64,000 nucleotides of DNA from Euglena gracilis. Lineage: Eukaryota. Under the pieces are notes generated by a model that ran no database searches, was not told where the DNA came from, and saw only the letters and a program-made list of their open reading frames with translations. Within the stretch, counting starts at the first letter, position 1, and each line of letters begins with the position of its first letter. The stretch covers positions 26,548,954 to 26,612,953 of the forward strand of contig CP154954.1 of assembly GCA_039621445.1 (NCBI GenBank), in the 5' to 3' direction. Below are positions 1 through 64,000 of the stretch, piece by piece. A program made the position numbers and the translations under genes.

Positions 1-635
1 GGCCGGGGTTTCCGGCTGGCATAGGTAGGGGGTGGGGCCGGGGTTGCCGGCTGGCATAGGTAGGGGGGGGCGGGCCCGGTGTTTCCGGCTGGCATAGGTG
101 GGGGGGGGGGCCGGGGTTGCCGGCTGGCATAGGTAGGGGCAGGGCCTTTTGTTGCCGCTGGCATAATAAGGGGGCCGGCACCCCCACCCTCCAACCCGGG
201 CCCCGCCCCCTACCTTGCCCGCGGCGCCGGAACCCCGAACCACACCCCCTACCTTGCAGCCGGCAACCCCATCCCGCCCCTCTATGCCAGACCAGGGGGG
301 ACCGGTGGGCTTGATTGGCATAGGTAGTGGGGCGGGGACCGGCGGCCTGGCCGGCTGGGCACAGGGGGTGGGGTGTCGGGGTTGACGCTGTCATAGGTAG
401 GGGGCTGGGGCCGGCGGTGCCGGCTGGCAGCAGGTAGGGGGCGGGTGGCCGAGGGTGCCAGGCTGGCATAGGTAGAGGGCGGGGCCGGGGGTGCCGGCTG
501 GCATAGGTAGGGGGCGGGGCCGGGGTGCCGGCTGGCATAGGTAGGGGCGGGGGCCGGGGTGCCGGCTGGCATAGGTAGGGGGCGGGGCCGGGGTGTGCCG
601 GCTGGCATAGGTAGGGGGTGGGGCGGCCGGGGTCA
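1..635. repeat. G-rich minisatellite, unit about 33 bp (GGCCGGGGTGCCGGCTGGCATAGGTAGGGGGCG-like)
   Basis: The core GGCTGGCATAGGTAGG recurs many times, with a short inverted patch at about 180-290. The Pro-rich ORFs here are by-products of the repeat. Confidence 0.85.
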
Positions 636-1329
636 TTATCCTATTTTCTTTGGTTCTTCGCTCATTTCCTCAACTTGCAGCAAAAAACCTCTGGCAGTTT
701 TTAAACAATAACCTGGCACGTAAAATCACGCAAAATTACGTACGACCTTGCAAATTAATTTTTTCCATGTAAAAGTCATGTGGAAAAAAAAGTAAAAATT
801 TGTTCAAGTAATTCTTCCAGTAAAATCAAACTAAATTCTGCAAAATCACACCAAAACCACATTGAATCACACACATTGTCATATGCCTCCTCTGTTGTCA
901 AGTTTTTTTAAAGCAATGCATTGCTTAAGGTTGGGGTCACGTTCTCAGTGTATACACGTGCCCATACCAACCAACCCATCCACACTCCCTCTTGACGGAA
1001 ATGCAACTAAGGACTAAAACACATCACCGACGTGCAACGTTTCCAATGCAAAGCTTAGGAGCTGTGTGTTCAAATCAAATTCAAAGCAGGGCTGTTGAAT
1101 TACCAAACATGTATAGAATTCTTTTTGAGATTTGTTCCCAGATCTATTCTTTTCAGTGCAATTTTTTTTAGGGCAAATAAATCCGTGGACAAATATAACA
1201 CAGAAAAGTTGAGTTCGTCATTTCCAAAAATGATTCAAATTGAAACGGCCACAGGTTCGAGGTTGGGCCTGGCGCACTGTTTCAAATGGCCACTTTCTTA
1301 AATGAGTCCTCGGTGGTGCGCGACCCCCG

Positions 1330-3524
1330 TCACACCACATCGATGCCTGGGGCCCCATCGTCCTTCTTCAGTTTCCCCGCGGCCTTCTTGGGCTGCAGCT
1401 GGCCCTGCAGGAACCGCTCCATGAAGCTGCCGTCCGTCGGGACCACTGCCTTCCCGGCCTGAGCGGGGGTGGCAGCAACGCGGCGCCGAGAACGGTGGTG
1501 TGGCCCCGGCACCGTCTGGAGGTCCCCCGGCCAATGTGAGGACTGCAGTGGGGAAAACGGGGCGTTCTTTTTGAATCAATTAAGGAGGCCTGTTAGAAGA
1601 AGAAAGATCCCCAATGCCATTCCGCAAAAAAAAATGCATCCTTGCAAGTGAGCAGGGTTTCCATGTTTCGTGGCAGGGACCACGGTTTCACATTCATGCT
1701 CACGCGTGATTATTCGGGATCGTTCGTTAGGCCAAAAACCTGCCGTTTTGTGCTAAACGATGGAGTGATGAGATTGAGTCCATACAGAAGCATTGGAAAT
1801 GCGCAGAATTCAAAAATTGCAGGTATTCACCATCATTCGTTGTGGATTCCATTGTCCAAACAAACACCTCCTTGACTTGAAATGAGAGGCATCACAAAAG
1901 CAGGAAGAAAATGGCAAGGAAGCTGTGTTTGCTCAATAAGAGGGCGGCACTCAACATCATCGTTCCAAAACAGAAGGATAATGGTCTGTTGGAATGCCAA
2001 GATGAATAAATTTCCATCTGATGCACTCTTTGGGGATGGGATAGCTGGTTCAGAGGATCACCAGATTTGTGAAAATATCATCCATTTGCAGAAACACTGT
2101 TTTCTGAAGGGGGGGAAAAAGGAAGATTTTAAAGGGGAAAATAATAATAAAAATAATAAATTTTCATTTGTGGTTATTTGTGATATTCATGATCATTTGT
2201 GATCATCAAAAAGCTGATGTTTATGATGATTCGTGATTACTTGTGATTACTTGCGGCACAAATCCGAGGGAATGCCTGAATTCACAGAGGCAGCATTGCC
2301 ACGAGGAGGGGGGGATTCCAAATGGCAAGGTACCTCAGCAGCCACCTACCCGCCTCCCCCCCCCTTGTCGTACGACCGGGTTCCTGCAACCTGTGACCGG
2401 GGGGGGGGGGCTGGTCGTAACATCTCCATAACCTGCAACCTGCGATCGGGGGGGGGGTGGTCGTAAATGAGGGGGCAGTCGTAGGTAAGGTGGCGTTAAA
2501 ATTTTTTCCAACCTGCAACCTGTGACCGGGGGGGGGGGGTCATAACACCCCATGACCTGCAACCTGTGACCAGTGGTGGTCGTAAATGAGGGGTGGTCGT
2601 ACGACAAGTGGGGGGGGGGGCGGGTAATGTTGAGGGCATGAAGGACGGCGGTAGTTCCAAGTTGTGGTGCTATCCAGGGGGGGGGGACACCCACCGCGTG
2701 AGGTCCCGGGGGGCTGCTTTCAAGGTCAAATCGGGACCAAAAGAAGAAAATGACCCAAAAAAGGCCAACGCTGAACAAACCAATAGAAACATGGGCGCAG
2801 AATTGTGGGAAGTCGCCCAAAATGGCCCGGAAAGCAACTGACTGGATTATGCAGGAATGAGCAGTATGTGCATTTTCAGAGGCCCTGGGACGATGGAGTC
2901 GGGGCGATGGCCCGGAAATCCAGCACTGCAAACAGAGCAAACAGCGCCAGGGGGAGGGGGCGGCACACCCCAGAGGGGGAGACGGTGGGGGCGAGGTTGG
3001 TAAGGGCCCGGGAGATCTGCAGCTGGCGGCCCCCGACCTCGACCCCGTTCATGCGCAGGGCCTCCTCGAAGGCCGCCGTGGTGCTGAATTCTGAGGGAGG
3101 GGCGGGTAATGGTTGGGGGGAGGCAAACAAGCAAACTTGGGGGAAAGAGGAAAGTATAAAAGTGCCAATGAGGGGGGAGATACGCAAAAAAAAACAGCAA
3201 ACAAATCCCAATCCCAACACCCAGATGAAAAAAAGGGTTATCTTCAAACGTTTCATTGCCTTTTTGCTACTTGGCTTTCCAGGTTATTCCCTCGGTGTTG
3301 GTGTGTCCCAGATGTCATGGCATGTCCCACATCACAGGTGTCAAGGGGGGCTCACCAATGGAGGCCTTGCGAGGGGACGCGGTGGCAACGAAGTCCATCC
3401 GGCGGATGGGGCCGCAGCGCGAGAAGAAGCCCCGCAGCCGCTCCTCCACCACGGAATCATCGACGTTTGTGATGGCCACCGTCCGGATCACGGACATCTC
3501 GGGCGGGCCATTGTGCGGGCTACC
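1330..3524 (-). CDS. RRM-domain RNA-binding protein, 3' part, GT-AG spliced (exons 3524-3356, 3090-2969, 1542-1330)
   Basis: The spliced product reads SVIRTVAITNVDDSVVEERLRGFFSRCGPIRRMDF...ASI|EFSTTAAFEEALRMNGVEVGGRQLQISRA, an RRM pattern. Intron 3355-3091 is GTGAG...CTCAG and in frame. There is a pyrimidine tract plus CAG before 3524 and before 1542, and a GTGTG donor at 2968. The last exon contains DGSFMERF and the TGA stop. Upstream exons, and a possible extra exon near 2630-2715, are unresolved. Confidence 0.75.
2349..2624. mobile_element. TA-flanked MITE (Tc1/mariner-type ends)
   Basis: TA|CCCGCC..CCCTTGTCGTACGACC ... GGTCGTACGACAAG..GGCGGG|TA, with internal ACCTGCAACCTGTGACC repeats. 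Confidence 0.7.
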
Positions 3525-4110
3525 CTGGCAGAGAACGGAACAGAATGAAAGAACAAATGAAAATGAACAACAACGTTAGAGGATGGAAGCGGCTGCAACA
3601 GAAACAGTGCTTGTTAGACTTGTTGATTCCAGAAAAGCGTATAACTTGTTTGGCCTTTGATGGTCAAAGCGGATTCATTCATCTTCATGCCATCATGAAG
3701 ATGGCAGCCAAACGCTCGCAGCAACAACTTGAATACATTTGTGAGCAAGTACATTACCAAAAACCCATTAGTTGCAAGGACCAGGAGGGTGGGGTATTCA
3801 GCAAAAATATAGTAGGAGCCAATGAGTGGTGTGGTCAGATGAGGGGAGGAGAAAACAACATGACTGAACAAAACAGTCCGCTTCTTACACAAAATGATTT
3901 CTTTCAACTGATTTGTATGTTGTTCAATTTGAAAGCACTGTGATATGAAGAGCAAAAATATCTCATTTCAGTCTGATGGATGTGTGTTGTCAGTCCGGTA
4001 CATGAGCTTTTTCAATGCATTGTCAGATTGATGTGCATTTTCAGGTCCGTGGATGCGTTTTCAGGTGGGTGGATGTGTGTTTTCAGTGGTGCACGTTCGC
4101 TTTCAGTCCA

Positions 4111-4111
4111 G

Positions 4112-4143
<32 letters not shown>

Positions 4144-4301
4144 CGTGGGTGGGTGGGTGGGTGGGTGGGTGGGTGGGTGAGAGGGTGCGTGCGTGCGTGC
4201 GTGCGTCCGTGCGTGAGGGCGGGCGGGCGAGGGCGGGGCGGGCGGGCGGGCGGGCGGGCGAGCGGGCGGGCGGGCGGGCGGGCGGGCGGGCGGGCGGGCG
4301 G

Positions 4302-4384
<83 letters not shown>

Positions 4385-4385
4385 T
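4111..4385. repeat. Compound microsatellite (GT)n/(GGGT)n/(GCGT)n/(GGGC)n
   Basis: Read directly from the sequence. Confidence 0.95.
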
Positions 4386-5715
4386 GTGTTCAGGCCGGTG
4401 GATGTGTGTTTTCGGTCCAGTGCACGTTCGTTTTCAGTGCAGTGTGTGGCGTTTTTAGTCTGGTGGATGTGTGTTTTCAGTACAGTGATTCTGCGTTGTT
4501 GATTTTCAGGCCGGTGTATGTTCGTTTTCAGTCTGGAAAATGTGCGTTCTCAGCCCGTGGATGTGCACTTTCGGTCCGGTGGATGTGCATTATCAGGCCA
4601 ACAGATTTGTGTTTCCAGTCCAGTGGATGTGTGTTTTCAGGTGAGTGGGTGAGCGTTTTAAACGAATGGTCATTCTAATGTGTATGTGTTTTCTGGTTGG
4701 TGGATGTGCGTTATCAGTCCAGGGGACGTGCGTTTTCAAGTGAATGCTTTTTCACACTAATGGATGTGTGTTTCCAGTACGGTGGCTGTGCGTTTTCAGG
4801 TGTGCTTTCAGTCTGGTGGATGAGTGTTTTAAATGAGTGGTCAGTCTAAGTGTGTGTGCTTTCAGTCCGGTGGATGTGCATTTTCCATCCGTTGGATGAG
4901 CGCTGAAAATGCCAGCAGGAGGGGACCCAATATGGACCCTCAAAAAACGCGAGGCAAAAAAAAAACGCAAAAACAAACGCAAAAAAAACACAAATTGCAT
5001 GTAAAATCCTTCAGTAGCTCCCCCGGGATGTTCACTTTTCCAATGGAGAGGACTGGAAAAAAAATCACAAAAAATGCCAAAATTTTTCTTCTTGGGGAGA
5101 AGTCGGGGGTTAAAACAAGGGTTTGTCTTTTTTTCAGACAGGTGAATGCCTGTGATCGGGTCGGTGGATATGTGTTTCCAGTCAAGTTGTTGTGTGCATT
5201 TCCAGTCCAGTGGATGTGTGTTTTCATGCTGGTGGATTTGTGTTTTCAGGCCAGTGGGTGTGTGTTTTCAGTCCAGTGGATGTGTGAATTCAAGGCCGGT
5301 GCTTGTGCGTATTCAGGGTGGTGGATGTGAAATTTCAGTCCGCAGTGGATGTGCGATATCAGTCCAGTGGATGTGCGTATTCCATTGGGTAGATGTGTGT
5401 TTCAATTCTGTTGGATGTGTGTTTTCAGTCTGCGTTTTCAGGTCTGTGATGGACAAGTATCAGGCGGGTGTGCTTTCTGACACATTTGCGTTTTCAGGCT
5501 GGTGGATGTGCTTTTCAGTTCAATGGATGTGCGTTTTCAGGCCGGTGGATGTGCGTTTTTACGCCGATGAAAATGTGTTTTTGGGGTGGATATGCATTTC
5601 AAGTTCTTTGGTGTGATTCTTCAGACTGTATTTTGGGGGGGGGGGGCGTTGCCAGGTGGATGTCCATTTTCAGCCTGGTGGATGTGCATATTGAGTCCAA
5701 TGGATGTGAATTTTA

Positions 5716-7180
5716 ACTTCCCCTCTTGTCCAACGACCACTACCTCCCCCCCCCTTGCCCAACGACCACTAAATATCGCTACTGACTGGTGGTCGTTATT
5801 TTGGCCAAATATCGCTACTGACCGGGGGGTGGTCGTTAGACAAGACCGGGGTCAAAAAATTTTCTCCCGCATGCACAAAATGGTCACAAAATGGTCACAA
5901 AATGGCCAAAGGTGGTCAAAATGGGGTAAAAAGTGGATAAAAGCGGTCAGAAGTGGCTTAAAATGGCCACAAATGTGAAAAAAAAATAGCCAGAAGCAGC
6001 CAAAAATTGGCATAAATGAAGCAAAAATGCATTCATAGCATCCAAAAGTGGCCAAATTTGCCAAATGCAGCCCACAGTGGCCAAAAGTGGCCAAAAGTGG
6101 CCCAAAATGGCCAAAACATGGCCAAAAAAAGGCCAAAAGTTGCCAATTTGCAGGAAACCAGGCAAAAAAAACTTGTTGACCAGGTACAAAATCTGCCATG
6201 AAAGCTGTAAGAAAAGGCTGGAGGTAAGAACGCGAACGTGTGGAAAAAAGATCACCTGGAAAAAGATCGCTACTGACCGGGGGGGTGGTCGTTGGACAAG
6301 GCCGGTCGTTGGACAGGGGGGGGGGGGAGGAGGGAGTGTTCATCTCCGACTGGGGTGGAGGGCGGGGTAAAATAGCCAATGTTCGTCTCCGGGGTGTTGT
6401 TCGACAAAGGGGAGATTTTTGCCACTGTTGACCATTTTTGGCCTTTTCACCATCTTGGTTAACTCTTGGCAAAAAGGAAGGCCAAAAGTGGCCAAAATCG
6501 CTTAAAAGCAAATAACATAATAAATAAAATTATTATAAGTTATATAAGTTATATAAAATATATATACATATATATATGTATATATACATATATGTATATA
6601 AATATATGTGTGTGTAGATATACATATATAGATATATATATATATCTATATATATATATATATATAGATATATAGATCTATAGATAGATATATATATATC
6701 TATATATATAGATATATCTATCTAGATATATATATATATATATATATATATCTATATATATATATATATATATATAACAAAATTGCCAAAAAAACAGCCA
6801 AAAATATTCATATATCCCCATATGGTCAATATTTTTGTTATGTCATTGGCCACTTTTAAGTGTTTTTGGCCACTTTTGACCACTTTTACCAAGAGTTAAC
6901 CAAAATGGTCAAAAGGCCAAAAATGACCAACAGTGGCAAAAAAAAAATGGTCAACAGGGGACAAAAACTGACCAAAAATGGCCAAAGGTGACCAAACGTG
7001 GCCAAAAAAAAATACCCAAAGGTGGCCAAAAGTGGCTAAAAAAGGTCGAAAAAAAAACGTAAAAAAAGCGAAACTAATCGCACAACTCTTCCCATACTCA
7101 TGGGACCAACATCAGATACAAAAGGACCGCTTCTGACTGGGGGGGGGGGGTTGTTGGACATGCAAGGTCCCTGGACAAGG
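5716..7180. mobile_element. Composite insertion in the satellite: GTCCAACGAC/GTCGTTGGAC MITE family, TGGCCAAAA short repeats and a (TA)n tract; second copy at about 21449-22930
   Basis: The TACCTCCCCCCC-type start and GTCGTTGGACA(G)nAGG end are shared with the element at 53338-53528. (TA)n-rich tract at about 6530-6775. Confidence 0.6.
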
Positions 7181-10100
7181 AGGGGAGGTGATGACGGTGA
7201 ATGGGCGTTGCAGGCTGGTGCACTTTGGTGCATGTGCACGCCGTATGTTTTTAAGTATGGATGTGCATATTTAGGTGTGTGGATGTGGGATTTCAGTCCA
7301 GTTGATGTGCGTGAACGCCTACAACACGGTGGACGTGTGTCTTCAGTCTGGCGGATGTGTGTTTTCAGTCCGGTGGATGTGTGTTTAGTCCGCTAGATGT
7401 GCATTTCTACGGGGGTGGATGTGTGATTTCAGTCTGGTTGATGTGCGTGTGTGTGACTTCAGTCCGGTGGACGTGCGTTTTCAGTCTGGTGGATGTGCGC
7501 TTTCAGTCCGCTAGATGAGCTTTTTCAGGTGGGTGGATATGCGGCTTCAGTCCGGTGGATTTGTGTTTTCAGTCCGGTGGACGTGTGTTTTCAGTCCGGT
7601 GGATGTGCATTTTCAGTCCAGTGGATGTGTGTTTCCAGGCTGCTGGATGTACTTTTGCAAACCAGTGCAGGAGGGTGGACGTGCACTAGCAGCTCGGTGA
7701 ACGTACGTTTTCAGGTAGACGGATGTGTGTTTTCAGTTCAGTGGATGTGCTAGTTTTCAGTCCGGTGGATTCGGTCTGGTGGATGTGTGTTCTCAGTCCG
7801 GTGGATGTGTGTTTTCAGTCTGGTGGATGTGCATCTTCTGTCCGGTGGATATGTGTTTTCAGTCTGGTGGATGTGCGTTTTCAGTCCGGTGGATGTGTGT
7901 TTTATGTCCGGTGGATGTGTGTTTTCAGTCCGGTGGATGTGCGTTGTCAGTCTGGTGGATGTGTGTTCTCAGTCTGGTGGATGTGCGTTATCAATCTGGT
8001 GGATGTACGTCTTCAATCCGGCGGATGTGTGTTCTCAGTCCGGTGGATATGTGTGTTTTCAGGTAGGAGGATGTGTGTTAATTCCGAGATATGTGCTTTT
8101 TCAGCTTGGTGGATACGTATTCTCAGTCCGGTGGATGTGCATATTCAGCCTGGCGGATGTACGTTTTTAGTCTGGCTGATGTGTGTTTTAAGGTCGGTGG
8201 ACGTGCGGTTTCAGTCCGGTGGATGTGCGTTTTCGGGTCGGTAGATGTGCGTTTTCAGTCCGGTGTCTGTGCAGTTTGGCGCTGTGGATGTTCATTTTCA
8301 GTCTGGCTGATGTGTGTTTTCAGCCTGGTGGATAAGCAGTTGCAGGTCCTGCAAACCCACATCTGAGTGATGTGGGTTTTCGGGTGGGCGAAGATGTGGG
8401 GGGATCTGTGCTTTCAGTCCGGTAGATGTGCTTTTTTCAGTCCGGTGGATGTGTGTTTTCAGTTTCATGGATATCCGCTTCCAGTCCGGTGGATGTGCGT
8501 CTTCAGTGCGTGTATGTGCTTTTTCAGTCCGGTGGATGTGGGACTTCAGCACGGTGGACGTATATTTTAAGTCCCGTGGATGTATAGTCTCAGCTTGGTG
8601 TATGCATCTTCAATCCAGTGGATGTGCGTTTTCAGTTTGGAAAATGTGTCTTTTCAGGTGGGAGGATGTGCGTTTTTAGTCCAGTGGATGTGCGTCTTCA
8701 GTCCGGTGGATGTGCGATTTCAGGTCGGTGGATGCGAGTTTTCAGGTAAGTGGATGTCCGTTTTCAGGTCAATGGATGTACATTTTCATTCCTGTGGACG
8801 TGCGTCTTTAGTCCGGTGGACGTCCGTTTTCAGGTTCGGTGGATACGAGTTTTCAGTCCAATGGATGTGTATTTTCAGTCCGTTAGATGTACACTTTCAA
8901 TCCATTGGATGTGTGTTCAGTTAGGTGGATGTGTGTTTTCAGTTGAGTGCACGTGTGTTTTCAGTCCGGTGGAGTGTGCTTTCAGCGAGGTGGAAATGTG
9001 TGTTTTCAGTCCTGTGAACGTGCGTTAAAGCGGTGGATGTGCGTTTTCAGTGAAGTGAATGTGTTTTCTCAGTCCGGTGGATGTGCGTTATCAGTCCGGT
9101 GGATGTGTGTTTTCAGTCAGGTAGACGTGCATATTCAGTTCGGTGGATGTACGCTTTCATTATGGTGTCTGTTCATTTTCAGTGCGGTGTATGTGTGTTT
9201 TCAGTCCAGATGTGTGTTTTCAGTCCGGTGGACGAGCATTTTCAGTCAGGTAAATGTGCGTTTTCAGTCGGGTGGATGTGTGTTTTCTGTCCAGTGCACG
9301 TGCGTTTCCAGTCCGGTGGTTGTGCATTTTCAGTCCGGTGGATTTGCATTTTCAGGTGGGTCGATGTGCGTTTTAGTCCGGTGGACGTGTGGGTGCGTCT
9401 TCAGTCCGGTGGACGTGTGTTCTCAATCCGGTGGATGTACGGTTTCAGTCCGGATGTGTGCTTTCAGTCCGGTGATGAGCATTTTCAGGTAGGCGGATGT
9501 GCGTTTTCAGTCCGGTGGATATGTGTTTTCAGTCCAGTGCACGTGCCTTTCCAGTCTGGTGGATGTGCATTTTCAATCCGGTGGATTTGCATTCTCAGTC
9601 CGGTGGACGTGTGTGTGCATATGCAGTCCGGTGGACGTGTGCTTTCAATGTGGTGGATGTGAATTTTCAGTCCGATGGACGTGTGTTTTCAGGTGGGTGA
9701 ATGTGTGTGTTCAGTCCGGTGGATGTACGTTTTCAGTCTGGTGGATGTGCATTTTCAGTCCAGTGGATGTGCATTTTGAGTCCGGTGGGTGTTCGTTTCT
9801 GTCCGGTGGATGTGCATTTTCAGTCTGGTGGATGTGTGTTTTCAGTCCAATGGATGTGCGTTTTCAGGTGGGTGGATTTGCGTTCTGAGTCCGGTTGACG
9901 TGTGTGTGCGTCTGTTTTCCGGTGGATGTGCGTTTTCAGTCCGGTGGGTGTGCATTTTCAGTACGATGGTTGCGTGTTTTCAGTCCGGTGGATATGTATT
10001 TCTGTCCGGTGGATGTGAGTCTTCAGTCTGGTGAATGTGTGTTTTCAGTCCGGTGGATGTACATTATCAGTCTGGTCTTCAATCCGGTGGGTGTATGTTT

Positions 10101-13100
10101 TCAGTGAGGTGGACGTGCGTTTTCAGTCCGGTGGATGTGCATTTACAGTCCGATGAATGTGTGTTTTCAGTCCGGTGGATGTGCTCTTTCAGTCTGGTGG
10201 ATGAGCACTTTCAGTCCGGTGGATGTGGGTTTTTGGGCCATTGGATGTGCGTTCTCAGTCCGGTGGATGTGTGTTCAGTGCGGTGGATGTGCTCATTCAA
10301 TTGACAGAATGTGTCTCTTCAGTCCAATGGATGTGCGTTTTCATTGGGGTGAACGTGTGTTTTCAGTCCGGTTGATGTGTGTTTTCAGTGCGGTGGATGT
10401 ACATTTTCTGTCAGGTGGACGTGTGTTTTCATTCTGGTGGATGTGTGTATTCACTCCTCTGGGCGTGCGTCTTTAGTACGGTGGATGTGCCTTTTCCGTC
10501 TGGTGGACACGTGTTATCAGTACACTGGTGTGTGTTCTCAGTCTGGTGGAAAGGTGTGTTTTCAGTCAGGTGGATGTGCATTTTCAGTCTGGTGGATGTG
10601 TGTTTTCAGTCTGCTGGATATGCGTTATCAATCCGGTGAGGTGGGTTTTCAGTCCGGTGGATGTGCAGTATGAGTCCGGTGAACGTGCGTTTTCTGTCCG
10701 GTGGGTGTGCCTTCCAGTCCGGTGGATGTGCGTTTTCAGTCCGGTGGAGGTAAGTTTTCAGTGAGGTGTATGTGCGTTTTCAGTCCAGTCGATGTTCATT
10801 TTCAGTCCAGTGGATGCGCGCTTTCAGTACGGTGGATGTTTGTTTTCTGTCCGATGGATGTGTGATATCAGTCCACTGAGTATGGGTTTTCAGTCAGGTG
10901 GATGTAAGTTTTCAGTCCGGTGGGCGTACATTTTAAGTCCGGTGGATGTGGGTTTGCAGTGCGGTGGATGTGCCTTTTCAGCAAAATGGGTGGTGCACTT
11001 TCAGTACGGTGGATGTGTGTTTTCTGTCCGATGGATGTGTGATTTCAGTCCACTGAATGTGCGTTTTCAGTCCGGTGGATGTACATTTTCAGTCCGGCAT
11101 GTGTGTTTTCAGTCCAGTGGATGTGCATTTTTAGTCCGGTGGATATGTGTTCAGTCCGGTGATTGTTCGTTTTCAGTCCGGTGGATGTGCCTCTTCAGTC
11201 CGGTGGATGTGTGTTTTCAGTCCGGTGGATGTACGCTTTCAGTCCGGTGGGCGCACGGTTTAAGTCCGGTGGATGTGGGTTTGCAGTGCAGTGGATGTGT
11301 GTTTTCAATCCGGTGGCTGTGTGTTTTCAATCCGGTGGATGTGCATTTTTAGTCTGGTGGATATGCGTTATCAGTCCACTGGATGTGCGTTTTCAGTCCG
11401 ATGGACGTGCACTTTCAGTCCGGTTCCTGTGTGATTCAGTCTTGTGGATGTGCATTTTCAGTCCAGTGGATGTGCATTTAATTCGGGAGGATGTGTGTTT
11501 TCAGTCCGGTAGATGTACACTTTGAGTCCGATGGATTTTCATTTTTAGTCCTGTGGAGGTTCATTTTCTGTCCGGTGGATGTTCATTTTCAGCTTGGTGA
11601 ACGTTCATTGCAATTCCACTGGATGTGAGTTTTAAGTCCGGTGGATGTTTGTTTTCAGTCCGGTTAATGCGCGCTTTCGGTGAACGTGTGCCTTCAATCC
11701 GGTGGATGCGCGGTTTCAGTCCGGTGGATGTTCATTTTCAGTCCGGTGGATGTGCACTTTTTGTCCGGTGGATGTGCCCTTTCAGTCCGGTCAATGTGTG
11801 TGTTCAGTCTGGTGGATGTGTGTCTTCAGTCTGGTGGATGTGTGTTCAGTCCGGTGGGTAAACATCTTCAATCCGGTGAATGTTCATTTTCAGTCCCATA
11901 GATATGTGTTTTCATTCTGGTGGATGTGTGCGCATTCAGTGCGGTGGGTGTGCATTTTCAGTCCGTTGGATATGTTTTCAGGTCGGTGGACATGCGCTTT
12001 CAGTCCGGTGAATATGTGTTTTCAGCCAGTCGATGTACAACTTGAGTCCGAATGTATGAGTGGATGTTTGTTTTCAGTCTGCTGCATGTGATTTTTCAGT
12101 CCGGTAGCTGTGCGCTTTCAGTCCGGTGGATGTGGGTTTTCAGTCCGGTGGATGTGAGTTTTTAGTCCGGTGGATGTGCTGTGTCAATCTGGTTAACGTC
12201 CGTCTTCTGTCTGGTGGGTGTGTTTGCAGTTCGGTGGATGTACGTTATCAGTTCGGTGGATGTTCATTTTCATTCTGGTGGATGTACGTTTTCAGTGTGG
12301 TGGATCTGCATTTTGAGTCCGGTGAATATGTGTTTTCAGTCAGGCATACGTATATTCCCAGGTCGCGGGACGTGTGTTTTAAGTCCGGTGAACGTACGTT
12401 TTCAGTCAGATAGATGTGTGTTTTCAGTCTGTTGGATGTGTGTTTTCATTCCGGTGCATGTGCATTTTCAGTCTGGTGGATGTGTGTTATCAGTCTTGTG
12501 TATGTGCGTTTACAGGTCGGTGGATGTGTGTTTTTAGTTTTTATTCCGGTGGATGTGTGTGTTCTGTCCGGTGGATGTGTGTTTTCAGTCCGCTGGATGT
12601 ACGTTTTCAGCGGTGGGTCTGTGTTTTTAGTCCGGTGGTTGTGCACTTCCATCTGGTGCATGTGCGTTTTCAGTCTGGTGGATGTGCGTCTTCAGTCCGG
12701 TGGATGTGCGTTTTCAGTCCGCTGGATGTACATTTTCAGTCCGGTGGATGTGCGTTTTCAGTCCATGCATTTCCAGGCTGGTGCACATGCATTTTTCAGG
12801 CCACTGGATGTGTGTTTTAAGTCTGGGGATGTGCGGTTTAACAATCTGTGGATATATGCTTTTAGTCCGGTGTGTGTTTTCAGTCCGCTAAATGTGCATT
12901 TTCTGTCTGGTGGGTGTGTGTTTTCAAGTCGGTGGTTGTGCACTTTCAGTCTGGTGGATGTGTGTTTTCAGCCAGGTGGATGTTCACTTTCAGTCAAGTG
13001 GACGTGCATCAGTCCGGTGAATGTGCTTTATCTGTCCGGTGGACATGTGCTTTCAATATGGTGGATGTGTGTTTTCAGTCCGGTTTATGCGCGTTTTCAG

Positions 13101-16054
13101 TCTGGTGGATGCGCACATTCAGTCCGGTGGATGTGCATTTTCAGACGGCTGGGTGTGCTTTTCGGGTTGAGTGGATGTGCATTTTCAGTCTTGAGGATGT
13201 GTGTTTTCAGTCCGGTGGACATGTGCTTTCAATCTGGTGGATGTGCATTTTCAGTCTGGCGGATGTGCATTGTGTTCAGGTTGACGGATGTGAGTTTTGA
13301 GTCCGGTGAATGTGTCTTTTCAGTCGGGTGGATGTGTGTTTTCAGTCCGGTGGATGTGCATTTCCAGTCCGGTGGATGTGTGTTTTCAGGTCGGTGGAGT
13401 GTATTTTGATATGGAGGATACGCGTTTTCAGTCCGGTAAACATACGTTTTCAGTCCGGTGGTCATGCATCTTCAGTCCGATGGATGTATGTTTTTAGTCT
13501 GGTGGATGTGTGTTTTCAGTCAGGTGGGTGAGTGTTTTCAGTCCGGTGGACGTACATTTTCAGTCCAGAAAATGTTCATTTTCATTCCGGTGGATGTGCA
13601 CTTTCAGTCCATTGAACATGCGCTTTCAGACCGGTGGATGTGCATTTTAATTCTAGTTGATGTGGATTTTCAGTCTTGTGGATATGCGCTTTCAGTCCGG
13701 TGGAAGAGTGTTTTCTGTCCGGTGGATGTGGTTTTTCAGTCTGGTGGATGTGCATTTTCAGACCCTTGGATGTGCCTTTTTGAGTTGAGTGGATATGTGT
13801 TTTCAGCCTTGTGGACTTGTGTTTTCAGTCCGGTGGATGGACACGTTCATCGGACTGAAAACTCACACCTGTCAACCTGAAACACAATCTGAAAACAAAG
13901 ATCCACCCGATTGAAAGCGCACGTCCACTCCACTGAAAATGCACATCCATCTCACTGAGAACACACACACACACACACACCGGACTGAAATCACAAGTCC
14001 ACAAGACTGAAACCGCACATCCACTCAACTCAAAAAGCACATCCAACCGTCTGAAAATGCACATCCACCAGACTGAAAACGCGCATCCACCAGACTAAAA
14101 ACAAACATCCACCAGACTGAAAGTGCACCTTCACTGGGCTGAAGGCGCACGTCCATCGGACTGAAAACCCACATCCACCGGGCTGAAAACACACGTCCAT
14201 CGGACTGAAGATGCCTATCACCTCCAAATTTAAATACACTCCATCGGACTGAAAACGCGCATCCACCGAACTGAAAACACACGCCCACCTGACTGAAAAC
14301 AAAAACTGCCACCGGACTGAAAACACACATCCAGCAGACTGACAAAGCACACATCGCACACAAAGCGCACATCCATCGGACTGAAAACACATGTCCACCG
14401 GACTGAAAAACCACATCCACCGGACAGAAAACGCACAACCACCGGACTTAAAACCCTACATCCAGCAGACTGACAAAATACACATCCATCAGACTGAAGG
14501 CGTATGTCCACCAGACCGAACACACAAAACCACCAGACTGTAAACGCGCATCTACCGGACTGAAAACACACATCTGCCGGACTGACAAAATGCACATACA
14601 CCAGACAGAAAACACACATTCACTGGACTAAAAGTGAATGTCCACCAGACTGAAAACGCGTGCCCACCGGACTGAAAACGTACAGTCACCGGACTGAAAA
14701 CACACATCCAAGAAACTGAAAACACACATCCACCGGTCTTTAAACACATCCGCCGGACTGAAAACGTACATCCACCGGACTGAATAAGCACATCAGCTCG
14801 ACTAAAAACACACATCCACCGAACTGAAAAACACATCCACCATACTAAAAACACACATGCACCAGACTAAAGACACACAACGACCGGACTGAAAGCGCAC
14901 GTCCACCGGACTGAAAACACACATCCACTGGACTGAAAACGCACATCCTGCAGACTGAAAACGCATATCCACCGGACTGAGAACACACATCCACTGGACT
15001 GATAACGCACATCCGCCGGACTGAAAACACACATTCACCAGACTGATAATGCACATCCACCGGACTGAAAACGCACATCCACCAGACTGAAAACACACAT
15101 CCACTGGACTGAAAACGCACATCCACCGGACTGAAAACACACAGCCACCAGACTGAAAACACATCCACTGGACTGAAAACGCACATCCACCTGACTGAAG
15201 ACGCACATCCACCGCACTGAAGACGCACATCCACCGGACTGAAGACGCACATCCACCGGATTGAAAGCACATGCAGGGGGGGAGGGGTGCGCTAGCCCGG
15301 CCCTGGAAAAAAAATGCGCAAAAAATGCGCAAAAAAAAATGCGCAAAAATGCAAAAAAAAATGCAGAATGTCTGCAAAGCTTGGAGCGTGAAGGAAAAAG
15401 GCGCCACTCTCCGTCCACCATCGCCAAAGACAATGGTGCCCCCTACTTGTGACCAGGGGTGTAGGATTCCCGCCTCTTTTTTTGGTGCTGTGTGATCTCT
15501 GAAATCTCAAGTTTCCTCATGAAGATGAGTACGCACAAGCAAATATGGACTTATCAAAGGCTCACAAAAATATATTGTGGGGTCTCTGAAACCCCTAGCG
15601 TCCTCACATTTGTGAGTACCCACAACCATCGCGCCTCGAAAAGCCGCATCAAGAGTGCTATGTTCTTCTGAGGTCTCTGAAACCCCTAATGTCCTCATGA
15701 AAATGAGTACCCACAAGCAACAACCAACCCCAAAAGTTTTTTTCTTTTTGTTCAGGCGGGGCTCTTGGGGTGGTGGACAATGCAGTTGAGTTAGGGGCGA
15801 CTGTCACAGAAATTGGTGCCAAATGATGGCAGTTGATGAGACTAGTGAGGGATGGCAGACAGGCATTCGCATTCATGATTTGTCCTGCCAATGCAAACTT
15901 GTAGAGCAGGAAAAACCATGGGCGGGGTCAGACTGGTGAGGGCTGGCAGACAAGCATTCACATTCATGATTTGTCGTACTGGCGGTCCAGCAGCGTCTTC
16001 GGATCATGCTCCTGTGGTGTTGCTCCTCTGGAGTACCCTCCCCTATGCCAATGA

Positions 16055-17070
16055 CTGGTGACCTCTGTCCTCTGACCGGGGGGGGGGGGTCGTTGGACAT
16101 AGGGTAATGACCAAAAAGGTGTCCTCTGACCGGGGGGGGGGGGGGGGGCGTTGGACATAGGGTCAAAAGAAAGTTGGTGGGTAAACCCCTCCCATTTAAA
16201 CCGACCCCCCTTCTAAACCGACCTACCCTTCCAAACCGATCCATTGCAGAATTTCAACCAAAAAAATAAATAAACCGACCCATGGCAAGTTGGATGACAA
16301 ACATGCACAACATAATGGAAGCCGCCAACAGAAAGAGCTTCCATGCTAATTGAATAGTTGGTATTGATGACCCAAAATTAGGTTTTTACACCCAAATTAG
16401 GCATTTGCTTCCAAAATTTGGAGTTTGTACCTCAAATTGGACATTTTCCTCTGAAAATTTGGTGTTGGAACCCAAAAAATGCAAAATTAGGTATTTGCCA
16501 TCTGAAATTTGAAGTTTACACCCAAAATTAGGCAGTCTGCCACCAAAAATTGGATATTACACCCAAAATTCAGGATTTGCCCCCGAAAATTAAGCATTTG
16601 CATCCAAATTAGGCATTTGTCACTCAAAGTTAGGAATTGGCCGACCAAATTGGGTATTTGCCAATTGGAATTGCCTTGCTGACATCAACCCGCTTCCGTC
16701 ACGCCGTCGGCCAGCCGCGTGCGCCCCCTGAAACCGACCCCCCCCGTCTAAACCGACCCCCTCCAGGATTTCCGCCAACCCAAAAATCCTAAACCGAGGG
16801 GTCGGTTTAAATGGGGGGGGGGGGGTTACCCAGGTCCCTACCCACCCAAAAATGCCCAAATTTTCCCTTCCGGCGCTTCGCGCCGAAAATTTTGGGGAAC
16901 TTTGACAAAAAGTGTCAAAAATTTGGCATTTTGGCCAAATTTTGGGCAAAATTTTTCATCCCGGCGCTTCACGCCGGGACCAAAAATTTGGTCAAACCGA
17001 AAAGGTGTCCTCTGACCGGGGGGTGGTCATTGGACATAGGGGGGTCGTTGGACATAGGGGGGGGGGTGCT
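16055..17070. mobile_element. Nested MITE-derived cluster that truncates the transposase
   Basis: TGTCCTCTGACCGGGGG-GTCGTTGGACATAGGG modules at both ends, with AAACCGACCC and CCCAAAATT repeats inside. The transposase reading frame runs into it at about 17070. Confidence 0.55.
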
Positions 17071-18226
17071 CTTCTGTGATGAACTCTTTCCAGACATTGA
17101 TGTTCTGGCACCACCAGTGTGCGGCATCAGCCCATGCGTTCCAACGTGTTTCGCCCACTTTGGACGGGAACGTTTCCTGCATCCCTTTGGATGACAGGAG
17201 TTTTTTCCACCGACGCCTTCGGGCAGCATACTTTGGTGTGGCAACCAAATATGCCCCAGGAAACAACACATCACTCAGCACCTTGAAATCTTGGTGGTTT
17301 TGAAGCGCACGGCCAACGTGATTCAACTTGTGCGCCATGCACAGCAGAAGCGTGCTCTTTGGCCAAAGGATTGACAGAACGTTTTTGTACGCAGCCACCA
17401 TGACAGAACCTTCATCACAAATCACAAAATCAATCAAATTTGTGTCCATGCCCAATCTGCTCAATGTATTATTCAATTGGCTGCAAATCTCTTTGTGTTC
17501 AACACCAGAAGACTTCCCTTGTCCTTCAAGAAACAGAACATCAATTGCAACATGAACCGACGCCGATATTGCAATGACTGCCACAGTGGCACACCCCGCA
17601 TCATCTGTCCATTCATCAAACATCAGTGCAATCCTTGACCCGGTCAAAAGGTCTTTGATCTTCGCGATTACTTCAAAATACAAACGTAAAACATTTTGAC
17701 TGGGGAAATAGTCACTTAAACGAGGGATGCACCCATGTATGTGCGTTGTTTTCTTCAACCATCCTCGGAAGCTGGGGTGATCAATCTTCTCAACAGGTAT
17801 GCCGGTGCACAAACACATCAACACCAAATCGTCTTGACGGTTGCGGTTCACCTCAGCAGGCTTCTGTGTGAGCATCCAGGGTGGCTTGCCTGCCAGTCAA
17901 TGGCAGAGGTTGGAGGACCTTCTTGGGTCCGTCTTCTTTCTTCTTTCTTCTTCATCTTTCCAAGACCGTTCTACACCGTCTTTGTGGCACTGCTTTTGAA
18001 GGTGTTGGTCAATTGGCAATTTCGTCTGGTGGTTGACACCTTTGCCACACGCAATGCACCACAAAATGGAGTGACTTCCTTCCATTCGGACTTCAAATGG
18101 TTCCCTCGAATATTGTCCAAATTGCAACAGTGACCCTTTCAACAGTGACCCTTTTTGCATAATGAGAACCTCTTCTGCCAACTCCTTTCCCTCGCTTTCT
18201 CTTTGGTTGGCTCTGCTGGTCCTCAA
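17070..18226 (-). pseudogene. hAT-family transposase remnant (N-terminal C2H2/BED-like finger plus RNase H-fold core), frameshifted and 3'-truncated
   Basis: ORF 18226-17897 has WCIAC...HLQKQCH. ORF 17875-17027 has GIPVEKIDHPSFRGWL, IALMFDEWTD, CMAHKLN and ETRWNAW, which are hAT hallmarks (DxWT, CxxH, TRW). Confidence 0.85.
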
Positions 18227-21198
18227 TGTCCTCCGAAACGGGGGTTGAATGTTGTGAAGCTAATGGCAGGCCAAAATGTCACAAAATACCAATATACATC
18301 CCGGCCTGCACGGAACATCTTCATCCAATTCAAGTGAAATGTGGGAGCAACCTTTTGTGCATTTTGACCCAAAAAAACACTGCACAAAAGCTTGGGTTGG
18401 AATTGCTTGAGACGGCCATTTTGTGAGTATGAGGAAAGCAAATTGAAATAATACAAATTTTTCAAAAAATGGAAACAAAACACAAATCGAGTGCAAAAAA
18501 AAAATCCGCAACGGACCTCTGAATGTTACTTGGAACAGTCGGATCCATCAAGAGACAATATGAGTATGTACAACCATTTAAAAAAATAAGATCAGAAAAT
18601 CAGAAAATGCGCATAAAAAACTGAAAAAAATGCGCAAAAAAATGCGCATTTTCCTAAAAATCAGGAAAATGTGCAAAAAAAAATGCGCAAAAATGCGAAA
18701 AAATACCGAAACGCATTCCCCCTCCCCTGGCACATGTCCACTGGACTGAAAGCGCACATCCATACGGATGTGCGCTTTCAGACTTGTGGATATGTGTTTT
18801 CAGTCCGGTGGATGTGTGTTTTCTGCTCGGTGGATGTGTGTTTTCTGTTCGGTGGATGTGTGTTTTCAGTCCGGTGGATGTGCGTTGCCAGTCCGCTGGA
18901 TGTGCTTTATCATTCCGGTGGATGTACGTTTTAAGTCCGGTGGATGTGCGTTTTCAGGTCGTTGGATGTGCGTTTTCAGTCCGGGGGGTCTGTGTTCGTT
19001 CCGGTGGATGTGCTTTTCCATTTGAGCGGATGTGTGTTTTCAAATTAGTGGATGTGTTTTTTCGTCCGGTGGATGTGCGTGTTCAGTCCGGTGGATGTGT
19101 GTTTTCACTCCGCTGGATGAGCATTTTCAGTCCAGTGGGTGTGTGTTTTCAAGTCGGTGGTTGTGCACTTTCAGTCTGGTGGATGTGTGTTTTAAGTCAC
19201 TTGGATGTTCATTTTCAGTCCAGTGGATGTGCATCAGTCCGGTGGAGGTGTGCTTTTATTCCGGTGGATGTGTGTTTTCAGTCCGGTGGAAGTGCGCTTT
19301 CAGTCCGGTGGAAGTGCGCTTTCAGTCCGGTGGATGAGTGTTTTCAGTCCGGTGGATGTGTGTTTTCAGTCCGCTGAACGTGCATTTTCAGTCCGGTGAG
19401 AGTGTGTTTTTTCAAATCGGTTGTTGCGCACTTTCAGTCCGGTGGAAGTGTGTTTTCAGCCAGGTGGATGTTTATTTTCAGTCCAGTGGACGTGCATCAG
19501 TCCGGTGGATGCGCGTTTTCAGTCCGGTGGACATGTGCTTTCAATCCGGTGGATGTGAAGTTTCAATCCGGTGGATTTGCATTTTCATTCCGGTGGATGT
19601 GCGACTTCAGTCCGGTGGATGTGTGTCTTCGATCTGGTGGATGTGTGTTTTCAGAATTGTGGATATGTGCGTATTCAGTCCGCTGGATGTGCGTTTTTAG
19701 TCCGGTGAGTGTGTGTTTCAATTCGGTGGTTGTGCACTTTCAGTCTAGTGGATGTGTGTTTTCAGCCAGGTGGATGTTCATTTTCAGTCCAGTGGACGTG
19801 CATCAGTCTGGTGGATGTGCGTTTTCAGTCTGGTGGATGAGCTTTTTCAGTTCAGTGGAATGTGTGTTTTCAGGTCGGTGGTATTTGAATTTTAAGTCCC
19901 GTGTATGTGCGTGTTAAGTCAGGTGGATGTGTGTTTTCAGTCCGCTGGTACAATTTCAGTCCCGTGAGTGTGTGTTTTCAAATCGGTTGTTGCGCACTTT
20001 CAGTCCGGTGGATGTGTGTGGTTTCAGCCAGGGGGATGTTCATTTTCAGTCCAGTGGACGTGCATCAGTCCGGTGGATGAGCGTTTTCAGTCCGGTGGAC
20101 ATGTGCTTTCAATCCAGTGGATGTGAATTTTCAGTCCGGTGGATGTGTGTCTTCAGTCCGGTGGATGTACGTTTTCAGTTTGGTGGATGTGCGTCTTCAG
20201 TGTGGTGGATGTGCGTTTTCAAACTTGTGGAGATGTGGTTTCAATCCGGTGGATGTGTGTTTTCAGTCAGGTGGATGTGGTTTTCTCAGTCCGGTGGATG
20301 TGTGTTTCAGTCTGGATATGCGTTTTCTGTCCGGTGGATATGTGTTTTCAATCCGGTGGATGTGCGTTCCGAGGTCGGTGGATGTGTGTTTTCAGTCCGG
20401 TGGGTATGTGTTCAGTCCGGTGGATGTGCTTTTTCAGTTCAGTGGATTTGTGTTTTCAGTCCGGTGGATGTGTGTTTTCAGTCCGCTGGATGTGCATTTT
20501 CAGTCCGGTGGGTGTGCGTTTTCAAGTCGGTGGTTGTGCACTTTCAGTTCGGTTGATGTGTGCTTTCAGTCAGGTGGGATTTCATTTTAAGTCCAGTGGA
20601 TGTGCATGAATCCCGTCAAGCCAGTCCGGTGGATGTGCGTTTTCAGTCCGCTGGGCATGTGCTTTCAATCTGGTGGATGTGCGTCTTCAGTCCGGTGGAT
20701 GTGTGTTTCAGTCCACTGACTGTGCGTCTTCAGTCCGGTGACTGTACGTCTTCAGTCTGGTGGATGTAAATTTTCAGACTCGTGGATATGCGTTGTCAGT
20801 CCGGTGGATGTGTGTTTTTAGTTCATGGATGTGCATTGTCAGTCCCTGGATAACCGGACTGAAAACGCACATCCACCGGACTGAATGCGCACGTCCACCA
20901 GACTGAAACCGCACGTACACCGTACTGAAAACACACATCCACTGGACTGAAGACAGACATCCACCGGACTGAAAATGCACATCCACCAGACATAAAACGC
21001 ACATCCACCGGACCCAAAACGCACATCCACCGGACTAAACACACACATCCACTGGTCTGAAGACGCACGTCCACCGGACTGAAAACACACATGCACCGGA
21101 CTGATACACAACACCAGACTGAAGACGCACATCCACTGACCTGAAAACACACATCCACCGGACTGAAAACCCACATCTGAAAGACTGAAAAAAAAAGT

Positions 21199-24100
21199 CG
21201 GGTATATGCTTTCTGACACATTTGCGTTTTCAGGCTGGTGGATGTGCTTTTCAGTCCAATGGATGTGCGTTTTCAGGCCGGTGGATGTGCGTTTTTACGC
21301 CGATGAAAATGTGTTTTCGGGGTGGATATGCATTTCAAGTTCTTTGGTGTGATTCTTCAGACTGTTTTTTTGGGGGGGGCGTTGCCAGGTGGATGTCCAT
21401 TTTCAGCCTGGTGGATGTGCATATTGAGTCCAATGGATGTGAATTTTAACTTCCCCTCTTGTCCAACGACCACTACCTCCCCCCCCCCTTGCCCAACGAC
21501 CACTAAATATCGCTACTGACTGGTGGTCGTTATTTTGGCCAAATATCGCTACTGACCGGGGGGTGGTCGTTAGACAAGACCGGGGTCAAAAAATTTTCTC
21601 CCGCGTGCACAAAATGGTCACAAAATGGTCATAAAATGGCCAAAGGTGGTCAAAATGGGGTAAAAAGTGGATAAAAGCGGTCAGAAGTGGCTTAAAATGG
21701 CCACAAATGTGAAAAAAAAAAATAGCCAGAAGCAGCCAAAAATTGGCATAAATGAAGCAAAAATGCATTCATAGCATCCAAAAGTGGCCAAATTTGCCAA
21801 ATGCAGCCCAGAGTGGCCAAAAGTGGCCAAAAGTGGCCCAAAATGGCCAAAACATGGCCAAAAAAAGGCCAAAAGTTGCCAATTTGCAGGAAACCAGGCA
21901 AAAAAAACTTGTTGACCAGGTACAAAATCTGCCATGAAAGCTGTAAGAAAAGGCTGGAGGTAAGAACGCGAACGTGTGGAAAAAAGATCACCTGGAAAAA
22001 GATCGCTACTGACCGGGGGGGTGGTCGTTGGACAAGGCCGGTCGTTGGACAAGGGGGGGGGAGGAGGTAATGTTCATCTCCGACTGGGGTGGAGGGCGGG
22101 CTAAAATAGCCAATGTTCGTCTCCGGGGGGTTGTTCGACAAAGGGGAGATTTTTGCCACTGTTGACCATTTTTGGCCTTTTCACCATCTTGGTTAACTCT
22201 TGGCAAAAAGGAAGGCCAAAAATGGCCAAAATCGCTTAAAAGCAAATAACATAATAAATAAAATTATTATAAGTTATATAAGTTATATAAAATATATATA
22301 CATATATATATGTATATATACATATATATACATATATGTATATAAATATATGTGTGTGTATATATACATATATATATAACAAAATTGCCAAAAAAAACAG
22401 CCAAAAATATTCATATATCCCCATATGGTCAATATTTTTGTTATGTCATTGGCCACTTTTAAGTGTTTTTGGCCACTTTTGACCACTTTTACCAAGAGTT
22501 AACCAAAATGGTCAAAAGGCCAAAAATGACCAACAGTGGCAAAAAAAAAATGGTCAACAGGGGACAAAAACCGACCAAAAATGGCCAAAGGTGACCAAAC
22601 GTGGCCAAAAAAAAAATACCCAAAGGTGGCCAAAAGTGGCCAAAAAAGGTCGGCCGAGTTTTCGCCGACTTCGACGAATTTTCGCCTTTTGCACACCATT
22701 TTGGTAAATTGTAGTCATTTTTTGAGAGGGCCACTGGTCTTCTTCAGCCCGATTGGGCTTTTACAGCCAGTTTGTGGTGGTCAATCCTAGCAAATTGCAA
22801 AAAAAAAAACGTAAAAAAAGCGAAACTAATCGCACAACTCTTCCCATACTCATGGGACCAACATCAGATACAAAAGGACCGCTTCTGACTGGGGGGGGGT
22901 TGTTGGACATGCAAGGTCCCTGGACAAGGAGGGGAGGTGATGACGGTGAATGGGCGTTGCAGGCTGGTGCACTTTGGTGCATGTGCACGCCGTATGTTTT
23001 TAAGTATGGATGTGCGTTTTCAGTCCGGTGGATATGCTTTTTTATGCCGGTGCATGTGCTTTTGCAAACTGTTGCACTTCGATGGATGAAGGTGATCAGT
23101 CTGGTGTATGTGCGTTATCAGGCTGCTGGATGTGCATGTTCGGTGCGGTGGATTTGCATTTGCTGGCATGTGTATTTTAGTGGATGTCCGTTTTCAGGTC
23201 AATGGATGTGCATTTTCAGTCCTGTGGAGGTGCGTCTTCAGTCCAGTGGACGTCCGTTTTCAGGTCGGTGGATACGTTTTCAGACCGCTGGATGTGTATT
23301 TTCAAGTGGCTGTATGTGCATATTCAGGTGTGTGGATGTGGGATTTCAGTCCAGTTGATGTGCGTGAACGCCTACAACACGGTGGACGTGTGTCTTCAGT
23401 CTGGCAGATGTGTGTTTTCAGTCCGGTGGATGTGTGTTTAGTCCGCTAGATGTGCATTTCTACGGGGGTGGATGTGTGATTTCAGTCTGGTTGATGTGCG
23501 TGTGTGTGACTTCAGTCCGGTGGACGTGCGTTTTCAGTCTGGTGGATGTGCGCTTTCAGTCCGCTAGATGAGCTTTTTCAGGTGGGTGGATATGCGGCTT
23601 CAGTCCGGTGGATTTGTGTTTTCAGTCCGGTGGACGTGTGTTTTCAGTCCGGTGGATGTGCATTTTCAGTCCAGTGGATGTATGTTTCCAGGCTGCTGGA
23701 TGTACTTTTGCAAACCAGTGCAGGAGGGTGGACGTGCACTAGCAGCTCGGTGAACGTACGTTTTCAGGTAGACGGATGTGTGTTTTCAGTTCAGTGGATG
23801 TGCCAGTTTTCAGTCCGGTGGATTCGGTCTGGTGGATGTGTGTTCTCAGTCCGGTGGATGTGTGTTTTCAGTCTGGTGGATGTGCATCTTCTGTCCGGTG
23901 GATATGTGTTTTCAGTCTGGTGGATGTGCGTTTTCAGTCCGGTGGATGTGTGTTTTATGTCCGGTGGATGTGTGTTTTCAGTCCGGTGGATGTGCGTTGT
24001 CAGTCTGGTGGATGTGTGTTCTCAGTCTGGTGGATGTGCGTTATCAATCTGGTGGATGTACGTCTTCAATCCGGCGGATGTGTGTTCTCAGTCCGGTGGA

Positions 24101-27100
24101 TATGTGTGTTTTCAGGTAGGAGGATGTGTGTTAATTCCGAGATATGTGCTTTTTCAGCTTGGTGGATACGTATTCTCAGTCCGGTGGATGTGCATATTCA
24201 GCCTGGCGGATGTACGTTTTTAGTCTGGCTGATGTGTGTTTTAAGGTCGGTGGACGTGCGGTTTCAGTCCGGTGGATGTGCGTTTTCGGGTCGGTAGATG
24301 TGCGTTTTCAGTCCGGTGTCTGTGCAGTTTGGCGCTGTGGATGTTCATTTTCAGTCTGGCTGATGTGTGTTTTCAGCCTGGTGGATAAGCAGTTGCAGGT
24401 CCTGCAAACCCACATCTGAGTGATGTGGGTTTTCGGGTGGGCGAAGATGTGGGGGGATCTGTGCTTTCAGTCCGGTAGATGTGCTTTTTTCAGTCCGGTG
24501 GATGTGTGTTTTCAGTTTCATGGATATCCGCTTCCAGTCCGGTGGATGTGCGTCTTCAGTGCGTGTATGTGCTTTTTCAGTCCGGTGGATGTGGGACTTC
24601 AGCACGGTGGACGTATATTTTAAGTCCCGTGGATGTATAGTCTCAGCTTGGTGTATGCATCTTCAATCCAGTGGATGTGCGTTTTCAGTTTGGAAAATGT
24701 GTCTTTTCAGGTGGGAGGATGTGCGTTTTTAGTCCAGTGGATGTGCGTCTTCAGTCCGGTGGATGTGCGATTTCAGGTCGGTGGATGCGAGTTTTCAGGT
24801 AAGTGGATGTCCGTTTTCAGGTCAATGGATGTACATTTTCATTCCTGTGGACGTGCGTCTTTAGTCCGGTGGACGTCCGTTTTCAGGTTCGGTGGATACG
24901 AGTTTTCAGTCCAATGGATGTGTATTTTCAGTCCGTTAGATGTACACTTTCAATCCATTGGATGTGTGTTCAGTTAGGTGGATGTGTGTTTTCAGTTGAG
25001 TGCACGTGTGTTTTCAGTCCGGTGGAGTGTGCTTTCAGCGAGGTGGAAATGTGTTTTCAGTGAGGTGGATATGTGTTTTCAGTCCTGTGAATGTGAGTTA
25101 AAGCGGTGGATGTGCGTTTTCAGTGAGGTGAATGTGTTTTCTCAGTCCGGTGGATGTGCGTTATCAGTCCGGTGGATGTGTGTTTTCAGTCAGGTAGACG
25201 TGCATATTCAGTTCGGTGGATGTACGCTTTCATTATGGTGTCTGTTCATTTTCAGTGCGGTGTATGTGTGTTTTCAGTCCAGATGTGTGTTTTCAGTCCG
25301 GTGGACGAGCATTTTCAGTCAGGTAAATGTGCGTTTTCAGTCGGGTGGATGTGTGTTTTCTGTCCAGTGCACGTGCGTTTCCAGTCCGGTGGTTGTGCAT
25401 TTTCAGTCCGGTGGATTTGCATTTTCAGGTGGGTCGATGTGCGTTTTAGTCCGGTGGACGTGTGGGTGCGTCTTCAGTCCGGTGGACGTGTGGGTGCGTC
25501 TTCAGTCCGGTGGACGTGTGTTCTCAATCCGGTGGATGTACGGTTTCAGTCCGGATGTGTGCTTTCAGTCCGGTGATGAGCATTTTCAGGTAGGCGGATG
25601 TGCGTTTTCAGTCCGGTGGATATGTGTTTTCAGTCCAGTGCACGTGCCTTTCCAGTCTGGTGGATGTGCATTTTCAGTCCGGTGGATTTGCATTCTCAGT
25701 CCGGTGGACGTGTGTGTGCATATGCAGTCCGGTGGACGTGTGCTTTCAATGTGGTGGATGTGAATTTTCAGTCCGATGGACGTGTGTTTTCAGGTGGGTG
25801 AATGTGTGTGTTCAGTCCGGTGGATGTACGTTTTCAGTCTGGTGGATGTGCATTTTCAGTCCAGTGGATGTGCATTTTGAGTCCGGTGGATGTTCGTTTC
25901 TGTCCGGTGGATGTGCATTTTCAGTCTGGTGGATGTGTGTTTTCAGTCCAATGGATGTGCGTTTTCAGGTGGGTGGATTTGCGTTCTGAGTCCGGTTGAC
26001 GTGTGTGTGCGTCTGTTTTCCGGTGGATGTGCGTTTTCAGTCCGATGGGTGTGCATTTTCAGTACGATGGTTGCGTGTTTTCAGTCCGGTGGATATGTAT
26101 TTCTGTCCGGTGGATGTGAGTCTTCAGTCTGGTGAATGTGTGTTTTCAGTCCGGTGGATGTACATTATCAGTCTGGTCTTCAATCCGGTGGGTGTATGTT
26201 TTCAGTGAGGTGGACGTGCGTTTTCAGTCCGGTGGATGTGCATTTACAGTCCGATGAATGTGTGTTTTCAGTCCGGTGGATGTGCTCTTTCAGTCTGGTG
26301 GATGAGCACTTTCAGTCCGGTGGATGTGGGTTTTTGGGCCATTGGATGTGCGTTCTCAGTCCGGTGGATGTGTGTTCAGTGCGGTGGATGTGCTCATTCA
26401 ATTGACAGAATGTGTCTCTTCAGTCCAATGGATGTGCGTTTTCATTGGGGTGAACGTGTGTTTTCAGTCCGGTTGATGTGTGTTTTCAGTGCGGTGGATG
26501 TACATTTTCTGTCAGGTGGACGTGTGTTTTCATTCTGGTGGATGTGTGTATTCGCTCCTCTGGGCGTGCGTCTTTAGTACGGTGGATGTGCCTTTTCAGT
26601 CTGGTGGACACGTGTTATCAGTACACTGGTGTGTGTTCTCAGTCCGGTGGAAAGGTGTGTTTTCAGTCAGGTGGATGTGCATTTTCAGTCTGGTGGATGT
26701 GTGTTTTCAGTCTGCTGGATATGCGTTATCAATCCGGTGAGGTGGGTTTTCAGTCCGGTGGATGTGCAGTATGAGTCCGGTGAACGTGCGTTTTCTGTCC
26801 GGTGGGTGTGCCTTCCAGTCCGGTGGATGTGCGTTTTCAGTCCGGTGGAGGTAAGTTTTCAGTGAGGTGTATGTGCGTTTTCAGTCCAGTCGATGTTCAT
26901 TTTCAGTCCAGTGGATGCGCGCTTTCAGTACGGTGGATGTTTGTTTCCTGTCCGATGGATGTGTGATATCAGTCCACTGAGTATGGGTTTTCAGTCAGGT
27001 GGATGTAAGTTTTCAGTCCGGTGGGCGTACATTTTAAGTCCGGTGGATGTGGGTTTGCAGTGCGGTGGATGTGCCTTTTCAGCAAAATGGGTGGTGCACT

Positions 27101-27893
27101 TTCAGTACGGTGGATGTGTGTTTTCAGTCCAGTGGATGTGCATTTTTAGTCCGGTGGATATGTGTTCAGTCCGGTGATTGTTCGTTTTCAGTCCGGTGGA
27201 TGTGCCTCTTCAGTCCGGTGGATGTGTGTTTTCAGTCCGGTGGATGTACGCTTTCAGTCCGGTGGGCGCACGGTTTAAGTCCGGTGGATGTGGGTTTGCA
27301 GTGCAGTGGATGTGTGTTTTCAATCCGGTGGCTGTGTGTTTTCAATCCGGTGGATGTGCGTTTTTAGTCTGGTGGATATGCGTTATCAGTCCACTGGATG
27401 TGCGTTTTCAGTCCGATGGACGTGCACTTTCAGTCCGGTTCCTGTGTGATTCAGTCTTGTGGATGTGCATTTTCAGTCCAGTGGATGTGCATTTAATTCG
27501 GGAGGATGTGTGTTTTCAGTCCGGTAGATGTACACTTTGAGTCCGATGGATTTTCATTTTTAGTCCTGTGGAGGTTCATTTTCTGTCCGGTGGATGTTCA
27601 TTTTCAGCTTGGTGAACGTTCATTGCAATTCCACTGGATGTGAGTTTTAAGTCCGGTGGATGTTTGTTTTCAGTCCGGTTAATGCGCGCTTTCGGTGAAC
27701 GTGTGCCTTCAATCCGGTGGATGCGCGGTTTCAGTCCGGTGGATGTTCATTTTCAGTCCGGTGGATGTGCACTTTTTGTCCGGTGGATGTGCCCTTTCAG
27801 TCCGGTCAATGTGTGTGTTCAGTCTGGTGGATGTGTGTCTTCAGTCTGGTGGATGTGTGTTCAGTCCGGTGGGTGAACATCTTCAATCCGGTG
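21199..27893 (+). repeat. Segmental duplicate of about 5465-11880
   Basis: The same succession of satellite variants and identical ORF translations (e.g. 8091 vs 24144, 11163 vs 27178), with scattered substitutions and indels. Confidence 0.9.
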
Positions 27894-30800
27894 ACGGGGG
27901 TTGAATGTTGTGAAGCTAATGGCAGGCCAAAATGTCACAAAATATCAATATAAACCCCCCCCCCAAATATAAGAAACCCCTCGCTATAAGAAACCTCCAA
28001 ATATAAGAAACCCTTTGGCTGATTTTCAGCCGACACCCAAATATAAGAAACCCCCAAATATAAGAAACCCCTGGGCTGTTGGACGTCAATCCAAATATAA
28101 GAAACCCCTCATTTTCACCATGGGTCACAGCAAATCTCAAGGCGTGATCAACTCAAAGATGAAGCCAATCTAGTATATTGCTTCTTTGCAAAGCAAGAGT
28201 TCAGAAGCAACTGCTTTTTGGAAACACCTGTCTGTGTCACGACCCCCTTCCCCACTGTTTGAATGGCAGTCAGACATGAGGACAATCCTACACACAGTGG
28301 TCACATGTAATTAATTATATGAAGGAACCGAAGGAAGAAAAAGTTCCATTTATAAGAAACCCTTGGGGCCGGCCTTCGACACCCAAATATAAGAAACCCC
28401 CAAATATAAGAAACCCTTTGGGCCGATCGGCCGACACCCAAATATAAGAAACGGGTTTCTTATATTTGGGGGGGGGGGGGGTTTACATCCCGGCCTGCAC
28501 GGAACATCTTCATCCAATTCAAGTGAAATGTGGGAGCAACCTTTTGTGCATTTTGACCCAAAAAAACACTGCACAAAAGCTTGGGTTGGAATTGCTTGAG
28601 ACGGCCATTTTGTGAGTATGAGGAAAGCAAATTGAAATAATGCAAATTTTTCAAAAAATAGAAACAAAACACAAATCGAGTGCAAAAAAAAAATCCGCAA
28701 CGGACCTCTGAATGTTACTTGGAACAGTCGGATCCATCAAGAGACAATATGAGTATGTACAACCATTTAAAAAAATAAACCTGCAAAAAAATGTGCAAAA
28801 AAAATCAGAAAATGCGCATAAAAAACTGAAAAAAATGCGCAAAAAAATGCGCATTTTCCTAAAAATCAGGAAAATGTGCAAAAAAAAATGCGCAAAAAAG
28901 CGAAAAAATACCGAAACGCATTCCCCCTCCCCTGGCACATGTCACTGGACTGAAAGCGCACATCCATACGGATGTGCGCTTTCAGACTTGTGGATATGTG
29001 TTTTATGTCCGGTGGATGTGTGTTTTCTGCTCGGTGGATGTGTGTTTTCTGTTCGGTGGATGTGTGTTTTCAGTCCGGTGGATGTGCGTTGCCAGTCCGC
29101 TGGATGTGCTTTATCATTCCGGTGGATGTACGTTTTAAGTCCGGTGGATGTGCGTTTTCAGGTCGTTGGATGTGCGTTTTCAGTCCGGGGGGTCTGTGTT
29201 CGTTCCGGTGGATGTGGTTTTCCATTTGAGCGGATGTGTGTTTTCAAATTAGTGGATGTGTTTTTTCGTCCGGTGGATGTGCGTGTTCAGTCCGGTGGAT
29301 GTGTGTTTTCACTCCGCTGGATGAGCATTTTCAGTCCAGTGGGTGTGTGTTTTCAAGTCGGTGGTTGTGCACTTTCAGTCTGGTGGATGTGTGTTTTAAG
29401 TCACTTGGATGTTCATTTTCAGTCCAGTGGATGTGCATCAGTCCGGTGGAGGTGTGCTTTTATTCCGGTGGATGTGTGTTTTCAGTCCGGTGGAAGTGCG
29501 CTTTCAGTCCGGTGGAAGTGCGCTTTCAGTCCGGTGGATGAGTGTTTTCAGTCCGGTGGATGTGTGTTTTCAGTCCGCTGAACGTGCATTTTCAGTCCGG
29601 TGAGAGTGTGTTTTTTCAAATTGGTTGTTGCGCACTTTCAGTCCGGTGGAAGTGTGTTTTCAGCCAGGTGGATGTTTATTTTCAGTCCAGTGGACGTGCA
29701 TCAGTCCGGTGGATGCGCGTTTTCAGTCCGGTGGACATGTGCTTTCAATCCGGTGGATGTGAAGTTTCAATCCGGTGGATTTGCATTTTCATTCCGGTGG
29801 ATGTGCGACTTCAGTCCGGTGGATGTGTGTCTTCGATCTGGTGGATGTGTGTTTTCAGAATTGTGGATATGTGCGTATTCAGTCCGCTGGATGTGCGTTT
29901 TTAGTCCGGTGAGTGTGTGTTTTCAAGTCGGTGGTTGTGCACTTTCAGTCTAGTGGATGTGTGTTTTCAGCCAGGTGGATGTTCATTTTCAGTCCAGTGG
30001 ACGTGCATCAGTCTGGTGGATGTGCGTTTTCAGTCTGGTGGATGAGCTTTTTCAGTTCAGTGGAATGTGTGTTTTCAGGTCGGTGGTATTTGAATTTTAA
30101 GTCCCGTGTATGTGCGTGTTAAGTCAGGTGGATGTGTGTTTTCAGTCCGCTGGTACAATTTCAGTCCCGTGAGTGTGTGTTTTCAAATCGGTTGTTGCGC
30201 ACTTTCAGTCCGGTGGATGTGTGTGGTTTCAGCCAGGGGGATGTTCATTTTCAGTCCAGTGGACGTGCATCAGTCCGGTGGATGAGCGTTTTCAGTCCGG
30301 TGGACATGTGCTTTCAATCCAGTGGATGTGAATTTTCAGTCCGGTGGATGTGTGTCTTCAGTCCGGTGGATGTACGTTTTCAGTTTGGTGGATGTGCGTC
30401 TTCAGTGTGGTGGATGTGCGTTTTCAAACTTGTGGAGATGTGGTTTCAATCCGGTGGATGTGTGTTTTCAGTCAGGTGGATGTGGTTTTCTCAGTCCGGT
30501 GGATGTGTGTTTCAGTCTGGATATGCGTTTTCTGTCCGGTGGATATGTGTTTTCAATCCGGTGGATGTGCGTTCCGAGGTCGGTGGATGTGTGTTTTCAG
30601 TCCGGTGGGTATGTGTTCAGTCCGGTGGATGTGCTTTTTCAGTTCAGTGGATTTGTGTTTTCAGTCCGGTGGATGTGTGTTTTCAGTCCGCTGGATGTGC
30701 ATTTTCAGTCCGGTGGGTGTGCGTTTTCAAGTCGGTGGTTGTGCACTTTCAGTTCGGTTGATGTGTGCTTTCAGTCAGGTGGGATTTCATTTTAAGTCCA

Positions 30801-31392
30801 GTGGATGTGCATGAATCCCGTCAAGCCAGTCCGGTGGATGTGCGTTTTCAGTCCGCTGGGCATGTGCTTTCAATCTGGTGGATGTGCGTCTTCAGTCCGG
30901 TGGATGTGTGTTTCAGTCCACTGACTGTGCGTCTTCAGTCCGGTGACTGTACGTCTTCAGTCTGGTGGATGTAAATTTTCAGACTCGTGGATATGCGTTG
31001 TCAGTCCGGTGGATGTGTGTTTTTAGTTCATGGATGTGCGTTGTCAGTCCCTGGATAACCGGACTGAAAACGCACATCCACCGGACTGAATGCGCACGTC
31101 CACCAGACTGAAACCGCACGTACACCGTACTGAAAACACACATCCACTGGACTGAAGACAGACATCCACCGGACTGAAAATGCACATCCACCAGACATAA
31201 AACGCACATCCACCGGACCCAAAACGCACATCCACCGGACTAAACACACACATCCACTGGTCTGAAGACGCACGTCCACCGGACTGAAAACACACATGCA
31301 CCGGACTGATACACAACACCAGACTGAAGACGCACATCCACTGACCTGAAAACACACATCCACCGGACTGAAAACCCACATCTGAAGGACTG
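27894..31392 (+). repeat. Segmental duplicate of about 18238-21188 (hAT end plus satellite)
   Basis: Starts ACGGGGGTTGAATGTTGTGAAGC as at 18238; identical ORFs (19927 vs 30132). Confidence 0.9.
27953..28483. mobile_element. TA-duplicating MITE (Tc1/mariner-type), 531 bp
   Basis: TIR AACCCCCCCC..AAATATAAGAAACCC. The paralogous empty site at 18290-18300 (CAATA-TA-CATC) shows the TA duplication directly. Confidence 0.92.
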
Positions 31393-33425
31393 AAAGCGCA
31401 CATCCACCGGACTGAACACCTACCTCCACCGGACTGAAAACACAAGTACGAGCGAAGTGAAAACACACATCCACTGGCTTGAAAAATGTATATGCTTCAG
31501 CCTGGAAATGCAGGCTGAAAACGCACATCCACCAGACTGAAAGCACACATCCACCGGACTGAAAACGCATATCCAGACTGAAAAACACATCCACCGTACT
31601 GAAAAACCTCATCCACCGGACAGAAAAAGGCATTTGCACCGGACTGAAAACGCATATCCACAAGTCTGAAAACGCACATCCACCAGACTGAAAACGCACA
31701 GTCACCAGACTGAAAACACACATCCACCAAACTGAAAACACGCATACACCGGACTGATGATGCACATCCACCGGACTGAAAAACGCGAATCCACCGGACT
31801 GAAAACACACATCCACCGGACTGATGCACATCCACTGGACTGAAAATGAACATCCACCTGACTGAAAACACACACATCGACCGGACTGAAAGTGCACAAC
31901 CACCGACTTGAAAACACACACCTACCAGACTGAAAATGCACATCCAGCGGACTCATAACACACATCCACCGGACTGAACACGCACATCCACCAGACTAAA
32001 AACACACATCCACCGACCTGGAAACACACATCAACTCAACTGAAAAAGCACTTCCACCAGACTGAACACAGACGCACCGGACTGAAAACACACATCCACC
32101 GACCTGAAAACGCACATCCACCAGACTGATAACGCACATCCACCGGACTGAAAACACACATCCACCGGACTGAAAGCACACATGGATGCGCGTTTTCAGT
32201 CAGGTGGATGTGTGTTTTCAGCTCGGTGGATGTGCGTTTTCAGTCCGCTGAATGTGCATTTTCAGTCCGGTGGATGTGCGTCTTCTGTCCGGTGGATGTG
32301 CGTATTCAGTCCAATGGGGGCATATTTTCAGTCTGGTGGCAGTTTTGTTTCCAGTCCTAAGGATGTGTGTTTTCAGTAGCGGTGGTTGTGTGTTTTCAGT
32401 CCGGTGGAAGTGGTGGTTTCAGTCCGGTGCAGTGTATCTAATTTGGAGGATGTGTGTTTTCAGTCCGGTGGATATGCGTCTTCAGTCCGATGGACGTGTG
32501 ACTTCAGCCCGGTGGATGTGCTTTTTCAGTTGAGTGGATGTGCGCTTTTAGTCCATGTTTTCAGTCCGGTAGACGTGTGTTTTCAGTCTGGTGCGATGTG
32601 GGTTTTCAGTACGGTGGATGTGTCTCTTCTCTGCGGTGGATGTGTGTTTTCAGTCCGGTGGATGTGCGCACTCAGACTGGTGGATAAACGTTTTCAGTCC
32701 AATGGATGTGCGTTATCGCTTTGGTGGATGTGTGTTTTAAGTATGGTAAATGTGTGTTTTCAGTCCGGTGGTTGTGCGTTGTCAGTCCGGTGGATGTGTG
32801 TTTTCAGTCCGGTGGATGTTCTTTTTCAGTTGAGTGGATGTGTGTTTTCAGTCCGGTGGATGTGTGTTTTCAGTTGAGTGGATGTGTGTTTTCAGTCCGC
32901 TGGAATGTGCGTTTTCAGTCCGGTAGGTGTGTGTTTTCAAATCGGTGGCTATGCACTTTCAGTCTGGTGGATGTGTGTGGTTTCAGCCAGGTGGACGTTC
33001 ATTTTCAGTTCGGTGGACACGCATCAGTCCGGTGGATGTGTGTTTTCAGTCCGGTGGACATGTGCTTTCAATCTGGTGGATGTGCGTTTTCAGTACGGTG
33101 GATTTGTGTTTCCCTTTGGTGGATGTGCGTCATCAGTCCGCTAGATGCGCATTTTCAGTCCGGTGGATGTGCGTTATCAGTCTGGTGGATGTGCGTTTTC
33201 AGGTCGGTGGATATGTGTTTTCAGTCCGGTGGGTGTGTTCAATCCGGTGGATGTGCACTTTCAGTCTGGTGGATGTGCGTTATCAGGTCGGTGGATGTGT
33301 GTTTTCAATCCGGTGGATGTGCATTTTCAGTTTGGTGGACATGTGCTTTCAATCCGTGGATGTGCGTTTTCAGTCCGGTGGATGTGTATTTTCAGTCCGG
33401 TGGATGTGTGTTTCCAGACTGATGG

Positions 33426-33855
33426 CAGGGTTCGATATAAGGAGAGGAGGGGGGGGTCCGGACCCCCACCCCCCTGCGGGCCAGGAGGGGGGGGGTGGTG
33501 GGGGGGACACCCCCCCCACCTAAACAGTGGCGCGGTCAGGGTGACCGATTTTTGGCCCGGCGCAAAGCGCCGGGCCGAAAAATTTTGACCCCCCAAAACG
33601 ACCAAAAGTGCCAATTTGGGCTTTTTGGGCAAAAATTGGCCAAAAATGCAAAAAAAAAATTCGGCACGAAGCGCCGGAGGAAAAAATTGACCCTTTTGGG
33701 GGGGGTCCCGGGTACCCCCCCGAGGGTCGGTCCGGACCACCTTGCAGGTGGGGGGGGGGTCCGGACCCCCCCCCTGCGGGCCAGGAGGGGGGGGGAGGTG
33801 GGGGGGACACCCCCCCCCACCTAAACCATGTACGCCCTCCTTATATCGAACCCTG
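33426..33855. mobile_element. hAT-type MITE, 430 bp
   Basis: Perfect 19-bp TIR CAGGGTTCGATATAAGGAG and perfect 8-bp TSD ACTGATGG (33418-33425 and 33856-33863). Confidence 0.93.
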
Positions 33856-34016
33856 ACTGATGGATGTACGTTCTCATTCCAGTGGATATGCGTTTTCACT
33901 CCGGTGGATGTGCGTCTTAAGGTCTTCATTCCAGTGGATGTGTGTTTTCAGTCCGCCGGATGTGAGGTTTTTAGTCCGGTGGATGCGCGTTATCAGTCTG
34001 GTGGATGTGCACTTTA

Positions 34017-34215
34017 GGAAGGAAGGAATGAGCAGCACACCGCGTGCTTGATCCCGAAGGATGTTGTCAACAACAAGAGGGATAAGTTTCAGAGGTGGGT
34101 GTAGCCACAGGACCACATCACCCCAAAACTTATCAAACGCATTTGTATGACTTGACCAGTAATTGGGTAAACAAGAATGTGCTTTGGACGAGAATGCGTC
34201 AATCTCCACTTTCAG
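34017..34215 (-). pseudogene. Fragment of a DIRS-type retroelement methyltransferase-like domain
   Basis: VEIDAFSSKAHSCLPNYWS...NAFDKFWGDVVLWLHPPLKLIPLVVDNILRDQARGVLLIP matches my recollection of the D-x-F...AF...W...W-x-x-PP...LIP pattern downstream of DIRS RT/RNase H. Confidence 0.65.
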
Positions 34216-34268
34216 ACCGTTATGTGTGTTTTGGGTCTGGTGGATGTGCATTTTCAGTCTTGTGCATA

Positions 34269-34728
34269 CCCGCCCCCCCCCCCCCGGACAATTGTCGCGC
34301 GACAAATCGGGCAGCACGGAGGGGGGTGACAATTTCCCGGGGTGACAATTTGGCCGGCACAGAGGGGGGGACAATTGCCCAGGGGCGTCAATTGCCCGGG
34401 GGCGTCAATTGCCCACCCATGTAGGCCACATTAAATCCAAATGACCAAGAACGCCATCTGAAACACCAGTGAACACGGGGGGAAAAAATGCAGCCATGGT
34501 TGTGATATTGTGCAGAGCATTTGGTGTGTGACATTTCTCAGCACGTTGTAGCGAAATAGAGGATCAATCGAGCCGTGTCGACAAAAAGAAAGTTCACAAA
34601 CATCTTCTATGGGGGGGGACAAATCGGGCAGCACAGAGGGGGGTGACAATTTCCCGGGGTGACAAATTGGCCGGCACAGCCAGGGGTGACAATTGCCCGG
34701 GGGCGTCAATTGCCCGGGGGGGGGGGGG
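34269..34728. mobile_element. TA-flanked MITE with GACAATT/AATTGCCCGG subterminal repeats
   Basis: TA|CCCGCCCCC...CCCGG ... CCGGGGGGG|TA; the terminal module is duplicated (34300-34415 and 34618-34720). Confidence 0.65.
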
Positions 34729-35568
34729 TATGTGTTTTCAGTCCGGTGGGTGTTTTCAGTTAGGTGGATGTGTGTTTTTAGTCCAGTGGACATGTGATTT
34801 CAATCCGGTGGATATTCATTTTCAATCTGGTAGATGTGCATTGTGTTCAGGATGTGAGTTTTCAGTCCGGAGAATGTGTCTTTTCAGTCGGGTGGATGTG
34901 CGTTTTCAGTCTGGTGGATGTGTGTTTTCAGGTCGCTGAATGTGCATTTTCAGTCCAGTGGAGTGTATTTTTTAAACTTGGAGGATGCACGTTTTCAGTC
35001 CGGTAAACGTACGTTTTCAGTATGGTGAACGTGCGTCTTCAGTCCGATGGATGTACGCTTTCGGTCTGGTGGATGTGGGCTTTCAGTCCGGTAGATGTGC
35101 GCTTTCAGTCCGGTGGATGTGCGTTATCAGTCTGGTGGATGTTCGTTATCAGTCTGGTGGATGTGCATTTCCAGTCCAGTTGATGTGTGTTTCCAGTTTG
35201 GTGGATATGTGTATTTTTTTGGTCTGGTGGATGTGTGTTTACATTCTGGTAGGTGTGTGTTTTCAGTCCGGTGGATGTGTGTTTTGACTCCGGTGGATGT
35301 GTTTTTTGAATGTGCTAGATGTGCATTTTCAGTCCGATGGACGTGCGATTTCAGTCCGGTGGATGCAGTCCGGTGGATGTGTGTTTTCAGTCCGATTCAT
35401 GTGCGTTTTCAGTCCGGTGGACTCTGTCGTGTATTGTCCGGGGACGGGTGTTTTTGGTTTTCTCAGTCAGGTGGATGTGCGCTTTCAGTCCGGTGAGTGT
35501 GTGTTTTCAGGTCATTAAATGTGCGCTATCAGTTCGGTTTCAGGTAGGTGGACTGTGTTTTTCAGTCT

Positions 35569-35610
<42 letters not shown>

Positions 35611-35631
35611 GGGGGGGGGGGGGGGGGGGGT

Positions 35632-35662
<31 letters not shown>

Positions 35663-35682
35663 GGGGGGGGGGGGGGGGGGGG
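35569..35682. repeat. Poly-G tract of about 115 nt inside a satellite unit
   Basis: Read directly; it may be a sequencing or assembly artefact. Confidence 0.8.
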
Positions 35683-38600
35683 GTCCGGTGGATGTGCGTT
35701 TTCAGTCTGGTGGATGTGCGGTTTCAGGTCGGTGGATGTGTGTTTTCAGTCTGGTGGATGTGCAGTTTCAGGTCGGTGGATGTGCGTTCTCAGTCCGGTG
35801 GATGTGCGTTATCAGGTCGGTGGATGTGCTTTTTCAGTTGAGTGGATGTGTGTTTTCAGTCCGCTGGATGTGCATTTTCAGTACGGTGGACGTGCGTGTT
35901 CAGTCCGGTGGATGTGTGTTTCCAGTCAGCTAGATGTGCATTTTCAGTCCGGTGGGTACCCACCGGACTGAAAACACACATACATTGGCCATTGGCTGAT
36001 AACACACAACACAGGACTGAAGACGCACGTCCACCGGACTGAAAACACACATCCACCAGACTGAAAGTGCACAACCACCGACTTGCAAACACGCACCGGA
36101 CTGACAACGCACATCCATCGTACTGAAAAAAACGTCTCCACCGGACTGAAGCACACATCCACCGGACTGAAAATGAACATCCACCGGACTGAAATATACA
36201 TCCATCGGACTGAAAAAGCACATCCACTGGACTGAAAACGCAATCCACCGGACTGAAAACACACATCCACCGGAGAGAAGGCGCACATCCACCGTACTGA
36301 AAACGCACGTCCACCCGACAGAAACAGCACATCCACCTCACTGAAAACACACACCCAGCGAACTAAAAACACATATATCCACCGGACTGAAAATGCACAT
36401 CCACTCAACTGAAAAAGCACATCCAACGGTCTGAAAATGTACATCCACTGGACTGAAAGTGCACATCCACCAGACTGAAAACGCGCACCACCCAACTGAA
36501 AACCTCACATCTGGCCGACTGAAAACATACATCCACCAGACTGAAAGGGGAAAACAACCAAAAAGACTGGTTTTTGTGACAATTTGGTTGATTTTAGGTT
36601 CATCCTTGTGATCAAGGAAGGGAAATTTGAAACCATCATCAAGGCTGGGTTCATTTTCAGTCCAGTGGACGTGCATCAGTCCGTTGGATGTGGGTTTTAA
36701 GTCCGGTGGATCTGTGATTTAAATCTGGTGGACGTCCATTTTCAGTCCGGTGGATTTGTGTTTTCAGTCCGGTGGATGAGCGTCTTCAGTCCAGTGGATG
36801 TGTGTTTTCAGTCCGGTAGATGTGTGTTTTCAGTCCGTGCATTTCCAGGCTGGAGCATATGCATTTTTCTGGCCAGTGGATGCGTGTTTTCAGTCCAGTG
36901 GATGTGCGTCTTCAGTCCGGTGCATGTGTGTTTCCAGTCCGATAGATGTGTGTTTTCAGTCCGGCGGATGTGCGTTATCAGTCCGATGGATGTGTGTTCT
37001 CAGTCCGGTGGATATGTGTTTTCAGTCTGCAGGATGTCCGTTTTCAGTCCGGTGGATGTGCGTTTTCAGTCCGGTGGATGTGCGTTTTCAATCTGGTTGC
37101 TGTGTGTTTGCAGTCCGCGGAATGTGAGTATCAGTCTGGTGGATGTGTCTTTTCAGTCCAGTTGATGTAGGTTTTCAGTACAGTGCATGTGTGTTTTTCA
37201 GTCCGGTGGATATGTTTTTTCAGTCCGGTGGACATGCGTCTTCAGTCCGGTGGATGGGCATCTTCGGTCCGGTGGATGTGCATCTTCAGTCCGGTGGATG
37301 TGCGTCTTCATTCCAGCGGATGTGCGTTTTCAGTCTGCCGGATGTGAATTTTCAGTCCGGTGGATGTGTCTTTTCAGTCCGGTGGATGTGCATTTTAAGT
37401 CCGGTGGATGTGTGTTTTCTGGTGGATGTGCGTCTTCAGTCCGGTGGATGTGCGTCTTCAGTCCGGTGTTGTGTGTTATCAGTCCGGTGGTGCTTTTCAG
37501 TCCGGTGGATGCGCGGATTAAAGACCGGTGGATGTGTGTTTTCAGTCCGGTGGATGTGCATTTTCAGTCCGATGGATGTGCTTTTGCAAACCAGCGCAAT
37601 TCCGTGGATTTGCGCTTCCAGTCGGGTGGACGTGACTTTCCATGGATGTGGGCTTTCAGGCCGGTGGATGTGCGTCTCAAGGCTGGTGCGTGTACTTTTG
37701 CAAAATCGTTGCACTCTCGTGGATGTGTGTTATCAATCTGGTGGATGTGCGTTTCCAGGCTGGTGGATGTGTGCTTTCAGGCTGGTGGATGTGTTTTTTT
37801 CAGACCATTGGAGGTGTATTTTGGGGCTGGTGCAATCCCATGGCAGGTATGTGTGTTTTCAGTCTGGTGGACGTACATTTTCAGTCCAGTGGATGTGCAT
37901 TTTCAGTCCGGCGGCAATGCGCTTTCAGGCGGGTGGATTGGCATATTCAGGCAGGATCAAATAAGGAGGAAACAGCTAAAAAGAGATGGGGGGGGGCGGC
38001 GGACAAATTGCATGAAAAAGACATGCAAACAGCCCTCGATAGGCCCCCCAAATACCTCAAATTCAGCACCAAGCTTTAAGACCTGAAAGGGATCATCCCC
38101 AACACTCCTGCGGATGGGGGGGGGGGGGGGTGCTCGGAACCCATTTCAATGCAACCTGTGTTTTTTTTTGCATTCATGCAGATATAGAAGGATAGTATCC
38201 ACACTGGGGATCCTCCCATTTACTGAAAAGGAAAATTCACTGAAATTCACGAAGGATCACGTAATGCTTTTGCAAAGCCATTGTTGAATGCAGGGGCAGG
38301 GGGTGGCATTTGAATACCTGGAAACCATGGGGTCAGCCAGCAGCCTGTTTCCATCCAGGCTAATTTTTTTCAGCTCTGGCAACCCCCCTCCCAGGGGCCG
38401 CTAAGCGATGCCTGGGGCTGTGCATGATTCCCTTACTCGTCCCATATCACCTGAACCCAGGGGTGAACTAGACCCGGAATTATCAAACTGTAAAAACACC
38501 CACAGCATTGCCAAATTACAAACTATCAATTTTATGATTAAAATTTTGAGCTGGAGAGTCCAGTTAAAAATAAGTCATTTGAGGCGGCTCCGGGACTGAA

Positions 38601-40926
38601 AAAAAGACTGCTGGCTGGCTGGATCCCCCCCCCCCCCGCAGGGGATCCCCTTGGCTTAAACGGCGTCCTGGCTCCAGCTCATCCCAAGGCTTTGGCAAAG
38701 ATCCAAGTCAAGTGGTTTCCACATATTCATGCTGACGACCGTTGTCCTCTTTGTGCTGGACTGCTACGGAAGAATGGGAAGTGCGGCCCTTGTTGGCTTT
38801 CATTGGCAATCACGTTCGCCTGCTAATGGGACAACATGGCTGATGGGAGAGTGAAATTTTTTATTAAAAAAATGTTTTTTGACCTTGTTTTTGATGAGCT
38901 GCCAAAATCTGGGCAAACAAAAGGGACCAATTGCCAAATGTTCACTGCATAAATCATATGACCCTACGTTGCATGTGCCAAAGAAACCGTCATTGCCAGC
39001 TTCACAGAAAAACATCCCATCCTTGATCTCGTATGGGCTTCTAAAGAACCAAGAAAACTTGATCCAGGGATTATCATGTGGTGGAGATCAGGCAGTGGAC
39101 TTTGGTTGTTTTGCATATCCTCCCCTTACGGTGACCAAATATGCATGTGTATAATGTGCATCGATGTGTATCTGCCCAAGGCATCAATTCGCATTATTTT
39201 TTTTATTTTATGGTTTTGTACTATTTTGCAGGGTTATTAGGAAATATGCAGAGTTTTGGTTCAATTTTCCCTGCCAAGTCAATGCTTGCAAAAAAAATTT
39301 GACCCAAAAATGTCCTGGGCAGCCCTTTTCCGACCCATTCTCGCCCATTTTGACCAATTTCTGCACCCCGAAAGCGAGAAAAATCCGTTACAGTCCAGCC
39401 CCCCGAAGGGCGGCTGGAAATAAATAAATCTCGTTGATGGGGGGTCCGGGGCTGGAAAAAGGCTGCTTGCTGGAAAAAGACTGCTGGCTGGCTGGACACT
39501 CCAGGGGTGGGGTCAAATTTTGTTAAGCCTGGTGGAGCCTCATCTGCGGATGATGGTGGATGAAGGTGGTCATCCTGGCAACGAAAGAAGAACGTGTCAC
39601 GGCAGAAAGGGGGGATGGCGGTGCTGTTGCCGGTGTGAATGTGTAAACATAAATGGGTGATGGCGCTGAGAGATGGGGTGCATGAGGTCAGAAAGGTGCA
39701 AAGGGAGGGGGTTCGAGGGGAAGGAGGCTGCTTTTTCTCGCGCGACACAAACGGAAAGAGATTGAAATCTGCTGGGGGGGGCTGCATGCTGGACGCTTAA
39801 TATGCACATTTCCACAAACAAGCAACCTGGTATAAGAATGCTGCATAACTGCTTAACCTTTCTTTGAGGAATTTCTCGTCCATTCCTTCTCTCACTGTGG
39901 GCAGGACTTGCACGAAGCAGTGAGCAAAAAAAGGTGAACTGAAACTCATGCCGGCATTGCCCGCCCTGATGTTTTCCTCATGAGTGCTTTTACAGGGGGG
40001 AAATGTCTCAGGGCAGACATTGGGAATATTGCAAGAGGACAGGTCATGCAATACAGAAGGCATAGGGTAGTTTACTTGTGAGGTCCCCAAGCACAATCTT
40101 TGCCCCTCCTCCATAGCCTGATAGGCTGTGCAATCTTTGACAAAAGTAGTGATTGTCGTCACTGAGGGCCCAGTTGGGGGGGGGGGAGATTGTGAATTTC
40201 CTGCTTTCTGGGTTTTCGAGACCCAACAAACATTTGAAATCTCTCAATATGAACCAAATTGCAGAATTGAATGAAGTGCCAAAAAAAAATTTGTTTGGAC
40301 CCCCCCCTCTTGTCCAGGACACGCCAATGTTCTGAAAGTGCCGTTGACACGGGCACAAGGGGGTCAACAGCACACTGTGTCAACGGCACGATACCAAAAC
40401 AATGTGTTTGATGGCCCAATAACCATCGCCTCCACAATTGCACCATTTGACCTCTCATATTGCACGGGAAACGTTTGAATACATGGCAAGGAAGAAGATG
40501 GACATGGATTTCAAGTGTCTTGGCTAAATTTCCTTAGAAATGTTGGCAGACATAAGAGAAAAAATCACGTTCCAGGAAGTGCCGTTGACCCACGGGGGGA
40601 ATGTGTCTTGGACAAGGTGGGGGGAGGTAAGCTTTTTTGGTCCACAGGACGGTCAAGGGGAAAAAATCCAACAATGGCACCTCACCAGAGGTTTCCAGCA
40701 ATGGACAAAAAATGGGGGGGGGGTGTCACCACCCCCCGTGGTTGCACTAAGGCTTCTTGTCCTGTCCCCCCCCCTGGCCAGGAAACTATCACAGTGCCGA
40801 CAGGTTGGCCAGTATCAGGGATACTAACAAATTACGGACAGCTTGGCCAGTACCAGGGACTCTGGCAAGCTCTCAGGGTTGAGAGTTTCCTGGGGGGGGA
40901 GGGGGCGAGGTCTCTCCAGTCTGTGC

Positions 40927-43900
40927 CACCCAAGGCAGCTGGTGCTGCACGTTGGCGCTTAACCGGTTGTCCGCCACATCCATCCGCACCTGCATCCGCA
41001 CCGCCACCTCGCAGAAGGTGCTTAGTGCCGACCTCGGCAGCCCCCGATCAGTCCCAGTGTCGTGACTTATGCAACGCTGTTCGACGAAACAACGTCAACA
41101 ACCCAAAACTGGGTGGGGGGGGGGGATTTTGGGGTCGCGGTGCCGTTTTAAAACAGTTGGAAACGTGTGGGAGATGTCCCATCAAAAAATTACCCTTTCG
41201 TCCAACCCAGGCTGAAATTGAGTTTAAATTTAACTGACTTCAGTGGAGGGAGGTCTCCGAGAGCCATATGCCCACGTTCAAGCAGTCCCCTCATATGTCA
41301 CTCCGAGACCAGTCGGATGGAGTCGGCCACACCTCAAACTGCAGCCTGGTCAAATCTTCTCCCATTACAGATCCTCCAGAGAGATTGCTCTCACAATCCT
41401 GCGCATCCTCGGGTGTCCAAATTTGGTGCACCAGAACTTGGAATGAACATCTGGCCAGACAATTTTGTGGAGGGGGGGGTCCGGGCCAACCTACCCGCCC
41501 CTTGGGGGGGCTTGGGGGACCCACTTTTAGGGAGTGAATCTTGGGGTCAAAAAAATTTGCCGTTTCCCACCGAGAACAGAGGAAACCCCCGTTCAGCCCG
41601 ACCCCCACCCTGGCAGGGGGGAGGCTCGGCCTGGACCCCCCCCCCGGGGTCACGAAACTTTAAAAAAAAAAAATCAACAATCACACCTGCTTACTGCAAA
41701 GAAAGAAAATCACCACAAATCAAATTTCCGTTCTGACTTCTGGTGTTCAGCGGGCAGTGGGCAGCATGATTCCCAACGTCCAGGAATCCAGCACCATCAA
41801 ACCTTTGCCCAGAAAATAAGGCCCGTTGAGAGATGGTTTCTCCCGAGGCAGAGCGGCAGGGGGGTCGCCGCGCGCAGCCCCCCGGTCGGTGATGAAGTTG
41901 CCCGGCAGGCTCAGCACAAGGGACTGCAGGCCGGCGGTCCGCAGCGCCGCCAGCGCCTCCGCCCCGTTGTCCATCACAAAGTTGTACCCCAAACACAGGC
42001 CTTGCTGGAACTCCAACCCAGAAAGTGTTCGTTCCCTGAGGCCGCAGGACGTTTGCCTCCCAAGCTATTCTCCCGTCGTGGGCGGGGGGGGGGGGTCAGC
42101 ATTCCTTTTGATGAGAAAAGGGGTGTGTTGTGTGTAGGCCATTACCTAAGGACCCCGGGGGTGGGCCCACCGGCTTGCCATTTTGCCAGCACTGGGAAAG
42201 AAATTCCTCCACGCTGCACGCCGAGGTAGAAATGACGTCTTTTTAAGTTTTGGGGGTCCAGAAAAAACTTCGGCGCTTCACGCAAATCACTGGAAAAAAT
42301 TTCCACTGGCTGGCCCTGCTGGCAGACCCCCCAGGGGGGGTCCACTAGGATTTCCAGTAGCCAAATTTGGACTTGCTGCAGTCCAGCCAGGGTACTGCGA
42401 ACCCTTGAGCCAGGCTGTGCGTTCTGGAAGGTCCCCTGGAGTGAGGTGGAGGTTTGGAACGTTGCGAGCGTCCAGAAAGAGCTCCAAAATGACAAAAAAA
42501 AGTGCGCAAAAGGGGCCGTCGTTAACCACTTTGCGGGTGTCCTGGGGCCAGGGGTTGACAACAAAAAAAAGGGTCGGGGGAGGACAGCAAATGGGGGAGG
42601 GCAGCCACGCCTGGCCAGGTACAGCGCCAGGTGTGTGACGGACCCGGCGGCGAGGGCCGGGCCCAGGGCCAGCCCCGAGGCGTCCACGCCGTTGTCCTCC
42701 AGCCGCAGGGCGAGGCGGGCGAGGGCCCCTCGCACGGCCCGGCCCCGGTGGCTGGATGGACGGGGGGGGGGGGCAGGGCTTCCACCCACAGGGGGGGGGG
42801 GGTATGCAACAAGGCTCCTCGGAATATGCAATGCAAAAAAAAAATGCAAAAAGTGCAAGTCGTGTGTCAATTCCTTCAGGAGCACACTTTTACACTGCGG
42901 AGGACTTGGAAAAAATTCACTGGCTCAAAAACTGGCAACATTAAAGGAAAATGTGACACAAACTTGTGAAGTGATGGGGTTGGTTCTCCGAGTCCACTCA
43001 TATTTCATCAGGCAACTACTGATTATGTGAAATTGGTCCAATTGGAGCAATACGCCTGTGCAAATGCCTGAACAAAATAAAGCAGGCAAACTATGCCAAA
43101 AAAAAATGCAAAAAAATGAGACTTTTCACAAACTGCTCATTGTGCAAAAAAAAGATAATGCAAATTATGCAAAAAAGCGCAAATTTTCAAGATTATTGAT
43201 TATGCAAACAAAATGCAAACTATGCAACTTGCATATCCCCCCCTGCTGCCCACTTCTGAGGGCGGCAGATACGTTACCCCCCCCCCCCGGGAGGGGAGCG
43301 ATGGACGGGGGGAGGGGCATTTGGGCAGAGGGGGAGATGGCGAGACAACCCTGAGGCTGCGCCGCACCTCGAACAGGAGGGCTTTGTGTCGGGTTGGACT
43401 CAATTGTCACACGGTGCTGAGGTGCAAGCTGCGCCCATGCACCACTGAGCAAAATTGGCACGACAGAAGGCTTGGGAATTGCTTACATCATGTGAGGCAG
43501 GCACATGCCTCGGCAATATGGCGTAACGGAAGGGCCTGCACAGGGGGGAGGGGGCAAGCCACCGCACACAGCAGAGACGTGGACGGGTTTCCAAACAGCG
43601 GCAGGAGGCCTGGCCAGGCTGTGGCCAGCCCCACATCTCGGAAGGCCGAAAAGTCTCACGACCGCAGATGGTCGGCGCTCGGCAGTACCCCCGTTGCCTT
43701 ACCCCCCCCCGCCGACCGCGTTATCTGCCCAACCCGGAGTGCCATGGGGTGCCTGGCCACGCTCCTGGGGGGGGGGGGGGTCAGTCCTGCCTGCCTGGTC
43801 GTGGGAGAAATTTGTTATAAAAAAAGGGCTTTTATCTTTGACCGAGTGCCCGCGCACTCCCAATCACAAGCCTAAATCCCGTAGGGGAGTCGGATGTGGT

Positions 43901-45662
43901 TGAGGGGAGGAGGGTCAGCTACGCCTGGAATTCCAGGCGACACCAACTGGGTTGAGCCACTGGTCCGACCAACGCCCTCAGCACGCAGGGGCGAGGGAGC
44001 AACAGCCTGGACCCAAAGTCGCTGCTCCTTCCATCCGGTTCTGCCCACGCTTGCATCCATGTATGTTTGCACTGGTGGGTCAGTGTTGTTGTGTGCGTAC
44101 AATGTGCATGATTTGTTGGGGTCGCCTCACTGTCAAAGCCTAGGCTGTCATTCAGTGTTGCTGCTGGGAACCCTCTGGGGGGGGGGGGGGAGATCAAGCA
44201 ATATCAAAGAAAAGTGGAGAGACATTAATCAGACAGTGGTGAGATGCTGTCGCAAATTCCTTTCCCGTTTTCCGCTGTGAAATTCCAAAAACTTAAAGTT
44301 GAAGAAAAAATCAATTTGTTAAGGGTATGTTCTTGTGAGTCAGTATTGCTGATTTAGAAACCCATCATCAGATCTTGATTTGTGTTTACCTGCCCGCCCC
44401 CGATTGCATGAATGGCAGCGTCACCACACAGTGTTTGTCTGGTTTAGGTCGAGATTCCAATTGTCTTGCAAGGGGAGGGGGGGACATTACCCGAGGCCGA
44501 GGGTCGTTCTAACTGGGGTCACCTCCAAACTGCACGGGGGGGGGGGGATAGATGCAGCGTGGCCCGTGGCCCAAGTCCAGGTCCAGCACGGTCAGGGAGG
44601 GCAACTGGGCGGCCTTTGCTGCCAGCGCCGCTGCCCCCGCCTCCCCAACGTCATTGCCCCACAGGTTGCCGCCAGTGCCGGGCTGGCACTCCTGCCGACC
44701 AGGCCTCTTGTCAACACCCTGGTGGGGGGGGGGGTCCTGCTCAGCCCCACCCCTGGGTTTTGTTTGGGCCTTGGTCAGGGCGTTGTTTTGGAACCCCCCG
44801 GGGGTCCAGTGCAGAGACTGGAAAATTAAACTGTAAACTGGAAAAAGGCGACCTCCCCCATAGGGGTCCCCCGGCTGGAGCTGGGACCAACCAAGGTCAA
44901 ACCAGGTGCCAGAAAAAATGGCTCCGTGCGGATTTCCGGTGGTCGCCGTCGTGGTGGTCGGGCCGACCAGGTCGGGCCGACCACCATTTTTCCGCAACAC
45001 CCCCCCTTTTTGAACTTTTAAGCCCCCCCCCCCCCCCTGGTCGGTGGCTAGTTGGTGGGCATAAAAATGGTCTGTGGTGGCCAAAATCACCCGGAAATGC
45101 ATTTATGGGCAGTTCCCCCCCAGGACCCTGTCCTGTGGCGGTCCTGGGGCCCCAGTCTACCGCCATGCGCCCCGAAGGCCGCCTGGCCGAAGGCCGAAGG
45201 CCGCCGCAGCGGCCGAAGGCCGCTGCAATTCAGAACCTGAAAAGTTGATGATGTTATTTAAAGGCGTAGGGTTAGGGTAAAGTTTCCATTCCTAACTGTC
45301 CCATCCCATCCCCTCAACGTCGTTAAATTGGTGTCTGCAGGGGACCCAGCGAACCCAAAGAGGCGCCCAACTAGGGTTAAAAACATTGGGGGACCCGAGC
45401 GAGGCGCCGAAGGCGCCGAGCGAGGGTCCCCCAATGTGTATTAACCCTAGTTGGGCGCCTCTTAGGGGTCCTTTTGGGCTCCCTCCCCAGCAGTGGTGAA
45501 AATGATGCAATAGGCCCTAAGAAAAATGCCCCTTTGAAGTGTTTTTTGGAGTACATTGAAATTTGCTCCCGGCGTGCTGTTGTTTTTGGATCCTTGGACG
45601 ATGTTTTTTTTTTGGGATGGGCAGGATGGTGCATTCATGCGCGTGAACTTTTCAAAACGCAG

Positions 45663-45717
<55 letters not shown>

Positions 45718-48700
45718 ACTAGCTGGTTCCCTGCAGGCACCAGTTTATCACGCATCAGTCACCGAACCTTCAACTGGTCGGTCGACCCTTCAACTAGTTG
45801 GTGGTAGGCTGGAGGGGGGGGGGGCTGGCTAGTCGGCCGACTAGTCGGCTGACAACCCATTTGGTCGGCCGACCGATGACGCCAATTGGTCGGTCGGCCT
45901 GATCGACGGCTAGTCGGCGAAACAGGGGGGGGGGAGGCAGTTGGCCGACTGGTCGCCGAAATACCCACTCTAATGTGCTAATGAGTCAACCGCCGACTTT
46001 TAACCCCCCCTGAAAAAAAAACTTCGGATGGGGGTGGAGGGGGGAGTTTTCTGCCTCTCGTGAGAGTCATGGCCAGTTTCCCCCCAGGACCCCCCCCAGG
46101 ACCCACCGGGGGGCGGTACCCACTTCAAAATAACCTGAATTTGTGCTGCACAATTTCTGCCAAAAAGTTGCAGGACCCACCCAGGACCCTCCCAGCGCCC
46201 CCCCCCAGGACCCCCCCAGGACCCTCCAAATTACCCCCCCCCCAGGACCCCCCCCGGGACCCCCCCCCGGCCCCCCCCGGGGGGGGGGGGGGGGGTAGTC
46301 GGCCGCTTAATGGTCGGTAGCTAGTCGGCGAGACGGGGTGGGGGGGTATTGGTACACCCCCAGATGGAAATCTTTGGTCGGTGGGGGTCAGTGGGCCCTT
46401 GATGGGGGTGCGGAGGGGTAAAAAAACCAATGATGAAACAGGGATTACATGAAAATCCTTTAGAAATGCAAGCATTCTGCATCACGAGAGGCAGGAAACT
46501 CCTCCCTCCACCCCCATCTGAACCTCAAATAACAAAATCCCTTCTGAGTTGGCAACATACTCGGGGGCTAAGTTGTTTTTGTGGCTCACTTTGGCATAGG
46601 CGGGGGGGGGGGGGGGCTCCGCCCCCCACCCCCCCCCTCAAATAACGAAATCCCCTCTATGTTGGCAACATACTTGAGTGCTAAGTCCTTTTTGTGCAAA
46701 ATTTTGCAATTATATTGAAAATCTGATGGGGAGAGGTGTTCTTTTGCCATAAGTGGCCCAAAATGGGCATTTCCCCCCCCCAAGTTTTTGCATATTCACC
46801 CCCGATTGGGGGGTTCTGGAGCCATTTAAGTGGGATTTGATTGGTGGTGGGGTGATTTGGAAAAAAGTTTTTTTCAGGGGGGGGGGGTGGTGGCTTAAAT
46901 CTCCAGAAGGGGGGGGGGGGGTAGTGCAAAAAAATGGTGGTCGGGCCGACCAGGTCGGGCCGACCACCACAGGTCAATAAGGTCGGGCCGACCATGGTCG
47001 GGCCGACCTCCCTGGTCGGGCCGACCAGGTTGGGCCGACCACCGCAAGGACGACCACCGGAAATCCGCTCGGGGCTAAAAAAAAAAAATCGAAACTGGAA
47101 AAAAAATCTAAAAAAAACTGCCAACTGTGCAAAAAACAAAATCGAGTTCTGACCCATAATTTGTCCAGCCGCCCAAAGAGCGGCTGGACAATGAGAAAAA
47201 CTCGTTGATGGTGGACAGGAGGTCCAAGGCTGTTGGCTGGCTGCCCTCTCCCCCAGAGGCTTAAGCGATGCCCTGGTCTTGGCTGGGTTGTACCCAGCCT
47301 AATTCCTTGGAATCATCCATGTTGGGTCCCGGGTGGCATTTGGTTTTGGAGTGGGACGTGCTGTATCACACTCCCCCTTCCCCTGGGGGTTGAAGGCGCT
47401 GATTCGATGGCAGGGTTACGGTACGAGGAGTCGAAGTCTTTTTTTTTGTAACTGTTCGGGGGCCCAGAGTCTCTTGTTTTGCATGAGCCCTGTGTGCGTA
47501 ACTCCATTTTATTGTGCAAGTCCTTTTGTAGTCAACTGTTCTGAGGGGCCACAAAATAACAAAATCCCTTGTGTAATGTGTGCCCTGTGTGTGCGAACTC
47601 CTTTGCCCATGCCCTTTTTTGAGGGTAACGTTTCGCAGAAAACACCTGTATGCAAGTACGTATGGGAAAGCTCTAAAGCTTTCTCGAACGTCGCTCAAGG
47701 TCGCTCAAGGTCGTTCGAGGAGGATTTTAGATAAACCCTCCTGAGGGAGGCTTAAGGACGTTGGGGGAGGCTCCAGTTCGAACGCTCAAGCTCGAGCCCC
47801 CCCCTGATTCCGTCAACAGGATGTTGTGGTGTCAAAACCAAGGATTTTGGGTTTCTCTGCGACAATCCATCTAATTCGCCAACCATTATGGCTAACATTT
47901 GGCCATTATTTCATCCTGTATTTTAATCTTTGTATTTATTTTCTTTCAAGGAAATTTGGGGGCGACCAGTGATGTGTACCCCCCCGGGAAACTGTCACCT
48001 GACAGGTTGGCCAGTACCGGGGACCCTGGCAACTTCCTATCGTGACAGGTTGGCTGGTACTTGGGACCCTGACAGTTTCCCGGGCGGGACCCTGACAGTT
48101 TCCCGGTAGGGCATTTCAAGGGAAAGTCAGGGTCACCTCTCCACCAGGTTATCCTACCCCCCCCCCCCCGGGAAACTGTCATGCCCGAGAACCTGTCAGG
48201 GACCCGCCCGGGAAACTGTCAGGGTCCCCGGTACTGGCCAACCTGTCAGTATGGGAAGTTGTCAGGGTCCCCGGTACCGGCCAACCTGTCAGGGTCGTTT
48301 TTCATAGGGGTCGACCCCTCCACAAGGACTTTTAAGGCCGGGGGGTAGGGGTCCCCCCACCTACCCTGGGTGCCCCTACCGCGGGGGGAGGGAGTCCGGG
48401 GGGTCAATTTGGGGGAAAAGAAAATTTTCGGCACAAAGAAACGAAAGATACCGAACCCCCGCCTCCGACGGGACGCACAAAGCCCTTGCGGGACGCACAA
48501 AGCCCTTGGGGGACCACTCAGGGGAGGGGGTCCGGCAGGGCAGAACGGGAAGGCCTGGTGGGGGGGGGGGGTCGACCCCCCCTACGCACCACAGCATTTT
48601 CACCGATTTCGGGAAAACGAAGATTTTGGCCGGGAAAATTTTTGAGAATTTTTTTGAAAAATGAACCCAAAACACATGATTTTTTGATGGAAAACCACAT

Positions 48701-51700
48701 TTTTTCACAAAAAAATCTCAAAAAAATCAGGGTTAAAATAGGTAGTTCGGGGGTGAAAAAAACGAAGGTCAAAAAAAGTGGACCAAATTCTGGCACAGTC
48801 AAATTTTACTGACAATTTTTTCTCTTTGAAATTTTTTGGACTTTCAATGGCATTATTTTGCTTCAAAACCCTGTCAAAACCCAAATTTTGAGAAAATGTC
48901 GAATTTTTGGAAGGTGTGAAAAAAATGGGGCTTTGGGTGGTTTTTGGGGGGGACCCCTATGTGGGTCCAAAGTGGGTCAAAAAAAACACCTGGCGCCGAA
49001 GGCGCCGGAAAAATTTTTTTGGGGCCAAAAATTGGTGCTCCCGGAAATACGGGAAGAGGTGGTGGGGGGGGGGGTGGTCGACCCCCCCCCAGCCACGATG
49101 CACGGGGTGGGGGGGTCGACCCCACCACCCACCATCCTGGCTGTTCGGCCGATTCCCGTTCTGCCCTGGGGTCCGGCAGACCCATCTACCAGCCTACCCA
49201 ACCCACCCCAAGGTCCATAGTTGGATAATTGGGATCCCTGGTGCCACCACAGCTTTTGTGCCAGAAAAAAAAATACCTCCAAGCTGAATTCAGGGGCAAT
49301 TCCCTCCGGAAAAAATTCGGCTTTCAAATCTGTACACCAGGAAAAAAAAAACGGAAAGGTCTGGGGAGACCTCCACATCCACCCAGATTTTCGTTCAGCC
49401 CTGGGGTGACTCAAACCCGAACACCCGCTCTCTTGGATGGAAGAAGAACGGGACCGTGATGTCCCAGTTTTCTGTGCCAACTGCCTACAGGCAGACATTT
49501 GGTTGCCCGCAGATGGCGGAAACCTCAAGATCGCACCCAGAAATGAGACTGCAAGACGAGATGTCAAATGAACCAATTCAAAATTTTAAAGAAAGCAGAA
49601 GCTTTTGAACGTGGCAGAATCGACTTTGACTTTCAGGAATGCACAAAAGGGCGGTTGCCCCAACTTTTCAATGACGACGACTGGAAAAAGGTGATGTAAC
49701 CTTTGTTCCTAAAAACAGACTACGGTCTCTGAAACAACTCAACGTCAGTTACTGCCCAATCATCTGCCAGAAAGGCAGATGAGCAGGTTAAGAGACTTGT
49801 TCAGAATGAGTGTGTACCATTCTGAAACCACATGTGACCCAATGTGCCAGCACATCCCACGCGCACATCAGGCTATCGCGGGAGATTGAAGAAATGAGAA
49901 GTTGGGTTTTCCCAAGGATGGACATGGAGAATCCTGACAACCTACTCTAGACCTGCGTTCAACGGAAATGACCCTTGTACAAGACCCAGATATGGGTGAG
50001 CACTTCAGCTCAGACGCTGAGGGTTTCCAACACTCAACATCAGCCACAGCTAAACTTTCTCTTTGGGTGTAGTCCCACATAATGAGCGAAGTCTGAAGCA
50101 CAAATGTGCCGTCCATCGTCATGTTCGACGTCCCCCCGAAGTTTTTCAAGTTCGGTGGACAACAAGTTGACAGTGGAGAGCCACCATCAACTAAATTGCA
50201 GCTTACAGATTGCAAAGACACCACACTGTTAGTAAGAACATACACAAAGCACAGCATGTGTGTCATAATTATTTTGTGTGTTCGCAGTCCAAAACCTTCG
50301 AGGTAATTGGGAACCAGATCATGGTTCCTGGTGCCCATCCCACACGGGACTATGCCTGGCATCCCGACTGGCCTGGTCTAAAGGAAAATCAGGCTTAACC
50401 CTGGGAGGGGGATGTGTACCAGGCAGCCATGATGCCATGGCTCTGTCTACCAGAGAAAGGCTACGGCCTAGAATCTGGCTACGGCCAGGCTGTATACAGC
50501 ACTATGTGAAAGCTTACCTCCCCCCCCCTTGTCATTGACACGCCAATGTTCCAGGAAAGTGTCGTTGACACGGGGGGGGGGGGTGTCAACGACACGCCGT
50601 GTCAACGACACAGTACCTAAAAAAAATCGACCGCACCAGTAACAATGAATGACCCCGTGAATGCATGTCCGCCACACTGTGGCCGGTGCGAATGGGGATG
50701 ACATTCGAAGCCATGGCTGGAAAGAAGATTCAACCCATTTTTGAAATGTCCTGGCTGAAATTTGTCAGAAACTGTGGCCAACGCAAAAGAAAAAAATATG
50801 TTCAGGAAAGTGTCGTTGACACGGGGGGTGTGTCAACGACACGCCGTGTCAACGACAAGGGGGGGGGGGAGGTAGGCCAACTGGCGAAACTAAGAATCTC
50901 GTGTGACTCTCAGCGATCTGAATTAAGACTTCTGGTTCCTAAACCCCCCAAAATAAGACCCCCCCCCGGCCGGTCCGAGCAAAAATCTATGAAATGCCCC
51001 CCACCCCCATAAATAAGACCCCCCTGCGGGCGCGAAGCGCCGGATTTTTGAAAAATGGGACATTTGGGGGGGGGGGGTAAATATGCCATTTTGGGACAGT
51101 TTTCGCACAATTCAGCATATTTTCTCTAATTTGTCTGGCGCGAAGCGCCGAATTTTTCAAAAATTGGTATTTTGGGGTGAATTTTTGGACATTTTGGGGG
51201 GTCTTTTCTTCATTTTTTTTCCAGCAATTTTTCCAGCAAAAATCCATAAAATGGACCCCCCCCCATGAATAAGACCCCCCCTCGGGCTTTCCAGCAACCG
51301 ACCCATGAAATGGACCCCCGGTCTTATTTGGGGGGGGGGGCTAATTTCCCCTTGAGAATTTTGGGTGCTTTTGTAAATTTGTAAATAGTTGCAGAAGCTT
51401 GGGACGGACCTCAAACAGTACTGATCTGATTTTTTTGGAAATGGGAAAAGCGAAAAGCACAGGGCGAGACGTGCATTGTACCCCTCCTGAAGCCAGCATA
51501 TACCAAGTGGCTGACACTGCGCCTGCCAGGCCTTAATACAATAATTGCATAAGGCCTTAATACAATGCGGCCTTAATACAATAATTACAAATTTCCAAGG
51601 CCCAAGCCCGTACTGCATACAGTGCAATGTGTTTGATTCCCGGGTTTGGTGGGCTAAGATTCCACACCGTGTCCCATTCAAGAAGCTTTGGAACCAAAAG

Positions 51701-54700
51701 TTAGAGAAGTATGAGGCATTTTGGGATCCACTCCCAAACCTCTTGGGGCTGGCAAAGCACCTATGCCCACTGATATTTGTACATTGCGTACACAACTCAT
51801 TTTTGTTCACGGATCTTATGTTTGTACAGATCCTCAGACATGGCACAATTCAAACGCACCACAAGTGTTTTGGGAAGGGCACCCTACATCAAAATTAAGT
51901 GTAAAGGGCAAAAAGTTCACAAGTGGGAGAGAGTTGTTTCCATTCCCCATTGTCCACAAATAAGTCCTTCTCATTTTGATGATGTCCTATGTGGCTGCCA
52001 CACGTTTATTCGTGATACCTGGGAACCCCTTCTAATTTCATTAAAACCCCGATATAAAGCCATAAGTGCAGACACGGTTGCTTCAATCACAAAGCAATTT
52101 CAGGCCAAGCAAGGGGGACCCCAGGTGTGGGGGCACTCCACCAGAGGAGCTTGGGTTGGTTTACTCATAAAACCGGGCCTTTCTGCCCACGAAGTTACTG
52201 TGACAACCTCAACATTGCTTCTGGTGCAGTCCCACAGAAAGGTTGTCCAAAATGTGCTTGAGATTTCTAATAAACTATCACTTTCCCCGTTATCGCAAAA
52301 ATATTCATCATTTGGAAGCTGAGGTTTGCGGCAAACCCAGCTTGTTGAGGATTTGGAACACGCAGTGAAGACTTGTCCGCGAGTTTGGGCCGTTTGTCCG
52401 TTCAAGGTAAGATTCACAACTTGGAAATTTTGAGTGAATAAGGCTGCCATCAGGGGTTTTTTTGAGAACCCCAGGGGCCTACAGGCCGGCTGGAAAGGGG
52501 TGCTGACTGCAAAAAAAAAGTGCTGGCTGGACCCCTGGGGGGTCCAGGAGAGGGTCCAGGGGGAGGTCGTCGCCGGACAGCGGGGAGCTGCTGGCTGCTG
52601 GAAAAAGAGGTGTATGGGAAGGGTACCCTGTACGGGAAGGCCTGGTGGGGAGGGGTCGACCCCCCACCCAGATCGCTTGGCTGCAGTCATTTTTCTTCAC
52701 CAAGGGCTTGTACGTCGTCATTGGTTGCCCTGCCCTGGGTTCACCTGTGGTTCGTGCTTGGGGAGCCCGAACCCTCATTCGCGCCTTTTCGCGACTTTTT
52801 CGGGAAATTTCGCGTTTTTTGGGGGTGTTTAGTATCATTTTCAGGTAGACTTTTTGGTCCTTGGAATGACCAGGTTTTGTGCTGAGGTCTTTACGTGTGT
52901 CATGGTGTCATGCTGCAGCAAAAGTTTGAGGCGGTTGGCGGACCGGCGGCGTGGCCCAGCCCAGCCCGGCCCGGCATGGCCCGGCTAGCGGTGTTATTTA
53001 CTTGTGCTCTGAAGGGGGGGGGACCCGGTTTGGGCCCTTGTGCATTTTTCTGACTTCTTTCACTGGGGATGGTGGACGGGGGGCGCATTATTTGGCCAAC
53101 CAGTCTCTCACCATTCCACCCCGGCACTGCGCGAGGGTGAGCGACTGCAGGGCGGGCAGGGCGGGGACCACATGCGCCAACGCGGCGTCACCGATGCCGT
53201 TGCCCCCACGGGGCGGCTCAGTGACGGTTGTCCACCGGGGGAAACAAACGTGCCTCGCGAACAATGCTCGCCCTCCTTCAGCCTTCTTTGGGCTGGGGCA
53301 GGCTTCCCCCCAACGTTCCGTCCATGGGTTTTTTTTACCTCCCCCCTCCGTCCAACGACCGCTAAATATCGCTACTGACCGGGGGGTGGTCGCTGTTCTG
53401 GCCAAACATCGCGGATTGGTCGTTAGACAAGACCACGGTCAAGAACGCGAATGTCTGGAAAAAAGGGTCACCTGGAAAAAGATCTCTTACTGACCAGGGG
53501 GTGGTCGTTGGGCAAGGGGGGGGGGAGGTAAGGCCGGGGGTCCCCCCCCACTCACCCATCATCGGGGGTCCCAGGGGAACCCACTCACTTTTCCCCAATG
53601 GCCAAAGAATCGCGAAAAATGCTAAAAATCGCACCTTTTCAATAAATTTCAGCCCCTTTGGTGCCGAAAAGTAAATCCCCCCCCCCCCCCTGGGGGGACC
53701 CCACCGGACCCACCCACCCTACCCCCCCCCCGGGGGTCCAAGACTAAAAAAAAACCCCGGTTCTGTCCCACCCGCCAGGCCAGCCGGCCCCTGCCTGGAC
53801 GCGAGGTCCAGGCGCAGGGAGGCCAGGGCCGGGAGGTACTCCAGGGCGCCGAGGGCGGGCAGGGCGGTGCCGGTGAGCTGGTTGCTGCCGAGGCTCAGCG
53901 AGAGGGCCCGCAGGCCCCGGCAGCGCGCCAGGGGGGCCAGGCCGAGCAGCCCGGCGGGGCCCAGCTGGTTGTCGTGGGGGGCAGGGCCGCGCCGTGGCGG
54001 GGCCCGCCCAGCGGGGACCAACACCGGTTGCGGCGGAGGCCGCAAACGCTGCGGCATGTCAGTTGAATACCTGTCAGGGGGGTACAGCGAAAGAAAGTGG
54101 AGGGCGGCAAAAAAGGCCAGTGGGTTGAAATCAGAGCTGTGCGGGGAGGGGCTTTATTTGACGGGGGACACAAATGTATGAATGACCCATTGAGTCCCTC
54201 CCCCTCTTCGTCTGGAAGCTTTGAGGGGACGACTCCGTTTGCAGTACTGCAACTCCTGGCATGCCACTTGTACACATCCACATCCACACGCATCCATCCA
54301 TCCATCCATCCGTCCGTCCGTCCGTCCATCCGTCCGTCCGTCCGTCTGTCCATCCGTCCGTCCATCCGTCCGTCCGCCCGTCCATCCATCCACCAACCCA
54401 CCCACCCACCCACACCCACCCACCCACCCATGGATACAGACAGACAGACAGACAGACAGGCAGGCAGGCAGACAGGCAGACAGGCAGACAGGCAGGCAGG
54501 CAGGCAGGCAGAGAAGACAGACAGACAGACAGACATGCATACATATTCACATGTGTATGCACATGTTGTTTACATTTCGGACCTTTCCAGCCAACAGCGA
54601 TCCCGCCCCCAACGCCGGGCCAGCAGCGGCCCTGGCCCACGTCCAGTTCCAGGTCCTGCAGCGCCGGGCCCCAGCCCTCCGCCACCAGCCGCAGGCCCTC

Positions 54701-57678
54701 CGGCCCCAGGTGGCCCGCCCTCAGGTACAGGCGCAGGCTGGCCCCGGCCCCCGAGATGTGAGATGGGGGGGGGGGCAAACCCACCGCCATCAAACGGCTG
54801 GCGGGCACGGGTGGGGGGGGGGGGGGGCAGCGCGGTGCGGCAGCGGAGGAACGAGACGCCGGGCTTCTTTTTGAGCACTCCCAGCGGGTGGTCGACCCAC
54901 GCCAACTCACAGGTTGGCCAGAAACGAAGGCCTGAAAACTTCCCATCCTGAAGATATGAACCGCCCTGAGTTTGTCCGTTTTCCGGGGGGACAGGAAGGC
55001 CTGAAAGGGGGAGGGGGTCTGCCCCCAGGAGGTGAAGGAGCCCCCACTAACCAGTTGGCACTACAACCACCCCAACCAATTTGCAAGACAAAGTTCATTC
55101 GGCACCGCAGGTATTTTGGTGTGGGGGGGAGGGGTTGTCTGCCCTGAAGGGGATGGATGGGGGGAGGGAAGGGGGGACCCCCTCCCACCCATTGGGATTC
55201 AGGATCCAGGATTCCCATTCAGCCCTGGGGGCAGGGAATTTCTTAAGGACCCCCCCGGGGGGGGGGGGACCAGCCCCCGGCTGGCAAAAAGGCTGCTGGC
55301 TGGATTTGAGCTGCTGGCTGGACCCCCCCCCCCCCCCCGGGGGGGTGGGGGGGGTCCGGGGCTGGAGCGGGCTGGGCTGGGCTGGGTCGAGGAAAAACAA
55401 ACACATTTTTCTAACACATTTTGGCCATTTTCGACATTTTGATGGGTGGAGGTAGATCAAGGCTGGGGGGCTGTGATGGAGGGGCTGTGATGAGGGGGAA
55501 AAATGCAGGGATAAGTGAGCTGGACAGCCCAGTTGGCTGGCCGGCCTGCGGCCGGCTGGGCCGGCCTCTGGCCGGGCTGGACCCGACTTTATTTCACTCG
55601 ACCCCCGGGGGGGGGGGCTCCCAGCCCGAATTTGGGCTGCTGGCTGGATTTGAGCTGCTGGCTGGCTGGACCCCCCCCCCGGGGGGTAGGGTACCCTCCG
55701 GCTTAAGAAATTCCCTGCCTGGGGGGCGGGGGGCTGTGGGAGGTGGGGGGGGGGCGGTCACATGGAAAAGTTAATGCCATACAGCAGCATGGTGTGTGAG
55801 GTGTGGCTCTTGTGTCCCAAAGCAGACAGGTAGCATGTCAGCCGCCGCTCTTCTGGAAGGTCACCGCGGGGGCCGACCGGAGAGGGCGGGGCCGGCGCCA
55901 AGCGCAGCCAGCGCGGTCGCCCCGCGGCGCCCCATGTAGCTGTCCTGGGTGTCGACCGGCCCCACGCCCCGGGGAAAACCCGCAACCACCCACCAATTAG
56001 AGGGGTAAAACCCTCTAATTGAAGCGCAGGGCTGTGACAAGCGCAGGGTCCAAATAAAAGCGCACCCTCCCCCGCCGCCAAAGGCGGCGGTCCGCTACAA
56101 GCGCACCCCCATTTTTCGATGGGATATCTAAAGGAAATCAAAAAAAAATCGCGCAGGTGGGGTCCAAATAGAAGCGCACCCGCCGCCAGAGGCAGCGTTC
56201 CGCTATAAGTGCACCCGTGCTTCTATTACGGGGGGTTAGTGGCTGGCTCCCTACGGATGGGTGGCAGACGGGTGTGGGCAGCAGTGTTCTCTGGAGGGAT
56301 GTGTTCTGGGGGGTGGGGGGAGGGAAGGCATGCTGCCCACCCGCCAGCCTTTCCAGGAAACTCATTCAGCCCTTGATGGGAGGAGTAGGTTTGCTGCACT
56401 TGTTCGGCCCCGGGGTCAAGGTTCCAAGCCAAAGTTGGTGGCTGGGGGGGGGGGGTAAGTGCCCGACTTGATCAGGGTGGAACTGGGGGAGGACACGGGG
56501 GGAAAGCTGCTTTCGCAGAATGGTCCAGAGCCAACCAGTCAAATGGGAGGTGGCAGCCACTGGTTTCTTGTACCAGATCAACAAAGCAAAGAAAATGAGT
56601 GAATGAAATGAGTGAATAATATGAGTGAACAATCATACATCAATCGAGGAAACCAATCGGCAGCACGCCACCCCACGGAGAGCGGGGGGCGGCGAGGGTC
56701 AGGCGCGCCAGCTGGGCGATGGGGCGGAGGGGGGCCATCGCAAAGGCGTCGGTGCAGCAGCAGTTCTCGAGGGACAGGCGGAGGGCCTCGCAGCCGGCGA
56801 GGGAGGCCAGGGCTGCCAGGGCGGCCACGCCGTCGTCCTTCAGGCGCGCGCAGTGGAGCGCCAGGGTTGGGAGGAGGGCCGGGGCCCCGAGGGGACGGGA
56901 GGGCTCGGGGTGAGGGTAGGGGGTCCGACCTCCCCGTCAAGGGTGTCAAGGGGGGGGACACCCCAGCCAAGGTGGAACAGTGCTTGCTGGGTTTGTGGCG
57001 CAATTCTCTATTTGATGGCAGAAATTGGGGACTCTGTTTAACAATTATGCAAAAGAACCGTGCAGGTGAGACAACAATTGAAAAAAAAACCGACAGTCAC
57101 CAAAGCCCTCGCCTTGATTGTTTTGTCCCCCTCAATCGCCGACGCGAGGGGACTGCTGGACACTTTGGTGGGGTCCAGGCGGCGCTTGCATTTGGGACCA
57201 ACGTTCGCCTGATAGGAAGCAACTGCCAAGATGGAGAGGGCAACGCCGGGCCATGGGCCCTGCGTTGGCCCTGGCAACGTGGATGGTGGACTGGACCAGG
57301 TAAGGGGCGACCTCCCCGCCAGAGATTTTTCTGAGTTTGGTGACCCGGGGGAGGGGTCCGAATGGTCCCCCCAGGGGACGGTAACTGCCAAAATGACCCC
57401 CCCCCAAGGGTGGGTTCCCCGAGGCCCCCCCCCTGACCCCCCCCCCCGGGAGATGGGACGAACCGCTGTGGGTCGCCCAAAAGAAAAGGCCCTCTTCTCC
57501 CACCCCCAGCCCGGGCCAGCAGCCCCGGCAGCAGTGCCGCGGTGGCCGGGGTGACCCGGTACGCCGCGTGCCGCCGGCCCACGCTGCCGCGCACGGCGCG
57601 GCACACCTGCCCGAGGGGGCCGGGGCCCACAAAGTCGCTGACCAGGCACCAGAGGTCCCCCGGCAGGGCGGCCGCCAT
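40927..57678 (-). CDS. F-box-like + leucine-rich-repeat (RNI-like) protein, at least 427 aa, 12 exons, mostly non-canonical structured introns
   Basis: Exons: 57678-57514, 56897-56694, 55953-55879, 54739-54638, 53976-53797, 53201-53133, 44667-44566, 44040-44013, 43609-43585, 42727-42617, 41990-41874, 41029-40927. Joins are in frame and rebuild LRR units across junctions (LELDV|HDNQLG, LDLAS|NGIGD, SLTL|NLWGNDVG, LDLGH|NRMEG, LALYL|GYNFV). The N-terminus LPGDLWCLVSDFV...LGQVCR is F-box-like. The intron 1 acceptor and the 3' end (a further intron at 40926, or read-through to TGA near 40873) are uncertain. Confidence 0.85.
42789..43245. mobile_element. Probable hAT-type MITE in intron 9; related copies at about 4970-5080 and 58220-58710
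   Basis: TIR CAGGGGGG..TATGCAA / TTGCATATCCCCCCCTG with a degenerate flanking duplication; shared CACTTTTCCACTGGAGAGGACT-like core. Confidence 0.55.
50517..50872. mobile_element. TA-flanked MITE; a related degenerate copy lies at about 40298-40627
   Basis: TA|CCTCCCCCCCCCTTGTC ... GACAAGGGGGGGGGGGAGG|TA; the internal sequence is similar to 40320-40627. Confidence 0.8.
50942..51341. mobile_element. TA-flanked MITE with AATAAGACCC repeats
   Basis: TA|AACCCCCCAAAATAAGACC ... GGTCTTATTTGGGGGGGGGGGC|TA. Confidence 0.6.
51600..52200 (+). pseudogene. Degenerate tyrosine recombinase of DIRS type
   Basis: Two overlapping frames give KYEAFWDPL, LYRSSDMA (Arg box), IKCKGQK, ISADTVASITK and WGHSTRGA (HxxR box). 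The C-terminal catalytic Tyr region is not seen. Confidence 0.7.
53338..53528. mobile_element. TA-flanked MITE, 191 bp, in intron 5
   Basis: TA|CCTCCCCCCTCCGTCCAACGACC ... GGTCGTTGGGCAAGGGGGGGGGGAGG|TA; short version of the 5716/21449 family. Confidence 0.8.
54290..54535. repeat. Compound microsatellite (CATC)n/(CGTC)n/(CACC)n/(CAGA)n/(CAGG)n in intron 4
   Basis: Read directly from the sequence. Confidence 0.95.
55232..55717. mobile_element. hAT-type MITE, 486 bp, in intron 3
   Basis: TIR CAGGGAATTTCTTAAG / CTTAAGAAATTCCCTG with perfect 8-bp TSD CCTGGGGG. Confidence 0.92.
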
Positions 57679-57685
57679 TGGGAGG

Positions 57686-57720
57686 CTGAACGGCGGGGGA
57701 ATGGGACGGGGCCCGTGGGG
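57686..57720 (-). promoter_or_regulatory. Candidate splice acceptor (possibly spliced-leader trans-splice site) just upstream of the LRR ATG
   Basis: A C-rich tract ends in TTCAG|CCTCCCAATG. Confidence 0.4.
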
Positions 57721-59147
57721 GGGGGGGGGGGGCAGGGCAGAACGGGAAGGTCTGGTGGGGGGGGGGGGGGGGGGGGCCCCTCCCCATCCACCACAGCATT
57801 TTTTCACAGATTTCCATCCGGCGCCGAAGGAGCCGGGCAAAAATTTTGGGGTAGACAATTGGTGCTCCTGGAAATAGGGGAGGAGGTAGTGGGGGGGGGG
57901 GGGGTCGACCCCCCAGAATTAGCAGGATGAGTCCGAATCCTGGCACCTGGCGCCGGAAGAAGCGTTCGCTTTCTTGAAAATTAAGGGAAAGAATTCAGAA
58001 GATCCGCCATCGTCGAGGGGAAGTCACAAAAAAACATGCAGTAAAGGACTTAGTAAAAATATTTTTAGGGCCAAATCTTCGCTGGAAAAAAACCTGGACG
58101 ACGAACGGCACCCCCCCCCCCGGACTCCTTTTGAATACCTGCTGAATGGTAATGTGAGGTCACAATTCAAGGTGCCCCTTCTACCCCCCACACATTCTTT
58201 GGGAACACTTTGGGAATATGGGGGGAATATGCAACAAGGCTTCCTCAAAATATGCAATGCAAAAAAAATGCAAAAAAAAAGTGCAAAGAAATGCAAAAAA
58301 AATGCAGTATGTGTATAAATTCCTTTAGGAGCTCTCCGGGGATGTACACTTTTCCACTGGAGAGGACTTAGAAGAATTCCAATTGCTCCAAAAATACAAC
58401 ATTAAAGGAAAATGTGATGCAAACTTGTGAAATGATATGGTTGATTCACCCAGTTGCATCCACTTGTGTTTCATCATGCAGCCACTGCTTAAGTGAAATT
58501 GGTCCAAAAACAGAAAATAAGCAACCTCCAGTCGTCTGCTAGTGGAGCAAATTGTTTGTGTAAATATAAACAATGAACAACATTAGAAAAGGAAAATATG
58601 CAAAAAAATGCAAATATGCGACTTTCACAAAATTTTCATTAAGCAAAAAAAATATCCAAAAGTGTCCAAATTTTCAAGATTTTTGATTATGCGAAAAATT
58701 GCAAATCATCCAGGTTGCATAATCTGTCGGGAATCCAACAAAAAAAAAATCTTGTTATGCAGTGTTTTTTGAAGGCCCACAGAAGACACATTCGAAGAGG
58801 AGTTGTGAATCCAGAGCAACAAACATGTGCGGTGAAAGATGCACAGGCAAGTCGAAACAGCGGATCGGAGCAGCAGTTGTTTGAGTCTCATGCTGATACC
58901 TCCTGGGATGGAAAAGGATGACCTTTGAGACGGCCCTAAAGGAGAACACATCTGGGTAATAGAGCAGCTTTTAATAAAGCAGTAATAGAGCAGACGTTTG
59001 GAAACTTCAGGGGTCCGCCCCACCCAGGTCGCGTGGGACCACAGCAGGGGGGAGGGGTCGCAAGGGGAAATAAAAGTGGACGGTATATGCACACAGAAAG
59101 ACAGACAGACAGACATATATATACCTATTATTTTTATTTATATTTGT

Positions 59148-60190
<1,043 letters not shown>

Positions 60191-63100
60191 TTTGGATAAC
60201 AACCATACCCGGTGGCCTCCCCGCACCACCGGGATGGTGCCGGTCCGTCCGGAGCCCCCCTGTCCTGTTTAATAGTAACCGGACGGCAGGGTCGGGGGGC
60301 GCATAACCGGCTGGTGGGTGCCTCCTTCACCACTGCCTCAGGGACGGCAAATCCCTGGGCACACCAAAGGTTCAGCCCAGTGGCCCCGTGTCTTTGGGTC
60401 ACTCCGCCTGGCACTGAAACAGGTTCAGCAGGTTTTCAGGGTGCCTCCCGTCGCGGGCCCTTACTCACCACAAGGCCAGGCAGAGCCCCACACCGCCAGG
60501 TCACAGCATCCCCTTGGCATGCTAACAGCGGTTACTCTAGTCCCAGGCACCCGAGACCTGAAACAGCACAGGGGAGGAGCCTCCCTTCCTTTGCCCTGTC
60601 CATTCCAGGTCCCCTTCCACGCTGAGAGGGACGACGACTCATGTCCCACGAACAGCGCGGGCTTCTACGCGCGAGAGGGCCTGCTCTCCCCGTGGACTCA
60701 CGCGCAGGGGCCCGTGCAGCAAGGCGTCTACACATGCCAGGGGCTGCACGGGGAGGAAACGGAGGGGCCTGCTCAAGCCGTAGGTCCGTTCCTCGAAGTA
60801 TACACCATAAGGTGGCCACACAGACAAGGGGCCGGGCCTTAGGCAATGTATTTGGATAACAACCATACCCGGTGGCCTCCCCGCACCACCGGGATGGTGC
60901 CGGTCCGTCCGGAGCCCCCCTGTCCTGTTTAATAGTAACCGGACGGCAGGGTCGGGGGGCGCATAACCGGCTGGTGGGTGCCTCCTTCACCACTGACTCA
61001 GGGACGGCAAATCCCTGGGCACACCAAAGGTTCAGCCCAGTGGCCCCGTGTCTTTGGGTCACTCCGCCTGGCACTGAAACAGGTTCAGCAGGTTTTCAGG
61101 GTGCCTCCCGTCGCGGGCCCTTACTCACCACAAGGCCAGGCAGAGCCCCACACCGCCAGGTCACAGCATCCCCTTGGCATGCTAACAGCGGTTACTCTAG
61201 TCCCAGGCACCCGAGACCTGAAACAGCACAGGGGAGGAGCCTCCCTTCCTTTGCCCTGTCCATTCCAGGTCCCCTTCCACGCTGAGAGGGACGACGACTC
61301 ATGTCCCACGAACAGCGCGGGCTTCTACGCGCGAGAGGGCCTGCTCTCCCCGTGGACTCACGCGCAGGGGCCCGTGCAGCAAGGCGTCTACACATGCCAG
61401 GGGCTGCACGGGGAGGAAACGGAGGGGCCTGCTCAAGCCGTAGGTCCGTTCCTCGAAGTATACACCATAAGGTGGCCACACAGACAAGGGGCCGGGCCTT
61501 AGGCAATGTATTTGGATAACAACCATACCCGGTGGCCTCCCCGCACCACCGGGATGGTGCCGGTCCGTCCGGAGCCCCCCTGTCCTGTTTAATAGTAACC
61601 GGACGGCAGGGTCGGGGGGCGCATAACCGGCTGGTGGGTGCCTCCTTCACCACTGACTCAGGGACGGCAAATCCCTGGGCACACCAAAGGTTCAGCCCAG
61701 TGGCCCCGTGTCTTTGGGTCACTCCGCCTGGCACTGAAACAGGTTCAGCAGGTTTTCAGGGTGCCTCCCGTCGCGGGCCCTTACTCACCACAAGGCCAGG
61801 CAGAGCCCCACACCGCCAGGTCACAGCATCCCCTTGGCATGCTAACAGCGGTTACTCTAGTCCCAGGCACCCGAGACCTGAAACAGCACAGGGGAGGAGC
61901 CTCCCTTCCTTTGCCCTGTCCATTCCAGGTCCCCTTCCACGCTGAGAGGGACGACGACTCATGTCCCACGAACAGCGCGGGCTTCTACGCGCGAGAGGGC
62001 CTGCTCTCCCCGTGGACTCACGCGCAGGGGCCCGTGCAGCAAGGCGTCTACACATGCCAGGGGCTGCACGGGGAGGAAACGGAGGGGCCTGCTCAAGCCG
62101 TAGGTCCGTTCCTCGAAGTATACACCATAAGGTGGCCACACAGACAAGGGGCCGGGCCTTAGGCAATGTATTTGGATAACAACCATACCCGGTGGCCTCC
62201 CCGCACCACCGGGATGGTGCCGGTCCGTCCGGAGCCCCCCTGTCCTGTTTAATAGTAACCGGACGGCAGGGTCGGGGGGCGCATAACCGGCTGGTGGGTG
62301 CCTCCTTCACCACTGACTCAGGGACGGCAAATCCCTGGGCACACCAAAGGTTCAGCCCAGTGGCCCCGTGTCTTTGGGTCACTCCGCCTGGCACTGAAAC
62401 AGGTTCAGCAGGTTTTCAGGGTGCCTCCCGTCGCGGGCCCTTACTCACCACAAGGCCAGGCAGAGCCCCACACCGCCAGGTCACAGCATCCCCTTGGCAT
62501 GCTAACAGCGGTTACTCTAGTCCCAGGCACCCGAGACCTGAAACAGCACAGGGGAGGAGCCTCCCTTCCTTTGCCCTGTCCATTCCAGGTCCCCTTCCAC
62601 GCTGAGAGGGACGACGACTCATGTCCCACGAACAGCGCGGGCTTCTACGCGCGAGAGGGCCTGCTCTCCCCGTGGACTCACGCGCAGGGGCCCGTGCAGC
62701 AAGGCGTCTACACATGCCAGGGGCTGCACGGGGAGGAAACGGAGGGGCCTGCTCAAGCCGTAGGTCCGTTCCTCGAAGTATACACCATAAGGTGGCCACA
62801 CAGACAAGGGGCCGGGCCTTAGGCAATGTATTTGGATAACAACCATACCCGGTGGCCTCCCCGCACCACCGGGATGGTGCCGGTCCGTCCGGAGCCCCCC
62901 TGTCCTGTTTAATAGTAACCGGACGGCAGGGTCGGGGGGCGCATAACCGGCTGGTGGGTGCCTCCTTCACCACTGACTCAGGGACGGCAAATCCCTGGGC
63001 ACACCAAAGGTTCAGCCCAGTGGCCCCGTGTCTTTGGGTCACTCCGCCTGGCACTGAAACAGGTTCAGCAGGTTTTCAGGGTGCCTCCCGTCGCGGGCCC

Positions 63101-63738
63101 TTACTCACCACAAGGCCAGGCAGAGCCCCACACCGCCAGGTCACAGCATCCCCTTGGCATGCTAACAGCGGTTACTCTAGTCCCAGGCACCCGAGACCTG
63201 AAACAGCACAGGGGAGGAGCCTCCCTTCCTTTGCCCTGTCCATTCCAGGTCCCCTTCCACGCTGAGAGGGACGACGACTCATGTCCCACGAACAGCGCGG
63301 GCTTCTACGCGCGAGAGGGCCTGCTCTCCCCGTGGACTCACGCGCAGGGGCCCGTGCAGCAAGGCGTCTACACATGCCAGGGGCTGCACGGGGAGGAAAC
63401 GGAGGGGCCTGCTCAAGCCGTAGGTCCGTTCCTCGAAGTATACACCATAAGGTGGCCACACAGACAAGGGGCCGGGCCTTAGGCAATGTATTTGGATAAC
63501 AACCATACCCGGTGGCCTCCCCGCACCACCGGGATGGTGCCGGTCCGTCCGGAGCCCCCCTGTCCTGTTTAATAGTAACCGGACGGCAGGGTCGGGGGGC
63601 GCATAACCGGCTGGTGGGTGCCTCCTTCACCACTGACTCAGGGACGGCAAATCCCTGGGCACACCAAAGGTTCAGCCCAGTGGCCCCGTGTCTTTGGGTC
63701 ACTCCGCCTGGCACTGAAACAGGTTCAGCAGGTTTTCA
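60191..63738 (+). repeat. Head-to-tail array of a 660-bp non-coding, highly structured unit (5 full copies + 248 bp); candidate rolling-circle insertion
   Basis: Units start at 60191, 60851, 61511, 62171, 62831 and 63491. The only difference I saw is C vs A at 60336. Flanked on both sides by (TATG)n. The strand is assigned from the G.U bias of the helices. Confidence 0.95.
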
Positions 63739-63856
63739 TATGTATGTATGTATGTATGTGTGTATGTATGTATGTATGTATGTATGTATGTATGTATGTA
63801 TGTATGTATGTATGTATGTATGTATGTATGTATGTATGTATGTATGTATGTATATG
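63739..63856. repeat. (TATG)n microsatellite, right flank of the 660-bp array
   Basis: Read directly from the sequence. Confidence 0.95.
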
Positions 63857-64000
63857 CCCGGAATGGCTCAACAACAAAAAAAAATGCTTTCATCCATTGC
63901 CAGCGAGATTTTGGGCAGCATTATTATTGTTTTGTGAAAACCTCATGAATTATAAAATGCTGTTCAACCCTGGCCCACCAAGAATGCTCTTAAATGTAAC

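Follow-up and report, generated by a model that had tools for sequence, protein, structure and literature searches.

The window analysed here is a 64-kb stretch of Euglena gracilis DNA (64,000 nucleotides of contig CP154954.1), in which an LRR-type gene with a repeat period of approximately 29 residues occupies 15 kb of the minus strand. Its Pfam LRR_6 matches are weak (E 0.18-0.94), and a protein search with exon 56679-56873 returned an LRR protein with 38% identity as the only match; tblastn with this protein on the window gave no informative alignment. Searches of public protein collections gave no match for exon 53791-53970 and no transcript-derived protein for the gene with two exon queries. 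An RRM-like gene lies near 2.3-3.6 kb of the window, and an Rfam search of the whole window returned 0 matches.

41873-56873, minus strand: span of the LRR-type gene
56679-56873, 54638-54748, 53791-53976, 53133-53204, 44563-44667, 42617-42729 and 41873-41990, minus strand: LRR exon pieces
53977-54637, minus strand: predicted non-conventional intron, 661 nt, its terminal helix perfect over 9 bp (CAG...CTG); 2 of 8 positions matching in the test for an 8-nt repeat
44668-53132, minus strand: predicted non-conventional intron, 8465 nt, its terminal helix perfect over 10 bp; 2 of 8 in the same test; contains MITE M4
41991-42616, minus strand: predicted non-conventional intron, 626 nt, its helix 5 bp long; 4 of 8 in the same test; contains a nested old MITE copy

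The junctions of this gene were predicted by combining the published euglenid splicing code with the reading frame and the repeat register. Three of the six junctions resolve in this way, with CAG/CTG helices of 5-10 bp, the 3/5 spacing and the LRR register, and at each of the three the longest (top-ranked) helix yields an in-register LRR peptide. The other three fit neither the non-conventional code nor GT/GC-AG borders, and further small LRR exons may exist.

Four MITEs and a hAT transposase remnant

The 64-kb window was scanned for perfect inverted ends of at least 11 bp flanked by 8-nt sequences matching at 7 or more of 8 positions. With low-complexity DNA and minisatellite excluded, four clean cases were obtained window-wide, referred to below as M1 to M4.

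33426-33855 (33418-33863 with duplications), no strand assigned: MITE M1, 430 bp, 19-bp perfect inverted ends, flanks identical at 8 of 8 positions
55232-55717 (55224-55725 with duplications), no strand assigned: MITE M2, 486 bp, 16-bp inverted ends, 8-bp duplications
59352-59771 (59344-59779 with duplications), no strand assigned: MITE M3, 420 bp, 17-bp inverted ends
48536-49168 (48528-49176 with duplications), no strand assigned: MITE M4, 633 bp, 16-bp perfect ends, flanks identical at 8 of 8 positions
42135-42412, plus strand: older copy of the M3 family, nested in the 41991-42616 intron, with 78-80% identity over local matches and an uncertain left end
15274-18729, minus strand: defective hAT-like element with CAGGGG...CCCCTG ends that match at 13 of their first 18 positions, and a 7-bp perfect direct repeat abutting each end
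17069-18127, minus strand: hAT-superfamily transposase remnant with one in-frame stop, inside 15274-18729
27894-28934, no strand assigned: partial second copy of the hAT-like element's right end, with 95% identity, belonging to a segmental duplication

M1, M2 and M3 had been described in an initial annotation of this DNA, and their coordinates, CAGG/CCTG termini, 16-19 bp ends and 8-bp flanks were reproduced; M3, however, sits in a 4-bp microsatellite, where its flanks match at 4, 8, 12, 16 and 20 nt, and the length of its duplication is unreadable. M4 is an additional element, absent from that list. For M2 and M3 the repeat finder reports ends of 18 bp and 18 nt, of which 16 and 17, respectively, are the element's own and the remainder is chance pairing of the duplication. 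All four elements start with CAGG and finish with CCTG. The start pentamer is CAGGG in three of them, which fits the hAT-type end consensus YARNG, and CAGGC in one, where the fifth base is off.

When flank repeat lengths from 1 to 20 nt were tested for each element, the exact repeat was 8 nt in three of the four, with M4 also matching trivially at 1 and 2. The two copies at M1 (33418-33425 and 33856-33863) are identical. M1 lies in a 22-bp minisatellite, the register of which is restored when the element is deleted with one 8-nt copy and broken when both copies are kept. The window contains 15738 inverted 14-mer word pairs, of which exactly 4, each starting with CAGG, are flanked by sequences matching at 8 of 8 positions; no such case occurred in 100 first-order Markov sequences, which contain a mean of 1.86 inverted pairs each. 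The MITE geometry is real and far beyond chance, and the four elements are recent insertions of small non-coding transposons.

Two of them lie inside the LRR gene span: M2 between exon pieces 56679-56873 and 54638-54748, and M4 within the predicted 8.5-kb intron. None of the four was seen in an exon within the window. Between the four, only short internal modules are held in common, and the older M3-family copy is the only further family copy in the window. Among perfect inverted repeats of at least 9 bp, scanned throughout except for 55232 and 59352, where the duplications lengthen the pairing by chance, no element of intermediate age was found.

The hAT label was first given to these elements from the 8-bp duplication and CAG ends, the classic signature of the superfamily, and the same window contains a hAT transposase remnant that supports it. 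The remnant lies within a hAT-like element of approximately 3.5 kb that carries subterminal short repeats at both ends. The ORF at 17030-17896 (minus strand) matches Pfam DUF659 with E=9e-5, under the curated cut-off, and has 262 relatives at E<=1e-3 among 1.84 billion representatives, the best of which (607 residues) shows 66% identity. Among 10 relatives scanned, DUF659 was present in 8, and the C-terminal dimerisation domain Dimer_Tnp_hAT was above its cut-off in 4; the alignment between the closest relative and one of these four carriers runs over the full length (E=3e-27). With tblastn, residues 55-409 of the closest relative map to 18127-17069, through one stop. The last ~200 residues of the closest relative are without counterpart, and the transposase gene is thus broken. 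Solved structures searched with the ORF gave nothing meaningful, and no metagenome loci were found for the transposase; the clusters of its relatives carried no names.

The ends of the MITEs and those of the 15274-18729 element have only CAGG(G) in common, and the element is thus a superfamily relative of the MITEs rather than their demonstrated source. No intact autonomous element with MITE ends is present in the 64-kb window. hAT elements prefer T at position 2 and A at position 7 of the target; this consensus fits 0 of the 4 duplications, a very small sample.

MITE geometry and the euglenid splicing code

Euglenid non-conventional introns are removed by a non-spliceosomal route that releases circles, according to a 2024 review (PMC11282704). 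In a 2014 study conserved CA/TG dinucleotides were placed at +4,+5 and -7,-6 and a MITE origin was proposed, with the remark that no transposable elements had yet been identified in euglenid genomes (PMC3935182). In 2025 the signal was resolved in E. agilis: CAG lies three bases inside the donor, and CTG is eight bases away from the acceptor (PMC12501133). Knock-ins into a reporter exon of E. gracilis then defined the code as N3-CDG ... CH'G-N5-6 with a purine as the next base (PMC12501133). The donor spacer is strictly 3, and a change of 1 nt abolishes splicing; the acceptor spacer is 5, with 6 (+1) tolerated; and C as the first downstream exon base failed (PMC12501133). Fully artificial 50-bp inserts with only the code features and 12 paired bases were spliced like natural introns, and splicing was broken when the pairing was removed (PMC12501133). 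The rule read from this window, with introns that begin 3 nt ahead of CAG and end 5 nt beyond CTG, is the same as this experimentally defined code (PMC12501133).

The MITEs match this code exactly in arithmetic terms. Cuts placed 3 nt outside CAG and 5 nt outside CTG would remove the element with exactly one 8-bp copy, on either strand, and the proposal that 3+5=8 achieves this in both orientations is borne out by the arithmetic and the published spacers. The clean restoration of the message is a consequence of the layout, in which the 8-bp duplication combines with the 3/5 spacers, and does not come from observed cleavage. With an acceptor spacer of 6 the frame would be lost, and the tolerance of this length is counted against an origin in hAT insertions.

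Folding of the four MITEs on both strands placed a terminal helix of 16-21 bp, starting from CAG/CTG, in the minimum-energy structure in 8 of 8 cases. The purine at the exon start is found in 3 of the 8 MITE orientations (33426 on the minus strand, 55232 on both), and in the remaining five this preferred base is the sole feature missing; M4 (48536) has C there in both orientations. Judged from the letters by the published sufficiency test, 55232-55717 on both strands and 33426-33855 on the minus strand would carry every published element of the code, the purine included. For M2 this covers the minus strand, on which the LRR gene is read and all published intron-code features are present.

Direct repeats at the junctions occur in 84.4% of E. 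agilis introns (PMC12501133), and in the 2024 review CAG/CTG is termed 'TIR' and the junction repeats 'TSD-like' (PMC11282704). The sole documented strain-specific, recently gained intron, intron 4 of gapC in E. agilis ACOI 323, carries at its junctions direct repeats of eight nucleotides, and these are longer than the repeats of the other introns studied (PMC4770533). The initial annotation had predicted an 8-nt repeat at young introns, and this one published case agrees with it, although its 2016 authors attribute the repeats to double-strand-break repair and not to a transposon footprint (PMC4770533). A MITE origin and 'TSD-like' repeats of euglenid introns are thus already in print. Neither "hAT" nor "8 bp" occurs in the review (PMC11282704), and a hAT or 8-bp link, or concrete source elements, was not found in the literature searched, in which few subscription journals were covered. 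The novelty that had been placed in the exact fit holds for the hAT and 8-bp link within that literature, but is narrower than implied, given the labels already used in the review (PMC11282704).

Origin of the non-conventional introns

We propose that M1 (33426-33855) and the three other MITEs would be young non-autonomous DNA transposons of the hAT superfamily, each flanked by an 8-bp duplication that arose where their transposase cut the target with an 8-bp stagger. Their ends, CAG...CTG with 13-16 further paired bases inward, would be the signal read by euglenid non-conventional splicing. Whichever way round it landed in an exon, a MITE would be spliced out together with precisely one of its two duplication copies, which would restore the message. 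Euglenid non-conventional introns may then descend largely from such insertions. That the MITE families are spliced when they lie in exons, and that the match with the code is causal rather than coincidental, is what we infer from the fit. On balance we lean, with caution, towards hAT-type MITE insertions, precisely removable by the 3/5 code, as the main origin of these introns. The stronger statement, that splicing by this code exactly reverses hAT integration at the RNA level and that living hAT MITE families are the present-day source of new introns, is possible and is put forward tentatively; it would explain both why the rule has its unusual 3-nt and 5-nt spacers and why these introns are codominant in Euglena.

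The interpretation in the initial annotation is partly supported as a whole, and two of its expectations did not hold for the introns of the window. An excess of 8-nt repeats was sought at the three predicted introns, which scored 2, 2 and 4 of 8 (n=3), at chance level relative to a mean of 1.85 in a control of 300 CDG-ended inverted repeats outside satellites. This lack of signal accords with the concession, made at the outset, that any remnant of the duplication in the introns is eroded. MITE families forming whole introns were also expected, and no case was found in the window. The single candidate, an M3-like stretch taken as the whole 41991-42616 intron, was rejected when alignment placed it as a nested older copy. 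The terminal helices of the old introns are not evidence of a transposon origin, because a helix is required for splicing.

An origin of the MITEs in another superfamily with duplications of approximately 8 bp, such as P or Mutator-like elements, is very improbable: the sole transposase remnant found in the window is of hAT type and lies within a CAGGGG/CCCCTG element, and CAG-type ends with 8 bp are what hAT elements classically show. What speaks for another superfamily is that the MITE ends and the transposase-bearing element agree over 4-5 nt only, that the four duplications all depart from the hAT target consensus, and that the DUF659 match of the ORF is under the curated cut-off. The MITEs may also be of hAT type and the sum 3+5=8 be coincidental, with the cuts falling at distances from the helix that the shape of the RNA-cutting machinery dictates, and the junction repeats produced by break repair or microhomology. 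CAG ends are ordinary among hAT elements, the window introns score no better than chance in the 8-nt test, and no MITE was seen as an intron in the window. The tolerated acceptor spacer of 6 (PMC12501133) and the reading of the 8-nt repeat as double-strand-break repair by its authors (PMC4770533) point the same way. Coincidence is nevertheless unlikely, given that three independent features agree: the trinucleotides at the ends, the helix required next to them, and the two spacers, which add up to the length of the duplication. Inverted ends are not accounted for by break repair, and the only known young intron carries a repeat of exactly eight (PMC4770533).

The direction of cause could also be reversed, with a code that is older and of other origin, and hAT-type elements mimicking it that are merely tolerated in genes as introner-like parasites of an existing system. 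Such a history is consistent with the MITE copies in the window, which lie in or near gene introns or in satellites and not in exons, and with the sister group, the diplonemids, in which non-canonical introns whose inverted ends are rich in G/C likewise occur (PMC12621601). It is quite unlikely in our judgement, however, since non-conventional introns are still being gained within species (PMC4770533) and the equality of spacer sum and duplication length is left unexplained unless the system was shaped by such insertions.

The fit bears on how most introns of Euglena are removed and how they originated, and the MITE origin proposed since 2014 has been without named source elements or a superfamily. 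If the fit between hAT insertion and the code is causal, the superfamily would be named, the sum of the code's two spacer lengths would be accounted for, and the published 8-nt repeat at a young intron would be reinterpreted as a transposon footprint. Further, a non-spliceosomal example would be added to the introner picture of intron gain. The four MITEs are concrete elements for the existing EgGSL2 reporter system.

Comparison with known systems

The window MITEs share with hAT MITEs and Ac/Ds-type elements the 8-bp duplication and short inverted ends starting with CAG. The 15274-18729 element resembles the Ac/Ds type in its subterminal repeats, in a transposase with a BED-like finger and DUF659, and in relatives with the hAT dimerisation domain. 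Unlike in those systems, the target sites in the window are off the hAT consensus, and an intact autonomous partner with MITE ends is lacking from the window.

Introner elements, reportedly described as transposon-like inserts by Huff and colleagues in 2016, offer a parallel from other eukaryotes. Those of Micromonas, Aureococcus and Amoebophrya are transposon-like, with inverted ends and short direct repeats that overlap the exon/intron borders, and splicing takes out the element with one repeat copy (PMC7789003). The repeats of Amoebophrya introners are 3-5 nt long, compared with 8 nt in the window MITEs (PMC7789003). In addition, introners are mostly removed by the spliceosome, whereas a non-spliceosomal euglenid removal is proposed for the window MITEs.

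The closest likeness in layout is to the euglenid non-conventional introns themselves, which have CAG at +4..+6, CTG at -8..-6, a helix, 3/5-nt spacers and a purine preference; a MITE with one duplication has the same layout (PMC12501133, PMC3935182). The MITEs, which are known from sequence alone, differ in their perfect ends of 16-19 bp and intact 8-bp duplications, both absent from the predicted introns of the window. Although gapC intron 4 of E. agilis ACOI 323 is ascribed to break repair by its authors, and is likened to the MITEs by repeat length only, this young intron bears in its eight-nucleotide junction repeats the footprint predicted for a hAT-type insertion (PMC4770533).

Internal structure of MITE M1 and its likeness to the hAT-like element

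MITE M1, the 430-bp element at 33426-33855, carries a 77-bp subterminal direct repeat (33449-33525 and 33752-33826), of which one copy lies just inward of each inverted end, and the two copies are 94% identical. The central part of M1 is about 70% like 16820-16987, a stretch within the following element.

15274-18729, minus strand: defective hAT-like transposon, transposase gene broken

Several other repeats adjoin this transposon or are nested inside it, for example a module with a G-run that is repeated at about 16050-16170 and about 17000-17060. Its right end also belongs to a segmental duplication, and a second, partial copy of this end lies at 27894-28934.

Other stretches with inverted ends, possibly small elements

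The 251-bp stretch at 47999-48249 has 30-bp perfect inverted ends whose first bases are CTG, and a short motif occurs several times within it and close by. The flanks of this stretch agree at three of eight positions, so an 8-bp duplication is absent, and it may represent another kind of small element. Inverted ends of 15 bp are common to 6425-6957 and 22159-22560, the flanks of which are the same as well; this is a repeated element of unassigned kind.

Arrays, homopolymer runs and gene pieces

Between 7458 and 37585, a 22-bp minisatellite forms very large arrays. These arrays occur in both orientations and show higher-order periods of 44 and 66 bp, and the region has two large internal duplications (approximately 7458-13839 with 23511-27893, and 18295-20845 with 28484-31050). 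Long open frames arise from the arrays, but none of them is a gene. A run of about 115 G is found at 35569-35683, and G/C homopolymer palindromes are likewise frequent within all four MITEs.

At 60186-63785, a 660-bp unit is tandemly repeated in six copies, five of which are 100% identical over the 300 nt compared; neither a Pfam match for its ORFs nor an Rfam match was obtained. On the minus strand at about 2300-3600, translations resemble parts of an RNA-recognition-motif protein, which at least one intron seems to divide.

Follow-up and report, generated by a model that had tools for sequence, protein, structure and literature searches.

An expressed LRR gene of Euglena gracilis and the paired ends of its nonconventional introns

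The data presented here indicated that a 64,000-nucleotide (nt) stretch of Euglena gracilis DNA (contig CP154954.1; the whole stretch is referred to as the window) contains a real, spliced, and expressed LRR gene on the minus strand. Very probably, this is a euglenid F-box-like/LRR gene of 13, probably 14, exons that is split almost wholly by nonconventional introns and that may be processed by machinery reading the geometry of the intron ends. The terminal pairing of the introns was real, and the helix was a strong filter on the choice of splice partner but not a unique address.

Layout and transcripts of the LRR gene

Four of the 24 listed sequencing runs (X1, X3, X21, and X24) were aligned to positions 38300-58100. 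Among the 15 joints listed of 223, five non-GT-AG junctions that joined six exons were seen in RNA contigs and in raw reads, and the remaining 10 joints connected G-runs and repeats of the introns or flanks. All five junctions were contained in one X1 contig (740 nt) and in one X3 contig (685 nt), contigs not being single molecules. In the order of introns 1 to 5, the raw-read counts were 3, 2, 1, 0, and 2 in X21 and 2, 3, 0, 1, and 3 in X24; the first two counts of each series belong to the joints that flank exon 2. X24 showed a strand bias over exon bins (e.g., 0.88 versus 0.05, and 0.59 versus 0.03 in the exon 8 bin), which was consistent with minus-strand RNA. Because the four displayed X1 pieces differed from the window by only 0 to 1 letters, the allele of the window was the expressed one. 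Over positions 40660-41028, 6 of the 369 letters of the X3 contig were unlike those of the window, and further differences were seen at 56814 and 57588, which indicated that alleles or strains differ.

The preliminary description of positions 40927-57678 had proposed 12 exons and a product of 427 amino acids (aa). The RNA added the joints of introns 1 and 2 (Table 1), so the intron that had been counted as the third was the fourth, and the span held 13 exons. The exon that had been omitted was likely exon 2, which had a GC content of 50% (59-79% in the other exons); this low value suggested that the description had made use of coding look as well as pairing. Its introns 3 and 4 were exact in the RNA. 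Six introns had been predicted before the RNA was consulted, using the helices in that description and the published spacing (a paired triplet with 3 nt upstream and 5 nt downstream). Full checking was possible for two of these predictions, and both were exact; two more were right at the one visible end (53796 and 41028), and the intron 6 acceptor had been placed only roughly (about 53211). At the intron 6 donor, the X1 piece stopped at 53796 with 10 unaligned letters beyond. At the intron 12 acceptor, an X3 piece (record 7) ended at 41028, its 363 further letters lying elsewhere, which fit a one-base slide.

Because all five RNA-shown joints lay above 53796 and the joints listed were a subset, the lower exons are predicted, with indirect support. 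Specifically, the exons below exon 6 were rebuilt from pairing, frame, and depth, and 8 of the 13 introns are based on prediction together with indirect evidence from depth. Observed X1 depth was near-exact in three bins (1.15, 1.96, and 2.33, with 1.15, 1.95, and 2.39 expected) and above expectation in three others (3.74 versus 2.67, 0.61 versus 0.48, and 2.62 versus 2.41). The bin with a depth of 1.15 (43588-44248) held exons 9 and 10, and its expected value was derived from 50 exon letters at a depth of 15.2. Two further candidate exons, near 43400 and 43660, were rejected, since the X1 depth fit the exons at 44041 and 43609 and left at most about 26 letters at 43400. The strongest register of intron 8 (44565/44040) was dropped because it broke the frame at 363 aa.

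The start ATG (57678-57676) lay within exon 1. The X1 contig began at 57686, where it was preceded by 10 unaligned letters, and this site was directly behind a C-rich tract and CAG. The site is a probable trans-splice acceptor, as expected for leader trans-splicing.

At the other end of the gene, the 13-exon model gave 433 codons to 40927. Position 40927 was not a stop, and the unspliced frame ran on to 449-450 aa, so the proposed length of 427 aa was not retained. This unspliced form of exon 13 was present in X3, in which record 7 spanned 40660-41028. A 13th intron was nonetheless probable, because X1 and X21 covered 40983 but not 40932 and because an 11-pair helix joined 40932 to 39737. The X1 contig of depth 15.2 was seen at both 40983 and 39664. 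Across the registers of intron 13 that were tried, the C terminus fell at 431-604 aa. X21 reads over exon 14 carried at least 6 other differences, and a repeat copy is possible there. A donor at 40926, the end given in the preliminary description, was also tried with an acceptor at 40542 (score, -16.8); this pair requires coverage at 40932, which was missing in X1 and X21, but it may apply where contig or read ends are clipped.

Table 1. Exons and introns of the LRR gene, in window coordinates; triplets are those at +4 to +6 and -8 to -6, and former numbers are those of the preliminary description
Feature	Position	Strand	Evidence and remarks
Exon 1	57530..57686	-	X1 contig piece 57529-57686, starting at record letter 11; F-box-like N terminus
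Intron 1	57144..57529	-	RNA joint 57142/57529, slide 1; nonconventional, 11-pair in-register helix, GGG/CCC
Exon 2	57114..57143	-	30-nt micro-exon, 50% GC; flanking joints in X1 and X3 contigs
Intron 2	56869..57113	-	RNA joint 56868/57114; nonconventional, non-slidable, 7-pair helix, GAG/CTC
Exon 3 (LRR-like)	56694..56868	-	Contig pieces 56693-56868, X1 and X3
Intron 3	55954..56693	-	RNA joint 55952/56693, slide at most 3; nonconventional, GCC/GGC, 5 pairs then extended helix
Exon 4	55879..55953	-	Joints on both sides, X1 and X3 contigs
Intron 4 (formerly 3)	54740..55878	-	RNA joint 54739/55879; CGG/CCG, 9 pairs; matches published code
Exon 5	54638..54739	-	Contig pieces, X1 and X3
Intron 5 (formerly 4)	53977..54637	-	RNA joint 53976/54638; CAG/CTG, 9 pairs, non-slidable
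Exon 6	53797..53976	-	Contig piece 53796-53976; two LRR units
Intron 6	53202..53796	-	CAG/GTG, bulged helix (2 pairs then bulge); donor fits RNA, acceptor predicted
Exon 7 (predicted)	53133..53201	-	Frame and LRR spacing
Intron 7 (formerly 6; predicted)	44668..53132	-	8,465 nt; CAG/CTG, 10 pairs; best of 9,960 downstream positions
Exon 8 (predicted)	44564..44667	-	3' end 44564 or 44566; Pfam LRR_6 E 0.092
Intron 8 (predicted)	44042..44563	-	ACG/CGT; register uncertain
Exon 9 (predicted)	44013..44041	-	28-29 nt; X1 depth fit
Intron 9 (predicted)	43610..44012	-	GT-AG ends plus 8-pair CAG/CTG helix; intermediate type
Exon 10 (predicted)	43568..43609	-	Depth fit, bin shared with exon 9
Intron 10 (predicted)	42741..43567	-	CGG/CCG, 8 pairs
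Exon 11 (predicted)	42617..42740	-	Frame and LRR spacing
Intron 11 (formerly 10; predicted)	41991..42616	-	CAG/CTG, 5 pairs
Exon 12 (predicted)	41874..41990	-	Frame and LRR spacing
Intron 12 (formerly 11)	41030..41873	-	CGG/CCG; acceptor fits RNA
Exon 13	40873..41029	-	Spliced at about 40933, or read-through to TGA at 40875-40873
Intron 13 (probable, indirect)	39737..40932	-	11-pair helix; best acceptor of 2,592 for donor
Exon 14 (probable, indirect)	39633..39736	-	X1 bin depth 2.33 observed versus 2.39 expected

Positions 60192-63739 held a near-identical 660-nt tandem repeat in about 5.4 copies (copy starts at 60192, 60852, 61512, 62172, 62832, and 63492), with an ATGT microsatellite on both sides. 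A degenerate 22-nt satellite formed long arrays over about 4000-37950; these changed strand several times and included duplicated blocks (e.g., 18766-20845 and 28970-31050). Inside predicted intron 7, MITE-like inverted repeats were found at 47998-48293, 44921-47075, and 46023-46522; their high depth in the RNA runs was drawn from repeat copies. Fragments of a second gene lay on the minus strand at about 1330-3530, including a subthreshold RRM_1 match at 3366-3527 (E 0.0087). This second gene may have conventional introns, with two candidate exons behind CAG acceptors.

Encoded protein

The product is, as judged from its predicted sequence, an LRR protein. A search with exon 6 matched four LRR proteins (best E, 3.5e-8), and the model protein contained nine matches to an LxxLxLxxN-type motif. 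These matches were spaced 27-29 residues apart except for one gap of 70 residues, and the frame stayed open in the rebuilt model, as the preliminary description had stated in reporting in-frame joins with LRR periodicity. In Pfam scans of single exons, LRR_6 was found below the cutoff in 2 of the 10 exons scanned (exons 6 and 8), and no F-box was matched.

F-box/LRR proteins with ribonuclease-inhibitor-type repeats have a short N-terminal F-box motif that is followed by the repeats. The predicted protein resembled this family in having a short F-box-like N-terminal motif and then repeats of 27-29 residues, and it differed in that exon 1 lacked a Pfam F-box match. Among 1.84 billion representatives, exon 1 had one relative, P0005 (58% identical; E, 2e-4); Pfam searches of exon 1 and of P0005 gave no F-box or other match. 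In the Atlas comparison of exon 1, an F-box cluster ranked fourth (0.91; 112 shared features) behind three unnamed clusters, which we regard as a weak lead. A full-length relative was not found via the exon 6 search or the exon 1 alignment, and both of these are weak negatives. A role as a ubiquitin-ligase adaptor is plausible for the predicted product.

Pairing of intron ends and choice of splice partner

The introns were like the euglenid nonconventional introns described in the available portions of three sources (PMC3935182, PMC4770533, and PMC11170887) in that they lacked GT-AG, had a helix between +4 to +6 and -8 to -6, and had Y/R borders. They were also alike in having short direct repeats at the junctions and helices that varied between introns, and there was no difference in kind. 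Neither GT-AG nor GC-AG was reached at any slide in the five RNA-shown introns or in 12 of the 13 model introns. In all five RNA-shown introns, base +4 was paired with base -6, and the 3-nt and 5-nt spacers held together with the pairing; the in-register helices ran for 5 to 11 pairs (Table 1). Y/R borders were complete at both ends in three of these five introns and in 8 of the 13 model introns, and short direct repeats made 11 of the 13 slidable.

These results agreed with the preliminary description, which had recognized euglenid nonconventional introns with terminal helices and had reported that ten of eleven introns lacked GT-AG; predicted intron 9 is the single GT-AG intron of the rebuilt model. 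The four long helix pairs that had been quoted were present on the minus strand at the places given. One CAGGC/GCCTG pair fit the former intron 10, but this pair recurred many times. An 8-bp target duplication split 3+5 around the helix, the mark of young hAT-MITE introners, was sought at the intron ends, and the mean number of matches was 2.7 of 8, versus 2.5 for noncognate pairs. Because no 8-bp duplication remained, a transposon origin, if any, would be old here. An Rfam scan of 38000-64000 gave 0 matches.

The preliminary description had likened each helix to an address. If this idea is taken strictly, an intron's own helix alone picks the donor-acceptor pair and pairing suffices to reconstruct the gene, which we consider unlikely. 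We scored anchored helices with Turner stacking, simplified loops, and no initiation term, so the energies are relative. Among true ends, the cognate acceptor was the best for all five RNA-shown donors (and for 10 of 13 donors overall), the true assignment was the top of 120 permutations, and the mean score was -22.6 on the diagonal versus -4.9 off it. The acceptor of the predicted 8.5-kb intron ranked first of 9,960, although helices of predicted introns had been chosen by the analyst and their ranks, being circular, were left out of the evidence. An address would also be compatible with published work in which nonconventional introns leave after spliceosomal ones and transcripts that keep all of them accumulate (PMC6221363), since this order of removal means that many intron ends coexist.

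Other results argued against a unique address. Given the true donor, the true acceptors of introns 1 to 5 ranked 6, 4, 14, 1, and 1 out of 9,960 positions downstream. When 400 random positions were examined, 26% had, no more than 1.2 kb away, a partner for an in-register helix that scored -20 kcal/mol or better, which scaled to an estimated 21,649 decoy pairs gene-wide; 221 decoys (exhaustive count) had the published signature and about 567 had Y/R borders. A nearest-helix rule found at most two of the five RNA-shown acceptors at the four thresholds used. The join that skips exon 2 (57529 with 56869) was in frame and scored -24.1, within 1.6 kcal/mol of the real join (-25.7), and two other skip joins scored better than the cognate helix. 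An isoform without exon 2, from 57529 to 56869, is a possible alternative. The decoys and the RNA-shown exon that had been missed were at odds with the claim that the gene can be reconstructed from end pairing alone; what stood of the address idea was that each RNA-shown donor had its best partner in its own acceptor. Equilibrium folding of 11 introns shorter than 1.2 kb gave a terminal helix probability of at least 0.5 in 4 of 11 introns folded alone, in 5 of 11 with 10-nt flanks, and in 1 of 11 with 40-nt flanks.

Published splicing code and proposed mechanism

A published code for these introns reads 5'-N3CDG-/-CH'GN5-6/R (PMC12501133). It is improbable, in our estimation, that only introns of this form are cut and that pairing is secondary. 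This idea draws on knock-ins in which point changes in CAG or CTG abolished splicing, as did a CCC/GGG swap that kept the pair (PMC12501133), and 6 of the 13 model introns matched the code with N5. However, the full fit among the RNA-shown introns was one of five (intron 4). Introns 1-3 reached CDG at no slide and opened with G(+4):C(-6), which is outside the code, and the exon after intron 5 began with C rather than a purine. As far as the available portion of that source goes, introns 1-3 and 5 fall among its unclassified or minor classes: 28.9% of all E. agilis introns were unclassified (PMC12501133 Dataset S7), and CAG-CTG followed by C made up 0.29% (PMC12501133). In a 2016 set, 22 of 55 introns lacked CAG/CTG (PMC4770533). 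Given the 28.9% and the 22 of 55, the departure seen in this small sample is not improbable. Introns 1-3 are a clean natural counter-set to the failed CCC/GGG swap.

We consider it quite unlikely that a relaxed spliceosome removes the introns and that the helix merely brings their ends close. Predicted intron 9 combined GT-AG ends with a helix, and C-runs were present near several acceptors, but 12 of the 13 introns had GT/GC-AG at no slide, and the published timing (PMC6221363) and the excision of nonconventional introns as full-length circles (cited in PMC11282704) are unlike spliceosomal introns. That the joined forms are a processed DNA copy or assembly artifacts is hardly credible: X1 and X3 were only guessed to be RNA, but the same joints recurred in unassembled RNA-seq reads from two studies, and X24 was strand biased.

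Our tentative proposal is that the intron-cutting machine measures helix geometry, that is, a paired stem with overhangs of 3 nt and 5 nt, and tolerates G(+4):C(-6) openings, with intron-specific helices and a second cue steering the choice of partner. The finding of three consecutive RNA-shown introns without CDG/CH'G, together with thousands of decoys, pointed to geometry plus an extra cue. Published work indicated that the helix is required for splicing and that the cuts lie at set distances from it, 3 nt on the 5' side and 5(-6) nt on the 3' side (PMC12501133). The cutting and joining machinery would read this geometry more than the letters of CAG/CTG. The intron ends may be derived from inverted repeats whose sequences drifted while compensatory changes kept them paired, which would make each helix different. 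The helix would narrow the choice of partner about thousand-fold without fixing it, and for this reason a further cue would have to decide; exon definition, protein-assisted cotranscriptional folding, or the decay of misspliced products could provide it. Our literature search, with most subscription papers outside it, found no papers that dealt specifically with G(+4):C(-6) introns or with the helix as an address.

Much of what this gene displays is already familiar. Intron-specific helices have been described (PMC4770533), and paired-end splicing is published; for E. gracilis, 12 introns of this kind in one gene are nothing unusual. An RNA-based annotation of this species lists 413,446 introns, and 86.4% of the 72,771 non-slidable ones are nonconventional; in the reference gene set, nonconventional introns are 1.65% of the non-slidable introns (PMC12501133 SI). 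These values bore out the view in the preliminary description that standard gene finders miss such introns. Predicted intron 9, in which GT-AG ends and the CAG/CTG helix share the same frame, was like the intermediate ("both") introns (PMC4770533; PMC12501133 Fig. S12). The predicted 8,465-nt intron exceeded the longest nonconventional intron (5,931 nt) given in the available portion of a 2024 survey, which was based on a fragmented draft.

As found, the gene matters little, because it is one among tens of thousands built alike in Euglena. It is a test case for two questions that have been posed for these introns (PMC4770533), namely, whether CAG/CTG acts as a signal or is a mark left by the origin of the introns, and whether the borders can be set by cis signals alone. 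Introns 1-3 and the near-tied exon 2 skip are natural test pieces for a reading of geometry. If this proposal is true, the "unclassified" 29% of introns would in large part belong to one class with the rest.

What the first reader, a model, noticed from the sequence alone, without database searches (positions are those of the whole stretch)
60191..63738. 5.4 near-identical turns of a 660-nt non-coding unit inside (TATG)n: a candidate rolling-circle element
Seen: five full copies plus a 248-nt partial copy, with one substitution noticed, in a window where other repeats are heavily decayed. The same microsatellite lies on both sides in the same orientation. The left end is in register with an internal ATGTAT, while the right end breaks mid-unit with no homology. 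There are no TIRs and no credible ORF. Known: non-integer head-to-tail multimers arise from reverse transcription round a circular RNA (retrozymes, Penelope-associated arrays) or from HUH rolling-circle transposition that misses its terminator (IS91, Helitrons). Inference: this is a single recent rolling-circle insertion of a non-autonomous, microsatellite-targeting element. I could not assign it to a known family and found no canonical hammerhead or twister core.
Basis: partly seen in the sequence, partly recalled or inferred. Interest (0 to 1): 0.9.

Follow-up and report, generated by a model that had tools for sequence, protein, structure and literature searches.

The report
Young array of an abundant satellite
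The 3.5-kb block is a real, very young run of 5.4 copies of a 660-base non-coding repeat, but the repeat belongs to a very abundant tandem (satellite) DNA family of this organism rather than being a one-off insertion of a new kind of mobile element.

Summary
Window 60192-63738 contains five 660-nt units plus 247 nt, with one substitution in 3,547 nt, lying inside an (ATGT)n tract.

The unit shows no sign of coding and matches no Rfam family, ribozymes included.

Public runs change the interpretation:
- 20 runs from 15 studies hold the unit.
- One DNA-labelled run (X7) gives 574 variant contigs at 85-100% identity, with summed word depth in the tens to hundreds of thousands.
- Single contigs in two other runs, one from a second organism, wrap head-to-tail round the unit.
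- An environmental RNA library also holds it.

So this is a high-copy tandem family, that is, a satellite DNA. The window's array is a derived sub-variant, about 2.6% from the X7 majority, amplified or homogenised very recently.

The flanks are an almost perfect alternating purine-pyrimidine tract. The left junction carries a 6-nt overlap (ATGTAT).

My best reading (0.55) is microhomology-mediated repair that copied multimeric satellite DNA, either an extrachromosomal rolling circle or a template switch. A fractional copy number is not diagnostic of a rolling circle.

Three X7 contigs share the same left junction next to (TATG)n-like sequence. This keeps a microsatellite-targeting mobile reading alive at about 0.1-0.15.

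Interest is modest.

The parts
60192..60851 (.). Unit 1 of the 660-nt repeat. It is the only unit with C at unit position 145 (window 60336).
   Evidence: exact comparison; sequence
60852..63491 (.). Units 2-5, four identical 660-nt copies.
63492..63738 (.). Partial sixth unit. Its 247 nt are identical to units 2-5, and it breaks mid-unit at ...GGTTTTCA.
60186..60191 (.). ATGTAT, shared by the microsatellite and the end of the unit (unit positions 655-660). This is a 6-nt junction overlap. If 3 of these 6 nt are assigned to the insert, the flanking tetranucleotide repeat is in phase across the insertion.
59772..60191 (.). Left flank, a compound microsatellite (GTGC)n-(GCAT)n-(ATGT)46. 415 of 419 steps alternate purine/pyrimidine, and the longest perfect run is 281 nt (59911-60191).
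63739..63853 (.). Right flank, (TATG)29, same motif and orientation as the left. 114 of 114 steps alternate purine/pyrimidine.

Best explanation
The block is a short, very young cluster of an abundant 660-bp satellite DNA family. It is non-coding and needs no function of its own.

Shown:
- The units are head-to-tail and nearly identical.
- The same unit occurs in many sequence variants and at very high summed depth in a DNA-labelled run of the same organism.
- It wraps head-to-tail in independent runs, including one from a second organism.
- The window's copies all share a derived sub-variant.

Inferred:
- The cluster was placed in a long alternating purine-pyrimidine (Z-DNA-prone, break-prone) microsatellite by DNA repair that used the 6-nt ATGTAT overlap.
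- The repair copied or captured multimeric satellite DNA. The template was either the rolling-circle product of an extrachromosomal satellite circle or another array reached by template switching.
- The other end was joined without homology.
- All units therefore descend from one founder unit. Only one substitution has arisen since.

I put about 0.8 on 'member of a satellite family' and 0.55 on the whole statement including the repair-mediated arrival.
For: Tandem and near-identical.

Family abundance and variation (run X7, labelled 'DNA?'):
- 574 contigs were laid on 684 nt.
- Identity classes were 223 at >=99%, 214 at 95-99%, 121 at 90-95% and 16 below 90%.
- Summed word depth was 8,500-183,000 per bin over the unit. 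The individual variant contigs listed have depth 37-616.

Head-to-tail in independent data:
- X11 (organism B) gives one 690-nt contig (660 + 30) whose two pieces overlap by 30 nt round the unit, with 12 substitutions.
- X1 gives one 658-nt contig that wraps round the unit with 0 differences.
- X7 contigs cross 63491/63492, for example record 13 at 63444-63528.
- X18 (RNA library) has a joint that 'goes back 637'.

Spread: 20 of 24 listed runs, from 15 studies, hold the unit. 17 of them hold at least half of the words.

Derived sub-variant (table 3):
- At about 16 of 660 sites the X7 majority differs from the window.
- At 63151 all X7 depth, X11 and X18 read G where the window reads C.
- X1 matches the window exactly.

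Non-coding with no known RNA family.

Junction anatomy.

Precedent (passages read in PMC7403614): Rsp-like satellite clusters in Drosophila inserted into older repeats. One junction is shared and lies at 4-7 bp of microhomology, the other junction is variable, and the satellite is abundant on eccDNA.

The introduction of PMC7004042 lists rolling-circle amplification of eccDNA among the accepted satDNA mechanisms.

Abstract starts seen only in a search listing (PMC12123511, PMC13079400) state that alternating purine-pyrimidine repeats can adopt Z-DNA and that Z-DNA stimulates double-strand breaks.
Against: - No single-copy control was laid, so summed depth is not a copy number. The tool itself warns of this.
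- The run kinds of X1, X7 and X11 are guesses ('?', 'DNA?').
- X1 shows only one contig, the window's exact variant, at depth 12. That is odd for whole-genome DNA of an organism with thousands of variant copies. It fits either RNA, or a lineage in which the family is low-copy.
- Three X7 contigs share the same left junction next to (TATG)n-like letters (table 7). This is what a site-specific mobile element would also give.
- I saw no eccDNA, no empty site and no second locus in full.
- The right junction could not be examined, because the tool masked 63732-63762.
- I could not name the family. No nucleotide database of eukaryotic repeats was available.
Confidence: 0.55

Rival explanations
1. 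An old insertion kept uniform in place. The satellite cluster has sat at this locus for a long time. Unequal crossing-over or gene conversion within the array has recently fixed one private variant, so the identity reflects homogenisation and not recent arrival.
For: - Concerted evolution is the textbook behaviour of satellite arrays (PMC7004042 introduction).
- The fraction 0.37 of a unit is preserved by unequal exchange.
- X7 contigs show the same left junction, with a slightly different microsatellite (an ACG interruption). They could be the orthologous locus in another individual (table 7).
Against: - Six copies is a very small array in which to sweep about 16 private differences to fixation with only one later substitution.
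- The window's state at 63151 was not seen in X7 at all, although contigs can drop rare variants.
Confidence: 0.2
2. RNA-mediated insertion. A multimeric or circular transcript of the unit, minus-strand sense, was reverse-transcribed by a LINE-type enzyme primed at the (ACAT)n target. This gives a fixed 3' end...CCAAAT(ACAT)n, and a 5' end truncated at a random point in the unit.
For: - On the minus strand the anatomy is a fixed end next to the microsatellite and a mid-unit break with no homology at the other end.
- An 8-bp hairpin (CCCGGTGG/CCACCGGG) lies about 22 nt before the microsatellite tail.
- Three X7 contigs show the same end next to (TATG)n-like letters.
- The unit is present in an RNA library (X18) and in small runs guessed to be RNA.
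- LINEs that target ACAY microsatellites (Waldo) are known (passage in PMC3812793).
Against: - No hammerhead or any other Rfam ribozyme on either strand at E<=10. There is no CTGANGA...GAAA core in the array: 0 of the 33 window matches lie in it.
- No poly(A) and no RT-encoding partner in the window.
- The hairpin region folds no better than shuffles (z -1.03).
- The family's variants do not preserve the fold better than random mutants. For the X7 majority on the minus strand, MFE is -312.5 against -307.9 +/- 6.6, and 20% of 45 mutants fold as well. For X11 the figure is 31%.
- Presence in an RNA library does not show transcription (tool warning).
Confidence: 0.12
3. Helitron/Helentron-type HUH rolling-circle transposition that missed its terminator, or a non-autonomous Helentron (HINE) carrying central tandem repeats beside a microsatellite.
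For: - HINEs in oysters carry a tetranucleotide microsatellite in the left flank followed by satellite-like tandem repeats (passages in PMC7492417).
- MINE-1 helitrons insert at GAAA microsatellites (PMC3812793).
Against: - The array ends are TTTGG.../...TTTTCA. They show neither 5'-TC nor 3'-CTRR with a nearby hairpin, on either strand.
- The microsatellite abuts the first repeat directly and recurs on the right. In HINEs a variable spacer and a conserved 60-bp right flank with a palindrome are expected.
- No inverted match longer than 13 nt was found between the 147-nt right flank and 3.8 kb of left flank.
Confidence: 0.04
4. Assembly artefact: the copy number, or the whole array, was produced by the assembler or by polishing.
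For: Perfect identity of four units is what a collapsed and re-expanded repeat can look like. I could not lay long reads.
Against: - The head-to-tail junction exists in independent public runs (X1, X11, X7 and X18).
- Unit 1 carries its own substitution.
Confidence: 0.05

Closest known systems
Dispersed short clusters of satellite DNA seeded by microhomology or eccDNA (Rsp-like clusters inside 1.688 repeats on the Drosophila simulans/mauritiana X; Sproul et al. 2020, PMC7403614, passages read)
   Same: - A few to tens of near-identical monomers of a satellite lie at a new locus inside a pre-existing repeat tract.
- One junction has a short overlap and the other junction is variable or without homology.
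- The end monomer is truncated.
- There is no coding capacity.
   Different: - The unit is 660 nt and GC-rich.
- The host tract is a tetranucleotide microsatellite and not another satellite.
- Neither eccDNA nor multiple independent junctions have been shown here.
Non-LTR retrozymes and other ribozyme-bearing satellites (Cervera & de la Pena 2020, PMC7229834, abstract start in a search listing only; bioRxiv 10.64898/2026.07.22.740005, passages read)
   Same: - Tandem non-coding units.
- Presence in RNA libraries.
- A proposed rolling-circle/RT route that would give multimers.
   Different: - The defining type I hammerhead in every repeat is absent.
- From recall, animal retrozyme units are about 170-400 nt.
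- No circular RNA has been shown.
Helentron non-autonomous elements with central tandem repeats (Cg_HINE, PMC7492417, passages read)
   Same: A tetranucleotide microsatellite lies next to a short array of satellite-like repeats, and many such arrays are scattered in the genome.
   Different: - No subterminal inverted repeats, 3' palindrome or conserved flanks were found.
- The microsatellite lies on both sides.
- The unit is about four times longer.
Microsatellite-specific non-LTR retrotransposons (Waldo at ACAY repeats; review PMC3812793, passages read)
   Same: The target motif (ACAT)n is a form of ACAY, and an element end abuts the repeat.
   Different: - There is no reverse transcriptase or endonuclease ORF.
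- The structure is tandem multimeric.
- Any link to such a LINE is untested.

Membership tests
Satellite DNA | Head-to-tail tandem arrangement of a monomer | tested here: met
   Six copies are spaced 660 nt apart in the window. Contigs wrap round the unit in X1 and X11 and cross the unit junction in X7.
Satellite DNA | High copy number in the genome with many sequence variants | tested here: met
   In X7, 574 contigs at 85-100% identity were laid, with summed word depth 8,500-183,000. Caveats: no single-copy baseline was laid, and the run kind 'DNA?' is a guess.
Satellite DNA | Long arrays (tens of kb or more) somewhere in the genome | not testable with these tools
   No whole genome is held. 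Contigs of k=31 graphs cannot give array length.
Satellite DNA | Non-coding | tested here: met
   - No Pfam match for the 4 longest frames.
- No protein relatives for the two 187-aa frames.
- ORF lengths and stop counts are as in shuffles.
Non-LTR retrozyme | Type I hammerhead ribozyme in every tandem repeat (definition in bioRxiv 10.64898/2026.07.22.740005) | tested here: not met
   No hammerhead or other ribozyme family was found at E<=1 over 5 kb or at E<=10 over a dimer, on both strands. No CTGANGA...GAAA core lies in the array.
Non-LTR retrozyme | Circular RNA of unit length | not testable with these tools
   Contigs cannot tell a circle from a tandem transcript or from DNA carry-over (tool notes).
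Viroid-like / delta-like circular RNA replicon copy | Rod-like or highly branched stable fold with self-cleaving ribozymes | tested here: not met
   The circular MFE pairs 64-66% of bases, with z -3.4 on the plus strand and -2.7 on the minus strand against 40 shuffles. No ribozyme was found. High DNA abundance argues for a genomic repeat.
Helitron / Helentron (including HINE) | 5'-TC and 3'-CTRR ends with a 3' hairpin; subterminal inverted repeats and a conserved right flank for HINEs | tested here: not met
   The array ends are TTTGG... and ...TTTTCA. No inverted match longer than 13 nt was found between the flanks. Only 147 nt of right flank lie in the window, so the flank test is weak.
Partner of a microsatellite-specific LINE (Waldo-like) | 3' end shared with an autonomous LINE; insertions at a fixed position in (ACAY)n | not testable with these tools
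   There is no LINE in the window and no genome to search. The one hint of a recurrent junction comes from 3 X7 contigs.
Tandem RNA gene cluster (5S, snRNA, SL RNA, tRNA) | Unit contains a known RNA gene | tested here: not met
   No Rfam match at gathering score anywhere in the window, none in the unit at E<=10 beyond chance-level microRNA-like hairpins, and no tRNA.

The most novel reading that the evidence does not exclude
The 660-nt family is not a passive satellite. It is a ribozyme-less, non-autonomous element that spreads as multimers, from a circular or multimeric minus-strand RNA or from a single-stranded DNA circle. It lands specifically in (ACAT)n microsatellites with a fixed ...CCAAAT end, so each landing seeds a new small array. 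This would make it a microsatellite-targeting, array-founding mobile repeat of a kind not yet described. The supporting observations are the recurrent left junction in X7, the single homogeneous wrapped contig in several small runs that may be RNA, and the excess of pair-preserving variants on the minus strand (14 of 17, against 4 of 16 on the plus strand).
Probability: 0.12. Interest if true: 0.75.

Novelty: new member of a known kind. Interest (0 to 1): 0.3.

Why it matters
If the best reading is right, this is a clean, datable snapshot of how a satellite seeds a new cluster. It shows one founder unit, a 6-nt overlap on one side, a blunt mid-unit break on the other, and a Z-DNA-prone microsatellite as the landing site. 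That makes it useful as an example, but it is not surprising.

It would matter more if genome-wide junctions showed that all clusters share the same end next to (ACAT)n. The family would then be a site-specific, multimer-forming mobile element without a known ribozyme or enzyme partner. It would also link satellite birth directly to a transposition mechanism.

Tried and rejected
- Whole-genome search: no genome is held.
- Earlier notes of this scan: nothing for this genome or sequence. A word search gave one unrelated bacterial finding.
- Exact-pattern scans with two 28-nt stretches of the unit gave 0 hits in metagenome contigs, viral contigs and prokaryotic genome contigs. No relatives could therefore be fetched as sequence.
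- Protein routes: Pfam found nothing on 4 unit frames or on the 10 largest other frames of the window. The two homology searches were empty; only proteins of 102-328 aa were candidates.
- Literature for a 660-bp satellite: 0 papers for six phrase forms, 0 for five joint terms and 7 for three terms. Of those 7, I opened only PMC7004042, where 660 bp is just the upper end of Lathyrus monomer sizes. No sequence comparison was possible, so I cannot say the family is undescribed. Supplements are closed and may hold monomer sequences.
- Right junction: the tool masked 63732-63762, so lack of cover there says nothing.
They are no evidence of habitat.
- Structure conservation:
  - The 14/17 (minus strand) against 4/16 (plus strand) pair-keeping asymmetry looked striking; 0 of 5000 site permutations reached it.
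  - It is biased, because the fold was derived from the window variant and the minus strand is richer in G+U.
  - The reference-free MFE test was not significant on either strand (45 random mutants per set).
  - I count this as inconclusive.
- The tRNA-like A/B-box resemblance around 63673-63733 was rejected. There is no ARAGORN or Rfam support, and half the family varies in the 'A box'.
- An LTR-like reading (TG...CA) was rejected, because the block is a non-integer multimer.
Full report
1. THE OBSERVATION

TRF and a seeded repeat search place six copies of a repeat at exact 660-nt spacing between 60186 and 63785.

A base-by-base comparison gives:
- Five full units start at 60192, 60852, 61512, 62172 and 62832.
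- Units 2-5 are identical.
- Unit 1 differs only at unit position 145 (C instead of A).
- A sixth copy matches for 247 nt, to 63738, and then becomes (TATG)n.

The flanks are (ATGT)46.5 at 60006-60191 and (TATG)28.8 at 63739-63853, the same motif in the same orientation.

The unit ends in ATGTAT, so the left junction carries a 6-nt overlap. The right junction...GGTTTTCA|TATG, has none.

No other copy of the unit lies in the window.

2. WHAT THE UNIT IS NOT

It does not look coding:
- The longest stop-to-stop frames are 187 aa on each strand.
- 27% of 2000 dinucleotide shuffles reach that length.
- The stop count is 33 against 34.7 +/- 4.2 in shuffles.
- Pfam finds nothing in the four longest frames.
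- Two searches of the large protein collection with the 187-aa frames return nothing at E<=0.001 (only proteins of 102-328 aa were candidates).

It matches no described RNA family:
- Rfam gives nothing inside the unit at E<=1 over 5 kb.
- Over a dimer at E<=10 it gives only chance-level hairpin matches.
- There is nothing at gathering score in the whole window, and no tRNA.
- The hammerhead core pattern has 33 matches in the window. All lie in the 22-nt satellite between 5.6 and 37.4 kb, and none lies in the array.

As a circle, the unit folds only moderately better than shuffles. The plus strand gives -283.5 kcal/mol (z -3.4) and the minus strand -311.8 (z -2.7), from 40 shuffles each, with 64-66% of bases paired and no rod shape.

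3. WHAT PUBLIC READS SAY

The unit is held by 20 of the 24 listed runs, from 15 studies. Most are from coded organism A, one is from organism B, and three are environmental RNA libraries, two of them with only small shares.

I laid one rotated turn of the unit plus 24 nt of the right flank (63079-63762) on four runs.

X7, labelled 'DNA?', with 1.65 Gb of contigs:
- 574 contigs were laid.
- 223 were at >=99%, 214 at 95-99%, 121 at 90-95% and 16 below 90% identity.
- Summed word depth was 8,500-183,000 per bin over the unit.
- The individual variant contigs listed have depth 37-616.

X11, organism B:
- It gives one 690-nt contig. That is 660 + 30, the length of a closed path in a k=31 graph.
- Its two pieces overlap by 30 nt round the unit.
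- It carries 12 substitutions.

X1:
- It gives one 658-nt contig that wraps round the unit with no difference from the window.
- The contig is broken only at 63666, a site that varies in the other runs.

X18, a leaf-litter metatranscriptome:
- It gives 16 contigs, mostly at 95-99% identity.
- One joint goes back 637 nt across the unit boundary.

X7 contigs also cross the unit boundary; record 13 spans 63444-63528.

So the unit is a high-copy, sequence-variable, head-to-tail family present in at least two labelled organisms, that is, a satellite DNA.

Caveats:
- No single-copy control was laid, so depth is not a copy number.
- The run kinds are partly guesses.
- Presence in an RNA library does not prove transcription.

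4. THE WINDOW'S ARRAY IS A YOUNG, DERIVED SUB-VARIANT

At about 16 of 660 sites the majority of X7 depth differs from the window (table 3). At 63151, all X7 depth, X11 and X18 read G where the window reads C. At 63538, 99.6% of X7 depth reads C.

All 5.4 local units share these private states and differ from each other at one site. At that site no run shows a variant, so unit 1's C is a later private change.

Three of the window's derived changes are CpG>CpA and three are CpG>TpG (read). Together with CpG o/e 0.61, this is ordinary strand-symmetric decay.

The eight large organism-A runs guessed to be DNA (X7-X10, X12-X15) hold only 0.58-0.63 of the unit's words. X1-X4 hold 0.81-0.94. This fits a variant private to some lineages. 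Contigs can drop rare variants, so absence is not proven.

5. THE LANDING SITE

From 59772 to 60191 and from 63739 to 63853 the sequence alternates purine and pyrimidine almost perfectly. The counts are 415 of 419 and 114 of 114 steps, with perfect runs of 281 and 121 nt.

Such tracts can adopt Z-DNA, and Z-DNA stimulates double-strand breaks. I saw this only in the abstract starts of PMC12123511 and PMC13079400 in a search listing.

If 3 of the 6 overlap bases are given to the insert, the tetranucleotide repeat is in phase across the insertion.

A 420-nt MITE-like element with perfect 17-nt terminal inverted repeats sits in the neighbouring (GTGC)n tract. These microsatellites have therefore taken insertions more than once.

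6. MECHANISM

A fractional number of units is a property of any segment of a periodic array and is preserved by unequal exchange. It therefore does not by itself indicate a rolling circle.

The anatomy is one junction with a 6-nt overlap and one without homology, truncated end units, and a pre-existing repeat tract as host. This matches what Sproul et al. described for Rsp-like clusters inserted into 1.688 repeats in Drosophila. They found shared microhomology junctions of 4-7 bp, variable second junctions, and the satellite abundant on eccDNA (PMC7403614, passages).

Rolling-circle amplification of eccDNA is a standard proposal for satellite dynamics (PMC7004042, introduction).

I therefore favour break repair in the microsatellite that copied multimeric satellite DNA (0.55). 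The main rival within the same class is in-situ homogenisation of an older cluster (0.2).

7. THE MOBILE-ELEMENT READINGS

Retrozyme:
- Membership fails on its defining feature, a type I hammerhead in every repeat (definition in bioRxiv 10.64898/2026.07.22.740005; tests).

Helitron/Helentron:
- Membership fails on the end motifs and the flank structure.
- Oyster HINEs do combine a microsatellite with tandem repeats (PMC7492417).

LINE-mediated route:
- This reading cannot be excluded.
- Read on the minus strand, the block has a fixed end, ...CCAAAT(ACAT)n, with a hairpin about 22 nt upstream and a randomly truncated 5' end.
- LINEs specific for ACAY microsatellites exist (PMC3812793).
- In X7 the best-supported true junction among the seven loose ends shown is microsatellite-like sequence directly before the unit's ATGTAT, in 3 contigs. 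A further 29 loose ends were not shown (table 7).

Against the LINE-mediated route:
- The hairpin region is no more stable than shuffles (z -1.03).
- The family's variants do not preserve the fold better than random mutants of the same types.

An apparent excess of pair-preserving variants on the minus strand was 14 of 17 against 4 of 16 on the plus strand. It is confounded by deriving the fold from the window variant and by the minus strand's higher G+U content. I leave it as unexplained and weak.

8. VERDICT

The array is a real and recent multimer in a microsatellite. It is a new cluster of an abundant satellite family, not a lone insertion of an unknown element, and the rolling-circle claim is undecided.

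I could not name the family. No eukaryotic repeat library or nucleotide database was available, and text searches for a 660-bp satellite found nothing relevant. It may already be described for this organism.

Novelty: new member of a known kind. Interest: 0.3.

The boldest reading that survives is a ribozyme-less, microsatellite-targeting, array-founding mobile repeat. I give it about 0.12.

Noticed in passing
window 59352-59771: A 420-nt MITE-like element with perfect 17-nt terminal inverted repeats (CAGGCATTTGCTTAAGG). It is inserted inside the (TGCG)n/(GTGC)n microsatellite and is rich in C/G homopolymer runs and AAAAATGGCCAAAAA-type palindromes. It shows that the neighbouring microsatellites have taken other insertions.
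   Followed up: partly
window 7327-13839, 13978-15266, 18766-21302, 23179-27893, 28970-33417, 34734-37832: Very large, decayed arrays (62-77% matches) of a 22-nt satellite (consensus TTCAGTCCGGTGGATGTGCGTT) in both orientations. They fill about half of the window.
   Followed up: no
window 7258-11754 vs 23311-27857; 18295-21190 vs 28484-31395: Segmental duplication of satellite-bearing blocks within the window, at 94.3% identity over 4.6 kb and 99.0% over 2.9 kb.
   Followed up: partly
window 35569-35683 and 45663-45713: A 115-nt G homopolymer (94% matches) and a perfect 51-nt A homopolymer. The G run is unusually long.
   Followed up: no
window 1-624: A G-rich 34-35-nt minisatellite (about GGCCGGGGTTGCCGGCTGGCATAGGTAGGGGGGGG) at the window's start.
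   Followed up: no
window 60192-63738 (unit, minus strand): Of the family's variant sites that lie in predicted pairs, 14 of 17 keep a standard pair on the minus strand against 4 of 16 on the plus strand. A reference-free energy test was not significant. This is unexplained and probably bias.
   Followed up: yes
public runs X1-X4: Small runs (25-33 Mb of contigs, kind unknown) hold the window's exact variant as a single homogeneous wrapped contig at depth about 12. The large DNA-labelled runs show hundreds of variants and did not show the window's variant at 63151. The cause could be expression of one sub-family or a lineage difference in abundance; this is not resolved.
   Followed up: partly

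What the first reader, a model, noticed from the sequence alone, without database searches (positions are those of the whole stretch)
60825..60870. The unit carries a 1.5-repeat template-like motif (AUGUAU) for the flanking microsatellite
Seen: each unit junction reads GCCTTAGGC-A-ATGTAT-TTGGATAAC. ATGTAT (60846-60851) is 1.5 copies of the 4-mer. At the left edge the minus strand runs ...CCAA-ATACAT straight on into about 42 ACAT units. A tiny GCC/GGC hairpin lies immediately 5' of the motif, and a hairpin plus a pseudoknot follow 3' of it. Known: telomerase RNAs have the order boundary helix, 1.5-repeat template, pseudoknot, and some retroelement RTs reiterate short templates. Inference: either the motif is only a priming or annealing microhomology to a pre-existing microsatellite, or the RNA templates reiterative synthesis of (TACA)n, making it a microsatellite-writing element. 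A 6-nt match alone is weak evidence.
Basis: inference. Interest (0 to 1): 0.75.

Follow-up and report, generated by a model that had tools for sequence, protein, structure and literature searches.

The report
Microsatellite-docking end of tandem retroelement
The six-letter motif is real, but it most likely serves as the docking site that lets an abundant non-coding jumping element of a Euglena-type genome start copying itself inside an existing ATGT repeat tract, not as a telomerase-like template that writes that tract.

Summary
A 660-bp unit stands in five full copies plus one 245-bp partial copy (60192-63738). Every junction reads GCCTTAGGC-A-ATGTAT-TTGGATAAC, and the left edge runs into (GTAT)42.

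The telomerase-like reading is not supported:
- The same microsatellite also lies on the far side of the array (63739-63853).
- The motif is read through at 5 of 5 internal junctions without one extra repeat.
- The "boundary helix" is worth -1.3 kcal/mol and is lost in the family's majority variant.
- The "pseudoknot" is two competing helices, and the fold is no better than shuffles.

On the minus strand the layout is that of a target-primed retroelement. It has a 5'-truncated first copy, a fixed 3' end, and a 12-13-bp stem-loop 16 nt before ...CCAAATACAT. ATGTAT is the only 6-mer in the unit that can pair with the tract.

Contigs of one DNA run show a very abundant family. Its motif does not vary, and five contigs run from the same end into (ATGT)n.

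Best reading: a non-autonomous, tandem, microsatellite-targeting retroelement whose motif anneals to the nicked tract. A rolling-circle DNA transposon and limited tail slippage remain possible. It is a new family of a known kind.

The parts
60192..63738 (-). Head-to-tail array of a 660-bp non-coding unit: five full copies plus a 245-bp partial copy at 63494-63738. On the minus strand the partial copy is a 5'-truncated first copy.
   Evidence: BLAST of the unit against the window and unit-by-unit comparison: units 2-5 each differ from unit 1 at one position. No Pfam family on its ORFs. No protein homologue. No Rfam family at E<=10. No tRNA.
60846..60851 (-). ATGTAT (ATACAT on the minus strand), 1.5 copies of the flanking repeat. 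Proposed annealing site for the nicked (ATGT)n target strand. It recurs at 61506, 62166, 62826 and 63486, and as the last 6 nt of the left tract (60186-60191).
   Evidence: Only occurrence per unit of any 6-mer matching the tract. No variant or indel at 10% share or more at 60845-60854 in family contigs, while 60844, 60855, 60856 and 60857 vary.
60862..60898 (-). Stem-loop of 12-13 bp with one bulged A and a 10-nt loop. On the minus strand 10 nt (GTTATCCAAA) lie between its base and the ATACAT motif, so it ends 16 nt before the unit's last base. Candidate recognition hairpin next to the priming site.
   Evidence: Present in the MFE and centroid folds of both strands. -22.4 kcal/mol on plus, -25.4 on minus. 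The two common family variants in it (60892 G>A, 60898 T>C) keep G-U pairs only on the minus strand. This is weak evidence: 2 of 2 here, and the variant at 60844 points the other way.
60836..60844 (+). Not a meaningful helix.
   Evidence: -1.3 kcal/mol; +0.1 with the T that carries 87% of the X7 word depth at 60844.
60905..60960 (.). More likely alternative or nested folds.
   Evidence: -13.4 and -14.9 kcal/mol singly. Nested MFE of -31.0 needs no knot. Region folds are not better than shuffles. Family variants fall in the loop at 60934-60937.
60024..60191 (.). (GTAT)42, a pure tract abutting the fixed end of the array. It is the last member of a compound tract, (TGTC)n-(GCGT)n-MITE-(GTGC)n-(GT)n-(GCAT)n-(GCGT)n-(GCAT)n-(GTAT)n, that starts at 59149.
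63739..63852 (.). (TATG)5 GT (TGTA)23, the same microsatellite on the far side of the array. It joins the truncated unit with no more than 1 nt of shared sequence.
59352..59771 (.). 420-bp MITE with perfect 17-bp terminal inverted repeats. The same 8 bp (GTGCGTGC) lies on both sides, inside the (GCGT)n part of the same compound tract. It shows the tract receives insertions of unrelated element types.
   Evidence: Read. The 8-bp duplication habit of such MITEs in this genome comes from an earlier unchecked note (e1-7363118).

Best explanation
The 660-bp unit is a non-coding, non-autonomous retroelement of a Euglena-type genome that lives as head-to-tail multimers and inserts into (ATGT)n microsatellites.

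The RNA has minus-strand sense. A nick in the tract leaves a DNA end ...ATGTAT-3'. That end pairs with the one complementary site in the unit, AUACAU, which lies 10 nt 3' of a 12-13-bp stem-loop. A reverse transcriptase supplied in trans extends from there. The genome is said to hold Penelope-like and R2-like elements.

Synthesis runs through several units of a multimeric or circular template. This keeps each junction at exactly 1.5 repeats. It then stops early, leaving a 5'-truncated last-made unit that is joined to the other side of the tract without homology.

The motif is therefore a docking or priming microhomology, comparable to the terminal repeats of site-specific LINEs and of telomere-attaching Penelope-like elements. 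It is not a reiterated template.

Shown: anatomy, tract on both sides, uniqueness and conservation of the motif, abundance of the family, recurrence of the same end next to (ATGT)n.

Inferred: the RNA intermediate, its strand, the multimeric template and the enzyme.
For: 1. Polarity. One end is fixed and the other truncated. The array starts exactly at ATGTAT|TTGG and ends inside a unit at unit position 245. In DNA run X7, five contigs run from (ATGT)n into the same position, 60846. The loose ends shown on the other side lie at differing positions, 60529 and 60822. Only 8 of 39 loose ends were shown.

2. The summed X7 word depth falls from about 109k to 69k to 55k over the three thirds of the unit, counted from the minus-sense 3' end (my averages, table 2). 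The tool itself warns that this depth is a poor measure.

3. The tract flanks both sides. It belongs to a roughly 1-kb compound tetranucleotide tract that also holds a TIR MITE with an 8-bp flank identity.

4. ATGTAT is the only tract-matching 6-mer in the unit.

5. The motif and junction length are invariant at the 10% level, while the neighbouring positions 60844, 60855 and 60856 vary in 87%, 20% and 59% of X7 depth. Junction-spanning contigs exist in many variants: 13 contigs with T at 60844 and 12 with G at 60856. Tandem order is therefore a family property.

6. Junction-spanning contigs occur in a library on record as RNA (X20, record 3, 60677-60929). The unit is also well covered in five runs guessed to be RNA from four studies. 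DNA carry-over is not excluded.

7. Precedent in print, from passages I read:
- Penelope-like elements form partial tandems with a 5'-truncated upstream copy and are biased to microsatellites. EN-minus forms carry reverse-complement telomeric repeats at their 3' ends (PMC8557442).
- ACAY microsatellites are targets of Waldo LINEs (PMC3812793).
- A stem-loop plus terminal repeat is required in UnaL2 (PMC1636434).
Against: - No RNA strand information: all runs were contigs.
- No autonomous partner, and no reverse transcriptase in the window. 0 of 32 ORFs outside the unit, each of 150 aa or more, matched an RT family.
- No empty site, and no second locus read in full.
- No hammerhead or other known ribozyme that would make unit-length or circular RNA.
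- Target-site duplication cannot be read inside a microsatellite.
- An earlier unchecked note says the same genome holds very abundant tandem rolling-circle (Helentron-type) elements. Tandem order alone therefore does not point to RNA.
- The wobble-pair argument for the minus strand is 2 of 2 in the big stem-loop, but the variant at 60844 favours the plus strand.
- One X7 contig shows (ATGT)n joined at about 60750-60765 instead of 60846. This does not fit a single fixed end.
Confidence: 0.55

Rival explanations
1. The same retroelement, but its terminal 1.5 repeat also serves as a slippage template. At initiation the reverse transcriptase copies AUACAU repeatedly, as proposed for the UGUAA tail of eel UnaL2. 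Part of the 42-unit left tract would then have been written by the element.
For: The tract next to the priming end is longer and purer, (GTAT)42 with no interruption, than the far tract, 5 + 23 units with one GT interruption. Template slippage 'reminiscent of telomerase' on a 3'-terminal repeat next to a stem-loop is in print for UnaL2 (PMC1636434, passages read). The title of Tu et al. 2004 on 'slippage retrotransposition' was seen only in a reference list. The paper itself is not held.
Against: No slippage at 5 of 5 internal passes, and no junction-length variant at 10% share or more family-wide. The far-side tract cannot come from 3' slippage. Long pure tetranucleotide tracts occur in this window without the element: (GTGC)30 and (TGTC)24. 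The difference in purity between the two tracts is a single interruption.
Confidence: 0.15
2. The unit is a non-autonomous rolling-circle DNA transposon (Helitron/Helentron-like). Its tandem copies come from repeated passes around a circular or tandem donor. ATGTAT would be a captured piece of an earlier flank.
For: An earlier unchecked note reports a very abundant tandem Helentron-type family in this genome (e1-7360126). There is a hairpin close to one terminus and a run of three T at the boundary. Helitron-like and MITE elements that sit in microsatellites are known (PMC3812793). Read on the plus strand, the array has a fixed start and a truncated end.
Against: No 12-15-bp subterminal inverted repeats. 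The best terminal pair is 9 nt at 89%, among 23 such pairs in the unit, judged against the criteria in PMC4067079. The (ATGT)n tract offers no TT target. No 5'-TC or 3'-CTRR ends and no A|T insertion site on either strand. This model leaves unexplained why the terminal 6-mer equals the target repeat in phase.
Confidence: 0.15
3. An ordinary 660-bp satellite amplified at the DNA level by unequal exchange or by re-integration of extrachromosomal circles. The microsatellites would serve only as recombination or microhomology substrates.
For: Near-identical units. Very high copy number with many variants. A 658-nt contig in run X1 closes on itself.
Against: Exchange between flanking tracts should leave variable and mostly longer repeat runs at junctions, not a constant 1.5. 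Random breakage of circles should not give the same end next to (ATGT)n in five different contigs. The truncated terminal unit needs an extra deletion.
Confidence: 0.1
4. A plus-strand RNA acts like a telomerase RNA, with boundary helix, 1.5-repeat template and pseudoknot, and directs reiterative synthesis of (ACAT)n onto a DNA end.
For: The order of elements on the plus strand resembles the telomerase RNA core. The motif is conserved. Penelope-like reverse transcriptases, reported in this genome by earlier notes, are the sister group of TERT (PMC8557442).
Against: The helix is worth -1.3 kcal/mol and is lost in the majority variant. There is no fold signal and the knot is sterically doubtful. 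The motif is read through in every junction. The tract lies on both sides. The truncation polarity fits the opposite strand.
Confidence: 0.03

Closest known systems
Penelope-like elements and their non-autonomous tandem derivatives (animal non-LTR retrozymes)
   Same: Head-to-tail partial tandems with a 5'-truncated upstream copy. Insertion bias for microsatellites. Naiad and Chlamys lack canonical hammerheads. EN-minus forms use short 3' repeats complementary to the target (telomere) to attach (PMC8557442, passages read). Retrozymes as tandem non-autonomous derivatives of these elements: bioRxiv 10.64898/2026.07.22.740005, abstract read.
   Different: No hammerhead or any Rfam ribozyme here. 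No 30-40-bp tail extension seen. The target is (ATGT)n rather than the (CA)n, (C)n or (TA)n reported. No partner element was identified. The 660-nt unit is longer than the retrozyme monomers I recall; that size range comes from memory, not from a call.
Stringent-type LINE/SINE 3' tails, e.g. eel UnaL2 and UnaSINE
   Same: A stem-loop followed by a short terminal tandem repeat at which reverse transcription starts (PMC1636434). 5' truncation.
   Different: UnaL2 shows slippage at its repeat. Here the internal junctions show none. These elements are dispersed single copies, not multimers. A shared tail with a LINE could not be tested.
Microsatellite-specific LINEs (Waldo on ACAY, Mino on AC, Kibi on TC, Koshi on TTC, Dong on TAA)
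   Same: Insertion inside a pre-existing microsatellite, with the repeat on both sides. ACAY includes ACAT (PMC3812793).
   Different: Those are autonomous APE-type LINEs of animals. This unit is a non-coding tandem element of a euglenid.
Telomerase RNA
   Same: A short RNA stretch complementary to 1.5 repeats that aligns a DNA 3' end.
   Different: No functional boundary element, no supported pseudoknot, no reiteration, and read-through into the rest of the RNA. Not a member.
HINE / DINE-1-like non-autonomous Helentrons
   Same: Non-coding, very abundant, tandem end-to-end copies, a hairpin near one end, association with microsatellites (PMC4067079).
   Different: No subterminal inverted repeats and no TT target.

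Membership tests
Telomerase-RNA-like template RNA | Template complementary to about 1.5 repeats | tested here: met
   ATGTAT at 60846-60851 is 1.5 x ATGT, once per unit.
Telomerase-RNA-like template RNA | Stable, conserved template boundary helix 5' of the template | tested here: not met
   3 bp, -1.3 kcal/mol. The majority family variant (60844 T) gives +0.1.
Telomerase-RNA-like template RNA | Pseudoknot 3' of the template | tested here: inconclusive
   Two helices that cross only with 1-nt linkers. A nested fold is at least as good. z = -0.8 and -0.2. No covariation data.
Telomerase-RNA-like template RNA | Reiterative copying that stops at the boundary, with repeats only on the extended end | tested here: not met
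   The motif is read through at 5 of 5 junctions with a fixed 1.5 repeats. The tract lies on both sides of the array.
Target-primed non-LTR-type retroelement (LINE-dependent or PLE-dependent, non-autonomous) | Fixed 3' end and variable 5' truncation | tested here: met
   A 245-bp 5'-truncated copy in the window. Five contigs share the same end next to (ATGT)n, and the loose ends shown on the other side are at differing positions. Only 8 of 39 loose ends were shown.
Target-primed non-LTR-type retroelement (LINE-dependent or PLE-dependent, non-autonomous) | 3' terminus able to pair with the nicked target | tested here: met
   ATACAT is in phase with the tract and is the only such 6-mer in the unit.
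Target-primed non-LTR-type retroelement (LINE-dependent or PLE-dependent, non-autonomous) | RNA intermediate of the inferred strand | not testable with these tools
   Only contigs were available. Junction-spanning contigs exist in one RNA library (X20), but neither strand nor DNA carry-over can be judged.
Target-primed non-LTR-type retroelement (LINE-dependent or PLE-dependent, non-autonomous) | Autonomous partner sharing the 3' region | not testable with these tools
   No genome held. No RT family matched in 32 window ORFs outside the unit. No outside copies.
Penelope-like element / retrozyme | Partial tandem with truncated upstream copy, and microsatellite bias | tested here: met
   judged against the description in PMC8557442.
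Penelope-like element / retrozyme | Hammerhead ribozyme in the repeat (canonical PLEs and retrozymes) | tested here: not met
   No Rfam hit in two units on either strand at E<=10, and none at gathering score in the window. Naiad and Chlamys also lack it.
Helentron / HINE | 12-15-bp subterminal inverted repeats and a TT target | tested here: not met
   Best terminal inverted pair is 9 nt at 89%. The (ATGT)n tract has no TT. Criteria from PMC4067079.
Canonical Helitron | 5'-TC, 3'-CTRR, insertion between A and T, hairpin about 11 bp from the 3' end | tested here: not met
   The ends read TTGG.../...TGTAT on plus and TGCC.../...ACAT on minus. Only the hairpin spacing resembles the rule: 10 nt from the base of the stem to ATACAT on the minus strand. 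Criteria.

The most novel reading that the evidence does not exclude
The family is a ribozyme-less counterpart of retrozymes. A multimeric or circular minus-strand RNA would be copied by a telomerase-related (Penelope-like) reverse transcriptase that is aligned on a microsatellite end by a 1.5-repeat motif. Occasional slippage on that motif would seed or lengthen (ACAT)n tracts across the Euglena genome. One variant 3' end, seen in 4 contigs, carries three CCTA repeats in place of the ATGT tract. One other contig joins the unit to a CCTA-like tract. These hint that the terminal repeat and the target co-vary between subfamilies, which would make target choice RNA-programmed.
Probability: 0.15. 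Interest if true: 0.6.

Novelty: new member of a known kind. Interest (0 to 1): 0.3.

Why it matters
If the reading is right, this is a clean natural example of RNA-guided target choice by microhomology. A 6-nt motif, unique in the element, would fix where copying starts inside a microsatellite. The host is a protist whose genome is crowded with tetranucleotide tracts and telomerase-related retroelements.

It helps explain why microsatellites in such genomes are interrupted by the same repeat again and again. It also offers a simple system for testing how Penelope-like or other reverse transcriptases pick DNA ends: change the 6-mer and see whether the target changes.

It does not reveal a new way of making microsatellites.

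Tried and rejected
- Whole-genome search: no genome is held for this window.
- Outside copies. Exact-pattern scans of metagenome contigs and genome contigs gave 0 + 8 and 9 + 0 loci. BLAST showed all 17 to be chance matches of 20-31 nt.
- Sampling family copies through predicted proteins. Two searches with minus-strand ORFs that span the junction found nothing.
- Earlier notes of this scan, searched by place, by sequence and by relatives, held nothing on this unit.
- Rfam at gathering score over the window and at E<=10 over 59000-61600 gave only microRNA-like noise on the microsatellites. ARAGORN found no tRNA.
- Pfam matched no family on the 4 unit ORFs. Among the other 32 ORFs the only hit was a weak DUF659 match at 17027-17896.
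- Literature. No paper held describes this repeat or Penelope-like elements in Euglena. Searches gave listings only. This is not proof that nothing is in print.
- Coverage gaps and depth in the contig runs are not used as evidence of absence. X1's single self-closing 658-nt contig shows tandem or circular order only, not RNA.
Full report
**What is there**

The region 60192-63738 is a head-to-tail array of a 660-bp unit: five full copies and a 245-bp partial copy at the right end. Units 2-5 each differ from the first at one position, unit position 143. The 15-mer ATGTATTTGGATAAC occurs six times, at the left edge and at five junctions.

The left edge continues leftward into a pure (GTAT)42 at 60024-60191. 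That tract is the last member of a compound tetranucleotide tract starting at 59149: (TGTC)n, (GCGT)n, (GTGC)n, (GT)n, (GCAT)n, (GCGT)n, (GCAT)n, (GTAT)n.

**What the unit is not**

- It has no Rfam family on either strand, neither at gathering score over the window nor at E<=10 over two units. Only microRNA-like noise on the microsatellites appeared.
- ARAGORN finds no tRNA.
- Its stop-to-stop ORFs of 115-187 aa match no Pfam family. Two protein searches found no homologue.
- It is non-coding and carries no known ribozyme.

**Where the window comes from**

No genome is held for the window. Earlier unchecked notes of this scan place it in a Euglena-type genome. They report Penelope-like elements, R2-like LINEs, a repeat with a variant hammerhead, hAT-like MITEs with 8-bp duplications, and a very abundant tandem Helentron-type transposon. 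None of those notes touches this unit.

**The family**

The sequencing-run index lists 20 runs from 13 studies that hold the unit or part of it. I laid one permuted unit (60500-61159) on four runs, all kept as contigs.

- *Abundance.* In DNA run X7, 507 contigs were laid, with summed word depths of 10^4 to 10^5. The family is very abundant and diverse.
- *Conservation of the motif.* No substitution or indel reaching a 10% share is listed at 60845-60854. The neighbours vary: 60844 C>T in 87% of the depth (13 contigs), 60855 G>A in 20%, 60856 A>G in 59% (12 contigs). The motif and the exact junction length are therefore conserved. The tandem junction exists in many sequence variants, so it is a property of the family and not of this locus.
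- *The fixed end.* Five X7 contigs run from (ATGT)n into position 60846, the same end as in the window.
- *A variant end.* Four contigs carry a different end before 60860, with three CCTA repeats followed by a diverged terminal 14 nt that keeps TGTAT. One contig joins the unit at 60529 to a CCTA-like tract.
- *A misfit.* One contig has (ATGT)n joined near 60750-60765, which does not fit a single fixed end.
- *Limits.* Only 8 of 39 loose ends were shown, so none of this can be counted further.
- *Other runs.* A 658-nt contig in X1 (kind unknown) is identical to the window's unit and closes on itself. A contig in X20, a library on record as RNA, spans the junction (60677-60929). DNA carry-over cannot be excluded for either.

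**Testing the telomerase-like reading**

1. *Boundary helix.* GCC/GGC is 3 bp and -1.3 kcal/mol. With the majority T at 60844 it is +0.1.
2. *Pseudoknot.* The helices 60905-12/60939-46 (-13.4) and 60914-20/60954-60 (-14.9) cross. They could coexist only with single-nucleotide linkers, which by the usual loop-length rules for H-type pseudoknots (recalled, not from a call) is sterically doubtful. A nested fold of -31.0 kcal/mol needs no knot. The folds of the 165-181-nt region are no better than dinucleotide shuffles: z = -0.8 on plus, -0.2 on minus.
3. *Reiteration.* The motif is passed five times inside the array without one added repeat, and no junction-length variant reaches 10% in the family.
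4. *Polarity of the tract.* A 3'-terminal or telomerase-like template can write repeats on one side only, yet the tract is on both sides.
5. *Pre-existence of such tracts.* The window holds long pure tetranucleotide tracts without this element: (GTGC)30 and (TGTC)24. A 420-bp MITE with perfect 17-bp inverted ends (59352-59771) sits in the (GCGT)n part of the same compound tract, with the same 8 bp on both sides. A DNA transposon cannot have written its flanks, so the tract is a pre-existing landing ground for unrelated elements.

**What fits instead**

Read on the minus strand, the array has the anatomy of target-primed reverse transcription:
- a 5'-truncated first copy;
- full copies behind it;
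- a fixed 3' end ...GTTATCCAA-ATACAT running into (ACAT)n;
- a 12-13-bp stem-loop (60862-60898, -25.4 kcal/mol on this strand) whose base lies 10 nt before the motif, so the stem-loop ends 16 nt before the unit's last base.

ATGTAT/ATACAT is the only 6-mer in the whole unit, in any phase and on either strand, that matches the tract. The fixed boundary lies exactly there. This is what one expects if the 3'-OH of a nicked (ATGT)n strand anneals to the RNA at its one complementary site and is extended.

The other junction shares at most 1 nt with the tract, as at the 5' joins of such elements.

The constant 1.5 repeats at junctions argue that the junction is inherited from a continuous multimeric or circular template, not re-made by annealing at each unit.

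Two weaker hints point the same way. X7 depth declines from the minus-sense 3' third to the 5' third, about 109k, 69k and 55k (my averages, a poor measure by the tool's own warning). The two common variants in the big stem keep G-U pairs only on the minus strand. Against the second hint, the 60844 variant favours the plus strand.

**Comparison with what is known**

[quoted passage not shown] In the Naiad and Chlamys clades they lack hammerheads. Their EN-minus relatives attach to telomeres through short reverse-complement telomeric repeats at the 3' end (PMC8557442, passages read).
- Animal tandem retrozymes are argued to be non-autonomous derivatives of Penelope-like elements (bioRxiv 10.64898/2026.07.22.740005, abstract read).
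- Eel UnaL2 needs a stem-loop plus a terminal UGUAA repeat. [quoted passage not shown]
- ACAY microsatellites are the specific targets of Waldo LINEs (PMC3812793, passages read).

The telomerase analogy is apt for how the motif aligns a DNA end, but the unit fails the membership tests for a telomerase-like RNA.

**Rivals**

A rolling-circle DNA transposon must be kept, because tandem Helentron-type arrays are reported in this genome. But the unit has no 12-15-bp subterminal inverted repeats; the best pair is 9 nt at 89% among 23 pairs. It has no TT target and no Helitron ends. That model also does not explain why the terminal 6-mer equals the target repeat.

Slippage writing of part of the left tract cannot be excluded without an empty site. 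The only point in its favour is that the left tract is longer and has no interruption.

DNA-level satellite amplification does not explain the constant junction or the shared fixed end.

**Verdict**

The motif is real, unique in the unit and conserved in the family. Its most likely role is a docking microhomology for insertion of a tandem, non-autonomous retroelement into pre-existing (ATGT)n tracts (confidence about 0.55). The telomerase-like microsatellite-writing reading is improbable (about 0.03 as stated, about 0.15 for the milder slippage version).

What stays open: the strand and form of the RNA, the enzyme, and any empty site. No second locus could be read in full, because collection scans found only chance matches. 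The single read-laying run showed only 8 of 39 loose ends.

Noticed in passing
window 59352-59771: A 420-bp MITE with perfect 17-bp terminal inverted repeats (CAGGCATTTGCTTAAGG...). It has a G/C-homopolymer palindromic interior and the same 8 bp (GTGCGTGC) on both sides, and it lies inside a (GCGT)n tract. A look-alike with related CTTAAG-containing ends lies at about 55227-55725.
   Followed up: partly
window 7458-13839, 18766-21177, 23511-27893, 28970-33417, 34734-37585: Very large arrays of a degenerate 22-bp satellite (consensus TTCAGTCCGGTGGATGTGCGTT, 62-77% matches) on both strands, including head-to-head switches of orientation. Blocks 5487-7053 and 21223-22647 and their surroundings look like a large segmental duplication.
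   Followed up: no
window 59089-59180 and 54291-54535: Compound tetranucleotide tracts that change strand in the middle, for example (AGAC)n facing (TGTC)n across an A+T-rich spacer. They give long imperfect hairpins that Rfam scores as microRNA-like noise.
   Followed up: no
window 35569-35683: A run of 115 G (94% matches) between two satellite blocks.
   Followed up: no
window 17027-17896 (-): An ORF with a weak DUF659 match (E 9e-5, below the Pfam cut-off). I recall DUF659 as associated with hAT transposases, so this may be a decayed hAT transposase.
   Followed up: no
window 53790-53990, 54580-54760, 56680-56870 (-): G+C-rich exon-like blocks that, read by eye, may encode leucine-rich-repeat-like peptides. 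They are separated by repeat-filled introns, and the compound microsatellite at 54291-54535 lies in one of them. No family search was run on these.
   Followed up: no
contigs of run X7 laid at window 60860 and 60529: A subfamily of the unit whose terminal 14 nt differ and are preceded by three CCTA repeats. Separately, a copy is joined to a CCTA-like tract. Together they may show co-variation of terminal repeat and target.
   Followed up: partly
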